Positions 1 through 64,000 of a stretch of DNA of 64,000 nucleotides are shown piece after piece (the stretch's first letter is position 1; every line of letters starts with the position of its first letter). Location of the stretch: assembly GCA_021613535.1 (NCBI GenBank), contig CP075493.1, positions 14,322,001-14,386,000 of the forward strand, written 5' to 3'. Source of the stretch: Adineta vaga. Lineage: Eukaryota > Animalia > Rotifera. The position numbers were made by a program, and so were the translations under genes. A model generated the notes under the pieces. The model saw nothing but the letters and a program-made list of their open reading frames with translations, was not told where the DNA came from and did no database searches.

Positions 1-299
1 TAAAACTTTCAATAAAACTACTCTTCTATCAATAGATCACGTAATAATAGACCGATGACCATACGAGAAAAAATCAAAGCAACTTTTACAATTCTGATAG
101 ATTTACTTCTCAACGGATGTCAAACTCGTGTGAAAAGAAAAGAGAATGATTTCAATGGTGTGTTGTGAAAAAGAGTTTTTTTTTATTTTTTTATTTACCT
201 AGGTAAATAGAAACAAAGGAAGTAACGCGCACGATTCTGAAAGGTAGAGTAATATAAAAACAGTATATTTTCTTTAATTTGATTCATTTTACTCTTGAC

Positions 300-3104
300 A
301 TGGCACATGCAACATCGATAACTTTAACAAACGTTAATGAAATAATATCAAATAAGAATAATACAACATCATTGACACAATCTCGTGTCATTGAAAATTT
401 TATTATTATTTGGTTAGATGCAGATATTAATGAATTTGATGAAGATACAAAAGATTCCATCACGAATCTTCGGCAGTTAGTTAACTCAATCAAAATATTT
501 CAAGATGTGGATCAATGTGTGGACTTTTTGACTGATATCACAAATGAAAAAGTATTTATGATTGTTTCAAATAAATTTGCTGAACAAATTGTGTCTCTAA
601 TCGAAAATATTGTTCAATTACATTCCATCTATATTATTTGTAATCAATCAATAGAGCATCAATCATGGTTAGATAATTATCAAAATGTAAAAGGAATATA
701 CAATAAAATCGAATCGATTTGTGATGCATTGAGAAGAAATATTCGTCAATATGACATGAATCTATCGTCAATTAATATTATTCCGACAAGTTCTCTTACG
801 AATTTTGATGAACTTGATCAATCATTTATGTATTCACAAATTCTTAAAGAAATCATTGTTGAGATTAATTATGATGAAACAGCTTTGAAAGAATTCGTTG
901 AATTTTGTTCTATTCAATATGCTGATAATAAAATTCAATTAAATAAAATACGTGATTTCGAACAATCATATAAAGATCATTCACCAATTTGGTGGTACAC
1001 AAAAGAACCGTTTCTTTATTCTGTACTAAACAAAGCATTGAGAACACAAGAAATTGATGTTATCATTAAGATGGGATTTTTCATTCAAGATCTTCATCAA
1101 CAAATTGAACAGCTATACATAGAAGAACACCATACTTCCAAGATAATTATTTATCGAGGTCAGGCAATATCCAGTGATGAGTTTGAAAAGATTAAGAATA
1201 ATAAAGGTGGTCTTCTTTCATTTAATCATTTTTTATCCACAAGTATTGATGAAACTGTTTCATATGCTTTTGCAGCAAGTGTTGAGGAAAATCCGGAATT
1301 AATTGGAATTCTATTTCAAGTTGAAATTAATCCATTGATTTCTACAGTACCATTTGCTTCATTAGACAAAATTAGTTATTATGATGACATCGAAAGAGAA
1401 ATTCTTTTTTCAATGCATACTGTTTTTCGTATAGGTGAAATGAAAAAAATGAAAGATCGCTTGTGGAAAGTCAATCTGATATTGACCAGTGATAATGATC
1501 AGCAATTAAAAGAATTAACGGACTGTATAAGAAAGGAACATCAAAACAAGAACCAATGGCATCGTATGGCTGGATTGATGATGACAATGGGCAACTTCAG
1601 TAAAGCTTTAGAAATATTCGATTTAATAGGCGACCAACATTGCAAAGCAAATAGTAAAGAAAATATTGTCATAAACCCAGCTATCTATCATGATACGGCT
1701 GTAGCATACAGAGGAATAGGAGATTATCCAAATGCTTTACTATATTTTCAAATGACGCTGGAAATTCAACAGAAAATACTCCCATATAATCATCAAGAGT
1801 TTGTTACTACGTACAATAATCTTGGTTCAATAAATGAGGTTATGGGGAACTATTCGCTAGCACTCTCATATTATCAAAAGGCACTTGAAATACAAAGAAA
1901 ATGTGTCTCGTCAAATGATCTATCACTTGCTATTACTTACAATAATATTGCAGCACTATACAATTCTACCGGAGATTATCCGAGCGCACTCTCATACTAT
2001 AGGAAAACACTCAAAATTGAACAACAATCTCTTCCATCTAATCATCCAAGTTTAGCTGCTACTTATGAAGAAATTGGTTCACTCTATGGTTTTATGGGAG
2101 ACTATACTACAGCATTGTCGCATCATAAAAAAGCACTTGAAATTCAGCATAAAACTTTACCACCTGATCATCCAAATTTAGCCATTACATACAAGAATAT
2201 CGGGGAAGGTTATCGTATGTCAGGGGATGCTTCAGAAGCACTTTCATATTATGAGAAAGCATTTGAAATTGACCTGAAATCTCTTCCAGAACATCATCCA
2301 TCAAAAGCGAATACTTTCAGTTGCATTGCTGCGGTGCATCATGTATTAGGAAATCATGCGATCGCATTGTCTCATTTAAAAAAAGCACTGGAAATTAGAG
2401 AACATTCTTTTTCCTCCGATCATCCAACTATCGCTAGAACATATACTGAGATTGGTGCATTATATGAATCGATGGAAGATTATTCAACTGCACTTGTATA
2501 TTATAAGAAAGCACTCAAAATTGAAGAGAAATCTTTGCCATCGAATCATCCAAGTTTGGCATATAACTTTAATAGAATTGGTTCAATATATGATTCAATG
2601 AAAAATTATCCATCTGCACTTACCTTTTATCAAAAAGCACTTGATATTCAACAGAAATCCCTTCCACCTTACCATGCTGATCTATCAAATACTTATAACA
2701 ATATAGCTCTTGTATATCAATCGACAGGCGAGTATTCAACGGCACTGTCATACTATCAGAAGACACTTGAGATGAAAGAAACATCGCATCCATACAATCA
2801 ATCATTGATTGGTACTGCCTACAATAATATAGGTGAAATCTATCGTTATAAAGAAGATTATATGACAGCATTATCATATTACGAGAAAACTCTTTCAATT
2901 TGGCAGAAGTTTCTCCCTTCTAATCATACATCATTAGCCATTTTGAATGGTAATATGGCGATGGCATGCAAGGGCCTCTGTCGATACGAACAAGCTATTA
3001 AACACGCTGAACAAGCTGTAGATATTGCTAGCTGTAGTTTTGGTTTACACCATTCGAGAACAATAGCTTATCAAAAACTTCTAGGTGATCTTCAACAAAA
3101 CTAA
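300..3104 (+). CDS. ART-TPR protein: N-terminal alpha/beta domain, R-S-E class (Arg-specific type) ADP-ribosyltransferase domain, about 11 TPR repeats of 42 aa
   Basis: Intronless ORF; first in-frame ATG at 300. ART motifs IYRGQ, FLSTS and E-R-E (DIEREILF). Repeats of the HPxLAxxYNNIGxxY...ALSYYQKAL type. Confidence 0.88.
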   Translation: MAHATSITLTNVNEIISNKNNTTSLTQSRVIENFIIIWLDADINEFDEDTKDSITNLRQLVNSIKIFQDVDQCVDFLTDITNEKVFMIVSNKFAEQIVSLIENIVQLHSIYIICNQSIEHQSWLDNYQNVKGIYNKIESICDALRRNIRQYDMNLSSINIIPTSSLTNFDELDQSFMYSQILKEIIVEINYDETALKEFVEFCSIQYADNKIQLNKIRDFEQSYKDHSPIWWYTKEPFLYSVLNKALRTQEIDVIIKMGFFIQDLHQQIEQLYIEEHHTSKIIIYRGQAISSDEFEKIKNNKGGLLSFNHFLSTSIDETVSYAFAASVEENPELIGILFQVEINPLISTVPFASLDKISYYDDIEREILFSMHTVFRIGEMKKMKDRLWKVNLILTSDNDQQLKELTDCIRKEHQNKNQWHRMAGLMMTMGNFSKALEIFDLIGDQHCKANSKENIVINPAIYHDTAVAYRGIGDYPNALLYFQMTLEIQQKILPYNHQEFVTTYNNLGSINEVMGNYSLALSYYQKALEIQRKCVSSNDLSLAITYNNIAALYNSTGDYPSALSYYRKTLKIEQQSLPSNHPSLAATYEEIGSLYGFMGDYTTALSHHKKALEIQHKTLPPDHPNLAITYKNIGEGYRMSGDASEALSYYEKAFEIDLKSLPEHHPSKANTFSCIAAVHHVLGNHAIALSHLKKALEIREHSFSSDHPTIARTYTEIGALYESMEDYSTALVYYKKALKIEEKSLPSNHPSLAYNFNRIGSIYDSMKNYPSALTFYQKALDIQQKSLPPYHADLSNTYNNIALVYQSTGEYSTALSYYQKTLEMKETSHPYNQSLIGTAYNNIGEIYRYKEDYMTALSYYEKTLSIWQKFLPSNHTSLAILNGNMAMACKGLCRYEQAIKHAEQAVDIASCSFGLHHSRTIAYQKLLGDLQQN

Positions 3105-3940
3105 AGACTGAACACTCTTTTCTTGGCGTAACGTCGATGTTTACATTTTATTCCAGAATGAAAATAAAAAAGCTCGAGTAAAGACTATGATTTACAATGA
3201 GTAAGTAGGGTGAAAGTAAGCGAGCGTGTTGAATGCAGAGTCTGTTCATACCCTCAACTAGAAATTATCCTTTTTTCTTTTTTTCTTTCTTTTAATTGAA
3301 GGCCATGTACTAAAGATCAACAAATAGAATGAAATTTTATTATTTCATCTTCATCGATATCTGAATTTTAAGATCATCTTCCGATTCCATCGTTGAGAAC
3401 TCTGACGATCAAATCACATGCGATATACCGTCTGATCCATCATCATGTTCTGTCTTAACTTTTTTTCTTGAAACGAAGGTTTTAGATTGAAATCTGTTTC
3501 TAACGATATTTAATTTTAGGCACGCTAGTTAAGGACCAGGATCTGATTAGAATATTCTGTTTTAAATGATGCATGCTATACTGTAAACATTGTGATGTTT
3601 TTACGAAACAAGTTTGAAATCAATGGTGGATAACAGTTTTTAATGATTATTCGATTTCTTCATGATTTGAATAATCTTAGAACTGATATTTCAAATTGTT
3701 TACAGAAGCATTTTGTTGCGATTTCGTTCCATTAGATGAATTAGATACCGACATATTAGTCTGCTCCGTCTTATTACGTATTTACAGTTTGATTTTTGTA
3801 ATAGATGTAACCACATGAAAGGTAATAAATGTTTTCTGACGGACGTTTCTATAGCTTGACTTTTATCAATCAGATATAATATATACAGAAAGTAACATTT
3901 ATTAAAAACTGAGAAATCTTCACTAAATTAGAGTGGTAGT

Positions 3941-4774
3941 TTATGTCGAATTTTGAGTATTGGGAATAAATTCTATTTTTTTATCTGTTACTGTTAATAT
4001 GTACACAATTCGATCTCCTTTTTCCATATCCAGTTGAAAAGTATTGTACTGATCCTTTGATTGTGATTGAAATTGTTTTATACGCTGTAATTCTTTATCC
4101 GTATAAAGTAGATTTTTAGAAATACCATACTGTATAAATGTATGTTTATTTGGATTTTTATTGCGTTCATCATCGTCTAATTTCCATTTCATCTTCGATT
4201 GAATCTGTCTTAATACGGGAAGATATTGGAGATCATCACTAGCATGTCCATCAGGATTCGGTTGTATATTAGTATAGAACTCTGGCACTAGACGTGTTAT
4301 AAATGGTGTTACTGTGCTTAACCAAACTAACACTTTCATTGACTTCTTCTCTTGATATTCTTGAACTCTCGAAATAAAATAACCATGAAGAAAATGATGT
4401 ATACCATGTTCCTTCCATTGATGATCTGTACATCCTAGTACAGCATGTACTATTGGTTGGCCATTGCTAATCGATAGACCAAAATCAAAATCAATCATCA
4501 TATATCCGATATAACGATCTTTTATTCGTGCTAAATAAATATGTGTTGATTCTTGAATAGAATTCATTGTTCGATCTGTTGGATTCAGATAACTTTGAGC
4601 TGTGATATCATACAGATTCTTCAGTATATATGGCGATTTTAATAATTCTTCTCTGGTTTTTGTTTCGATATGACATGATGTTGGATACTTGATTTGAATG
4701 GAATTATGACTTTTTCTAAAGACAGAATGTGTTCGTAAGATCGAAGAAATGAATTGTCTTGTTACTGATAACAT
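3941..4774 (-). CDS. Putative GNAT-fold acyltransferase with a possible mitochondrial presequence
   Basis: 277-aa intronless ORF. HIYLARIKDRYIGYMMI beta-hairpin and LGCTDHQWKEHGIHHFL resemble GNAT motif A. N-terminus is rich in R/S/T with no acidic residue in the first ~35 aa. Confidence 0.5.
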   Translation of the reverse strand: MLSVTRQFISSILRTHSVFRKSHNSIQIKYPTSCHIETKTREELLKSPYILKNLYDITAQSYLNPTDRTMNSIQESTHIYLARIKDRYIGYMMIDFDFGLSISNGQPIVHAVLGCTDHQWKEHGIHHFLHGYFISRVQEYQEKKSMKVLVWLSTVTPFITRLVPEFYTNIQPNPDGHASDDLQYLPVLRQIQSKMKWKLDDDERNKNPNKHTFIQYGISKNLLYTDKELQRIKQFQSQSKDQYNTFQLDMEKGDRIVYILTVTDKKIEFIPNTQNST

Positions 4775-5749
4775 TGATTTCTTTTCTAAAATTGAAATAT
4801 TAATAATACTTTACCACTGCGAACACATTCTTTCAATATAATCACGCATATTTTTTGCAAACATGTATGTTATACTGATCCAGAAAAGAAAAACGAAATC
4901 AATACTAAAATAAGAGCAAAGTGTATAAAGAAGGACAGTTATATGAGAATAGACAGCTGCCTTTTTTCTTTTCATATTGAATGCATACTATATACTATAT
5001 AACCCACAAGGCCAACAATCGAAGATAGGATATCTATCAGTGACATGAAAAAAGAATATATAAAAAGAGGTGTTCTTTATGTTGTAGAGTTTGGTTAATC
5101 GACAGCTAACATCTGCAAGATCATCATACTCGAAAGATATAATATTTTTATGTATTCTAATACAAAATATCTGAATAACGAGAGTGTTGTTTAATTGTTT
5201 CTACGTTTGACACTCCTTCAAATATAGTGCGGAGTCGCATATGATAGTCTTTCGTTGTGAATAAAATATTCTTTCATGAGATCGGTGAATAACACATTTG
5301 GTTTTGTAAAAAGAGGTAACAACAAATATGATTATTTATTGATGACAATTATTTTTAAACAAAGTTGCATCAGTTTTAGAGTTTATAATAGCATACAAAG
5401 AAGTTTCATCTCGATCGAATGATTTGTATTCAAAGACAAATGCATATCTGAGAGTATCAAAACATGTATTTTGATTTTTAAGAAATAAATATTGCGAATT
5501 TTGAGAAAATATAGAGAAGACATCTTACAAAAGAATCAGTTTTTAGCTTTGGCTTAACAGTGAAATATTCTCGAAATAATACTTGATCACTTACGTTGCC
5601 ATATAGAATATAACGAGCTGAAACAATAACTTCACGATTTTTACTCTATTTTGAATCTTTGTCGTATAAAAATATTCATTCGGTTGCATAATAGAAATTT
5701 TTTTATACTATATCTTAGAATTACGGAATACATATATAAACAAAAATAG

Positions 5750-8152
5750 TCATAGATGATTTATTGTAAACAATTCTGTTAATCCATAATTTTCCAATAA
5801 AAACGGTTTTATGTCATTGATTTTTCGTGTAATATCTTTAGTTTTTTGTTTTTTATCATAATAATCATTTTCTTCATATAATTCCTTGGATATTATCAAA
5901 CTCTCATCAGCTAATTCATATTGAGATAGTTCAATATAAATATCGGCCAATTCTCGATATATTTTAGCCAAATCAGAATCGATACTAGCTATCAACACAG
6001 TAGAATTTATTGGTATTGCTCTATATTTTATTTGGCATTCAAGTTCTTTTTGTTTATAATGAAGAGCTAAAGTATAATTTTGTTTTTGTTCAGCATACAT
6101 TTTAGATATTTTACCATAATATTCTGCGCATGAACTAAAGTTTGATTCGTCTTGTTGCAAATAGATTTGTATTACTTTTTCATAGTTCATTGTTGCTTCT
6201 GTGACAAGACCGATTGCATTCTGAAGTTCAGCTAAATTATGAATGCAATTCAACAGATCTGAATGATTTGCTGGAAGATAATTTAATAATTCTTTCAATT
6301 GTTGCTCTTGGTGTGTAATACAATTGAGTAAGATTTCTTTTCGTTGGGTTTCATCATCGGTAATTGTAGCTCTTTTTTGAGAAAGCAAGATCATTATATC
6401 GTAAAGTTCTATTCGCTTATGCTTATCTTCAGTCATCAGTAGGGATAACATACAGGTCGTAATTCCAAGATCATAATAATTATTTGCAAGGATATTGTCT
6501 TTTACATATATTTCATAAACAAAACCCAAATCGGAACAAATACGACCAATGTCAACAGCACAGATTAGTTCTTTGTCGTTGATAAACGATTGATAAATAG
6601 TCAAGGCTTCTTTCAACTTATCCAATGTGATCTCTACATATTCAGGATAATGTTTGATATGAAACTGTTGATAGATTCGAGCAATCATAAAGCATTTAAT
6701 TGCATTCAACCATATCGTTTCCGAGGAAAATAATTCTTGTAATTCTACAAAAAGACTATTTATATCTTCTAAACTCACTCTATATAAATTATTTATTATT
6801 TCATTGATGCAATTTTTTAATGTTGCTCTTGATGTTATTCCAATAACATCGTACTTCTGTTTTAAAGATGATTCATCTTCTAATTTGAGTTTTACGACGT
6901 ATAGATTTGTATCCTCATTGTGGGAACATTCAATAACTTTGAAACGTGCTCCAATCATAAATAAAACTTCATTTTCATTAGGAAAATAAGATACACTTGC
7001 AATGTGACCAAATGGATGAGTTGTAAAACAACAATCAAGTTCAATTTCAAATAAGATACTTTGCAATTCATCATTCCGTGGAGATGATGATTCAATGAGA
7101 AACGTTGCAAGAGTACGATCTAAAGTTGTTGAAAAGAAACTAGTAGTAATAAAATCGGCATCTTCTGTAAGCGTAGAAACTTCATGTGATGAAATAATCT
7201 GTCCACGATAAACTTTTACCATACCAACGTCTGAATAACTAGTTTGAAAATTTTCATGTTCATTCTCTAATTGTATATACATGTCTTTGATAAAGAAACC
7301 AAATAAAAAGATAACTTCGATGTTTTGCTGACGAAGTGCTCTGTTAAGAAGATGAAAGAAAAACGTATCACGAGTATACCAATGAATGGCTGTATTAGAT
7401 GTGTAAGTTCGTTCAAATTCATCTAATATTTTCAATTCCGACTCTCGATCTTGATAGTAATGTCGTAATGTTGTAAGAAACGTTTGAAGACAATTATCAG
7501 GATACGTCAAATGACAGAGCATAGAAATCACATAGTTCCACCATGAAAATGTGAACATATTTGTGGAATAATTATCTCTTCCAGCTTCGCTAAAAATACC
7601 ATCTTTCGCTTGCTGTAAATATTGTTCGACGTCATATTTGAGATCTTTTAATAGCATTTGTAAATCAGTATAGATATTTCTAGTCTATATATAGGAAACA
7701 TGAAACAAACATGATTTTTCAATACTGTCTGGTAATGATCAATTTACTTTGCTATATTCTTGTGGACACTGTTGATGTTCGTGTTCTTCTTGACAGTAAA
7801 TATAGATTGTTCGTATATGTTTTAGAATGTGAATTTGAGGAATGATAATTTGATCAGAACAATTAGAACAAATTAGGAATGTTGTTGTATCGTTTGTTTG
7901 TTCAATAAATTGTACAGTTTCTTCTATATTATTAATGAATTTCGTATAATTAACAATTTTGCGAAACTCTTCCAATAAGAATAGAACCGTATGTTGTGAA
8001 GTATTATTCAAATTTGTGTTGAGAAATATCAGTTGGTGTGATTCAATATTATTATGCTCACGATCAAAGAAGTAACGACGACGTTCATCTGTGGTATTTC
8101 TGATTGTGTTTAAATCTTGCGAGAACGTAGCTGATATGACTGGACAACACAT
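5750..8152 (-). CDS. Divergent ART-TPR protein, two exons (8152-7748, 7684-5750)
   Basis: A 63-bp GT-AG intron at 7685-7747 joins ORFs 7739..8152 and 5750..7657 in frame (EYSK|TRNIYTDLQML). ART motifs VYRGQ, FFSTT and PNENEVLF; degenerate C-terminal TPRs. Confidence 0.85.
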
Positions 8153-8752
8153 TTTCGAATGAATTGATGATAACTTACTGGACCATTAGTTATATTTGAA
8201 TCGTGTGAGAATAACTAGAGTTATTCGGACAGTTAATTTAATTTCAACACAACTCTGTGATTTATAGAAATATTCGATTCTTTATTGTGTGTAAATCATA
8301 ACACGCACAATATGTGCAAAGAAATTTGATACCACCATGATAAGGAAAAGAAAAAGAAAAACAGCGGCAATCTTGAGTAACGTCGCTGTGAAATTAACAT
8401 GGCGTAGAATGAAGTGCTACGATTGAAACAATCGATTTACAATTGTAAAACCAACTCGAAATAAGTATGATATTACCAATGACACATTCCCTTTCTTTAT
8501 ATAGCACATGATCTAATTGAATATTATAGTAACGAGTCACTTCCTGTGTATAGTTTCTTTAGAATAAAGAAAACGACAAACGCATAGTGTGCGTTATTTT
8601 TTATATTTGTTTTTCTTCGTTCTCCTCGCTTGCAGAGCATAGTGTAATAAAAGAAACTTGTGATGCATATTTGTCAATAGAAAAAAAGAAAAACGGTGAC
8701 TAAATAAAAATTTCGTAACTAAAGAACAAGTTACAAACAGACAAATGATAAT

Positions 8753-10576
8753 ATGGGAAAAATACTGAATATAACGAAGTTAAGAAAAATTTTCTTATCA
8801 AACGTATACGACTTTCAAATCGCGTCCATGTCTCAGTCAAGTAACATTATAACAATTCTACAACCAATGAAATTGGAATTGCTACCCGTTGAATTACTAT
8901 TGTGTTTATTCGACTATTTTTCTACAAATGATCTTTTGAAACAATTCTATCATCTCAATTTTCACTTTGATTCGCTCCTACTGAATTACGTTCGATCTCA
9001 TGGCTTCAACTTTCGATCAATATCCAAAATTGACTTTGACACCATCTGTCTTAAATATCTTCCAAACATGGCTAATCAAATAGCTTCTCTTGGTCTGTCA
9101 GACTGTGAGAATACTCCTGGACAAACGAATCAATTCTTTAAATATGGTTTCACTCTCTCCGAATTTACTCATCTAAAATCGCTTTCACTCTATGGTATTT
9201 CTTCTGAACAAACAATAGATCGAATCTTATCAGAATTGTCTCGACTAGATCATTTGACATATCTAATATTCAAACAATGTTCATTTGCAATGAGAGATTC
9301 GCGAACAAGAATCAATGCAATTTGGAGCCTTGTCAAATTGAGACATTGTTGTCTTGAAAATTCTGCCGGTTATTTTCTTTCGCCAACGGTGACTTCATCC
9401 AGTATTCGCTCATTTTCTTCGTGTATGGTTCCAGTCAGCGATAATGATTTCACTGGATTATTGGCACACACACCGAATCTTCGACATTTCTCAATTGATT
9501 TCTCGTTTCTTTGGACTTTTTCCTTCGTCTTTCCATCTAATATGCTCATCAAAACATTGGAGGTATCCTTGGCTAACGTAAATACTACTTTACTCATGCC
9601 TTTTTTGCAGCAACTACATAATTTACGTCGGTTAAAGCTTAGAATGCAATATTGTTTCATATATGGAGAACAATGGGAACAAATTATTAAAACTCATCTT
9701 CCAAATCTCTTGCTGTTTCAATTTCGAATGAAATCTGCATTTGAAAAAGAAAACAATCGCGAAGAACGTATCGATGAGATTCTTGACACATTTCGAAGTC
9801 CATTTTGGCTTAAAGAACATCGATGGTATGTCCGTTGTGATTGGAGTCCTGATTATGGCAAGATGTATCTATATACTGTACCGTATGCATTTCAAAATTT
9901 CACCTTCGAGTTTTCCGTCATTTCTAAATCTACATATCCACGCAAGAATAATCGACGATTATATGACTTAGTACGTACGCTTACCTACAAGCCTCAACTA
10001 TCAAAATGGTCCATTCGATCTCAGATACAGTTTTTCAATATTCACACTCTATCCGTTGAATTCCCAATCAGTGACTTTTTTTATTCGATGGTACCAAATC
10101 TTTGTCAATTGATGTCACTTGATGTTTGGTCGAATGATCGGAGTACAAATTCGAATATGCAATTACAAGTCTTACTTGATAGGTCACCAAATTTACTTTC
10201 GTTACGCTATCGTATATGGCCATCATCTGATTCCACACAAATGCCACCGTATGAAAATCGAAGTACCTCTGTTCGTTACTTAGATTTGAGATATATGAAT
10301 CGATGCTATGATAATGAACAATGCATAGCTTTGGGTCATTCACCACTCGGTAGACAATGTGAAATACTTTCTCTTTCTGTAAAAAACGAGAATTGTATAT
10401 TTGATCTGGCAAATACAATGGATTATTTGCGAACTTTGAATATCGCCCATAACTCGTATACCCAACGTATATGGTCATCGACAAAAGATGAACTTATCAA
10501 AGAAGTCTCTCAGAATAAAACATCAAGAGTCCTTCTTCATTCACTAAACTATCTTCAGGATGCGACTGAAGATTAG
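8753..10576 (+). CDS. F-box / leucine-rich-repeat-like protein (start codon uncertain)
   Basis: MKLELLPVELLLCLFDYFSTNDLLKQFYHLN is F-box-like, followed by LxxLxL repeats (HLKSLSL, NLRHFSI, NLRRLKL). Confidence 0.75.
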   Translation: MGKILNITKLRKIFLSNVYDFQIASMSQSSNIITILQPMKLELLPVELLLCLFDYFSTNDLLKQFYHLNFHFDSLLLNYVRSHGFNFRSISKIDFDTICLKYLPNMANQIASLGLSDCENTPGQTNQFFKYGFTLSEFTHLKSLSLYGISSEQTIDRILSELSRLDHLTYLIFKQCSFAMRDSRTRINAIWSLVKLRHCCLENSAGYFLSPTVTSSSIRSFSSCMVPVSDNDFTGLLAHTPNLRHFSIDFSFLWTFSFVFPSNMLIKTLEVSLANVNTTLLMPFLQQLHNLRRLKLRMQYCFIYGEQWEQIIKTHLPNLLLFQFRMKSAFEKENNREERIDEILDTFRSPFWLKEHRWYVRCDWSPDYGKMYLYTVPYAFQNFTFEFSVISKSTYPRKNNRRLYDLVRTLTYKPQLSKWSIRSQIQFFNIHTLSVEFPISDFFYSMVPNLCQLMSLDVWSNDRSTNSNMQLQVLLDRSPNLLSLRYRIWPSSDSTQMPPYENRSTSVRYLDLRYMNRCYDNEQCIALGHSPLGRQCEILSLSVKNENCIFDLANTMDYLRTLNIAHNSYTQRIWSSTKDELIKEVSQNKTSRVLLHSLNYLQDATED

Positions 10577-10689
10577 GTGCAAATATTACTCACATTATTC
10601 TGTAAAATAAAATATTTAAAAAAGTAGCTTTTATTTGATAATAAATTAGAAGATACGTTTTATACAAGATGCATTTTGTTAAGCCGATT

Positions 10690-11250
10690 GGAATGAACAA
10701 TTATCAATGATTATGATCGATTGAGAAAGGAGATAATCGAATAAAAAATGACTGAGTTAACTGAAGAGATCAAAGAAATGCAACAAATGATAGAATTTAA
10801 TGAAATTGATTTGAAAATAAAACTAGATGAAATGAATGAAAAACTGAATAATCCATTTGGATTCAAGAAACTCGTCAGTCATTTATAAATCAACTTTTAA
10901 TTATTTCAGGAAAAAGGGTAATTTGGAATTTGTATATAACAACATTTAGTTGTCTATTGAAAGTTCGTTTAAAATTCGAACTGATTGAATATCAAGTCCA
11001 AATAGATCAATTATCGTGTCCAATAGATGTGACAGTTGATCGACGAAACAAACGAGTGATGTGATGGTCATTTGATCAAAAGCGAGAAGCAATATTAGTT
11101 GCAGGTGGAAATGAAAAAGGAAATGATTTCGATCAACTTAACTTTCATCTTTGTTAATAAAGATCAATCTCTTTATATATTAGATTATTTGAATCATCGT
11201 GTAATGAAATGAAGAAAAGATGTGTTTAAAGGAATCGTTGTATATTGGAA
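10690..11250 (+). pseudogene. Decayed coiled-coil + NHL-repeat (TRIM/NHL-like) gene
   Basis: Fragments translate to EFNEIDL, CPIDVTVDRRNKRVM*WS, VAGGNEKGNDFDQLN and FVNKDQSLYILDYLNHRVMK*RKD, with stops and frameshifts. Boundaries approximate. Confidence 0.7.
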
Positions 11251-11680
11251 TAAACATCGTTAAAAACAAAGATTTGTTAATATCAGTTCAGTGATCATTC
11301 AAAAAATTGAGTTTATTTTCTAAAAAGAAAAGTTGACATTGTGTAGTTTTCAGAAAACTATATGCTCGATGGTATATCCTCTCTCTCTCTCACTCTCATC
11401 CCACACCAGCATATCGAACTGTCGAAATGAATGAATATATTGCCACAGTGGGAGAAACTTGTTGCTTTAAAGTATATTGTTGTCATCGTCCTTCTATCTT
11501 TTCAGCTTTTTGTTCTTCAAAGAAAAACAAAAAAAAAGATATACGGATAACAGTTTTTTTACACAATGACATATGCTCACACACTCCAACTTGCATATAA
11601 AAGCGAAGTTTGTCGCCCTAGTGTGATAAACACAGGTAAAAGACATTTATATTTTCTGACAGTAATATTCTACTGCATTG

Positions 11681-12841
11681 ATGACAAGCAGCAGTTCTTT
11701 TGAACAGCGTTCATGCTGCGTTTGTCTTGCCGAATCAAGATCATCAATAAAAGACATCCGAGGAACAAACATCTGTGGCGGATGTGCAAAGCGTTTTTGT
11801 AACGGACATTACAAGAATCATCGAGCTGACATTGACAAACAGTTTCAGCACTTAGGTGAAGAACATGATCTACTCGCCGAGCAATTGAACCATATCACGT
11901 CCATCGATCCTATGACACTACCTTTAATGGAAGAAATCAATCGATGGGAAGTGGAAACCATCGATCAAGTACGACTAGCTGCCACATCTGCACGTCAGAA
12001 TATTGTTAAATTATTGCAACAAGATAACGATGTGATTAAAAATCAATTCAAAACTTTCACCAATGAGCTCAAAGAAAAAGAATCGAAATCGGAGTATGAT
12101 GAAATAGATATCGAAGAAATAAAAGCGAAACTCAGCGAATTAAAACAACAAATAGGAAATTTATCCGATGAAACGATTAAAATCGAATACCAGAAAATAG
12201 AGTGGGATACATTGATTTTGACTTATAAAATCATCAATTGTCCAACATTAGATAAGCCATTAATGCAATCACAACTCCATCAAGATGATACAAAGCAATA
12301 TTTTTCAGATACAACGCTCTTAACATCTGAACAGGAAATGATTTTGAATGAATTTTATGGAACACCGAATCAACAATGGAAACTATTGTACAAAGCAACA
12401 AGAGATGGATTTAAACCGAAAGATTTTCATCGTTGTTGTGATAAACGAGGGCCAACGATGACCATATATCGAGACGATACATCTCGCTATTTATTTGGAG
12501 GTTTCACAAGCATTAGTTGGACTAGTCCGTATTTACTTGATGCCGCACCTCGAGATTCGTCTGCATTTTTGTTTACTTTAAAAAATCCACATTCTTTAGC
12601 TCCAACTAAATTTCCTCTACGTAATTCTAGACTGGCAGGTGTGTTTCATCACAAAGACTATGGCCCGTCTTTCGGTTTTGCAGATGACTTTTCCGACATA
12701 TACTATACTCAAACGGAACAATGTTATGTTTATTTTCCAAGATCCTACGTAGACATAACACAGTCCAACTACACATATAAAATGTTCACTGGAACTAATC
12801 GTTTTAGTCTGTCCGATATTGAAGTATTTACATTACTATGA
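11681..12841 (+). CDS. Zn-finger (B-box-like) + coiled-coil + TLDc domain protein
   Basis: CxxC...CGGCAKRFCNGHYKNH, then heptad region, then TLDc motifs WKLLYKATRDGF...FHRCCD..GPT, FGGFTSISW, AFLFTL, YGPSFG and DIEVF. Confidence 0.88.
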   Translation: MTSSSSFEQRSCCVCLAESRSSIKDIRGTNICGGCAKRFCNGHYKNHRADIDKQFQHLGEEHDLLAEQLNHITSIDPMTLPLMEEINRWEVETIDQVRLAATSARQNIVKLLQQDNDVIKNQFKTFTNELKEKESKSEYDEIDIEEIKAKLSELKQQIGNLSDETIKIEYQKIEWDTLILTYKIINCPTLDKPLMQSQLHQDDTKQYFSDTTLLTSEQEMILNEFYGTPNQQWKLLYKATRDGFKPKDFHRCCDKRGPTMTIYRDDTSRYLFGGFTSISWTSPYLLDAAPRDSSAFLFTLKNPHSLAPTKFPLRNSRLAGVFHHKDYGPSFGFADDFSDIYYTQTEQCYVYFPRSYVDITQSNYTYKMFTGTNRFSLSDIEVFTLL

Positions 12842-13802
12842 AATAGATGGATCAAACTATAATGACACTATTTACGCTCAGCTTTTCGAATTCATTTTAT
12901 TATTTCACATTTAGTTTTATTGACTAAAACGCGAAAATTTGTTTTTTTTAATAAAAGAATTTCATAAATAAAATGCTTACTGAATTGACAACTGAAATTT
13001 AAGAACGTTACGTTTGATATCTTGCTTCGATATCACACACATGTGTTTTCTCTTGCAATGTATTTTCAGTAAGATTTTGCAAATTCGTTAAATACAAAGA
13101 ATGATCGAGATCTGAATAGTTCAATTGTATCCATATCACCAGAAGAAATTACGTAAACAAATCATTATTTCGCGCATAGTAAGCGACTTATTTTTTCTTA
13201 TTCTATAGTATATTGATACATACTGTAAAGAAGAGTAGTTGCCCACGCAACTTGATATTTACCAAATCAAAGTGTACGAAAAGTCATTTCACTTTGTTAT
13301 TATAGCGATACTTATTTATATCAGGAAAGAAAAACAATCGCTGATATTTACACCAATTGGATAAAGAATTAATCATCTAACAGAACAGAACGAAGATGAA
13401 AAACAGTTTCCAATCAATAGATAGATAAACATATATTCTCTATCTTCATTCTCACGGAAATGAATCATTGATACAAAACATATATATATATATATTTATA
13501 TTGTTTAGATGACTCAGAGATAAATCTTTTCATATACTATAACTATTACATATGCATCTAATTCATTTGGTCAATAAAAGAACGTATGGGTTAAAAGAAT
13601 ATTCACACGCTCAAATGGTCAAGAAAAACTAGATGTCAGGAGGAGGGAGAGTAAGACTCTCATCAGAAAAAATTGAATACGAATAATGATCAAATTTTTA
13701 ATAATCATTGTTTATCGAGAATATACAGATTATAACTAAAATAAGTTTATAATAAATGAAGTCAAAATGTCCAGAGACAAGATAGTTGAAATAAAAATAA
13801 TA

Positions 13803-16800
13803 TTAAGCAAAAACATCGACACTATAACGATCAAGTGAAATTTCTTCCAGAATTTTACTCGCTTCTTCTTCATCAATTTGTTTCATTTCTGCAATGATCT
13901 TAATAAAACATGTTTTCACTGATGCACCTATTTTTCTAGCACTACCACATGTATAAAATCGTGCACCATTAGTATACAGTTTAGCAATCTCATTTCTATC
14001 TTCCCAAAGTAAATCTTGAACATATTTTTTATCATTAGGATGTTGACGAGAGAAAACATGTCGAATCTCTACGGCACCAAGTTTCGACCATTTATTCAAT
14101 TCATCTGAATACAAAAATTCTTCATGTGTTCGACATCCATAATAAAGAACCGTGCGTCCAATCTCTCTTCCACATACTAATTGAGCTGCTCTTTCTTGAA
14201 TAAATCCTCGAAATGGTGCTATTCCAGTTCCAGCAGCAATCATTACAATTGGTACTTTCGTATCTTCAGGTGGATGAAATCTAACATTACTTGCCCGAAC
14301 ACTACAACTGATTCGATCCGATGGTTTTAAATTTGAGAGATAATTTGAAGCAACACCATAGTATCGTCCAGATCCACTTAATGCTGGAGTATTAAGAACA
14401 TCAATTGTAAGTGTGACCGTACTAGAACTCCATAAAGGTGAAGATGAAATACTATATTGACGAATACGTAGTGCAGGAAGCATTCGAAGATATTGTGGAA
14501 ATGATAGTTCACATGACTGATATTGTTCAAGTATATCTAATATATTGATACGTTTACTAAGAATTTCATTTTCATAGGAATCTCCGATAAGATCTCTAAG
14601 ATTTATTTGTTCTTTTTCATTTTTACATAATTCGGCAAGAGTTTCAATTTGTTTCTTACTAATTGGTTGAGATAATTCAACATAACAATTTAATATATCA
14701 AATACACTAATTGGATAATTTGTTGGAAAGAATGTATCTGTTACAGAAACAATTTTCACGTACGTATCACCAGATAGACTAAATCGTTTAATAACTCGAG
14801 AAACAATTTCAATTGGATTTGTTGGTAAAACAGCAAGATAATCTCCAGTTCGATAAGTTTGTCCTTTGGGTAATTGAATTTCTAAATGTCGTTTCATAGG
14901 TGCAATATCATTAGCTTCAATTAAAATTTTATTCTGTAGAACAGTTCCAAAATCTGTTGTTTGTCCAAGATTTCTTGTTGGATTAACAATTTCAATTGAA
15001 AGTTTTTCATCACTAATCACATTTTGATCGCCAGTCTCTTTTCGCAATGCTCGAAACAGATGTTCTTTCCAAGTTTCAAATGCACCAAGAAAATCACCTG
15101 CAGCATCACCAGCACCACGTTCAATAATTCGTCTGCCACCAACAGTTTCAATCATTTGATCAATGTAAATCGGGATTTTTTGATACGTATCAATCCAATC
15201 ATGATGACCAGCTCCAAACACAGCATAATCAATGTTTAATGTAGGTTTAGATTCAAGATAAGTTACAAATTGTTTAGCATTTTCGCAAGGTTTACCTTCA
15301 TAAGAAGCAGTTATGATTATAATAGGTTGATCATTAGGAAGACGTTCGACAGCCGAATCCAGAGTAGTTACTGTCGCATTATAACCATAGAGAGGTGCTT
15401 CTGAAGCTAATGTATCTGCAAAAGATTGACAAGAACCAGAATTACTACCAAAAAGAATTGACATTGGTCGAAGATATTCTCTATTGACTTGTGCTTTGGT
15501 TTTTTCTGGTATTTTTTCTGATGATTTAATATTAGTATTAAGTATAGTTCCTACTTGTTGACGTGATCGAACTCGCATTTTGAATCCATCTGGTTTAACA
15601 GTTAATGTTTCTTTAATACGAAGATCATACGTTGGATCAACAAATTCAATATGAAAATGTTTAAGTATAAGTGCAAGAGCCAGAAGACTTTCTTGCCATG
15701 CAAATGGACGACCAATACAAGCTCTTTGACCATTACCAAATGGTTTCCATGAATTGGGTAGAAGCTTTTCGAATCCACCATTTAACATTCGTTCTGGAAG
15801 AAATTCTTCTGGTTTATCCCATACTGTTGGATCGCGATGTAATTGAGACAAAAGAACAAAGATCACATCGTTTTTGTGAACTAAATAACCGCCAGGCAGC
15901 ATAATATCATCTACTTTCGATTCTAAAGTAAATCCTGGTGCTGTCGGTTGTAAACGAAGTGTTTCCTTTAATATCGCATCAATATATTTTAATTTACTTA
16001 GTGTATCAACTGTAATTTCATTATACGAATCGACTTCTGCTTGTGCTTTTTGTAAAGCATGTGGATTTTTTAAAAGATAATAAATAGTAAATGAAAGAAG
16101 TCCAGATGTTGTTTCATGGCCAGCAATCAAAAAAGTAACCATTTGATAACGAATATTTTCATCAGATAATTGATAACCAGTTTCTGGATCTTTGCCATTT
16201 ATCATTCGATTGAGTAAATCATTCGCATCATTTGGATGTTCTCGTCTTTCCCTAACGATGTCATCACATATCTTATGGAGATATGCAATATCATCTGTGT
16301 AGCGGCGCGCAGTGTTTATCATCAGTAGATTTTGCAAAAAAAATCGTTCAGTACGTTTACCACTTTCAATAAGAACATTCACCATAGCATCAACAAAACG
16401 ATGCTTTCCTTGCTTATAGAAACTATTAAATCGATAATTAAAACTACATAAAGCAATTGTATCTAAAGTTAAGCGTGTTAAATTATCACAAACATCAATT
16501 TCTTCACCAGCAAATCGTTCCCATCGAAGAATCAGTTGTGAACAAATGTCCATCATAGCCGGAAACATATCTCGAATTGCTTGTGGTCCGAAAGCAGGCA
16601 TCAAAATTTTATGTGCAAGTTTCCAATTGATTTCTGACGAATATGCAGTAAAGAGTCCATCTCCAGCTACAGTTCTTAATTCCGCCAGGGCTTGACTGAT
16701 ATTTTTATCGAATTTTGATTCGTCACATACGAAATTGACTAATTCTTGACTAGATATGACCACAATATTTGTACTAAAAATAGCCACTCGATAAATATCA

Positions 16801-16910
16801 CCGTAAAGATTTTGCAGTCTTTTCAATGAGTCTATGCCATGATCAGGATCTAGCTCTTTTAGATTTCCAATCCAGAATATTTTTTGTGGCTGTGGAATTA
16901 ATTTGCTCAT
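13803..16910 (-). CDS. Self-sufficient cytochrome P450/NADPH-P450 reductase fusion (CYP102/BM3- or CYP505-like)
   Basis: Intronless 1035 aa. P450 motifs AGHETTS, ETLR, FLPER and FGNGQRACIG (heme Cys). FMN loop FGSNSGS, FAD motif RQYSISSSP, NADPH motif GTGIAPFRGF, C-terminal RYSVDVFA. Confidence 0.95.
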   Translation of the reverse strand: MSKLIPQPQKIFWIGNLKELDPDHGIDSLKRLQNLYGDIYRVAIFSTNIVVISSQELVNFVCDESKFDKNISQALAELRTVAGDGLFTAYSSEINWKLAHKILMPAFGPQAIRDMFPAMMDICSQLILRWERFAGEEIDVCDNLTRLTLDTIALCSFNYRFNSFYKQGKHRFVDAMVNVLIESGKRTERFFLQNLLMINTARRYTDDIAYLHKICDDIVRERREHPNDANDLLNRMINGKDPETGYQLSDENIRYQMVTFLIAGHETTSGLLSFTIYYLLKNPHALQKAQAEVDSYNEITVDTLSKLKYIDAILKETLRLQPTAPGFTLESKVDDIMLPGGYLVHKNDVIFVLLSQLHRDPTVWDKPEEFLPERMLNGGFEKLLPNSWKPFGNGQRACIGRPFAWQESLLALALILKHFHIEFVDPTYDLRIKETLTVKPDGFKMRVRSRQQVGTILNTNIKSSEKIPEKTKAQVNREYLRPMSILFGSNSGSCQSFADTLASEAPLYGYNATVTTLDSAVERLPNDQPIIIITASYEGKPCENAKQFVTYLESKPTLNIDYAVFGAGHHDWIDTYQKIPIYIDQMIETVGGRRIIERGAGDAAGDFLGAFETWKEHLFRALRKETGDQNVISDEKLSIEIVNPTRNLGQTTDFGTVLQNKILIEANDIAPMKRHLEIQLPKGQTYRTGDYLAVLPTNPIEIVSRVIKRFSLSGDTYVKIVSVTDTFFPTNYPISVFDILNCYVELSQPISKKQIETLAELCKNEKEQINLRDLIGDSYENEILSKRINILDILEQYQSCELSFPQYLRMLPALRIRQYSISSSPLWSSSTVTLTIDVLNTPALSGSGRYYGVASNYLSNLKPSDRISCSVRASNVRFHPPEDTKVPIVMIAAGTGIAPFRGFIQERAAQLVCGREIGRTVLYYGCRTHEEFLYSDELNKWSKLGAVEIRHVFSRQHPNDKKYVQDLLWEDRNEIAKLYTNGARFYTCGSARKIGASVKTCFIKIIAEMKQIDEEEASKILEEISLDRYSVDVFA

Positions 16911-17336
16911 AACGATTATTTATGTTATAAGAACTGAATCTAAATAAAAATAAATAAATAAACAACGCAATCCTTATGCATACTACTTTATCAAAGGTAC
17001 AGTTCATCGATAGAATCACTCTTGGCGAAACTAGAACAATCATTTCTCCTTGGTCATAAAAAAATCTGATCGACCAGCATAGAAATAAAGATTTTTCTAA
17101 TTGAATAGAGTGTCTGACATACTTTATGCTAACTCATTTTCATGTATTTACAAGATTATTCAAGTTTAAAGTAGAATTCTGCAGATATTCTTCAAACACA
17201 ACTTACTTGATATTGTATTGATCAAAGATTTGTTAATAATAATATTGTTTTTCGTTGTTTTATCAGATAGAATGAATTTCAGTACTTTTTCATTCTGTTT
17301 GTGCATCTTATATACAACATCTTAGTACGAAAAGTT

Positions 17337-17384
17337 CGTGCACAGTCTACGTGCACAGAATACGTACGCGGCGTACGTGCACAG
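17337..17384. promoter_or_regulatory. Cluster of three CGTGCACAG motifs with an embedded palindrome, between the divergent P450 and nuclear receptor genes
   Basis: CGTGCACAG at 17337; TACGTGCACAG at 17348 and 17374; ACGTACGC-G-GCGTACGT palindrome at 17362-17378. CpG-rich spot in AT-rich DNA. Function is inferred only. Confidence 0.35.
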
Positions 17385-17933
17385 CGAAGGCAACCAATAG
17401 CAGTTATTTTTCTTTTTCTTTTTCTTTTCTGTAAAAGTTATCTCAATCGACAACAAACACGTATAATAGGAAAAAGTACATTTATCAGTATCTATATACG
17501 GGCAAACATGATACGAAGATGAATAATAATTTAGGTGAATTTGAATGAATTGTCAAATATACTCTAAGATAGCAGGCTATAACGGTGAGCCTTACTGCAA
17601 ACTGGTTTTTCTTTCTTCATTTCTTCTAATCTGTCTCAATATATTATTGAAGGATGTTCCATGAATTTTCTACTTTAATTTACTTAGATTTCAGTCTTAC
17701 AGAATATTCTCGAAATCTGCATAGTGACTCACTAAATCGTCGTAGATTTTATATTCACACACAGAACAGCAAAGAAATGATGATAGCCATCAACATGGTT
17801 CTTTTTCTTATTTGTCGTCGGTAAACACAGAAAAATAAAGGTCACATTTTTGTATGAATTAAAGTATGCAATTTCTTTTATCGTTTTCGTATTACACTTG
17901 TAAAATAATTATTATTTTATTTTTGAAGAAAAA

Positions 17934-19797
17934 ATGGATGTTCACAACTCTGTTAGCAAAAGTCAAAAGACTAACATAATTGTTATGGCAGGAAACGATG
18001 AGACACTACAAAATCTTCTCTCTATTATTCAAAAGTCGACAAATTCTGGAGAATTAGCTGATTTAACAAGACATGTTGTAAGTGCTTTAAATCTACATCT
18101 ATATGAAAATCATGACATAATCATATTTTTTCAGATCATTGAATCTAATGAAAATGAAACAAAAGTATCATGTATACGTCGTAAAGCTGATCTGACTTGT
18201 ATGATATGTGAAGATAAATGTTCTGGATACAATTTCAAAGTAATTTCCTGTGGTTCATGTAAATCTTTCTTTCAACGAAATGCATCTAATAATGTGGTAA
18301 ATCGTTAGTGCTCTCGTGTGCCTTCCAGTTTTAAACTTCATGATTTTAATATCTCCTCTTTGTAGAACGATCTAAAATGTTTAACTAATACTAACAAATG
18401 TAATATAAAATTTACAAATAGACGTCGTATATGTAGACGTTGTCGACTAGAAAAATGTCTGACAGTCGGTAAGCGTGTATTTCAGTTATGATTGAAAGAT
18501 AGGACAAATAAAAATGCATCTTTTCCTGTATTTCATAGGTATGAAATGGAATTCTTCTGCGAACGAAGAAAAGTTAAACAAACAACGGCAGCTAGAGGAA
18601 AACAGACGATCAACGAAGAATGTATCTACTACTCTTACGCAGACAAGTTTTACAGATGTATCTCCTCAGGAGAATGAATATCTAATGGACGAATCAATAA
18701 CAGTATTGGAGTCGCAAAACGTGAGCATTTCTTACGACATACTCTAGATTTGTTTTAGAGCTGTTCCGACTGCAGAAGAAAAGTCTGAAAAGTGTATTAT
18801 CATCTATCCGACTTTTTTTCAAACGAACAAAATACGTTTTCATAAATCTGCACAGATGTATCTTTGAGCAGAAATACTACCTCGGAAAACTTTTATTTAA
18901 ACACTAAAAAAAAGATTCGAATTTTCTTTGTATTATCTATATTTATTATTTAAGAATTCCACTACGGACCAACTTCAGATTGCTCAGGTGTTTACTGATC
19001 AACAAGCCATGTTACCTATACAAAGTCTTTTTCTTACTCATGACGATTACGATCGTATCAACTTAGTCAAGTTTTCCAATGAGAAGGCTTTTCGACTCAC
19101 AACAGGCAAACGTGATGTATCTGCTTTCGATCAGATAATCGATCAACGTTCAGCTTTGCTCTATTCAATGTCCGTTTCTTATGATATGGGTATACAACTG
19201 ATGACTTTTATTCGAAATATTCCTGAGTTCGAATCACTTCATGAGCATGATCGTTTTATCTTATTTAAATACAATTCTCCTTTAGTATTCTTTATGCATT
19301 TATGTTTGAATTATGATGCAAATAGAGATCTGGTATTTGATCCAGAAGTAGAAAGTGAAGAATATGCTGCCGCATGCAAACAACTGACATCGTTTTGCTA
19401 TGGGGAACAATTATATTTACAATTCTATCAACTGTTGCGTTCGATCAAGAAGATTGCTGACAATGATCCAATTATTATGCAGCTAATGACGATTATCTTG
19501 ATGTTTACCAGAAGTGTCTCCGATGAAGATATTCTAGCGTCCCAAGAGTTAATCCTTAAGAACAGTAAACAGGTATTTGAGGCACAATCGATCTATACGG
19601 ACCTACTATTTCGCTATATGATGGAAAAATATACGATCTATCAACAAGTAGTACGTCAATATTCGCAACTAATACAGAAGACGATTCAAATGCAAATGTT
19701 AGCACAAAATTACCAAAAGTTTTTACAGGAACAATTGGTTTCCACAAGAGACGAAGAAATTAATCCTATTATGAAGTCAATCTTACGTTTGCATTGA
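17934..19797 (+). CDS. Nuclear hormone receptor (probably NR1-type), spliced
   Basis: C4 fingers CMICEDKCSGYNFKVISCGSCKSFFQR and KCLTNTNKC...RRICRRCRLEKCLTVGM. LBD signature FIRNIPEFESLHEHDRFILFK. Introns at 18078-18134 (probable), 18297-18365, 18469-18538 and 18721-18954 keep the frame. Confidence 0.9.
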
Positions 19798-20554
19798 CAG
19801 CCATTCAAAATCAGCAGTTTCTACACTTAATTTCTGTATTTTTTATGAAATTTCTACGTATAAACTATGTTTGCAAAGGTTAACGTAGGTTGTGAGAGTG
19901 AATGAATTCTAGTTAATTTACAATGCGTTCGATCTTCACTTAAGGGATCCATGATGAATCAATCTAACGCATATTTTAATGCCTTTTGATTCAACAGATA
20001 CTTTTAAAGCATTGACTATTTTGTCATGTATTCACTCATATATTGATTAAAATAATACTATTGAAGGACTAACAACATTCATTATGGTTTCTATGGTGGT
20101 TCAGTCATTATTTGTCGATTGATTGCTTTATCTATAATCAAAAGAATATGTCGCACAAATCGAAGAATCACTTCGATAACAAACTAATCTTTTCTTTTCT
20201 TAGTTAGATAGATTCTTTGGAAATAAGTTCTATATAATTTATTATACTTAATGCGTTTGTAGTCTTTCTATCTTTGTATGAAATACAAAAAATGTTTTAT
20301 TTTAAAATTTAATTACTAACTTGAAAGTCACTATCGGTCTAGAATCCGATTCACACTCCACATATTCTCATCCTCATGCTCGTAAGATGATCACTAGCGC
20401 CTATTATCTTTGAATTTGGATATAATTTTATTGGTCGTCATTATTCTTTGTTTCTGTCGTCCTTTCTTCTCGACCATCGATATAACTGAAGTAAAGTGTC
20501 TATCGAAAGACTGCGTGTATGTAGTTTTTTGTATTCTTTCAGATAATTTGGTAG

Positions 20555-23500
20555 ATGAATTTAACAGTGCATAATCAGTATGAAAGTGAATCAAAAACGA
20601 GTACAGTTATATTATTTCTTTCATTTTCTGTATTATCATCATGTATATGTAAAATTATCTTTTCCAAATTTTTAAAAAACAAAATCCCACTCCCATTTAC
20701 AGTTGCTGTTCTTCTACTTGGCTTTCTCATTGATATTATTGCAACACAAGTGAATTCTATCAATAATAATTTTCTACATGGTGAACTACAATTAAGTCAA
20801 ATAAATCCTCATTTAATGTATTATATTTTTCTTCCATTATTAATATTTGATTCATCATTTAATGGTCATTTTCATGTTATTAAACAACAGTTAATTCCAG
20901 CTATTCTCCTAGCTGGTCCTGGTGTATTGATTTCAACAGGAATCATTGCAGTATGTGGAATTTATATCTTTTCATACAATTGGTCATGGTTAACAGGTCT
21001 TATGTTTGGAAGTATTTTAAGTGCAACAGATCCAATTGCTGTTGTCGCTTTATTACATGATTCTGGTGCAAGTAAATCATTAGCTTCATTAATTGATTCA
21101 GAATCTTTATTAAATGATGGTTCTGCATTTGTGATATTTATTATATTTCATGATATTATCGTCAATGGAAATCATAGTGCAAGAAAAATTCTCGTTGATA
21201 TCGTAAAATATAGTATTGGTAAATAAGATAAACTATGTTGATTAGAAAATCTATATAAATATGACTTTAGGTGGTCCGGTATTTGGTTTAATTTGTGGAA
21301 TAATAAGTGTTTTTATACTCAATCGAATTAATAATGAACTTGAAATTGAAATAACATTTACATTTGGTCTTGCTTATCTTATATTTTATGTTTCGGATGT
21401 TGAATTAGGTGTATCAGCTGTACTCACTCTTGTTACAATGGGTTTATATATGAGTAAATATAAATATTGTATAAGTAGTAATGTTCAACCTGCTATGGCA
21501 AGTGCTTGGAGAATAGCAACTTATTTCATTAATATTCTTATATTTACTGTTACGGGAATTATTTTAGCAAGATCATTTATTGGTACAGCGACGAATATTT
21601 CTGCTAAAGATTTTGGATTTTCAATTATTCTCTACATTATGATTCATATTGGTCGAATCGTGACAATTGTTATCTTATACCCATTAATAAAATGTTCGGG
21701 TGTATGTTTATCATGGAAAGATTGTATTGTTTTAATTTGGAGTGGTTTACGTGGTAGTATGTCACTTATATTAGTCTTAATTGTTAGTTTAGATACAAAA
21801 ATTGATATTATAACACGTCATCGTTTTCTCTTTCATATATCAATGATTGTATTACTTACTTTAATTATTAATGGAACAAGTAGTAAATATTTAGTACGAA
21901 TCCTAGGTTTACATCATGGTAATTCTCTTGTATAGATAGATTTTCTCAATAAATTCTAGTATAAATTTCTTTTCAAGGTACAAAAGAAAGTGAAATTGTT
22001 CTTTTACAAGCACTTGAACATGTCCGACGACAAACTTCATGGAAATTATTAAAAATGAAAGAAGATGAAAAATTTACTGATGTCGATTGGAGAAATCTAA
22101 ATGAATATTTACCCGATAAATTATTAGAAGAATTAGATGAAGAAAATAATACAAATTATCATCGACAATTATCAACAACAACAACAGCAGCTAATGATAC
22201 TTCTTTCATATATAATCAACAATCTTTTCATCGAGATATTCCTGAATTACCCACAAGTTCAAACTTAATCGTACCGATCATTGATATTGTTTATTCTTCC
22301 GATAATCGACATGAGGAAAATATTCGAAATGAATTGATCATACGTTTTCTAACTGCTATGTCAATTGATTATGAAAAACAATGGTATCTCGGAATGATTC
22401 GTCGAAAGACACTTAATATTCTAATTAAATCAGTTGAACAAGCTAAACAAAAATGTTCACTTGGACTTCATTGGAAATTGATTCTCGAAAATTTTCGATT
22501 AACATTCTTTCTTCAATATTTAATTCATTTCGATTATTTTCATTTAATTAATCAATGGACAAATCAATTATTTTTCAATCATATTTTTCAAACAATTGAA
22601 TTAACTTTAAGTAAATTATAAAGTTTATAGAACAATCCTATCATTTATACACATATATCTTCTTTTGTATAGGTTTTCATGCGGCAAAAACTCGTTTGGA
22701 TAATATTCGATTACAATTTCCTGAACTATGTAATCTAAATGAACGAATTATGAGTGAAGTATGTGAAGAAGTGAAAATGTATCAATTAAATGCCATGTAT
22801 ATTCTTTTGGATTTAAAACAATCATATCGTTTATGTTGGATTATTCAAATGACAAGACGATGTGCACAAATGCTTTTAAAATATGAATCAATTACAATAA
22901 TTCAATTGTATGAAACTGGAATACTTGCCGAAAATGAATATTCACATATATTAGAATTGATTGAAAAGAAATTGTTTAATCTTGAATATGGAAATATTCA
23001 AATGTTTGGAAATCGAAAGAAAATATTAGAAAAACCATTGGATTTATTATCTTATTTTCAAGAACTTTCTTTGATAGAAAAACTTCAATGGGAAATACGG
23101 TTAAAATCAGGACATCGTTGGTTTCAACCGGGAACGAATCTATTAGAAAAAAATCAACGAGTTACATGTGCTTATTGGATTATTCGTGGAATTGTTCAAT
23201 GTCAAGATAAAACAATGACTACATATTATAAATGTGGAGATATTATAGGAATTGATGCATTATTTAATGACAAATCTTTAGCTTATGATACTTATCATGC
23301 AAATAGTGGACTTGTAGAAACATATTTAATTGATTCAGTTATATTACATGATTTATTATCCGATGAAAAACTATCTCGTTTAATTTATGATGAAATAGCA
23401 GTTCATACGATGATGAATCATTTTCGAAAATCAATTAATTTAACTCATTCACAATTCAAAATGTTATTAAATGAAAAATCGAAATTTTATAAGAAGAAAT

Positions 23501-23931
23501 CAGATCTTTTCATTGAACTTCAATTAAATCAACGAGTATTTCTCTTATCTGGAACAATTAATCGTTATTTAAATAATAAACAACAGATAACATATAATTC
23601 CATAGATTTAATTCTAATAGATTCTCCAACAATCTATAAATTAAATCCATCGAGTATTATTTATACATGGACATATGATGATGAAAGATATTATTTAAAT
23701 TTAAAAAAATCTCAAATTCATTGTTTAACCAATGATAATAAAGATATGAATTCTACTGAACCATTTTATCCACTCTATTCAGGTGATTCAATTGAATTTA
23801 CTCCACGACGACATTCATCATCAATAACACGTCCAATTGAAAATATCAATAATTTGCAATTTATTCCAACAGAAATCGATGCTAATGATGAACATGATAT
23901 TCCACAGGAATTTTCTTCATTTATAAAATGA
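20555..23931 (+). CDS. CPA1 Na+/H+ exchanger of the SOS1/SLC9C type with a C-terminal cyclic-nucleotide-binding-like domain, four exons
   Basis: Motifs IFLPLLIF, SATDPIAVVALL, ESLLNDG and WSGLRG. Introns 21219-21270, 21919-21977 and 22611-22672 join four ORFs. CNBD-like segment FQPGTNLLEKNQ...YWIIRGIV...GDIIG. Confidence 0.9.
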
Positions 23932-24548
23932 TGTAAATATAACTACGGACTATATATAATACTCTCATTCTTCTTCATTGGGATATGTTATTCGAAAAAG
24001 ATTATAAATAAAATGTTTGAAAAACATAAGTCGCTATTTATTATAGTGGATAAGTGTGTCTGATTGACGTCGAATGAAATAATGAATTATTGATATCGAT
24101 AGAAGGAGTAATAGAGAAATGTATTGAATTTGTTCTGTATTTGAAGTAATTTAGAATATCTATTGAGCTGTAATTATAGCTATGGAATTATAATGAAAAG
24201 CTTTTTATTTACATATCATCGATAATATCATGTAGGTAGATGAGAAGATTTCTATCACTCAACGAAGTAAGATTAATAAAAGTGGTGTTTATCATCTTCT
24301 CTGTAAAACAAACTATAGGTTTGAAAATTGAAAGTGATTTATCACGTATTTGGGATGACATTTATAACAAAAACAGCTATTTTATGCTCTTTTGTTCGTT
24401 TTAATCAATAAATTTGATATTTGCGAAGGTAATTGGATTGATGGGAGATAGAAGCTGATGTGGGAAATAGATAACCTTTTACTAAAATTAAATTCTCTTC
24501 CAATATAAAAATACAATTCTTCGACAAATAGCAAGGTTAGTGTGAATC

Positions 24549-25397
24549 ATGGATCATCGTCGTTTACAGTCTATTCTTTTCAATCTTCGACATCGTCTTA
24601 CTGATAATGATCGAAAACGTCTTCATTTCTATCTTGGTAAAGTTGATGTACGAAGAATTCAAGATCATCCAACACTTTCTGGAACTCTCAATCTTATTGG
24701 ATCTCTTATTGATCAAGATAGAATTAATAATAAAGATTTCAATTATCTTATCAATGCACTTGATGAGATTCATTGTTCTGATGCTGTAAACTTCTTACGA
24801 AGTAAATTCATTAATTTTCTTTGATAAACTGTTAACAGTCTCTATGATTAGAGTATCAAAAAGGTACGAATCAGTTCAATCGATCAATGCATAGTCTATC
24901 AAAAATTATGCCGCCTTTACGATTGAATCATTCACAATCATGTAAGAAAACGAACAGAATCATCCGATATTCTGATTTCATATCAACTTGAATTTAGTGA
25001 GACTTCATCGAGATGCTAATAGTTATAACAAAACAACGGGCATTTCCAAAAAGAAATGTTCTTTTCTATTCGTTCTATTATGTCTTATTATAAATGGATT
25101 ATTATTATTTTTCTCTCTGTCGTGCAATATCAAATTTCGTCACTTCGAAGAAGATAATCTTAGAATTATGAAAGTAATAAAAGAAATGGAATCAAATCAA
25201 CATGTAAATTCTGTGAACTTGAATCAATCCGAGAAGAAATTGAAAATATTCGAAGGTAAGAAAACATGCTCAAATTTCTTTCTAAGAATAAATATTCGAA
25301 TAACTCCAAGGGTTGGCAGACAACATATTTCACGTATTTCGTAGATGACAAAAAGTACAATCATATGTTTGCAACGGAACTATGGATGTGCACTTAA
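24549..25397 (+). CDS. Death-effector-domain-like + single-TM type II membrane protein, four exons
   Basis: Exons 24549-24801, 24852-24941, 24998-25255 and 25345-25397 splice in frame with GT-AG introns. N-terminus is DED-like (RLTDNDRKRLHFYL...LIDQDRINNKDFNYLINALDEIHCSDAVNFLR). TM segment SFLFVLLCLIINGLLLFFSLSC. Confidence 0.7.
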
Positions 25398-25839
25398 CCG
25401 TTTAAGTTACTCTAAAATAGCTCACAAGTTTTTCAAATAGTTGCTTTTTTTAAAGACTGAATTCTATGTAAGGAGTTTCCTGTAGTGAAAGAAATCCGAT
25501 TATATTAATTCAAAATAATTAGTTAAAATCCGCATGCGTGATTTACTAGAAAATGTCGATCGTAATTAGTTATCTTCTGATGCAGTAATACCATGCAGAA
25601 TTTGATTATTGTTTGAAGATTAGTCCTGAATAAATGATATAAACGCATTATCAGTATAGTAAACCTATTCTAATCGACTTTCAGATTGAATTTAATCTGG
25701 AACTAATATCATTGATCATATTCTATCACACGCGTATGATGTTGTGATCCATTGAATTTTTTACCCATCCGTTTTCATCTAATCAAACATTGTATTGTGA
25801 AAATCCTCAAACTATGGATTCTTCCCATGTTTAACTGAT

Positions 25840-28312
25840 ATGTTCAAGTCCCTATCAATTTGTGACTACATCAACTTATGAAAAATCAAACTTTCTAAAC
25901 ACTGCAGACTATCTAGAAAGTTGTTAACAACAACGATCTTTTCACATACTTTTCACGAGAAACAAGTTCGAAGACATCATGTCATACTGAGAATCAGCGT
26001 GAAAACAAATTGTATTATTCAATTATACAATAACCTATTTTCAATAATTATAAGACGATGTAGAAATCCTGAAAAAAAGGATATACCAGCATTTCACGGA
26101 ATACACTCATTCTATTCTATATCTTCCACTATGCCTTCTACACCCTGACCATCTCCTGATCTTCACGATTCAAGGTCAAACAACGTTTCAGGTACATGCT
26201 GAACGTGTTAATCGATAATCAAATTGAAAAGCACTCTTACACTCATAATACCATAAATGACTGAAACTGAACGTTCTCTATTATGATAACATCACTCGAT
26301 CCACATAAGCCTATATCTCAATTCTTCATCACTGCAGAGATCCATCAGAAAAGCATTTTCTAAAAACTCCACCTTCATTTATTGAGTTTTGATCACTTAT
26401 TTCGGCTCTATATTTTTAGTTTATGCAGAGATAAAACACACCTCATCTATCATCACTAATGGTCGCCAAAACAATCAAACTCAGAATAACTTTATTTCAC
26501 ATATTCGTTCCCATTTACTAGTCACTTATCGTAACATTGGTTCCATATACGCGAAAATGGAAAACTATTCGAGTGCACTTGAAAATTATAACAAATCACT
26601 CGAGATTTATCAGAAGAATCTTCCTTCCAATCATCCAGACTTAGCCAGTAGTTACAACAACATCGGTTTAGTGTATTACAAGATGGGTGATCATTTGAGA
26701 GCTCTTGAAAACTACAACAAAGCACTCGAAATCAAACAAAAGTCTCTTCCTTCCGATCATTCAAGCTTAGCCAGTAGTTACAACAATATCGGTTTAGTGT
26801 ATTATGCTACGGGTGATCATTCGAGAGCTCTTGAAAACTACAACAAAGCACTAGAAATTCAACAGACGTCTCTTCCTTCCAATCATCCAGATTTAGCCAG
26901 TAGTTACAACAACATTGGTTTAGTGTATCATGCTACGGGTGAATATTCGAGAGCTCTTGAAAACTACAACAACGCACTTGAAATTGAGCAAAAGTCTCTT
27001 CCTTCCAATCATCCAGACTTAGCCGGTAGTTACAACAACATCGGTTTAGTGTGTGAAGGTACGGGTGAATATCCGAGAGCTCTTGAAAACTACAACAAAG
27101 CACTAGAAATTCAACAGACGTCTCTTCCTTCCAATCATCCAGATTTAGCCAGTAGTTACAACAACATTGATTTAGTGTATCATGCTACGGGTGAATATTC
27201 GAGAGCTCTTGAAAACTACAACAACGCACTTGAAATTGAGCAAAAGTCTCTTCCTTCCAATCATCCAGACTTAGCCAGTAGTTACAACAACATCGGTTTA
27301 GTGTGTGAAGATGGGCGATTATTCGAGAGCTCTTGAAAACTACAACAAGGCACTCGAAATTCAACAAAAATCTCTTCCTTCTGATCATCCAGCCTTAGCC
27401 ACTAGTTACAACAACATTGGTTCAGTGTATTACAAGATGGGCGATTATTCGAGAGCTCTTGAAAACTACAACAAGGCACTCGAAATTCAACAGAAGTCTC
27501 TTCCTTCCGATCATCCAGACTTAGCCGGTAGTTATAACAACATCGGTTTACTATACCATGACATGAGTGATTATTCGCGAGCTCTGGAAAACTACAACAA
27601 AGCACTCGAAATTCAACAGAAGTCTCTTCCTTCCAATCATCCAGACTTAGCTGGTAGTTACAACAACATCGGTTTAGTGTATCACAAGATGAGTGATCAT
27701 TCGAGAGCTGTTGAAAACTACAACAAAGCACTCGAAATTCAACAGAAGTCTCTTCCTTCCAATCATCCAGACTTAGCCAGTAGTTAGAACAATATCGGTG
27801 TAGTGTATCATGACATGAGTGATCATTCGAGAGCTCTCGAAAATTACAACAAAGCACTAGAAATTAAGCAAAAGTCTCTTCCTTCCAATCATCCAGACTT
27901 AGCCAGTAGTTACAACAATATCGGTGTAGTGTGTCATGACATGAGTGATCATTCGAGAGCTCTTGAAAACTACAACAAAGCACTCGAAATTAAGCAAAAG
28001 TCTCTTTCTTCCGATCATTCAAGCTTAGCCGCCACCTACAACAACATCGGTTTACTATATCATGACATGAGTGATTATTCGCGAGCTCTCAAAAACTACA
28101 ACAAAGCACTGGAAATTCAACAGACGTCTCTTCCTTCCAATCATCCAGACTTAGCCAGTAGTTACAACAACATCGGTTTACTGTATTATGATATGGGTGA
28201 TCATTCGGTAACTCTAGAATACTTCAAAAAAACAGCGGATAATAACGAGGAAATGTTTGTAAAAGATCAATTATCTCTTGTTTCTAGTGTTGAAAAAGAC
28301 GTTTCGCTGTGA
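25840..28312 (+). pseudogene. Disrupted TPR-array gene; 5' part decayed, no ART domain detectable
   Basis: Frameshift at ~27305-27311 (unit 2 nt short). TAG replaces the consensus TAC at 27785-27787. Upstream sequence holds only degenerate TPR-like remnants; 5' boundary approximate. Confidence 0.75.
26521..28230 (+). repeat. Tandem array of about 14 units of 126 bp (42-aa TPR)
   Basis: Near-identical units ...tctcttccttccaatcatccagacttagccagtagttacaacaacatcggttta...gagagctcttgaaaactacaacaaagcact... Confidence 0.95.
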
Positions 28313-28959
28313 GTTTCTTTATACGTGGAATTGGAAGCAAAGACTCTTAATAGTCAGTCACCATATCTTTGACCGGTTTCTTTAGTTTTCGTTTTACTCG
28401 TTTGATTGTTGTGGAATCTGAATAGACGCACTGTTTATTGAGATTAGTATTATATAGAAACACTAGAAAAGTTTAGCTTGTCGTTAGCTTTATTTCACTT
28501 TTTGTTTTTTTGTGAAGGATAAATTAGAAATATTGGAAAAATAAAGTAAAATATCATGTCATGAACCAATACATAGGTGTGTGAATAGGTGGAAGTTTTC
28601 GTGAAAAATGCGAAAAGCTTGAACGATAATGAATGATATCCACACTCGCTGTGTGATTTTGAAAGATATACACGGAAAGGGTATCGACGAAAGAGTGGTC
28701 ATTCTATACGATTATATAAAGACAAAAACAATTGAGTTTATACTTTCCAATTTGAATAGTCAATTTATGATCATATACAAATGTGTATGCAATATTATTT
28801 GGATGAACTGCTTGTTGTAAGTAAGATAATGCTATTGAAAGTTTAATGGTTGCGTCTTTAGACAGAATAGAACGAATTTCATCAGTGTACCACGAATATT
28901 ATTGGTCTGTTGTAGAAGAAGATTTACTGACTTTTTGACAGGTACTTTATAATATTTGT

Positions 28960-30750
28960 GATTTGAATCATAAGTAAAAGAGCTGTTGTAGTTACGACAA
29001 GGTGGAACAAACTGATTTCTGGGCGAGAAATCAGTAGAAATCACTATTTTGCGCTAAAAACGTAGGAAATGGCTTAGAAATAGTTGTAGAAAATAGGAAG
29101 TGAACAGAAACGTCTAAAATTTGTTGGAAATCAGTGATAAGCATTCAAAGTTACAGTAAAATTACTCATATTCATGTTAAAAATGAGATCTTGATTTTTG
29201 TTGATTTCCAATTAATTTTATTGACTTTTTAAGTTTCTGATAGTTTTCAAGATTTCCAGCGAATACTTTGATTTTGTGTGATTTCTTGTCGTTTCTATCA
29301 ATTTTTAACGATTTGCAATCATTTATATTGACGTTTGACGAACATAAAAATATTGATTTCTGGTCTAGAAATCGAAGGAAATCAAGAAATCAGTTTGTTC
29401 CGCCTTGCGTCGAACAAAACCAAATTTGTATTGAGTCAATGACAATCGATGAACATCTAATCTTTCAAGTAAGAGACTTTGCGTAAATGTGGACGTGTAT
29501 GAGCCTATAACGACACCAAAGATCTTTTCACTCACATTCTCAAAAAATTGTAGGCTATGCTGAAGATGCTATCGCCGACATTAACTGACGAGGATCGTCG
29601 ACGTCGTGTCTATGAGTCAATCAAGCTATTAAGATTAGAGCAATGTGCATCGACTACCATTTCAAAGATATTCAGTGGTGAACGCAAACGATTGGCATTT
29701 GCTTCCGTAGCGTTAACTGACCCATCAATCATGCTTATCGGCGAGCCCACATCTAATCTTGACTTATGTTTAGCCAAACCATTGATGTAAATTATTCGCA
29801 CATTGGCTGTCGAACGACGTCGATCAATTGTCATTGTTCTGCTCAACCAACATCGAACATGTTCGAATTTATTGAACAATTGGCTGCACCGGAAACTTCG
29901 GCAAGTGAAGAAGCTATGCAATCAGCCGAACAATTTGCAACATCATAATGTTCTACTACATTGGCAGCATCAATTATCTCTTTGTCTACTACTTCCTCGT
30001 TATCCAATTCAAATACAACAGTGCCAACTTTTTTTCGACAGATAAAATGGTTATTATGGCGTTCATTTAAAGCTAGCACACGTAATTCTATACACACGCA
30101 TAGTGCGTTAGTAAAAACCCTAATTTCATCTATCATTCTTGCTCTTCTGTATTTCAATCTACCACATGGAATGCCTTTACATGCTTACACCAATAATGTC
30201 AATGGTTTACTCTACCTGGTAATCTATATAACAGCTACGACTTGTGGACGTCTTGTATCTGGCACAATCCCAAATGATATTCTCATCTTTCTCAAAGAAA
30301 CACAACATCGTATGTATGGTGCGTTTGCTTTTTATCTCTCATAGTATTTATATACTCGTCCAATGCTTATTCATGTACCTGTTATATTCTGTACGATACC
30401 ATACTGGTGTGCTTCAATATCAGTACCCAGTCATAAATTCCTTCATTGTATAATGTTCGTGTCAACAGTAGTATCAACTAGTGGTGCTAGTGCAGCACTC
30501 GGCGCTTTTATTGCTTCAACTTCATCATCGGTTGAAAGTGCAGTGAGTACAACGGTTCCTGTTCTTCAAATATTCGTCGTTTTCTGTTTTTTGTTTTGTT
30601 AATCTACAATGTTTACCATTGACTTTGAAAGTTCTTCTGTATTTGTCGCCATTCTATTATGGTTTTTCAATGTACTTGCCTTTATTATTATATGGTATCG
30701 AACTCATCGATTTCGTCTTATCGAAAAATGGCACAAGATAAGTAGCGTAT
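28960..30750 (+). pseudogene. white/ABCG half-transporter pseudogene interrupted by the MITE
   Basis: SY[MITE]VEQNQICIESMTIDEHLIFQ|AMLKM with intron 29469-29553. Degenerate signature and Walker B in FSGERKRLAFA...GEPTSNLD. TMD fragments QIKWLLWRSF and FLKETQHRMY. Multiple stops and frameshifts; no Walker A seen. Confidence 0.85.
28998..29407. mobile_element. 410-bp non-autonomous TIR DNA element (MITE-like)
   Basis: 23-bp TIRs with one mismatch: CAAGGTGGAACAAACTGATTTCT (28998-29020) and AGAAATCAGTTTGTTCCGCCTTG (29385-29407). Repeated GAAATC/GATTTC subterminal motifs. Flanks CGA|...|CGT (imperfect 3-bp TSD). No transposase ORF. Confidence 0.85.
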
Positions 30751-31061
30751 ATTGAAAGAATTGCAAGAGAGTTCTAACAAAGAGAACAAAGAAAAAGTTG
30801 TATTATCAAATAGAAGAAGTTAATTTAATATTATTCTTTTAAAACGAATTACATTTTAGTAAACAAGATGAATAGAATAATGAATTATAAATATAAATAT
30901 GATTTAGTGCAAGTGTGAAAAATGTTTAATTAACTAAGATTTGATGATCGCTCATTTCATAGCTCTTCTCATAAACACATATCGACTTTTCCGTTGTGAA
31001 CGCAATAAGAAAAATATTTTCTCTGTCAAGATATTTACTTCGAAAAAAAAAACTTTCATAG

Positions 31062-33648
31062 TCAGAAGTGAGTCATTTTATGAGAACGTCGTCGCACCAA
31101 AATAAATAACAAGATAATCCCACCAAATAAGAGCACACCTCCAATGACAGATGGAACAATTACTGTTGCTAACGAAAGTTTATCCATTGATGAACTACAT
31201 GGCGTCTCTTGTACGATATTACTCGCACAATAGTACCACGTTTTTGTATTTACGATGGAATCACGAGTCAACTGTGCAGTCATTTGATTTTGTCGTAGTT
31301 GTGACGATGGATCACTGAGCTGTTGGCTAATACCTTGATAAAGTGTTTGTGCACTGAGAGTAGGTGTATTAAAAAGTCGAATGTAAGCAGATGCAAGTGT
31401 ACGAGCTCGACGAAAAGTTATTTCAATTTGTTGTGCACGTGCTGCAGGAAAACACTGAAGGAAAATCTGCAAGAGTGCACGTGCTGTATCATTTACACTC
31501 TGATTAATGTTATAATCATAATTTCCACTTAAAGTAAATTCAACGTATGAATCATTTAACAAAGTGACTTGTGTTTGAGTAGTAAAACTTTGTGTGCCGT
31601 TGTATGACATTGAAGTATCAGAGGTGAGAACAACTGAAGTTTGAGATATAGTAATAGTAGTAGTAGTTAATATAGAAATCTGAGTAGTTATCGATGTGTT
31701 CGGAGCACTTCGATTCATCGTTGAAATTGGCAGTACAGACGAAGTACTCAGACTCATTGTGGTGATTGATGGCATAGATGAAGTACCTATGGTTATTGTA
31801 GTAGTTGATGATACGGACGAAGAGCTTGTGATCATTGTAGAAGTAGACAACGTAGAATTTAATGTTACTGTAGTAGTAGTTGTTGATGTTGGCAGCATGG
31901 ATGTATTACTCATGGTTATTGTGGTAGTTAGCAATACAGATGAAATACTAGAGGTCATTGTAGAAGTAGACGTTAAAGTATTGGCTGGTACTGTAGTGGT
32001 TATCAACGTTGACTGTATAGGTGAGGTACTAAGAGTTGTTGTGGAGACAGTTTCCGTGGAACTCAATGTAATTGTAGTTGTTGATGGTACGAATGAGACA
32101 GTTGAAGTTATTGTAGTTGAAGACGGTGAAGGACTTGAAGTGACGATAGTGGTGCTTGATGACATAGGTGAGATGCTTGAAGTCATTGTCTGAGTCGATA
32201 ATATGTATGGTAAGCATGGCGATAACGATGGGAAGCTTGTTGTTATGGTAAATGTTGATGGTGTGGTCATAGTAAATGTCGACGGCGTTGTTATAGTGAT
32301 TGTAGTCATGGTAAAAGTTGATGGTGTCGTTAGCGTGATTGTGGTCATAGTAAAGATTGATGGCATCGTTACGGTGACTGTGGTCAAAGTGAACGTTGAC
32401 GGTATGGTTACAGTGAGTGTAGTCATGGTAAAAGTTGTTGGTATCGTTACGGTAAATGTGGTCATAGTAAAGGTCAATGGTGTTGCGACGGTGAATGTGG
32501 TCATAGTGAATGTCGATGGTGTAGTTACAGTGAATGTCGACGGTGTCGTTACAGTGATTGTAGTCATGGTAAAAGCTGATGGTGTCGTTACCGTGATTGT
32601 AGTCATAGTAAAGATTGATGGCATCGTTATCGTGACTGTAGTTACAGAAAACGTCGACGAAATGTATGTGAAGCATGGTGTCATCGTATCTGTTGGAGAT
32701 ATAGAGGATGTGCCTGGAGTATTAGTCATCGTATCCTGTTCGGTTGAACGCAGTTTAGGAACCATTATAATAGAGCTTTGCACAGCTACCGATGATTTTG
32801 CTCCTCCTATTAACATGAATACATTTTATTTTATTATAGTGAAACAAATAGTATGATCTAGTCTGATTCTATATTGATCTTCTAAAATTCTCAAGCTTTT
32901 CGGCTCTAATTCGCATAACAACAAACGTTTCCATTTTGTTTTATATTGAAACATACCGATGGTTCGTCCTTCTGCAATGTTTGAAGGGCAATTTCCGTTG
33001 TCATTATCATGAAGCAATTTTCCGCTGGCCTACAGAGAAAAGTCATCTTATTCATTCAACACATGAACACTTACATCATAAAGACAAGTTGCACTGCGAA
33101 AAGTACACAATACTGTTCCATCATTTGCGGAGACTGAATTTGTCAAAATAGCGCCTTGTGCATCCTTGCTTGGACAAACTTCCAATGATTGTGCTGTAAA
33201 CAAGAAGCCAAAATCATGCATTATTACTGTGCCAAGAAAATTTCAACAGAAAACTCACCACAGCCACCGATTCTTGTTGGGCAATAACCTTGATTATCGT
33301 CTTTCAAAATTTGTCCATTGCTCTGAAAATAAGTTTTTTTTTAAATAGGACGTCAACTTGTTGGAGACTAAATAAAAAATTACTCGATCATAGATACAAT
33401 AATAGTGTAGATTATTGTGATGATATGAGCATGCTGTTGTTTTACCATCTAGTGAATTTTCTATAAATGTCAGTAATTTTGGTGGAGAAGACGTATCGTA
33501 TTCTGCACATCGACATGCCAATGCTAAAGAAAGAAATCAACGACATCTGGAAGAAGACTGTTACAGCAACAATACACTTACTTGATTTTTTAATACAAAT
33601 GAAGAGTATATAGAAAAAAGGAAGTAAACTTGCGAACACTCCTTTCAT
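31062..33648 (-). CDS. Type I membrane mucin-like protein: signal peptide, two Cys-rich domains, Thr/Ser stalk, SEA-like domain, TM, short tail; six exons
   Basis: Exons 33648-33582, 33523-33384, 33322-33259, 33193-33075, 33029-32957 and 32806-31062; all introns GT-AG and phase-consistent. TM LATVIVPSVIGGVLLFGGIILLFILV followed by RRR. Confidence 0.82.
32230..32640 (-). repeat. Coding minisatellite of ~39-bp units (TTITVTTPSTFTM) in the mucin stalk
   Basis: About 10 degenerate 13-aa units, some shortened. Confidence 0.85.
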
Positions 33649-34351
33649 GTTTACAAACGATGAATTCAAACCCTCAAAGCAATAATTATGTGATTTTTGG
33701 CAGGTTATGCATGTGAATGCTACATTTATATACTTGATCTGCAGGAAAAAAAAGCATTAATATTTATTTAACACACTTTTATTTTTCTCATTTCTGTTCT
33801 CTTTAATAAGACGATAGAATTTAAATTAGTATGGCCTTCACCCGAAATGAGTTTGCATGCGTAACTAAATAAGGTGCGTTTGCGAACGTATATGTGAAAA
33901 CATTTCTATGAGAACAAACACTATTGATTATGTATAAAAAAAAGATTGCATTTTTTGATTGATCAACAAATAAACACAGTATAGAAAATGAATGCATCGA
34001 AAGAATTGTGTCGATTTCTGGACTTATAATTATCTCAATAGAAATTGAAGTACAAAAACCATATTGAGAGTTTACATATGAGCGTAGGTAAACATTCAAA
34101 ACAGTGTCGAGGTATTTTTCGAAGGAGATGTGCAAATAGAGATATCTCTTTTCTACTCACACATACGTTCACATATTTATATTTTCATTATTAAAAGATA
34201 TAACTATTTTTGTTCGAGACCTTTCAATATTGTTTTCATTTAAACTATTAGAATCATTCCTGATAAGAAAAAGAAGAAAAAAAGCCCAGAGTTTTCTACG
34301 TTTCACACGCATCTAGCCGAATATGATGATGGGCAATGCAACGAATGTCTA

Positions 34352-35521
34352 CTATATCAATCCTTGATAAGCAATTGGATGGATATCCTTATTTTCATCC
34401 TTTAAAAATACAATTATCCAATTTTCAATTTGCCGTGGAAATTTTACTTTAATTCGTCTTTCTGGCATCAGTTCAAGTGCTTTTGGTTCTGGCGTTTTCT
34501 TTTTATGAATCTCCAAATTGAAATAGAATTCAGTTTCATTCGAAACTTGTAATACATGATCCAAGCAAAGACGGACATAAATAATGGCTTCTCTAGTAGG
34601 TATATCGTTTGCTTCTGCCAGAGGAGCATTCAGCGTGAAATAAATATAATCGGCTACAGCCTTATGTTCATCGAGAGGAAATCCATTTTTCGAAATTTCT
34701 ATGGCTAGCTCATTTGTTGTTATATGATAAGCAACAATAACTTTTCCATCAATAACAGGCGGCAGAGGTATTTTCGGCAGTAATGTAGCAGAATGATACA
34801 AAATTGTATGAGCAAGGCCTGTTGAATCACATTGACATCCAAGTTCAGGACTTGTGATATCAAATAGTTTCACTCGCTCTGTATAAATCATATTATAAGG
34901 AACATATTTAAGAAAACCTCGAGCTCGTTGTCGAAGTCGGTCAGACTCGTTATTGAATGGTCGAAAGTTCCAAAATACATGAAAATGAAGCATCTCAATA
35001 AGTAATGCTGCCAATGAAAGAATTAAAAAGACACTTGACAGGACAGTATAAGGCACACAAATTGGATTGAATTTAGTTGCACACAATGCACCTAAAATAA
35101 AAGCTGTGAAGCGCATACAAAAACATACAACCAGAATAGCTAAGCGAGTCAGGTGAATACCAGCTGGATGTTCATGATAACATTTGCAATCGAAGCACGT
35201 TACCATACTGAATCTTAAACATGTTCGAGGATAAAGATACGTTCGAAGATAATGCTTATCTGGAACTTCTCTTGGGCATAAACTTATACAAAAATAGACG
35301 AGATTTGATAATATGAGTGGAACTGAAGCTATGCATTCGAGAATAAATATTATCGCAGAAAAAGTTGCATTTGTTTCGCGTACTGTCTTGTTAGATAAAT
35401 CGATGCAAATAACAATAAATCGAATAATAAATGTCAATAATTCAACAGCATAGAAGATCTTTAACGCACTGTATCGTTTTTCATGTCTACGACAATCATT
35501 CAAATATTTGCAGCAAGACAT
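34352..35521 (-). CDS. 4-TM protein with a degenerate Gig2/PARP-like ART domain (probable pseudoenzyme); paralog of 35660..36880
   Basis: ATG at 35521 (MSCCK). TM region aligns with the neighbour. The C-terminal AYHITT..AIEISKNGF..YIYFT..IIYVRL..QIENWII lacks the GMLGxG loop and the Glu before the last strand. Confidence 0.7.
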   Translation of the reverse strand: MSCCKYLNDCRRHEKRYSALKIFYAVELLTFIIRFIVICIDLSNKTVRETNATFSAIIFILECIASVPLILSNLVYFCISLCPREVPDKHYLRTYLYPRTCLRFSMVTCFDCKCYHEHPAGIHLTRLAILVVCFCMRFTAFILGALCATKFNPICVPYTVLSSVFLILSLAALLIEMLHFHVFWNFRPFNNESDRLRQRARGFLKYVPYNMIYTERVKLFDITSPELGCQCDSTGLAHTILYHSATLLPKIPLPPVIDGKVIVAYHITTNELAIEISKNGFPLDEHKAVADYIYFTLNAPLAEANDIPTREAIIYVRLCLDHVLQVSNETEFYFNLEIHKKKTPEPKALELMPERRIKVKFPRQIENWIIVFLKDENKDIHPIAYQGLI

Positions 35522-35659
35522 TCTTGAATACAAAATTTTCGTTTGTTTAAAATACGTGTGCAAACAAAAATGCTCTCATTTTCTCCCGTCTATGCTTTTT
35601 TTTCTCGGAATAGAAATCAATTCACTTGCATACACAACTTGTACAATTTGTTGTTGACG

Positions 35660-36880
35660 ATGAAAGAAACAACCAAGACCAATGTTGAAGTTCGTCAAGG
35701 ATGTGTTAAACTGAATGTAAGAAATGATCATCAACGATACAAATATATGGTTCGATTTCATGCTCTTGATGGACTTCTATATATTATTCGGCTGATCATT
35801 ATATGCACAGATTTATCAGCTGTATCTCTTCAAACTGAAACCACTTTAGGTATATTTTTAGGTCTAATTTTTCTTTTCGACTTTTTCGGTGGCTTTCTTA
35901 TCTTGCTTGCTAATATATTCTACAAACTCATAACATACCTTATCCCAATAATGTACGAAACAGATGCTGATGATATTTCTTATTTACCACGATATACTCT
36001 TCTGCGGTTGTCAGCATTGACATGTATCGCTTGTGGTTACTATGACGACCACCCACGAGCAGTTCTCGCCACACGGGTTATCATTCTTGTTGTATGTTAC
36101 ATTCTTCGTTTTTCAGCATTCGTTATTAGCGCAGTATGTGCCAATCGCTATCCGCCACGAGGCATCGCCTTTGCTGTTTTCGCAGGACTTTCTTTAGTTC
36201 CATCTGCAATTACTATATTTCTTGAGTATAATCATTATCGACGTCTCTGGAATTATTTCCCAGATGATGATCCAAAAGCAAAGCGTGATGAACGACACAA
36301 ACATTTCGTTCCTTCTTCACTTATAAACGATCAACGAACCAGTAGTTGGGGTGGATCATTATGTAAAAATGATAAATATTGTCGATCACGAAATTTACTT
36401 CACGTATTGATGTATCATTCTGGTTCCAAACAGTATCGTCGAGATGATGGAACAATGATCGGTTTTCATCAGACGGCTCCAAACAGTGCTATCGAAATAT
36501 CAAAAGGTGGTTTCACTATTCCGACAAAAAAAGGAATGTTAGGTGCAGGTACTTATTTCGCTACCTGCATTGATCATACTCAATTCAAAGCCGTACATTA
36601 TGGAACATATATATGTGCTTTGGTTGATCCAGGGAGCGAACTCTATGTGACAACCAGTCGAAAGGATAAAAAAGCCATAGAAGAAAATTATGGAACTACA
36701 GTATATTTTCAACATCGAAAAAACAAGGACGAGTTTTGTGTTCGTGAAGACGATCAAATCAAAGAATGGATCATGGTAGTTGATCAAGATGAAACTCGTA
36801 AAGGAGAAAATGATGGCGATCCTAAAGATACTATTAAAGATCGCTTCTATGCGGATGTTTACGTTGGATGTATTTTCTAA
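35660..36880 (+). CDS. 4-TM + PBZ-like Zn finger + Gig2/PARP-like (H-Y-E) ADP-ribosyltransferase domain protein
   Basis: Four hydrophobic helices; CKNDKYCRSRNLLHVLMYH; GFHQTAPNSAIEISKGGF...GMLGAGTYFA...YICALVDPG...DEFCVREDDQIKEWI. Alternative in-frame ATG at 35570. Confidence 0.78.
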   Translation: MKETTKTNVEVRQGCVKLNVRNDHQRYKYMVRFHALDGLLYIIRLIIICTDLSAVSLQTETTLGIFLGLIFLFDFFGGFLILLANIFYKLITYLIPIMYETDADDISYLPRYTLLRLSALTCIACGYYDDHPRAVLATRVIILVVCYILRFSAFVISAVCANRYPPRGIAFAVFAGLSLVPSAITIFLEYNHYRRLWNYFPDDDPKAKRDERHKHFVPSSLINDQRTSSWGGSLCKNDKYCRSRNLLHVLMYHSGSKQYRRDDGTMIGFHQTAPNSAIEISKGGFTIPTKKGMLGAGTYFATCIDHTQFKAVHYGTYICALVDPGSELYVTTSRKDKKAIEENYGTTVYFQHRKNKDEFCVREDDQIKEWIMVVDQDETRKGENDGDPKDTIKDRFYADVYVGCIF

Positions 36881-36915
36881 ATGCGAGATTATTAGAATTT
36901 ATTCCAAATGATCAA

Positions 36916-38320
36916 TCAGTTCGTTTTAGTTAACATCTTAGCACGCCAACATTGATTTCCTCTTTTCATATTTTCTGCTGAGTGTCTTGATTTATTCAAT
37001 ATCAATCGACGCCAATAACTAAATCTTAGCTTCTCCATTTGATACACGCTTGGACTTTTCATTTTTTTCATTGCAATCTCTTTGAGTTTAGTACGAAGAA
37101 AGTGTTCATTGAATTCATGAGTATCATTCAGTACGATGATAGGTAGATCGAGATAAAGAGAAGAGAGTGTTGAATCATAGACAATAGGAATAACATCGAG
37201 ATAAAGTGCTTCCCATGTTCGATGACAATCAAGTCCATTACCTCGCGGAGATAGCCAATACGGATATTGACGATTACGAGTATAAATATGTAATAGATTT
37301 GAGATATTTGCACCATCTGATTTTTCTATACATGTAACAAACGTTAAATTCGAAGAAGATCGACGACACAAAGTCTGCCAAATGAGTAGTCGAAATCTTG
37401 TTGGATCAGTGAATTGTTCAAAGTTAAGAAGGAAGTTGTGGATGATAATGGCCAGCTAACACTTGATGTGTGATATCACGAGGATGTATATAGTGTTGAG
37501 GTTCATCTGGACGACTAAATACTGATGGAAGTGTATGATTTGAATACTGTTGATGTACGTATCGAATGGCACTAGCCATTTCATGACAATTGAGACCTAA
37601 ACGAATAAAACAACTTAAACGAGTATGTAATCAATGATCGTAACTATTGTTATCATGAGAATATATTATCTGTGTAGCTTTTTCTGAAGTCTCATGGTTG
37701 AATACTTCTTGTAGTGTTGCTTAAAAGTCAACAGTTCTCACAAGAGTACCTGATTCATACCGATAGATCTTACCAATGGGAATCGGAGTAAACTTATTCG
37801 ATTGTGAAGATTGAATGTCAGCATTTTGACCAAACCAATGAATAATCTTGGAATTCGTATCATGAAGAAAAGAGAGAAATCTTCCTGGTGATGATGCATC
37901 ACTTTGACCTGTAATCAAAACGAAGTTGTTAATCAAATAAGGATAAGAATCACGAAAAAAAAATGGAAGAGAATCTGTTTTCACATATATAATACTCCCA
38001 GCTGGTAGACAATATGAGATAAAATACCCATAGGTTGTAACTTCTATATCATTTGACGAAACATAAACCCAATCAGCTAAATTACGAAAATTCTGTGGAC
38101 AAACGAATTCCGAATAATGTTCAATGAAACGATGTCTATCGAATGTCAGTCGATCGTGACTGAGAGTGCTTTCATATGAACATAATTCAAAGCAAATCAA
38201 TGATTTGTATGAAAACAGAGAATAAGCTATAATTACAAACATGAATAAAATCAAAAGCAGGATTCGTCTTAATCTAAGGCGATGTTGATACCCAGCATTA
38301 ATTGTATATCGTTTAGCCAT
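36916..38320 (-). pseudogene. Exostosin/GT47-like type II membrane glycosyltransferase with one frameshift (pseudogene or assembly error)
   Basis: N-terminal TM; intron 37597-37773; SPRGNGLDCHRTWEALYLDVIPIV motif. One extra base near 37430 (CAA CTT CCT TCT TAA; removing one C gives QLLLNF). Confidence 0.75.
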
Positions 38321-40454
38321 TTCAAATCGAGTTAAATTAGATATCTTACAATAGCTATAAATACATGCAGTTGTTATGTAATACAAAACTAAAAGAAGAG
38401 ATTATTTTCAATCAGATGGTAGAATAAAGAGATTTTTCAAAGCAAGCTTCTCTTATATAACATAGTTTGCTTGATTACAAGAAATCTAACGAATTCGTAA
38501 GCGTATCTTTTTTAAGATTTAGACATGAGTATTATGCGGTATCTCTGATCGATAACGATAGTCTATAGTTCAAATGATGAACAATGTATTTTTCCTTTCA
38601 TCCATCCAAAGTACTATTCCATTCCAGAATGAAAATAAAAAACTACTTACAATCGTTCAATTAGTATGACGAGTGCTTCAATATGCTTTATCTTGTAACA
38701 GATTCTGTTTCAAATCTTCTATAGAAGTTAGCCAGTTGTCAAAGCCGCATTCTCAACATCTCTTTGATATTTTATTTGTAACGGATTGAATTTTCTTTTG
38801 ATATTGTTGATTGAACATTCAGTCGTGCTTGTTTTATGGTAATAATGAAAATAGAGTGTTACATTTTGTTACGAGCTAATTGAATCAAATTTTATTAGAC
38901 ATATGAGGGGCCCGCATGTTATGTGTATTCACTTAGCATAACGAAGAAATAAAAAGTTACTGAAGCATGAATAGACAAGCAAAGAACGCAGATAGTATTA
39001 CTTCTTTCAATTCTGTGTTTATCGACATACTATATAGTAATAGGTCATGCAGAAATAGAAAAAGAACGAAAGTAAATTGAAAAGAATATGATTTCAATAT
39101 TAATATAAGAGATATCTTGGCCTTTTAGGATATCGTTGCTATTTAATTTTAAATTCCCCACATTATATTGAATATTATATAGTGTTTTTTTGAAATATTT
39201 TGTCTCCCAATCAAAGTTCTTTTAAATTTCGGTTTCATTGAAACACTTTGAATAACACTGTTTCTAGAAAAAAGTGCACCACACGAAATTATTATTATTA
39301 TCTATCTTGAAGATGACCAAAAGAATTAATTCGAATTAAATGAATAGTTTTTTTGAGGGTATAGGTGTGAGAGTAAGAGAACTTTACTTTTCCAGGAATC
39401 TTTCACTGATCATTCGATGCTTCTTTTGGTGTGTATAATGCAGTACTTTATTGAGATATATGTTGTTGAGAGACAGCAAAAGACTTGGACAATGATGAAA
39501 CATTATTTTAAACCATTGGTTTTACGTGAATCCTATTAAATGTAATGGACGCAATGCAAAACACATTTCATATTGATCAGTAAAACATAAGTTTACAACG
39601 GTAAGTAATCTATAGGTTTTTGAATTCAACGCTCTCTCTGTTAACTTTAGACGTACAGTCCGTTGTATAGTACGAGTTTAGGACTTATCACAAAAATATA
39701 AAGCAAATAATCATGAGTCAAATAGCATATAAGGAAATTAGTTTTTATCTTGATATATAATTGCTAAGTCATTCATGAATGGAGAGCGAAACGTTGTGAG
39801 CTTAAAAGGAAACGGAAAAGGAAAGACACGATTTACTTCAAAATGATTCATAAACCATACGTCGGATAAAGAATACTTTTGTGACTTGAGAATAACAAAA
39901 AAAAAAGTTAAGTGTTATCAAATTAGATAAATCACACATGAATCAACATAACTCTTAAAGTTCAGGAAAGTAAAGGAAAATATTAGATGTTAATTATATA
40001 TTTGATTTCTAACTCATTTTTTCCGTTTTTTCTAAACTTGCAGAACTCTGACTTTTTACATATGACTTACAAAGTACATAGAACTAAAATGTAATGTTTT
40101 GTTTTTGTTTTAATAACTAAATCAGGCCACCATCGATTATTTATATATATATATATAGACAAGTTAATAATGTTATAACCAAAGACAAGCTTCTCCCCAG
40201 GTAATCATATTTTTGTATAGTTTAGCTTATGTTGAAAATGAAGTGATGTAATTAGAACCGTCAAGATGAACACCATCTTTATTTAACTATCCACTATGAA
40301 TAATTATTCGTATCGATTTGTCTAGAATCTCATTTGTTCATTCTTAATTATCTATTAAGAAAATATTTTCTACTAATTATATTCTATACATAAGTTCTTT
40401 TCTTTTCTTTTCAGTCAATATCGAAACTCTTGTAATCTTACTTTACTGATCACG

Positions 40455-40838
40455 ATGCAGATACTCTACAACAATTATTTATTATACATCCTGATATTAT
40501 TTGGTCAATTTATCCGTATCGAAGCTATTTTATCGTCTAAAGATGATAATTGCACTGTAAAACATGATGAACATTTACTGAAAGAAGGTCAACATATTGA
40601 AATAAAAAGAAAAATTTATAAAGTGGAAGAGTGTGCACTTCAACGAGCATATCATGCATGTGGAGCTTACCTTTTACATATGGTCAGTATTGTTTGTGAA
40701 GTTCTCCAAAAACAAACACGTATATATCCAAGAGGAAAACGTGATCGTAAATATTTGGAACGAAAACTGCTTACCGAAGTCTGTTGTGAAACCGTATGCA
40801 CTGTTGCAGAAATGACACGCTATTGTCCTTCAAATTAA
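40455..40838 (+). CDS. Insulin/relaxin-like peptide precursor with an N-terminal extension
   Basis: Signal peptide; B-chain CGAYLLHMVSIVC; KR/RK basic sites; A-chain CCETVCTVAEMTRYC (CC-x3-C-x8-C). Confidence 0.88.
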   Translation: MQILYNNYLLYILILFGQFIRIEAILSSKDDNCTVKHDEHLLKEGQHIEIKRKIYKVEECALQRAYHACGAYLLHMVSIVCEVLQKQTRIYPRGKRDRKYLERKLLTEVCCETVCTVAEMTRYCPSN

Positions 40839-41332
40839 AATAACAGTAAAAGAATATTATTATATTTATGTAATATCTTTCGTATTTTCTTGGCTGGAAT
40901 GAGGATCTCATAAAATAAAATACACTGCTTGCATGTTTATATTCAGTTTGCAAATCAAAATACATCTTCTGGACAATCTTTATACTTATATCATCTCGTA
41001 TTAGGGTGTGGGTGTGAGGAATGATGAAAGAAGGAAAACCAGACCCTTATTCTCACCACCATTCAAAGAAGAGATGATTGTTATTCGACGAAAAATTTAA
41101 GATATCGCTATTTTAATAGAGTCACACATATAACTTTACATTGCAACTAGGTAGAAACATCACTTTTATTTATCTGCTGTCATCATGCGTTATCATATGT
41201 TGGGAAAAATTGCGTCTTTATGATAAATAAATCGCATTAAAAATAAAATTGTGCTGTTATATACTTTTTATACATGATAACTAGATAACACATTGGCAGT
41301 GCAGGTAAGATTTATATGAGTTTGTTTATTAG

Positions 41333-41866
41333 CACTGCTATATCTATTCGGAGAATCTCGTTCCATTCTATCGGTATGTTCATCCAAACACTCATCCTCA
41401 TTTTTACACTGTGCATGCTGATGAAATTGGTACAATTACACCGGGAGCGATTGGTCGACACGGCTACCGATTTGAATATATTGCTTGCAATGTGTTTCAT
41501 CCACTTGATACTTAACCTCCTAATACAATTCCACTCTATCGATATGTACATACAAGGAGTGGACAACATTTTTATACGAACAGCTGGCAAGAAATTGGCA
41601 CATATGTTACTGGTGTAACCATCGGATCCTGGCGTGCTGAGGGCGTTGCAGCTTACATCTACTCTTTGAAAAATCAAATAGTGGGTTCGCACCCATTTTA
41701 CCGCTACAGTCATCAAACAGGCTTTGATCATTTTTACACAACGAACGTGTGTGAAATAGGAACAGTGATTCCAAACTTGATCGGAAAAGGTGGATATGAA
41801 TATGAAGGAATCGTTGGTTATGTAATGCCTTCAGCTGATTTTTCACCACATCCATTTGTCTGCTAG
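41333..41866 (+). pseudogene. Three-repeat HFYT (DUF5648-like) protein exon with one in-frame stop
   Basis: PFYRYVH..HFYTVHADEIG..GYRFE / PLYRYVH..HFYTNSWQEIG..WRAEG / PFYRYSH..HFYTTNVCEIG..GYEYEG lie in one frame. TAA at 41513-41515; AG acceptor at 41331-41332; first exon not identified. Confidence 0.75.
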
Positions 41867-42835
41867 TTATTACGATATAACTTGTCGGGGATTGTACAAT
41901 GAGATTTTAAAAAAAGTGTTTTGTCTATTTTGATTTCATTAATTAAACACGACGAAAGTTATAATAAACGAATATTTTTCGACAAAAGAGGATCAGTGTA
42001 AAGTCAGAAAGATATGTTGTTAAGCTGAAAAATCAAAGGTTGAAGGATAGTTTTCAAAAAGAGCTGATATCAATTTTTCGTCGCTTTTTGATTTCGTGGC
42101 ATTATGCTTCGAGATCTATTGAAAACTTCAGTTGAATAGCAGTGGATGATCATATTATGTTTCTTTAACTTAATTTGAGAACTCTCATACATCTCACAAA
42201 TATTTCGAAAATTCAAGCTATATGAATTATTGTTGTTTCCGAAATAAAATATTAGAAGAAATAATAAATTTAGAACGAATCTTCAATGAAATACAGCCAT
42301 CAATTTTACGTCATTACTTGCAATATGTAGCTGATAATTAAAAATGCTTACGCTGAGCGAAGAACAAATTGTTCGAGAAGATAGTGACAGTGATTGTAGA
42401 TGTTTCTGCTGAATAAAAATAATTTTGTGATTGAACACATAATTGGGAAATCATCAATGCAATAGTACTGAATCAACAAACAGAATACAAAGTTTTGAGA
42501 GAATCCTCTTGTAGATGAGAAACCGCTTTCATCAAGTACTCAGTATATATATAAGTATCAAAAGATAGAGAAAACAAGTAAATGAACATATATTCTGCCA
42601 ACTAGTGACAGCTACTGATGATTTTTTCTTATTATCACGCGTGTATATTTGCATGAGTTCACACGAATAAACTAAAGCCAATAAGATATATCCTATATAT
42701 ATTTATAGATGTCTAACAGAAAGGAAAAAGTAAAACGAATTTATTAATGTGATTGGTCTATTTAGATTTACAAGACATTTTAGCCGTTAATTTTAAAAAT
42801 CGTTACAATTATATTAAAGTTATTCTAATTTTCAG

Positions 42836-44594
42836 ATACAAGAAAAACATGACAAAAAACATACATTGTGATCGTTTACACAAGAATAGAGCTGGTGATA
42901 TCGAGAAAGTTCCACCTGTAAATGGTGGTGGTATTCGTATTTGTATTTGGAATCATGTTACTATGGATTTTCATGAAATACACGAAGATCTTCGTACTAA
43001 ATATTCCATACGTAAGTTTGTATTGATCTGAATTTAATACTCTTATAATTTATTCTAGCTTCGCAACAAAAGTCCGTATTGTATGATATCGAATGGAAAG
43101 AATTAGATAGAAATCGATATCATACATTCACCGAATACATCAATAAAAATGGGTTTATGTTTAAAGGTACTCTATTGTATCTATTCACTTGTGAAGGTAA
43201 AATAAAATTTTCTTCTAATTTTAAATATGAATCGATGTTTTAGATGATAATATCATTAGTTCTATGAATGACAACACTCATGAGAATGAAAAGAAATTGG
43301 CCATGTCACAAACGAAAGATAATTCAATTCATACAGCGAAAACGTAATAAAAAAGAAGACATTATCTTTAATTTTTATGCTTAGATTTTCTTTTCATTTT
43401 TTGAATAATATTAGCCTGTATGAAAATCTTCAAAAATTATTATCAAATTCTGATTATTCGTCATTTTCATTTGAAAAATTTCTCAAATATCTAATCGATT
43501 ATCTCACCCAATTGATCAGTGAGGATGATCAAATGATTATCTTTGTTCAGATATTCGAGTTAATTTCAAAAATCCAATGTTTGGCATCAACAACTCTTGA
43601 TCAAATGAAAAAACAAGCTCGTTTACCATATGAACATCAACATACACTAGATAAAATAAAAATCTTATGTCAATCGACGGAAAAAATAATGGAATTGAAT
43701 AAAATGAAGATTTTATCCAATAGCCAATATTCGATTGTAAAACATTCATTTGATCAATTCAATCAATATTTCCAAAGAGTATGAGAATAAATTAGATGTT
43801 ATCATCTCTGTTTCACATTTTTTGAATCGAATTATGATGAAAAAGATTAAATTATTTCTATAGATTCTGTTTGATCAATGGAAAAATCATGGTAAAAAAA
43901 GTCGAGCAAGTTTATCTTCATCTGCAAAGGATAATTCAATTGATTCCGTGAGAACAACTTCAGACAAAAAAGCACAATTAGGATCAGCATTTGATAAAGT
44001 AAGTTTGAGATCAATTGAAAAGTGATTTTGTTTTTATCGATTGATTAATTAATTTAGATGTACAAATCATTCGATCGTTTATTGCCTGAATTAGGTCGTC
44101 GAAAATGGACGAATTTTTATGGTTTTATTCAATCAATGACTTTTGAAATCTGGTCATATCAAGAAAATGTTCAAGTCGATGACTATCAATCTCTATTTAT
44201 GGCAAAAGAGATTATCTTAACAAAATGAACACAAGTTTTGAATCGAATGAACGATGAATGTACACCTCCAAAATCATCTTTGAATCGAAAACTACTAAAT
44301 TTATTCGACGAAAATTTGGATGAAATTGAGCAACTGCTCAAGACTCTTGACCATTATCAAACGCAAACAAGACAAATTCAATCTTTGGAAACATCAAACT
44401 GTTCAACACCTGCATCAGTACATGATCATCAGCAAGAATTTATTAAACATAAACCGATGGTTAACTCAAAACGAAAAGTTATCGACGTGGACGAAGACGC
44501 AAGTTCGGAAGCATCTCAATCTTCCGTTGACGATGACACTTTATCGAAAATAGCAAAAGATGCTTGTAAACAAGGACTCCATTGTTTTAAGTGA
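42836..44594 (+). pseudogene. Multi-exon gene of unknown function with a single in-frame TGA
   Basis: GT-AG introns at about 43012-43058, 43197-43243, 43344-43414, 43780-43863 and 43999-44057 keep one frame. TGA at 44226-44228 is followed by about 120 more in-frame codons. Start uncertain. Confidence 0.6.
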
Positions 44595-44664
44595 ACTTTG
44601 GTGATGTTTGTTATGTTCGATATGATCGTTTTTCTTGGTTCATATCATAAATAAAGGTTTCATA

Positions 44665-45327
44665 TTACTGATATGACTCTATTGAAGTTGTGATCTCTGG
44701 CTGACGCAGAATCTTGATGATCAGAGAGAACATATAAGACTTCATATTAACTTCGATATGTGGTCCACATAAGACGACACGTCCTAAGCCAAAAGAACCA
44801 GCAACGATGGTGGCTTTGTTAACAAGAAAATCATGAAACTTTGGATTTGAACTGTTTGTATCAATAATTGTTGCCAATATCGTCACATTATTTGAAAACT
44901 GATCTAGATCGTAGACAGCGCCATTATGATAATTTGTTGTATATATTTCATTTGTTCTAGCATCATTGAGTGTTACATTAGCCCGAATATTTGCTCCACG
45001 TCCGTAGAGTGAATATCGAACTGGAAGTAAATCAATACCGATATTTTTTGTGCCACTAATATCATTCATTGAGCCGAGATATGCACCAGCACAAAGTCCT
45101 AAATAACCACCACCGTTTGCAACAAAATAACGAATGGAAGCGATACCCTGTTCATTCAGGAGATTTTGATATAGTATTGCTGTTCCGCCTGGAACTATCA
45201 AAACATCGTAATCATTGGTGAGTTGCTTGATGTCAGCAGAAATAACGTAAGAAACATTTTTATCTTTGAAGATACTTACAAGATGAATCGCATTTGTCTT
45301 GTTTGTTGTAAAGATAAAAGCGCGCAT
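44665..45327 (-). CDS. Stand-alone BPL_N / class I glutamine-amidotransferase-like protein
   Basis: Intronless; DVLIVPGG, GGGYLGLCAGAY (nucleophile-elbow Cys) and GRVVLCGPHIE (His-x-Glu). Confidence 0.82.
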   Translation of the reverse strand: MRAFIFTTNKTNAIHLVSIFKDKNVSYVISADIKQLTNDYDVLIVPGGTAILYQNLLNEQGIASIRYFVANGGGYLGLCAGAYLGSMNDISGTKNIGIDLLPVRYSLYGRGANIRANVTLNDARTNEIYTTNYHNGAVYDLDQFSNNVTILATIIDTNSSNPKFHDFLVNKATIVAGSFGLGRVVLCGPHIEVNMKSYMFSLIIKILRQPEITTSIESYQ

Positions 45328-45622
45328 TGATCATATATCTATAACAACAAGTTGGTAGAAATAAATGAAAATGTTAATTTCTTTCAAAGCGCTTGTTTAT
45401 CAGATATTTATTAACTTCAACTATTTCATTAATTATTAGTCACTATTATAAAATAATAGTTCTGTTTTGTTGGAAGAAAAGCCAGTAAGTATCATGTTAC
45501 ATTTTATTCAAAATGAAAAAATGAAGAAGGTGCCATGTGCGTTTGTAACTCATGCAAATAGAAAGAGGGAGAAAAGAAAAAAAAGGCTGCAGTAGATATG
45601 AATCATGGTAATTTCACAATCG

Positions 45623-48175
45623 TTAGCACTTCTTTTTTACACGTGCCAGATTGTCTTTATATGGTTGAAGATCACAGCGTTCTGGAAACAACGAATGTTC
45701 AGCGTTTCGTAGAGCACGTTCAAAGAATAAGCGTGCTTTCAGATAATCACGCATATTCTCATAGACAGCAGCAATATTGCTGTAAGAGCTACCTATATCA
45801 GGATGATTGTTCGGAAGTGATTGTTGACGAATAGCTAAGGCTTTTTCGTGAAATTCAAGCGCTTTATCATTCTTGCCCATACTACAATACACGTTACCAA
45901 TATTGTTGTAAGCAGAAGCTAAATCAGGATGATTGGGCATAAGTGCTCGCTCACTGATGTTAAGAGCTTTTTGATAATATGATAATGCTTTCTTAGGGTC
46001 ATCCATACTACGATACACGTTACCGATATAATTGTAACAAGAAGCAAAATCTGGATGATCAGGTTCGAGTGATCGTTCATAAATTTTCAAAGCCTTTTCA
46101 TGATATGAAAGTGATTTCGTATACTCGCCCATTCTTCGATATACACTACCAATATTGTTGTAGGACTTAGCTAGATCAGGATGATTGAATGATAATGACT
46201 GCTTGCAAATACGAAGATCTTTCTCATAATAGGAAAGTGCCTTTTCGAAATTACCCATGCTTTGGTAAACGCTACCAATGTTGTTGTAAGACGACGCCAA
46301 ATCTGGATGATTGGGAGGTAACGATTGTTGACTAATTGCAAAATCTCTCTCATAATAGGAAAGTGCTTTGTCGAAATTGCCCATACTTTGGTATACACTA
46401 CCGATATTATTGTAAGACGAGGCCAAATCAGGATGATTGGATGGAAGTGCTTCCTCACTAATTTCTAAAGCTTTTTCATGAAATGAAAGAGCTTTCGTAT
46501 AATCACTCATGTTATAATACGCCAAACCGATGTTATTATATGTTTTGGCCAAATCAGGATGATATGCATTAACTGATTGTTTTAGAATTCGAAGAGCATC
46601 TTGGTGATTTTTAAGGGCATTTGAGTAATTACCCATACGAAGATATGCACTACCCATTCGATTATATACATTAGCTAGATTAATAGGTTCAGATGAAGAT
46701 GTTTGTTGATAGATAGTAAGCACTTTTGTACAGAATGTGATTGTCTCTTGGTATTTTCCTTGACTATACTTGGCCAAACTGAGTCGCTCATAGATGGGCG
46801 CTCTTTCACTATCGTCTGTTGTTTGACGTAAGAGAGTTTGATAGATTTCTTCAGCTGTATTCGCTTGACCCATTCTTAGTAGCAGTGCACCTAGTCTAGA
46901 CCATGCTTCTTGACCAGGATAACTTTCCTGGCGCATGTGGCAACTCAATTCAAATAATTCTGGATCATTGTCACTCGTAAGTGCCAGGTGAACTTCATAT
47001 AGACGATTGTTGTCAGACATTTGTTTAATGTTATTGATACGAAAGATTGTATGCATAGAAAATAAGATTTCGTTTTCATCCTCATGTGCGCTAACATTGG
47101 TAATAGATGCAAAAGGCGTAGTTGATCGTACAGGATCTATTTGCATAACAAAAAGAATTCCTATGCAGTCAGGATTCGAGATAGCGTCCTCTGCAAAAGT
47201 AAGTGCAGTTAATCGATCGGTACTAGTGGATAAAAAATTATTGAATGAAATTAGACCGTCCTTGCTTTGTTGCATTTGTTCGAAATCATCTGACGAGAAT
47301 CCTTGTCCACGATAGACGGTAAAAGATGTTTTCGAAGATTTATAAACGAACTGTTCCATATACAACTGCTCGATATGTTGATGAAGGTCTTTGATAAAGA
47401 AACCCATCTTTATAATGATGTCTCCATCCATCAATTGCAAAGCTTTGTTAAGCATAGGATATAAAAAACACTGGTATGTGTACCACCATATAGCTTTTTC
47501 TTTTCGATAAGTTTGTTCCAGTCGTTTAACACGTGCAGTTTCTTCCTCATTTGGTGAGAAAACTTCTCGACAGTAGTTGATATATTGTTGTCGATGAGTA
47601 GAATCGAATTCAATAGTAAGAATAATTTCTTTGAAAATTTGTGTATACATAAAAGTAGGATTCAATTGATCTATACGTCTATCAGCTGCCACAAAACTAA
47701 TAGGCATAGCATTCTGTTCGACTTGGCGAACTATTTGTTTGACGATCTCACAGATTCGTGATATCTCTGCATAAACACCCTTAATTTTTGGCCACGTTTT
47801 AATCCAGTGTTCATGTCGATATGGATCATTAGAAAAGATAAAAATTGAATCCACTTGAGACATATCGTGTACTTGAGGCACGACGTGTTGACAAAGCGAA
47901 CTGGATATAACCATGCATGCTTTGTTCTTATCAATGGTATGAAGAAATTCGATGCACGAATCACTTGTTGTAAATGGTTCAACATTGTTTATCACATGTT
48001 TTATTTGTGTCATGATATTTCCATACTCTTCATTTTTCTCATCAGCATTACTATCCAACCAGATAAGAAGAGTATTTTGTGACTTTCGAATATTAGTTCG
48101 TTGACGAGAAGCAGCAACAGCAGCAGCATTCGTTGTACTAGAAGGATTGTTTTCTACAACATTAGTTTTGCTCAT
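45623..48175 (-). CDS. ART-TPR protein (R-S-E class), paralog of 300..3104
   Basis: ATG at 48175; LLIWLD N-terminal domain; VYRGQG, FLSTS and EDENEILF; about 9-10 TPR repeats (HPDLASSYNNIG). Confidence 0.88.
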   Translation of the reverse strand: MSKTNVVENNPSSTTNAAAVAASRQRTNIRKSQNTLLIWLDSNADEKNEEYGNIMTQIKHVINNVEPFTTSDSCIEFLHTIDKNKACMVISSSLCQHVVPQVHDMSQVDSIFIFSNDPYRHEHWIKTWPKIKGVYAEISRICEIVKQIVRQVEQNAMPISFVAADRRIDQLNPTFMYTQIFKEIILTIEFDSTHRQQYINYCREVFSPNEEETARVKRLEQTYRKEKAIWWYTYQCFLYPMLNKALQLMDGDIIIKMGFFIKDLHQHIEQLYMEQFVYKSSKTSFTVYRGQGFSSDDFEQMQQSKDGLISFNNFLSTSTDRLTALTFAEDAISNPDCIGILFVMQIDPVRSTTPFASITNVSAHEDENEILFSMHTIFRINNIKQMSDNNRLYEVHLALTSDNDPELFELSCHMRQESYPGQEAWSRLGALLLRMGQANTAEEIYQTLLRQTTDDSERAPIYERLSLAKYSQGKYQETITFCTKVLTIYQQTSSSEPINLANVYNRMGSAYLRMGNYSNALKNHQDALRILKQSVNAYHPDLAKTYNNIGLAYYNMSDYTKALSFHEKALEISEEALPSNHPDLASSYNNIGSVYQSMGNFDKALSYYERDFAISQQSLPPNHPDLASSYNNIGSVYQSMGNFEKALSYYEKDLRICKQSLSFNHPDLAKSYNNIGSVYRRMGEYTKSLSYHEKALKIYERSLEPDHPDFASCYNYIGNVYRSMDDPKKALSYYQKALNISERALMPNHPDLASAYNNIGNVYCSMGKNDKALEFHEKALAIRQQSLPNNHPDIGSSYSNIAAVYENMRDYLKARLFFERALRNAEHSLFPERCDLQPYKDNLARVKKKC

Positions 48176-49208
48176 TGTACTTTGTATGAATAAATGCAAC
48201 TAAAATCTCCTCGATTAAGCTAACAGTAAAAGAATGATCAAAAAAGCCTGACTTACGAGTACTTACTCTCTCTCTTTCTCTCTTTCTCTTTCCATTTAAA
48301 TAAATTCTCTCTTGTGTTATTGTTAAAACACGCAGTTTTGTTTCACTTTCTGTTGTATTACTTGAGAAAAAACAACAACATAAGACCTTCAACAATAGAA
48401 CAAATCGGCAATACTTTTCTGTGATCGGTGAATTTTTAGACTATTTGAGAATGTGGATGAGGTGAGAGTATGGTATGATTGATGGAGAAAAAGATATTCA
48501 CGCACTCTATCGTTATCTATATGCATAACAAATCTACCGCAAATGACACCATTATATATTTATCTGATCAACCAAAAAAGCTCTCAAGAATGTTGCTATT
48601 TCAATCATCTCATTTTCACACACATCCTCAGATGAATGTATATAAATTAATTGATTTCTAACGTTCACTACTTAAAAATATAATGCAACGACAATAATCA
48701 TCTATCCGTAATAACATCGAAACAATAGGTTACATCTCAGTGGAAATGATGTTTTATTTCTATAAAAGCTTTTCAGAGTATATTGTTAAAAGATTATAAT
48801 GTTCAAATTAGTTTTCTATTCAAAGTAAATTCTCATTATTGTATTATTTGTCTTTTTGGAGATTGATAAGTGAATCAAGTTTTTTTAGTTTGAGAGAGAG
48901 TATGTCAGTACGAAATATGCCATTCCATTTTGAGTGTATGTCCAATGAGAATATATTTTCAATTGTATAGAATATAAAGATACCAGTTTTTCGTCGATAG
49001 AAATATATTTTGTAATACAAATAGGACATTATATTCTTTGCTTGACTCGAGCAGTAATTTTCCAGATTTTAATGTATCACTATGAGAAACATGCTCTTTT
49101 ATGTTAAAAGGTATAAAGAGAGAGAAAAATGCATTCAATTGTATTTCATTTCATACTCTTGTGTTCTACATTTTACCAAGTTTTTAGAGAATCGTAACTC
49201 AGAAAAAA

Positions 49209-50286
49209 ATGTCACACAATCTATCATCATCATCATCATTACCATCAGATGGTAGTATTGAAACATCTCTTACACGTACAATCAAACTGGTTCTATTCGC
49301 AGTACCATTAGGACCATCACTAATGTGTTCGCTTTATATTATGCTATGTTTCGTTTTTGAAAGTAATCTACGTCGTCGTACCAATCATGTAATGATTGCT
49401 ATCATTATTATTGATTTGATTGAGCTTATCGGTGATCTTATTCCTATATCACTACCATATTTATACACAGGTTGTATTCATAATATATTCATTTGTCTTT
49501 ATTGGGTCACAGGAAACTATACATTACAAGGTATCGCTGCTTGGTATATGGCATGGGCATCGATCGATCGATATCTTCTCATCTTTTACCAACTTCTTCG
49601 ACCGACATTTATTCGACATGATCTACCATTGTTAATTATTGGTATATTTATTGTTAGTTGGTATATTATTATTACATTTACTCATCCATGTTCAGAAGAC
49701 TGGTTTGATAAGACGAAATTTCTCTGTGGTGGACCCTGTTTCAATACTAGTGCTATGACAGCTACTATAGATTGGATTCTGATTGTACTCATACCTGCAT
49801 TGCTTATTATTGTAGTGAATCTCGTGCTGCTCGAAAAAGTTCTGTTTCAAAAATGTCGACGTCTTTCAGGATCAGTCAGACGTCAAATAAATTGGCGAAA
49901 AACAAGAAAGTTACTAGTTCAATTACTTGGTATTACTGTTATTTTTTTGCTCACTCAAGTTCCTCTAGTTATTCTTGCATTGATACAAATATTCTTTTTA
50001 AACAATTTTCTCATTGATGTCTCACATTTGACTCTACTATATGCCTTATTTAATTTATATTGTTACACCGTTTGTTTATCTAGCGACAACTAAGAAGTAC
50101 CGAAAACGTTTATGCCATCGTCAACGTCGTGTAGCAGCTATGATCGTGATACCTCTTCATCGACAAAAACATTCATATGATAATGAAAGAAATGTCGTAG
50201 AAGGACAGCATCTCAATCATATCTCTAAAGTAATTCCTGTACAAGAATCGGAGTCACGTCTTCGATTGAATACTCAAACAATATAA
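49209..50286 (+). pseudogene. Rhodopsin-class GPCR with a frameshift before TM7
   Basis: Six TMs and WASIDRY in 49209..50093; TM7 (YMPYLIYIVTPFVY) is in another frame. The junction at ~50020-50040 also has TGA in the TM7 frame. Confidence 0.78.
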
Positions 50287-50409
50287 AAAATAATCAATTG
50301 ATGATGACAATGATGCAATATTATTTTCTTTTAACAAAAAATTTCACAAACTAAAATATATAATTCATACATTCATCTGTGAAAAAAGGTTCTTTCTTCT
50401 TAAAACCGA

Positions 50410-53400
50410 TTAGTCTCTTTTCGTTAATTGTTCTGCAGTTTCACGCGACAATGTACTTGGAGGATCGAACGTAGAATCGGCTATAGCACTAACTACTGAT
50501 GTATCTTCTTGACGATTGTTTTCGACCGGAACTGCACCAATAGGCGTTTGAAGTTGTTATTGCGATAGCTGTTCACTAATGAATTAAAGTGCCGCTGTAG
50601 CAGCTTGTGCATGATCACATAAGACATATAAGAAAGTTTCATCATCTTGTTTTCTTTTCGAAGGATTCGGATTAATCTGAAGTTCAAACTGGTTATCGAT
50701 TTCCGAATATGTATAAGCATATTTATCTGTATTCGTATAAATAATTAATGACATTTTGTGATATTGCTTAGTGCCAATGGAATGCCTAACTCGATTTCTT
50801 AATTGTTTGACGGTGTCTTGATGATCAATATTCGGAGTAAAAGCGTGAATTTTCACTTGTGTCCGACGAACATTGTGCAAATAAGCGAGTAAATCATTAT
50901 TTGGCGATTGTAATTGATTCGAGCACGATAAACTAGAATACACTAGATGAGTCTCCACAGTTTCTTCTGGTGAACTTTCTTGATCCTCTAAAATAACATT
51001 ATATCCATGTCGAATATCGTTTGTTATTGAATCAGGAAAAATAAATTCGGAACGAATACGTCTCCAATTTTCATAAATAAATTCGAATTCAGATTGATTA
51101 TTATTTTCATTGAACAATTGACAATATTGTTCTTTGATATTGCTTTTTATATTTTCCTCTTGCCTTTCATATGTGGGATTATGGTTGGCATGAATACAAA
51201 TAAATACAACACGTAATATTCCGTATTCATTTTTCCATTTAATATCATGCGATGAATTTGAATGGATTTTATAATTCTCCAACAATGGATTTCGCACGGA
51301 AAATTTGTTATTATATTGGGCCCGGAGGCGTCTGATCACGTCATGATGTATAATAACCGTATGAATTAAAGAATCATCATCGGGAAGACTATCATTATCA
51401 GATAATTTTGGCATTTGACCATTCATATCCCAAAAGCAGAAATTTTGCGTAGCTTGGAAAATACTCTTGAGTTGTTTCACTGACTTTATCGTCGATGATG
51501 AAATCGCACGACAATATTCAGCAGTCAATGATTGATGACCCGGATGTCCAGCTAAGCATTGATCAATTGGCCAAATTCCATCATCATCTGTTGCAAGAAT
51601 AATTGGTGCGTCAATATCGATCAATGCATCAAAACAATGTGATTGGGCATGAGTACCTTGCCGAATTGTTTGTCCAAGTAGATACTCATTACTTGTCAGA
51701 TTGACTTCGAATGCAATTGTCTTGAACAAAAAATTTGCATGCTCACGCATTTCTGCAAGAAGTACAGATGATTTTCGATGTCTAGATTGACTAATGTTTT
51801 GACCTAAGATTCGATCGAAAGCGATGCCATGACCAATTCGTATGCCATATTTGAGTTCTTGTTGAAGAAATCGTAAACAACGAAAAACGATATAAATGTG
51901 TGCAATAAATAATCGATAAGCTGAATTATTATCATCGGCAAATATTACATTTTCACCACAATGAATACGTACACCAAAGTTTTTATTACCTCCTTCTTTC
52001 TCTCGTTCATTTTTGATAAAATTAATAAATGGCCGTGCTACAAATGGGCAATAAGGATAACCTAATTCATCTCCAAATAAATCAAATCCAACTATCCATT
52101 GAAAAAAATATTTAGTTGATTCGCTGACTTTTTTGAGTTTTTCCAATTGTTTCAAACAAGGACTAAATGGATTTATTGTTGCTTGAGCAGCGTCGGACGC
52201 TGATGAATTTCTTTCATTTTTGCTCTTGATAATCTCGTTAATCATTAAAATAATTGCTTGTGCTGGAGTAACATATAAAAAGTGAATTGCTGACTTTATA
52301 TTCGTCGGAAGTGGTGCTTCTACATTTCAGCGATCGAAACCTGCCAAAAATTTGTAAGTGAATTTAAGTAAATCGACGGAATTATTTTCACGATCCGGTG
52401 ACATCGCTCCTTTAAAAGCAAATTCCAAATGAGGAAAATGTCCGCTGAGAACGATCTGTGAGAAAGAACTATAAGCATCGCTTGGTGTATATACGTTCTG
52501 TTGAGCATCTTTTTGAATATTTTGAGTATTTGTTTCATCATAAACTCGAACACTTCGAAGCACATCGAATACCCATGGTCGACAAAGATCATTGGCACTG
52601 ACAGAAAATTCACAATAACGAACAAGTGGTAAACAAGTGGTACTATGTTCAATAATATATCCAATGAGCGTAGCTAAAATATCCAAACGTTGAGAATAAA
52701 TTGAATCTTTAAGAGCAAATCGGCGGGGATAAAATTCGGGGTGCAAATTTTCCATAAAATGTATGTAAATCAACATGATGTGTTTGTGTTCCATCAGGTT
52801 TACACATTGTAAAAGCATTAATGATATAATTGCGTGCTTGCTTTTTGACTTCATTGGGCGCGTTCTGATCAATAGTGATAAGATCACGTAATTGTCCAAC
52901 TTGTAGACCGTAAATAATTTCAAATTTCTGTTCACGAGCACTGAAAATAATCCAATCGCGAAAATTGACACTGGATGACTCTGAATAAAAACCTAGTTTT
53001 TCAGCAATATCCAATTCGATTAGGTCACGATTTGTCTCTTGATTGATACCAAGGCTTTTACCAAGATCAGTCAATTTCAAGACGACATCATACGAGAAAT
53101 CATCGCGAAAACTTAAGTCACGATGTTTCATTTCCTGGTACAGCTCGTCTGTTGTCAAGTGACTGAATGATGAACTGAATTCATTAATCTTCTTGTCGGT
53201 AGATGAATCTTTTTCCGTTGGTGGAACATCGTTTTTCACTAAATCGTTAAAAGCTGCTGCTGCAGTTCTTCCATCAACGAAACCACCCTTTTCCTGATTA
53301 GCCCAAACAAGTGGACATAGCTCTTCACGCAGTCGAGTATTCTCTTCAATTAGAAATGTTTCATTTTTTGGCATAATAAATGGATTCATTAATACTGTGT

Positions 53401-53515
53401 CGACCCAAAATCTACTATTTCCTATTCCAAGTAAATGAGTATGAAGATCATACAATTGATGTTGTCGTTTAAGTACCATCAATGGTGATGTTTGATATTC
53501 ATTCGATGTTGCCAT
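50410..53515 (-). pseudogene. Large (~1000 aa) adenosine/AMP-deaminase-like amidohydrolase, disrupted
   Basis: DLHTHL, GFDLFGDE, RIHCGE, RIGHG, EVNLTSN and ATDDDG motifs in order. One extra C in GCACCCCGAA (~52740); in-frame TGA at 52327-52329; TAA at 50584 and 50557 with the frame otherwise open to 50410. Confidence 0.78.
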
Positions 53516-55050
53516 TGTTTGTATCGACTCAAAAACAAATATACTGAATGATTAATCTCAAATCAATTATTCCTGCAAGAATAATAGTGATTATAAAAAA
53601 ATTAGAAGTGATACAGTAATAAAAAAAACCACACCAGTATTATACTAGGTAAAGAAACAGTCACGAACATTTTTTAACATGAAGATAAATGCAATAGAAT
53701 GCAGACGAACATACATGTAATTTACCATCGAAGATACATGCAAATACTTCATGATAAAGAGCAGACATAGAGAGACGGAAAAGAAAAGAAAAGAAAATAG
53801 AATGTCTTTATAATTTGTCGAGTTATTCGATAAGTTAAAACGTTTATTTCATGATATATAGATCTTCCTCTCAACTGATCATATCGCATTCTATGAAGAG
53901 AATTCCTTTTCACAAACGTGTCCAATCATAAAAGTTGACAAATTGAGTATCAGAAAATACAAAACAAAATACTTTTTTCGATTTTATTTAAAAAATAATT
54001 TATGATTTCATATTAAAGTTATATGCGTAATGATCGCTATCTTCGTGAAATATTCCAGGTGGTAAAAGCAAAAAGCGGAATGTATTATTATCAAAAGAGA
54101 AAAATGTTGAATGTAAAAGATTGAATACTTTGGAAAATATCTGTTCTTTCGTTTTGTACATTTTTTTTGCGTGAATCCGATGTGTATAATAAAGTAATCT
54201 TGATTCAAAGGTTTTTTTCTATGAAATGATGTATGTGACTCATTGAAAAATAATTAATAAAAGCTTATTAAGAATCGTCGAAAGAATATAAAGGATACAA
54301 GTTTTTTTCCACCTAATTCTGATATTTTTTATGAATAATTGCAGTTATTCACAATAACTGACGGGTCCATAAAAATACAAATTATAAGACCAAATTAAAT
54401 TTACTTGCATATACTAACTTGAATGAGAGAACGCAATTGAACTTCAAAAAAAATATTCATACACGCAAAAAGACGCGCAAAAATTTTTAATGAACAGGAC
54501 AAGAATCTTCGCCATCATCGATAGCTTTTATATTAAATTATAGACAACTTCAAGTGATTCCATTTTCGACTGCGACTATAGATAGTCGTTCTAAAAGAGG
54601 ACAGAAGTGTATACTATAGTAACTTATAATCACAAAAATGTATGCGTTGCTCGTTGTGAATGTTTTATTAAAGATCGATATTGACTGTATTCAAAGGACT
54701 CACGTTAGTATAATTGCCAATTTAATCATGTTCTAGCAAGATATCGAATGGTGAACATTTACGAGACATCTTAAAATTCATCGGCTAGGGAGAGGACTTC
54801 ATGCACTTTCTCCAATTTTTACACGATGGTGCTTCTCGTCTCCAACTCCACCGAATTTCTCATATACAACACACGTAGAGTTATTTTAATTGGAAATAAC
54901 CTTTTTCTTTTCCATTCTTCTTATACGGTAACTAAGAGATGACGACGTTATAGACAAAACGAAAGAATTCAGATGTATACATAAAGAACTTTTTTTTCCG
55001 TTTTTTCTTTAATTTTTTCAGTAATACAAAAAAAAACGACAGGTAAAATA

Positions 55051-55796
55051 ATGTCTCTTTATGCCCTTATCATGATTGTATGGTCTATATTCTTTACACC
55101 AACACCAAATCACAACAATTTGTCAACTAATTCTTTATTCTTCCAGAAGAGTTGACTACTGTTCTTAACAAAAGTCAACAGTTTTGGTGTACTCTGAATC
55201 TCCTACTCTATCGCATGAAATCAGAGACAATCGTTACCAAATTGAAACAATTGGCTACAAGAATTTCAATGAATGAATAAAGTTTTCTTCGTGATGCATT
55301 TCGAGTAATGTCTACCGAACGAAATACGGAATATCTTGTTCATGCAGTGGAATTTTATTCACCGGTTCAATTTTATGAAAACTCAAATGACATGATGAAA
55401 CTATTTCAATGGAGAGTCTACGAATTGTCCTGACCATCAATTGATGTAGAAGGCAAAGATATATTACAACTCGAGTTCGTCGCACAATACAGCCTAGAAT
55501 GAAACGTATATCGTTATGGAATATTCACACACGTGCTTGGCAGAACAGATATCGAGGATTGGGGACATGTGTCTATTGCTAATTTTGGAACAGAAGCTGG
55601 GGCAGCTTTCGATGGATACTATCAAACGAAATTGCTCGTCATTGAAGATTTGACATTTTTGAATGGATTGCTCATATTAGCCAAATCGATACGCAATCGA
55701 AAAACACGAATTAATACTATAATTCATTACGGTTACATTCGACGACTTCAAGAAAGTCTCGGTCATGAAATTAGTAGTGATAACATTAGATGTTAG
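55051..55796 (+). pseudogene. Decayed gene for a probably secreted protein of unknown family
   Basis: Hydrophobic start MSLYALIMIVWSIFF; frameshift near 55130; then one protein-like frame 55131-55796 broken by TAA, TGA and TGA (..EFYSPVQFYENSNDMMKLFQWRVY..YSLE*NVYRYGIFTHVLGRT). Confidence 0.55.
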
Positions 55797-56364
55797 AACA
55801 GGGCGGCGATTTTGTCAGTGTGGCTCTATGTCCAATCAAACTATAATAATGACATCCTCCAGTTGTTATGAATTCTGTCAGAGATGTGTCAAGAACTTAT
55901 TTTCGTCAAAGATTGACTAAAGCATTTTTATTCACTTACCTGTGAAATCCAAACGTTATTAGATGATCAACGAACCCACCAAAAAAAGTATGATGCGACT
56001 ATACGTCTCTGTTTTCCCTTTCGTATTCTTTGTCAGTAGAAAAACTTCAATGCAAATAAAACCAATGATTACTAATACTGTCACGCTCAAACGCTTGGTT
56101 TTTATTACTCCTCATTATTTTATCCTAGAAGATCTTGTGTTGTTTTATAAATGATTAGAAAAGCAGACATTTTTTTCGTTCCTTCTTTTTCGGTTGGTTA
56201 TAAATATGACTACGCACCCATCGATTTATCAAAGAGATGTGTTCTAATGCTACTTTTATTCTATTTTGCTTGTATATTTAAGAGTTCAACTGAACAAAAA
56301 ACAACAACAACATAGAACAGTCGTTGATTTAGTAGGCAACTAATGAATAACAGCAAAATTGTAA

Positions 56365-56666
56365 CTAGCCTGATGCACATTCGTGTACACCGCTACCGTA
56401 CCATGCATCACATCCATTTGATCCTTCAGTGCATCGAGGAACATGACCAGAACCTGCTTTTATACACCAATGGCATGTCGGTGCCATGCGGAGACAACCA
56501 GTACAGTCTCTTAGATCTGAACATGCATAGCCTATGATAAAATAAATATATAGTTATAATTTATGTTTGTCGAATTAAAAACTAAACATCATTTACCGTT
56601 TGTATAGCCAAGAAAAGTACCGATCAATAAAACTGTAAAAACAATAAAGAATTTGGTTGATACCAT
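56365..56666 (-). CDS. 78-aa secreted stand-alone PSI-domain (8-Cys) peptide, two exons; absent from the ORF track
   Basis: Exon 56666-56597 encodes MVSTKFFIVFTVLLIGTFLGYTN; 65-bp GT-AG intron 56532-56596; exon 56531-56365 encodes GYACSDLRDCTGCLRMAPTCHWCIKAGSGHVPRCTEGSNGCDAWYGSGVHECASG*. Confidence 0.85.
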
Positions 56667-57830
56667 GATTAACGAAGATTACAGAGTATGATGGTAGTTG
56701 AAATGAATGAATGTATTGACTGACATGAAATTGCGGTTAGTATTTATCAGATGGTGAACAAAGACGAGAAGGAAAGCGAAGAATGTTAAATTTTTATTGC
56801 TTTAATATAACAAAACATTTGTTCGATATCCAATTGAAAGAAAGGTCAAGTTCAACGAAATAATTAGCAACGTCTGATCATTGGTGAAAAGATAAAATAG
56901 GTAACGAGAAAAGCTAAATTAACCAATGAGCGCACTATAGAAAAAGATAATACACATACGTAAGTCTTGTTTTTGAGATGATTTATCTCAATTCAATTCT
57001 CAATGGTCCAATCTTACAGATAGTTTTACTGTAAACGAACATTCTGTTGTCATGATATTGTAATAATCAAACTAATATCAAAAATCTTTAATGTTCACAT
57101 TGTTTTCTACTCAATCAAGGAAGTATGAGTTATATGAAACTTGAAAAGTCGTGTTTTTATAAGATTTGGGTGTTGGTGTGAACGTCGTTATTGTTTTTAA
57201 TCACACTCTCATTCATACCTATACCCTAGAATCAACACACGCAATGGTGTGATTCAGTCGTCTACGACTACAATATTTTTTCCACTTAAAGAAATATCAT
57301 TATCAATCGATCATTAATAAGAAGTTTTGATGTAAGCATATAAATAAAACGCTTTTCTCTTCTCCTGAGTATGCCATCTGTAGTATTATTTCACTCGCTG
57401 TTGCATTGGTCCATTCCTTTTAACCTCAATTTAATTCACTCATGCTTTCCATTATGTAATGCAAATGAGTCACAGTTGCGCACAGTCACTATGCAATTGT
57501 GAAATTACGCGCAATTGCGGCTCTGTCGTTAAAATATGACCAATACGGACACTCATTAGCTGTTATTTTTACCATTCATTTTCTATTACAGCAACATTTG
57601 AAATTTGTGTCCACGATGTCTGATCGATGATTGAAAAATATTCCGACTAATAAAAATACGACGGACACGAAGATGATAGAATTTGAATTTTTCTTTGATG
57701 AGTGTATAAGGATCTGGATGAGATTATAGAAGAAATATTTGTTACACGTACTCATAGCCTGTACTTTTTAGTTATTGATTTTCTGTTCTTCGTCTTGTTT
57801 GCTCTTCTTTCTAGACCAAACTCATTTATT

Positions 57831-58505
57831 ATGCTTCGTACTCCACGTGTTTTATTCTATCATGGCCTTGAATCTGGAGTCAAAGGTCGAAAATCGCTCT
57901 ATCTAGCAGAACATTTTCCTAATTCTTATACTCCGAATCTCAAACCTTACTACTTACTGCCACTGTCTCTTTGGAAAGCGATCGTAGCAATCCATCGATT
58001 TAAACCAGATATTATTGTTGGAAGTAGTTTCGGTGGATTTGTTGCTATGCTTTTACTTCAAAAACGAGCTTGGAATGGACACACAGTTTTGTTGGCGCCT
58101 GCAACCGGTCTTCTATTCAAGAAAAGACTTTGGCTACCCGAAGATTATAGGAAAAATATTGTTATTGTAGCTGGAAAAAACGATACAACTGTACCTTTAG
58201 ATGGATTAGCATCATTACAACGACTGTCACGAGATAATGTACGATTTCTAGTGGTTGAAGACGATCATCGACTAAATCAAGCAATGATAGAACAGAATCA
58301 ACTAAGAGATTTAATCAACAACACTTATGAATCAACAGTAACTACTGATACGATGATCAACAACTATTTTGATTGTATAAAGTTATGGCTGACGTGTATG
58401 CTTTCTGTAATCATCTCATTTATTCGAGAACCATTTACTCTTTACAACACTACCAAACGGCTGCGCAGACTGAAAAAGGAAATCATCGAAACAGACGAAC
58501 GTTAA
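57831..58505 (+). CDS. Small alpha/beta-hydrolase (YqiA/UPF0227-like esterase) with a hydrophobic C-terminal tail, copy 1
   Basis: FYHGLES oxyanion motif, GSSFGG nucleophile, GKNDTTVP (Asp) and EDDHRL (His). ATG 57831 is where similarity with copy 2 begins. Confidence 0.85.
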   Translation: MLRTPRVLFYHGLESGVKGRKSLYLAEHFPNSYTPNLKPYYLLPLSLWKAIVAIHRFKPDIIVGSSFGGFVAMLLLQKRAWNGHTVLLAPATGLLFKKRLWLPEDYRKNIVIVAGKNDTTVPLDGLASLQRLSRDNVRFLVVEDDHRLNQAMIEQNQLRDLINNTYESTVTTDTMINNYFDCIKLWLTCMLSVIISFIREPFTLYNTTKRLRRLKKEIIETDER

Positions 58506-59610
58506 ATATAACTTTGTTAATAAATGATATCTAGATGTTACGAAGAGTGTATTTTTTTGTGTCTTTATTAAAATATTCCTATTAAAGAATGTGAAACTGA
58601 AAGTAAGAAGGATAGAAAAATGATCCGATATGAAAGAATAAACGACAAAAATAGTGGTTTTGACTAATATATTGGGCTGAACTCTTCACTTTTTTTTAGT
58701 GACAGCCATTTTCAAGTAATGACAGTGTAATAAAATCGATGCGACGCAGCGATTTCCACGAGCGTCATTCTTTAGCTCATATATATGTTATCACACGATC
58801 ACAGATTTTGAAAAAACTGAATTTTAAAACAGACACAAAATTAGAAATAGTTATAGAAAAAAGAAACAACTGACAACGAGTGAAGCGAGACGATTAGAAT
58901 TCTTCGTTCATATGATGAAGTTGCTCACTACAGTTTTTGTTAAATCGTTTTTTTCGTATCAATTTTAACCATGGCAAACTAGCGACACTCTTTGCTAAAG
59001 AAAAGAAACTTTAAAAAATGAGATAAAATAGAAATAAGCACAATGTTTATTAGAATATGAATTTTTTTTTAATTGTTTTGTAATTATGAGGGAATTGTAG
59101 GAATCGGTGATGAAATGTCATTAAAACATGCCGATTAATCACCGATTCTTTAGATTGACGTGATTCTGCTATGTAATGAAAAGAGAATTCTGCCTAGTCG
59201 CACCTTTTTGTAATCTATCGAGAACGTCATATGTAATATCATTTCACTCGCTTTTGCACTTCTTCATATTCATGGCTAAGAAGCGTATTTCGAATTTGAA
59301 TATCCATTATGTCTATATATTATCAATCATCTGGAACTTATATTTTATGGATGACGATGAGATTACACAAGAAATATCAATTACACGTACTGTCATGGCT
59401 GCTCGCCATATCATCGGATGAGTCATGTATGTATGTAACGAGTATATATAAGCGTTGCACTTTTTCTTTTGAGTATAGATTATGTTCTCTCTTATTAGTC
59501 ACGAATAAAGGTTTTCACGCGTGTTCATATCTTATACTTTTTACTACTTGATTTTCTGCTCATCATCTTGTTTCTCTCCTGTTATGTTTTATAGATTAAT
59601 CTTATTCATT

Positions 59611-60276
59611 ATGCTTCGTACTCCACGTGTTCTATATTTCCATGGTCTTGGGCCCGGTGTCAATAGTAAGAAATCACTCTATATAGCTGAGCATTTTCCT
59701 AATTCTTACATTCCCAACCTCAAACCTTACTACTTATTTCCACTGCTTGTTTGGAGAGCTATCATAGCAATCTATCATTTTAAACCGGATATTATTGTGG
59801 GAAATAGTTTCGGTGGATTTATAGCTATGCTTTTACTTCAAACACGCGTGTGGAATGGACACACAATTTTATTAGCACCCGCAACTGGTGTTCTGTTTAA
59901 GAAGAGACTCTGGCTACCAGAAAATGATAGGAAAAACATCGTTATTGTAGCTGGAAAAAATGATACAACTGTACCTTTCGACGCATTAGCACCATTACAA
60001 CGACTGTCACGAGATAATGTACGATTTCTAGTGGTTGAAGACGATCATCGATTAAATCAAGCAATGATAGAACAAAACCAACTAAGAGATTTAATCAACA
60101 ACACTTATGAATCAACAATAACTACTGATACGATGATCAACAACTATTTTGATTGTATAAAGTTATGGTTCATGTGTCTGCTGTCTGTAACGATCTCATA
60201 TATTGTAGAACCATTTACTCTTTTCAAAACAATGAATCGGTTGCGAAAACGAAGAAAAGAGAAGAGAAGAAATTGA
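59611..60276 (+). CDS. Small alpha/beta-hydrolase, tandem copy 2
   Basis: YFHGLG, GNSFGG, GKNDTTVP and EDDHRL; ATG lies 1780 bp downstream of copy 1. Confidence 0.85.
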   Translation: MLRTPRVLYFHGLGPGVNSKKSLYIAEHFPNSYIPNLKPYYLFPLLVWRAIIAIYHFKPDIIVGNSFGGFIAMLLLQTRVWNGHTILLAPATGVLFKKRLWLPENDRKNIVIVAGKNDTTVPFDALAPLQRLSRDNVRFLVVEDDHRLNQAMIEQNQLRDLINNTYESTITTDTMINNYFDCIKLWFMCLLSVTISYIVEPFTLFKTMNRLRKRRKEKRRN

Positions 60277-60724
60277 AACAGACAATCGTGAACTATAATT
60301 TAGTTAATAAATTCTTTCTAGGTGTTTCAAAGAGTAAAGAGACTGAGGGTGTGTATCACAAGAAAATACATCTACATTATTTTATTCATCAATTCATTTG
60401 TTTTTCTAACGCACGGTATTATCAGATTATAAAGACAAGTAACTTTCATATTTCAGTTCAGTTTTTATAATTCTCTTTCGAAAAATGAGTTCAACTATTC
60501 AACTCAAATATCAATAGTAGTTGAAGTTAACTTTGGAATGTTAAAAAAGCACATCACATTCATGTGATAGTAATCTACCTTTTCGCCCATATTATTAAAT
60601 AAATAATCAAGGAACAAATACTCACAAAAACGAATATGAATGATGAATAATCATTGTTCACTTATGTGAACTTGCTACATACACACACATACACAAAAGA
60701 AACAAAAAATAAAGAAATTTGTAT

Positions 60725-63700
60725 TCAATCCACTCCACATGTGTTTAATAATACAGCTACGTTTCCTGACAGTGCATTAATAACGGCTAAATCCAATCTC
60801 TGGTCGTTATTGAAATGACCTGATACAATGGAAGAAGGATTACTACCAACTGTCATGTTTCCACTCAATCGAAAAGTTCCATCTCCATTACCAAGAAATA
60901 TACTGATCACATTTTCAATATAACTGGTTACTGCCAAATCTAGTAACGTATCATTATTGAAATCTTGTGATATTAAATAAGTTGGATGGGCAGCAGCTGT
61001 AAAGATGTTCTTGAGATTAAACGTTCCACTTTTACTACCAAAAAGTATACTAATAGTATTGTTACCTTGATTAGTAACAGCAACATCTATACTACCATCA
61101 CAGTTGAAATCACCTGATGTTAAAGAAGATGGATTGTTACCAACAAAATATGTTTTTTGGGTTTGAAAGGTTCCATTTTCATTACCCAACAGTACACTTA
61201 AACTGTGATCACCTCGATTAGTTACAGCTACATCAACAATTGAATCATCATTGAAATAATCTAAAACCATAGACGATGGTTTTCTTCCAACTGAATAAGA
61301 ATTTTGAAGTTGAAAAGCTCCCTTTCCATTTCCAATCAATACGCTAACAGTATCATTACCTTCATTAGCTACGATCAAATCCGAATTATTATCATTGTTG
61401 AAATGCGTTGATAATACAGCAATAGGCTGTTGACCAGTTTGATATTTTCTTTGAGGTTGAAAAGTTCCATCACCATTACCCATCAGTAAACTTACTGTAT
61501 TATCACCTTGATTGACGACTACCAAATCAAGTGTTGAATCGTTATTGAAGTGAATCGGTGTTAAAGTGAAGGGCAATAAACCAGCTGAAGAAATGAGCTG
61601 ATTTTGAAATGTTCCATCGTCATTACTAAGCAGTAAACTAACAGTATTATCACCATAGTTGACGACTGCTAGATCACATCTGAAATCATCATTAAAATCA
61701 TCAGAATTAATAGAAGTTGGATGAATACCAACTTGATATTTGTGTCCAGATTGAAAGGTACTATTTCCGTTATTAAATAGCACACTGATGCTGTTGTCAT
61801 CGTGATTGACGACAGCAAGATCTTGATTTGAATCGTTGTTAAAATCACATGATATGATTGAACAGGGTGATTTACCTACACGGTAGGTTCGATTCGTCTG
61901 AAACGTTCCATTTTCATTACCATATAGAATACTAATGGTGTCATCATCATAATTGGCTATTACTAAATCTACGTAACCATCTTTGTCGAAATCATTTGAT
62001 ATCAACGAGTATGGTCCATGGCCAGTTTCATACAGTTTTTGATCCTGAAATGTTCCATTTCCATTACCAAATATAATGCTAACAGTATTATCATCATAAT
62101 TAGTTACGGCTAGATCTAGATGTTCATCATTATTAAAATTGCCTGATGTCACAGAAGACGGAGTTTTACCGACTGGATAGGTGTTCATAGTTCGAAGATA
62201 TTCACGTTCAAAATTAAGCATTACACTAATAGTATTCGCGCCTTGATTGACCAGCACAAGATCCATTCTTGTGTCATTGTTCAAATCAGCTGAAACAGCT
62301 GCTACAGGTCTTTTACCAACGTCAAATGTCAATTGAACATCGAATACTTTTTCGTTGTTTGCAAGTAATAGGCCGATATTATCGTCACCATTGTTTACTA
62401 TTACTAGATCTTGTATATCATCGCCATTGAAATCATTTAATATGATAAACATTGGTCTCAAGCCGGTCACATATGTTGGTCGTGTTAGAAAGTTTCCTCC
62501 ACCAATACCAAGCAGAATGCTGACAGTATTATCACCATAACTAGCCACTGCCATATCTAATAGACCATCATTATTAAAATCGCTTGATGTCACGTATCTC
62601 GGATGATAACCGGCTGGAAATCTAGGTTGCATGTGAAAAGTTCCATTTTCATCGGCCAGTAATATATCAATCGTATGAGTACTAAGGCTGGCCACTGCTA
62701 AATCTGGAAAGTTATCATGATCGATATAACCTGATACTACAGAGAATGGAGAATTACCAACGGTATTACTCTTTGAAGGCAGGAAAGTTCCATTGCCATT
62801 ACCTAGTAGCAAACGTACGCGATTGTCACCATAGTTGGCCACAACGAGATCTGGTTTTTTATCACTATTAAAATCATTTGACGTGATAGACGCTGGAGCA
62901 AAACCAACTGCAAAACTCGCTAATTTCTGAAATGTTCTATTTCCATTACCTAATAATATGGTAACGCTATTTTCGTTATAATTGGTTATGGCTAGATCAC
63001 GTTTTGTATCATTATTAAAATCATCAGCTATCACTGCAGATGGTACACTATTTACTGAATAGATCATATGTTCTTGGAATGTTCCATTCTTATTACCAAA
63101 CAGAATACTGAGACTATCATTCTTATAATTACACACAGCTAGATCGAGACAGTCGTCTCTGTCGAAATCATCTGATATTATCGAATATGGACCGATACCC
63201 ACACGATAGATTATTTGTTTCTGAAATGTTCCATCTCCAATTCCAATCAATATGCTTACACTGTTATCATCATAGTTAGCAACTGCCAGATCTACATGCA
63301 TGTCATTATTAAATTTACCCGATACGATAGAACGTGGACCGTTACCAACTGAATAGGATCGTTGAGTTTCAAAACGTCCGAACTCACTACCGAGTAAGAT
63401 GCTGACAGTTTTATCATCTGCATTTGTTACTGCCAAATCCAATACAGTATCATGGTTAAAATCATGTATTGTTACTGATGACGGTTTGTTGCCAGTTGGA
63501 TATGTAGTTTGTAAAAGGAATAATCCACGTCCTTCACCATAGATGACGCTAACAGAATTATCGCCATCATTGACCACCACTAAATCTAATTTTTGATCGT
63601 CATTTAGATCTTGCAATTTTATACAAATGGGTCGCTGACGAACCGGAATAGTGAATAGACCTTGAAAAAATCCTTCACCATTACCGAATAGTACAGCGAC

Positions 63701-64000
63701 CTCATTATCTTGCTGAGTTGCCACCACGATATCTATAGTATGATCATTATTGAAATCGCCAATGGCTGCCGAAACTGGTATGTTGCCAGTTTTATAGAAT
63801 TTTGCATCCGAAGTATAGGGTTTGTAGCAGCGTTTTTCTAAAACAAATAATAATAAACTAGTGTGTACTAAAATAGATTGTGAACAATTGTGCCTGCTAG
63901 GTTTGTTGATTTATCATTAAGTTTTATTCCTAAGACAAACCCAAGGATGATCACTGTAACGAACAAAGCAAGTGTTAAGCCGAACGGAATCCCGAATCTT
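60725..64000 (-). CDS. FG-GAP/VCBS-repeat type II membrane protein, 5' end outside the window
   Basis: About 21 repeats of DFNxDxxxDLAVxNxxDNxVSILLGxGxGTF. Large exon extends to the acceptor at 63838. The upstream exon (64000-63894) encodes a TM helix LTLALFVTVIILGFVLGI. Confidence 0.88.

Follow-up and report, generated by a model that had tools for sequence, protein, structure and literature searches.

Two paralogous genes arranged head to head in the 64-kb stretch of DNA analysed here (the window) encode proteins that are each predicted to carry four transmembrane (TM) helices, a zinc-type motif and a PARP-fold ADP-ribosyltransferase (ART) domain. The product of the plus-strand gene (P0001) is likely an NAD+-using enzyme, and that of the minus-strand gene (P0002) is likely an inactive, co-expressed partner that assembles with the plus protein and controls it, a reading to which we give a probability of about 0.6. 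The pair itself is real and conserved, and its architecture is apparently undescribed.

Organization of the gene pair

Both open reading frames (ORFs) are uninterrupted, intron-free and divergent (Table 1). The two proteins share 27% identity over 404 columns (BLASTP, E 2e-41), in agreement with a sequence-only reading of this DNA that had described two intronless divergent paralogues with 138 bp between their start codons. Aligned with each other by hhalign, the plus and minus subfamilies gave a probability of 100 over 349 columns. A tblastn search found no third copy of these genes within the 64-kb window. An alternative in-frame ATG of P0001 lies at 35570; its orthologues begin at the position matching 35660. 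Unless stated otherwise, the residue counts given below refer to 61 mostly near-full-length sequences that were hand-picked from 176 and comprise 14 plus-type, 17 minus-type and 30 more distant members.

Table 1. Features of the head-to-head pair, in positions of the window
Feature	Position	Strand	Remarks
Minus-type gene P0002, 389 aa	34352..35521	-	4-TM + CCHH-type motif + degenerate PARP-fold domain; predicted pseudoenzyme
Minus copy, four-helix membrane bundle, aa 13-184	34970..35485	-	Hydropathy and AlphaFold
Minus copy, putative zinc site C229/C231-H238-H243	34793..34837	-	Spacing shortened in the P0002 lineage
Minus copy, degenerate ART domain, aa 261-372	34406..34741	-	H266, Y294, GxG absent, R356 at the Glu position
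Spacer between start codons, 138 bp	35522..35659	.	Putative bidirectional promoter and 5' UTRs
Plus-type gene P0001, 406 aa	35660..36880	+	4-TM + CCHH motif + PARP-fold domain with H-Y-E; predicted active enzyme
Plus copy, four-helix membrane bundle, aa 23-197	35726..36250	+	Helices 2 and 3 joined by a loop that contains Cys
Plus copy, putative zinc site C235-C241-H248-H253	36362..36418	+	Residue conservation
Plus copy, ART domain, aa 266-374	36455..36781	+	H270 (36467), G295/G297, Y299 (36554), T307, K310, E358 (36731)

Predicted PARP fold of the C-terminal domains

The AlphaFold models of the pair (mean pLDDT 81.2 and 77.5) show four long helices with an alpha/beta domain behind them. A Foldseek search using the plus model returned 13 matches at E<=0.001, all of them PARP catalytic domains, and residues 195-380 of this model aligned with PARP1 with a Z score of 9.6 (rmsd 3.1, 137 aligned; VIA). 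The top Foldseek rows for the minus model were PARP14 and PARP15, with probability 1.00 and a best E of 0.011, none reaching 0.001. The ART/PARP fold that had been proposed for both C-terminal domains is thus supported by the models. As single sequences, P0001 and P0002 gave nothing significant against Pfam and the PDB. A profile of 54 members, chosen for being active-type, matched PARP4 at E 4e-6 with the LGxGxYF and DEF motifs in register, and 29 of these 54 members matched the Pfam PARP family (E<=0.05). When the ART domain was compared with phage sequences by tblastn, there were zero matches.

Membrane bundle and CCHH motif

Hydropathy analysis revealed four TM segments in each protein, which coincide with the four long helices of both AlphaFold models, confirming the alignable 4-TM region that had been noticed in the two copies. 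In P0001, the N-terminus and the stretch following helix 4 each contain many Lys and Arg residues (7 and 7), suggesting that in the pair proteins the two termini, as well as the zinc-type motif and the ART domain, face the cytosol. Loops 1 and 3, which are predicted to face outward, have about 4-10 residues only in both proteins, a feature that speaks against their acting as receptors for extracellular ligands.

The membrane bundles resemble synaptophysin with Z scores of 11.5 (rmsd 3.6, 136 aligned) and 12.7 (rmsd 3.0, 129 aligned), but soluble bundles tie with it (VIA), and the likeness to synaptophysin, TTYH and tetraspanins does not exceed that to soluble four-helix bundles. No Pfam family of the tetraspanin, MARVEL, claudin or MS4A type matched the membrane bundle above the cut-off. 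A weak likeness of helices 3-4 to the coronavirus M protein (E 0.015-0.028 by profile, E 4.5-5.4 in other searches) was treated as hydrophobic bias; this match was absent with the mixed alignment, among the top 50 VIA rows and among the named rows of the top 50 viral Foldseek rows.

The linker that joins the membrane bundle to the ART domain contains a C-C-H-H motif (C235/C241/H248/H253 in P0001), which the sequence-only reading had missed. C241, H248 and H253 are found in 61 of the 61 aligned members and C235 in 55. The motif may bind zinc.

Recurrence and probable origin of the head-to-head pair

A metagenome scan yielded three loci from 107 pattern matches, and the pair was read directly in two of the three fetched loci. 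In L001, the minus gene (504-1646) and the plus gene (1878-3074) are separated by a spacer of 231 bp; in L003, the minus gene (6454-7671) and the plus gene (8007-9194) are separated by 335 bp. L002 has only 67 bp of sequence in front of its plus gene, too little to show whether this gene is paired. L003 also contains a second, tandem pair at 4955-6242, of which both 5' halves and the spacer are missing at one junction, reflecting either a deletion or an assembly artefact. Downstream of the plus copy, the window, L001 and L003 (all three paired loci) each have a different neighbour, and no 7- or 8-mer is shared among their spacers. The divergent arrangement of the two copies, first noticed in the window, is therefore found again next to different downstream neighbours.

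Three further pairs are suggested by equal lengths of the longest contig, namely P0006/P0014 (length 101032), P0005/P0020 (length 5799) and, in the bdelloid rotifer Didymodactylos carnosus, P0012-P0018/P0038 (length 14798), whose accessions are 18 apart in two assemblies. All full-length homologues that carry a species name are from D. carnosus, which makes it likely that the window itself is bdelloid DNA. D. carnosus has at least four minus-type paralogues, one of them in the presumed pair. The evidence for pairing concerns the plus- and minus-type members.

The minus type forms one clade (support 100/98 with 19 rows; SH-aLRT 100 with 61 rows) inside a larger group of plus- and minus-type proteins. 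The plus and minus subtrees have a similar branching order, and plus and minus identities correlate with each other (rho 0.89 in 15 comparisons among six pairs). Judged from the sequences, these trees fit a single old inverted duplication that was inherited as a unit and that probably dates to early bdelloid history. Mirrored trees are, however, expected from linkage and orthology alone, so they are not by themselves proof of co-evolution.

Considering that a short divergent spacer can keep genes together without any partnership, the promoter shared since the inverted duplication might alone hold the two genes in place, and the minus protein might be an independent scaffold or a binder of a nucleotide or a lipid head group. 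Orientation, recurrence and mirrored trees would be explained equally well in this way. An independent role would also agree with the conserved residues of the minus type's own: 21 columns are conserved in at least 12 of the 17 minus-type proteins and unlike the plus consensus, and the position of the catalytic Glu is occupied by a basic residue, Arg or Lys, in 12 of the 17. However, the pair persists at three loci although the downstream genes differ and the spacer sequence is unconserved, it has been duplicated as a unit in L003, and, in plus and minus types alike, conservation of the membrane halves matches that of the ART halves. We consider promoter linkage by itself an unlikely explanation.

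Constraint and expression

The minus copy is under constraint, and the selection acting on it is purifying, not positive. Among the variants listed, it carries 11 N and 11 S changes (pN/pS 0.29, p 0.004), and the plus copy 7 N and 12 S changes (pN/pS 0.17); in a single deep run, the minus copy has 9 N and 6 S changes among the variants listed (pN/pS 0.43, p 0.09). The nearest orthologues are 65-68% identical to the minus copy and 73-75% identical to the plus copy. These values indicate that the minus copy is being maintained and is not in decay. Its interpretation as a pseudogene is rejected in view of ORFs that are intact across lineages and of the conserved residues.

Contigs lying inside both ORFs were found in three of four runs guessed to be RNA, none of the runs being recorded as such, at a depth of 2-5; contigs carry no information on level or strand. 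These runs skip the introns of flanking genes. In one run guessed to be RNA, a contig spans the spacer (35506-35656), as DNA carry-over would also produce. The intervals 33736-34103 and 35392-35759 are without run-contig cover, and nothing is inferred from such gaps. Prediction of the full-length plus/minus complex without alignments gave a score of 0.00 twice, in a setting where the fold of the partner itself was uncertain, and speaks neither for nor against a complex.

Wider family and relation to Gig2

A profile search retrieved 728 representatives at E<=0.001. Among the matches listed (150 of the 728), 76 are at least 300 aa long; three or more TM segments are present in 50 of these 76, and the full TM, CCHH and ART layout in 46. 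The best match without TM segments among those listed was P0083, a cluster including Astyanax Gig2e, with E 5e-35 over four repeats. In pairwise comparison, the likeness to Astyanax Gig2e is 40% over 40 aa (BLASTP, E 8e-5), and the similarity to Gig2 is confined to the first 33-58 residues of the ART domain, leaving the C-terminal part of Gig2 unmatched (BLASTP).

The sequence-only reading had called the domains Gig2-like. This holds for the start of the domain, where the HxT...GF...GMLGxGxY pattern, itself weakly like the PARP signature, is shared. It does not hold for the rest of the domain: position 11 after the motif Tyr is a Lys in the 4-TM ART family and a Tyr in Gig2 repeats, and four TM segments are present, as is the CCHH motif, which is absent from Gig2. 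Gig2 proteins have one to four repeated units, and the term 'transmembrane' does not appear in the available text of PMC3617106. Based on these sequence comparisons, the family with 4-TM, CCHH motif and ART domain resembles a minimal H-Y-E ART and is not a member of Gig2.

The likeness to Gig2e has some bearing on a possible immune function, since the available portions of two sources (10.1101/693333, PMC3617106) describe Gig2 of non-amniote vertebrates as an interferon-induced family. In such a function, a pathogen factor would hit the minus protein as a decoy or guard, and the plus protein, thereby released, would consume NAD+ or modify its targets, in the manner of sensor and executor in paired plant NLRs. 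The many paralogues of the family and the faster evolution of the minus type, whose identities fall below the plus-type values in all 15 comparisons, would suit this function, as would the gene adjoining the L003 pair downstream, which we take to be TRAF/MATH-like. However, the likeness to Gig2 covers only about 40 residues, and the variants point to purifying, not positive, selection. In the searched part of a bdelloid infection supplement (PMC11258130), ADP-ribosyl terms occur at the GO level only and some of them are down-regulated. An immune sensor and executor thus appears distinctly improbable.

Active-site residues of the plus and minus types

All of H270, G295, G297, Y299 and E358 are present in the plus copy, as the HQT, GMLGAGTYFA and DEF motifs picked out by the sequence-only reading had indicated. 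All 14 plus-type proteins have the full H-G-G-Y-E set, as do 23 of the 30 more distant members, whereas none of the 17 minus-type proteins has it. In the 54 members selected as active-type, H, T, G, Y, F, K and E are invariant (54/54) at about 20-30% identity. According to the available text of PMC7955679, PARPs have an HYYE tetrad; its second, nicotinamide-stacking Tyr is also described in PMC9189837. This Tyr is absent here: in sequence register, all 53 members compared have a Lys 11 residues past the motif Tyr, and no conserved aromatic residue occurs at +11 to +15 in active-type members. The Lys at the second-Tyr position suggests that the plus copy might be something other than a classical protein ART.

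The minus copy keeps H266 and Y294, has lost the GxG and has Arg at the Glu position. The earlier statement that it keeps an HIT motif and lacks the Gly-rich loop and the catalytic Glu is therefore correct for the window copy. Across the subfamily, however, the His is found in just 5 of the 17 minus-type proteins, with Tyr in 11 and Arg in 1. GxG and Glu are lost in all 17, two of which end before the Glu, and the Ala after YF is changed to Thr, Asn, Ser or Met in 17 of 17. The available sections of PMC9189837 state that loss of the Glu alone leaves PARPs active, as in H-Y-I/L/Y mono-ARTs, that most human mono-ARTs are without it, and that PARP13, with Y-Y-V and a Tyr in place of the His, is inactive. 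Loss of the Glu alone is insufficient, and the case for a pseudoenzyme lies in GxG, Ala and Glu being lost together, in most proteins with the His as well.

That both proteins are active, the minus protein being a mono-ART or an NAD+ binder of altered specificity (H-Y-x type), would agree with its retained fold, with the missing Glu of most human mono-ARTs and with the His and Tyr kept together in the window's minus copy and two other minus-type proteins, but it seems very improbable given that the His is replaced in 12 of 17 proteins, often by the Tyr of inactive PARP13, that GxG and Ala are changed in 17 of 17, and that even close orthologues differ freely at this His (P0002 and P0014 have H, P0020 has Y).

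Proposed function of the pair

With the plus protein as enzyme and the minus protein as its inactive partner, the plus protein would use NAD+ on the cytosolic face of the membrane, for mono-ADP-ribosylation or NAD+ cleavage. It would probably be a mono-ART, because PARP3 and PARP4 keep H-Y-E yet add single units, as stated in the available sections of PMC9189837. The minus protein would be made together with the plus protein from the shared spacer, and it may bind the plus protein and gate its activity, either by holding it off or by being needed for its assembly or trafficking. The trigger would lie within the membrane or come from the cytosol, because the outer loops are too short for a typical ligand-binding site.

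A more specific version, which we put forward tentatively and hold to be possible rather than probable, is that a four-pass ART with a zinc-type linker and a Lys-for-Tyr site is switched by its dead twin in a membrane complex, the two making up a signalling module not yet described in animals. A danger cue at the membrane, such as pathogen breach or desiccation damage, would then lead to ADP-ribosylation or NAD+ loss. The twins would be sensor and executor built on PARP folds, and their genes would have stayed head to head across bdelloid evolution.

Comparison with known systems

The ARTD/PARP enzymes of the H-Y-E type (PARP1-4 and tankyrases; PF00644) share with the pair the fold and, in register with PARP4, the H-Y-E residues and GxGxYF. 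However, the domain of the pair is minimal (about 110-185 aa) and is preceded by four TM helices and the CCHH motif, an invariant Lys takes the place of the second stacking Tyr, and the window proteins fall under Pfam detection.

The nearest described logic is that of PARP9/DTX3L (with PARP14), where genes lie head to head and one partner is an inactive PARP. In the available text of PMC11251020, PARP9 and DTX3L are head-to-head genes with a bidirectional promoter whose products form a complex regulating ADP-ribosylation. By analogy, they may serve as a precedent for an inactive PARP in a head-to-head regulatory complex. There, however, the inactive PARP is combined with an unrelated E3 ligase, and every protein involved is soluble and multidomain, whereas the pair described here consists of full-length paralogues that are predicted to be integral membrane proteins.

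PARP13/ZAP has a Tyr for the NAD+-binding His and has lost the Glu, resembling the Y-Y-K/R state of most minus-type proteins. To our knowledge, PARP13/ZAP is a soluble RNA-binding protein without a paired active twin of the same architecture. Paired head-to-head plant NLRs are divergent, tightly linked sensors and executors, and thus resemble the pair as tightly linked paralogues of unequal function. Their domains are unrelated to those of the pair, however, and an integrated decoy domain is absent here.

The claim that no 4-TM ART had been described needs some qualification, because membrane-tied ART domains already exist. The available descriptions report a C-terminal TM helix in PARP16 (PMC10450202) and an N-terminal TM region in a sponge PARP12-like protein (PMC4245714), with no mention, in these portions of text, of a four-pass, CCHH-bearing or paired form. 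PARP16 differs from the pair in its single C-terminal helix and its H-Y-Y residues, and the sponge protein, compared by description only, is a clade-3 PARP. What stands of the claim is that neither a four-pass CCHH-bearing ART family nor a paralogous active/inactive head-to-head pair was found in the literature searched, with subscription journals and preprint supplements outside reach.

Implications

The PARP-type enzymes known to us are either soluble proteins or anchored through one helix. If true, an ART family with several membrane passes would tie membrane events directly to NAD+ chemistry, and the invariant Lys replacing the stacking Tyr points to unusual chemistry. The conserved active and inactive twins in fixed orientation offer a direct way to examine how active PARPs are regulated by pseudo-PARPs, a question that is unsettled even for PARP9 according to the available text of PMC9189837. 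In bdelloids, ADP-ribosylation is enriched among the genes over-expressed around desiccation and rehydration, as reported in the available part of PMC10809525. The pair indicates that some bdelloid PARP-like genes encode predicted membrane proteins, not DNA-repair enzymes.

Genes around the pair

In the window, the head-to-head pair is flanked by two spliced genes. The product of the gene convergent with the plus gene resembles an exostosin-type glycosyltransferase, and contigs from runs that we guessed to be RNA extend from this gene into the 3′ end of the plus gene. On the minus-gene side, the introns of the mucin-like gene were evident from sequencing-run contigs. The P450-reductase fusion, which we take to resemble bacterial/fungal CYP102/CYP505, is a candidate for horizontal acquisition. 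The deaminase-like ORF pieces apparently represent a single gene broken up by frameshifts or introns. Three of the tetratricopeptide-repeat genes carry in an upstream region what we assume to be an R-S-E-like ART signature (YRGQ...STS...EREILF); judged from this motif, they likely represent a second ART family, unrelated to that of the pair and common in the window.

Features in the window and at metagenome locus L003
Feature	Position	Strand	Remark
P450-reductase fusion	window 13803-16910	-	1035 aa, no introns
Tetratricopeptide-repeat genes	window 300-3104, 5750-7657, 26557-28312, 45623-48175	+, -, +, -	
Mucin-like membrane protein gene	window 31062-33600	-	Thr/Ser-rich; spliced; upstream of the pair's minus-gene end
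Plus-protein helices 3-4 and the W-x-Y/F-x-P motif after them	window 35990-36270	+	
K310 codon	window 36587-36589	+	
Gene convergent with plus gene	window 36900-38320	-	spliced
Adenosine/AMP-deaminase-like ORF pieces	window 50584-53515	-	overlapping; HTH, HCGE, TDD
Alpha/beta-hydrolase-like genes	window 57831-58505, 59584-60276	+	tandem pair; GSSFGG / GNSFGG
FG-GAP-like repeat ORF	window 60725-63301	-	858 aa
Second pair	L003 4955-6242		
TRAF/MATH-like gene	L003 9284-9964	-	end 90 bp past plus gene

A second copy of the pair at L003

At L003, the whole head-to-head pair is present again, immediately adjoining the intact pair. The second pair has a single junction near 5690, where both 5′ halves and the spacer are absent, and its nucleotide identity with the intact pair, measured piecewise, is 69-89%. 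The gene downstream of the intact plus gene presumably encodes a TRAF/MATH-domain adaptor-like protein.

Features of the plus protein

Helices 3-4 with the adjoining motif gave a weak profile match to the coronavirus M protein (E 0.015-0.028); this likeness was without support in fold searches and was treated as hydrophobic bias. Residue K310, 11 residues after the motif Tyr Y299, is Lys in all active-type family members aligned (54/54), whereas PARPs and Gig2 have a second, stacking Tyr at this position. The replacement of the stacking Tyr by Lys may mean a different chemistry.
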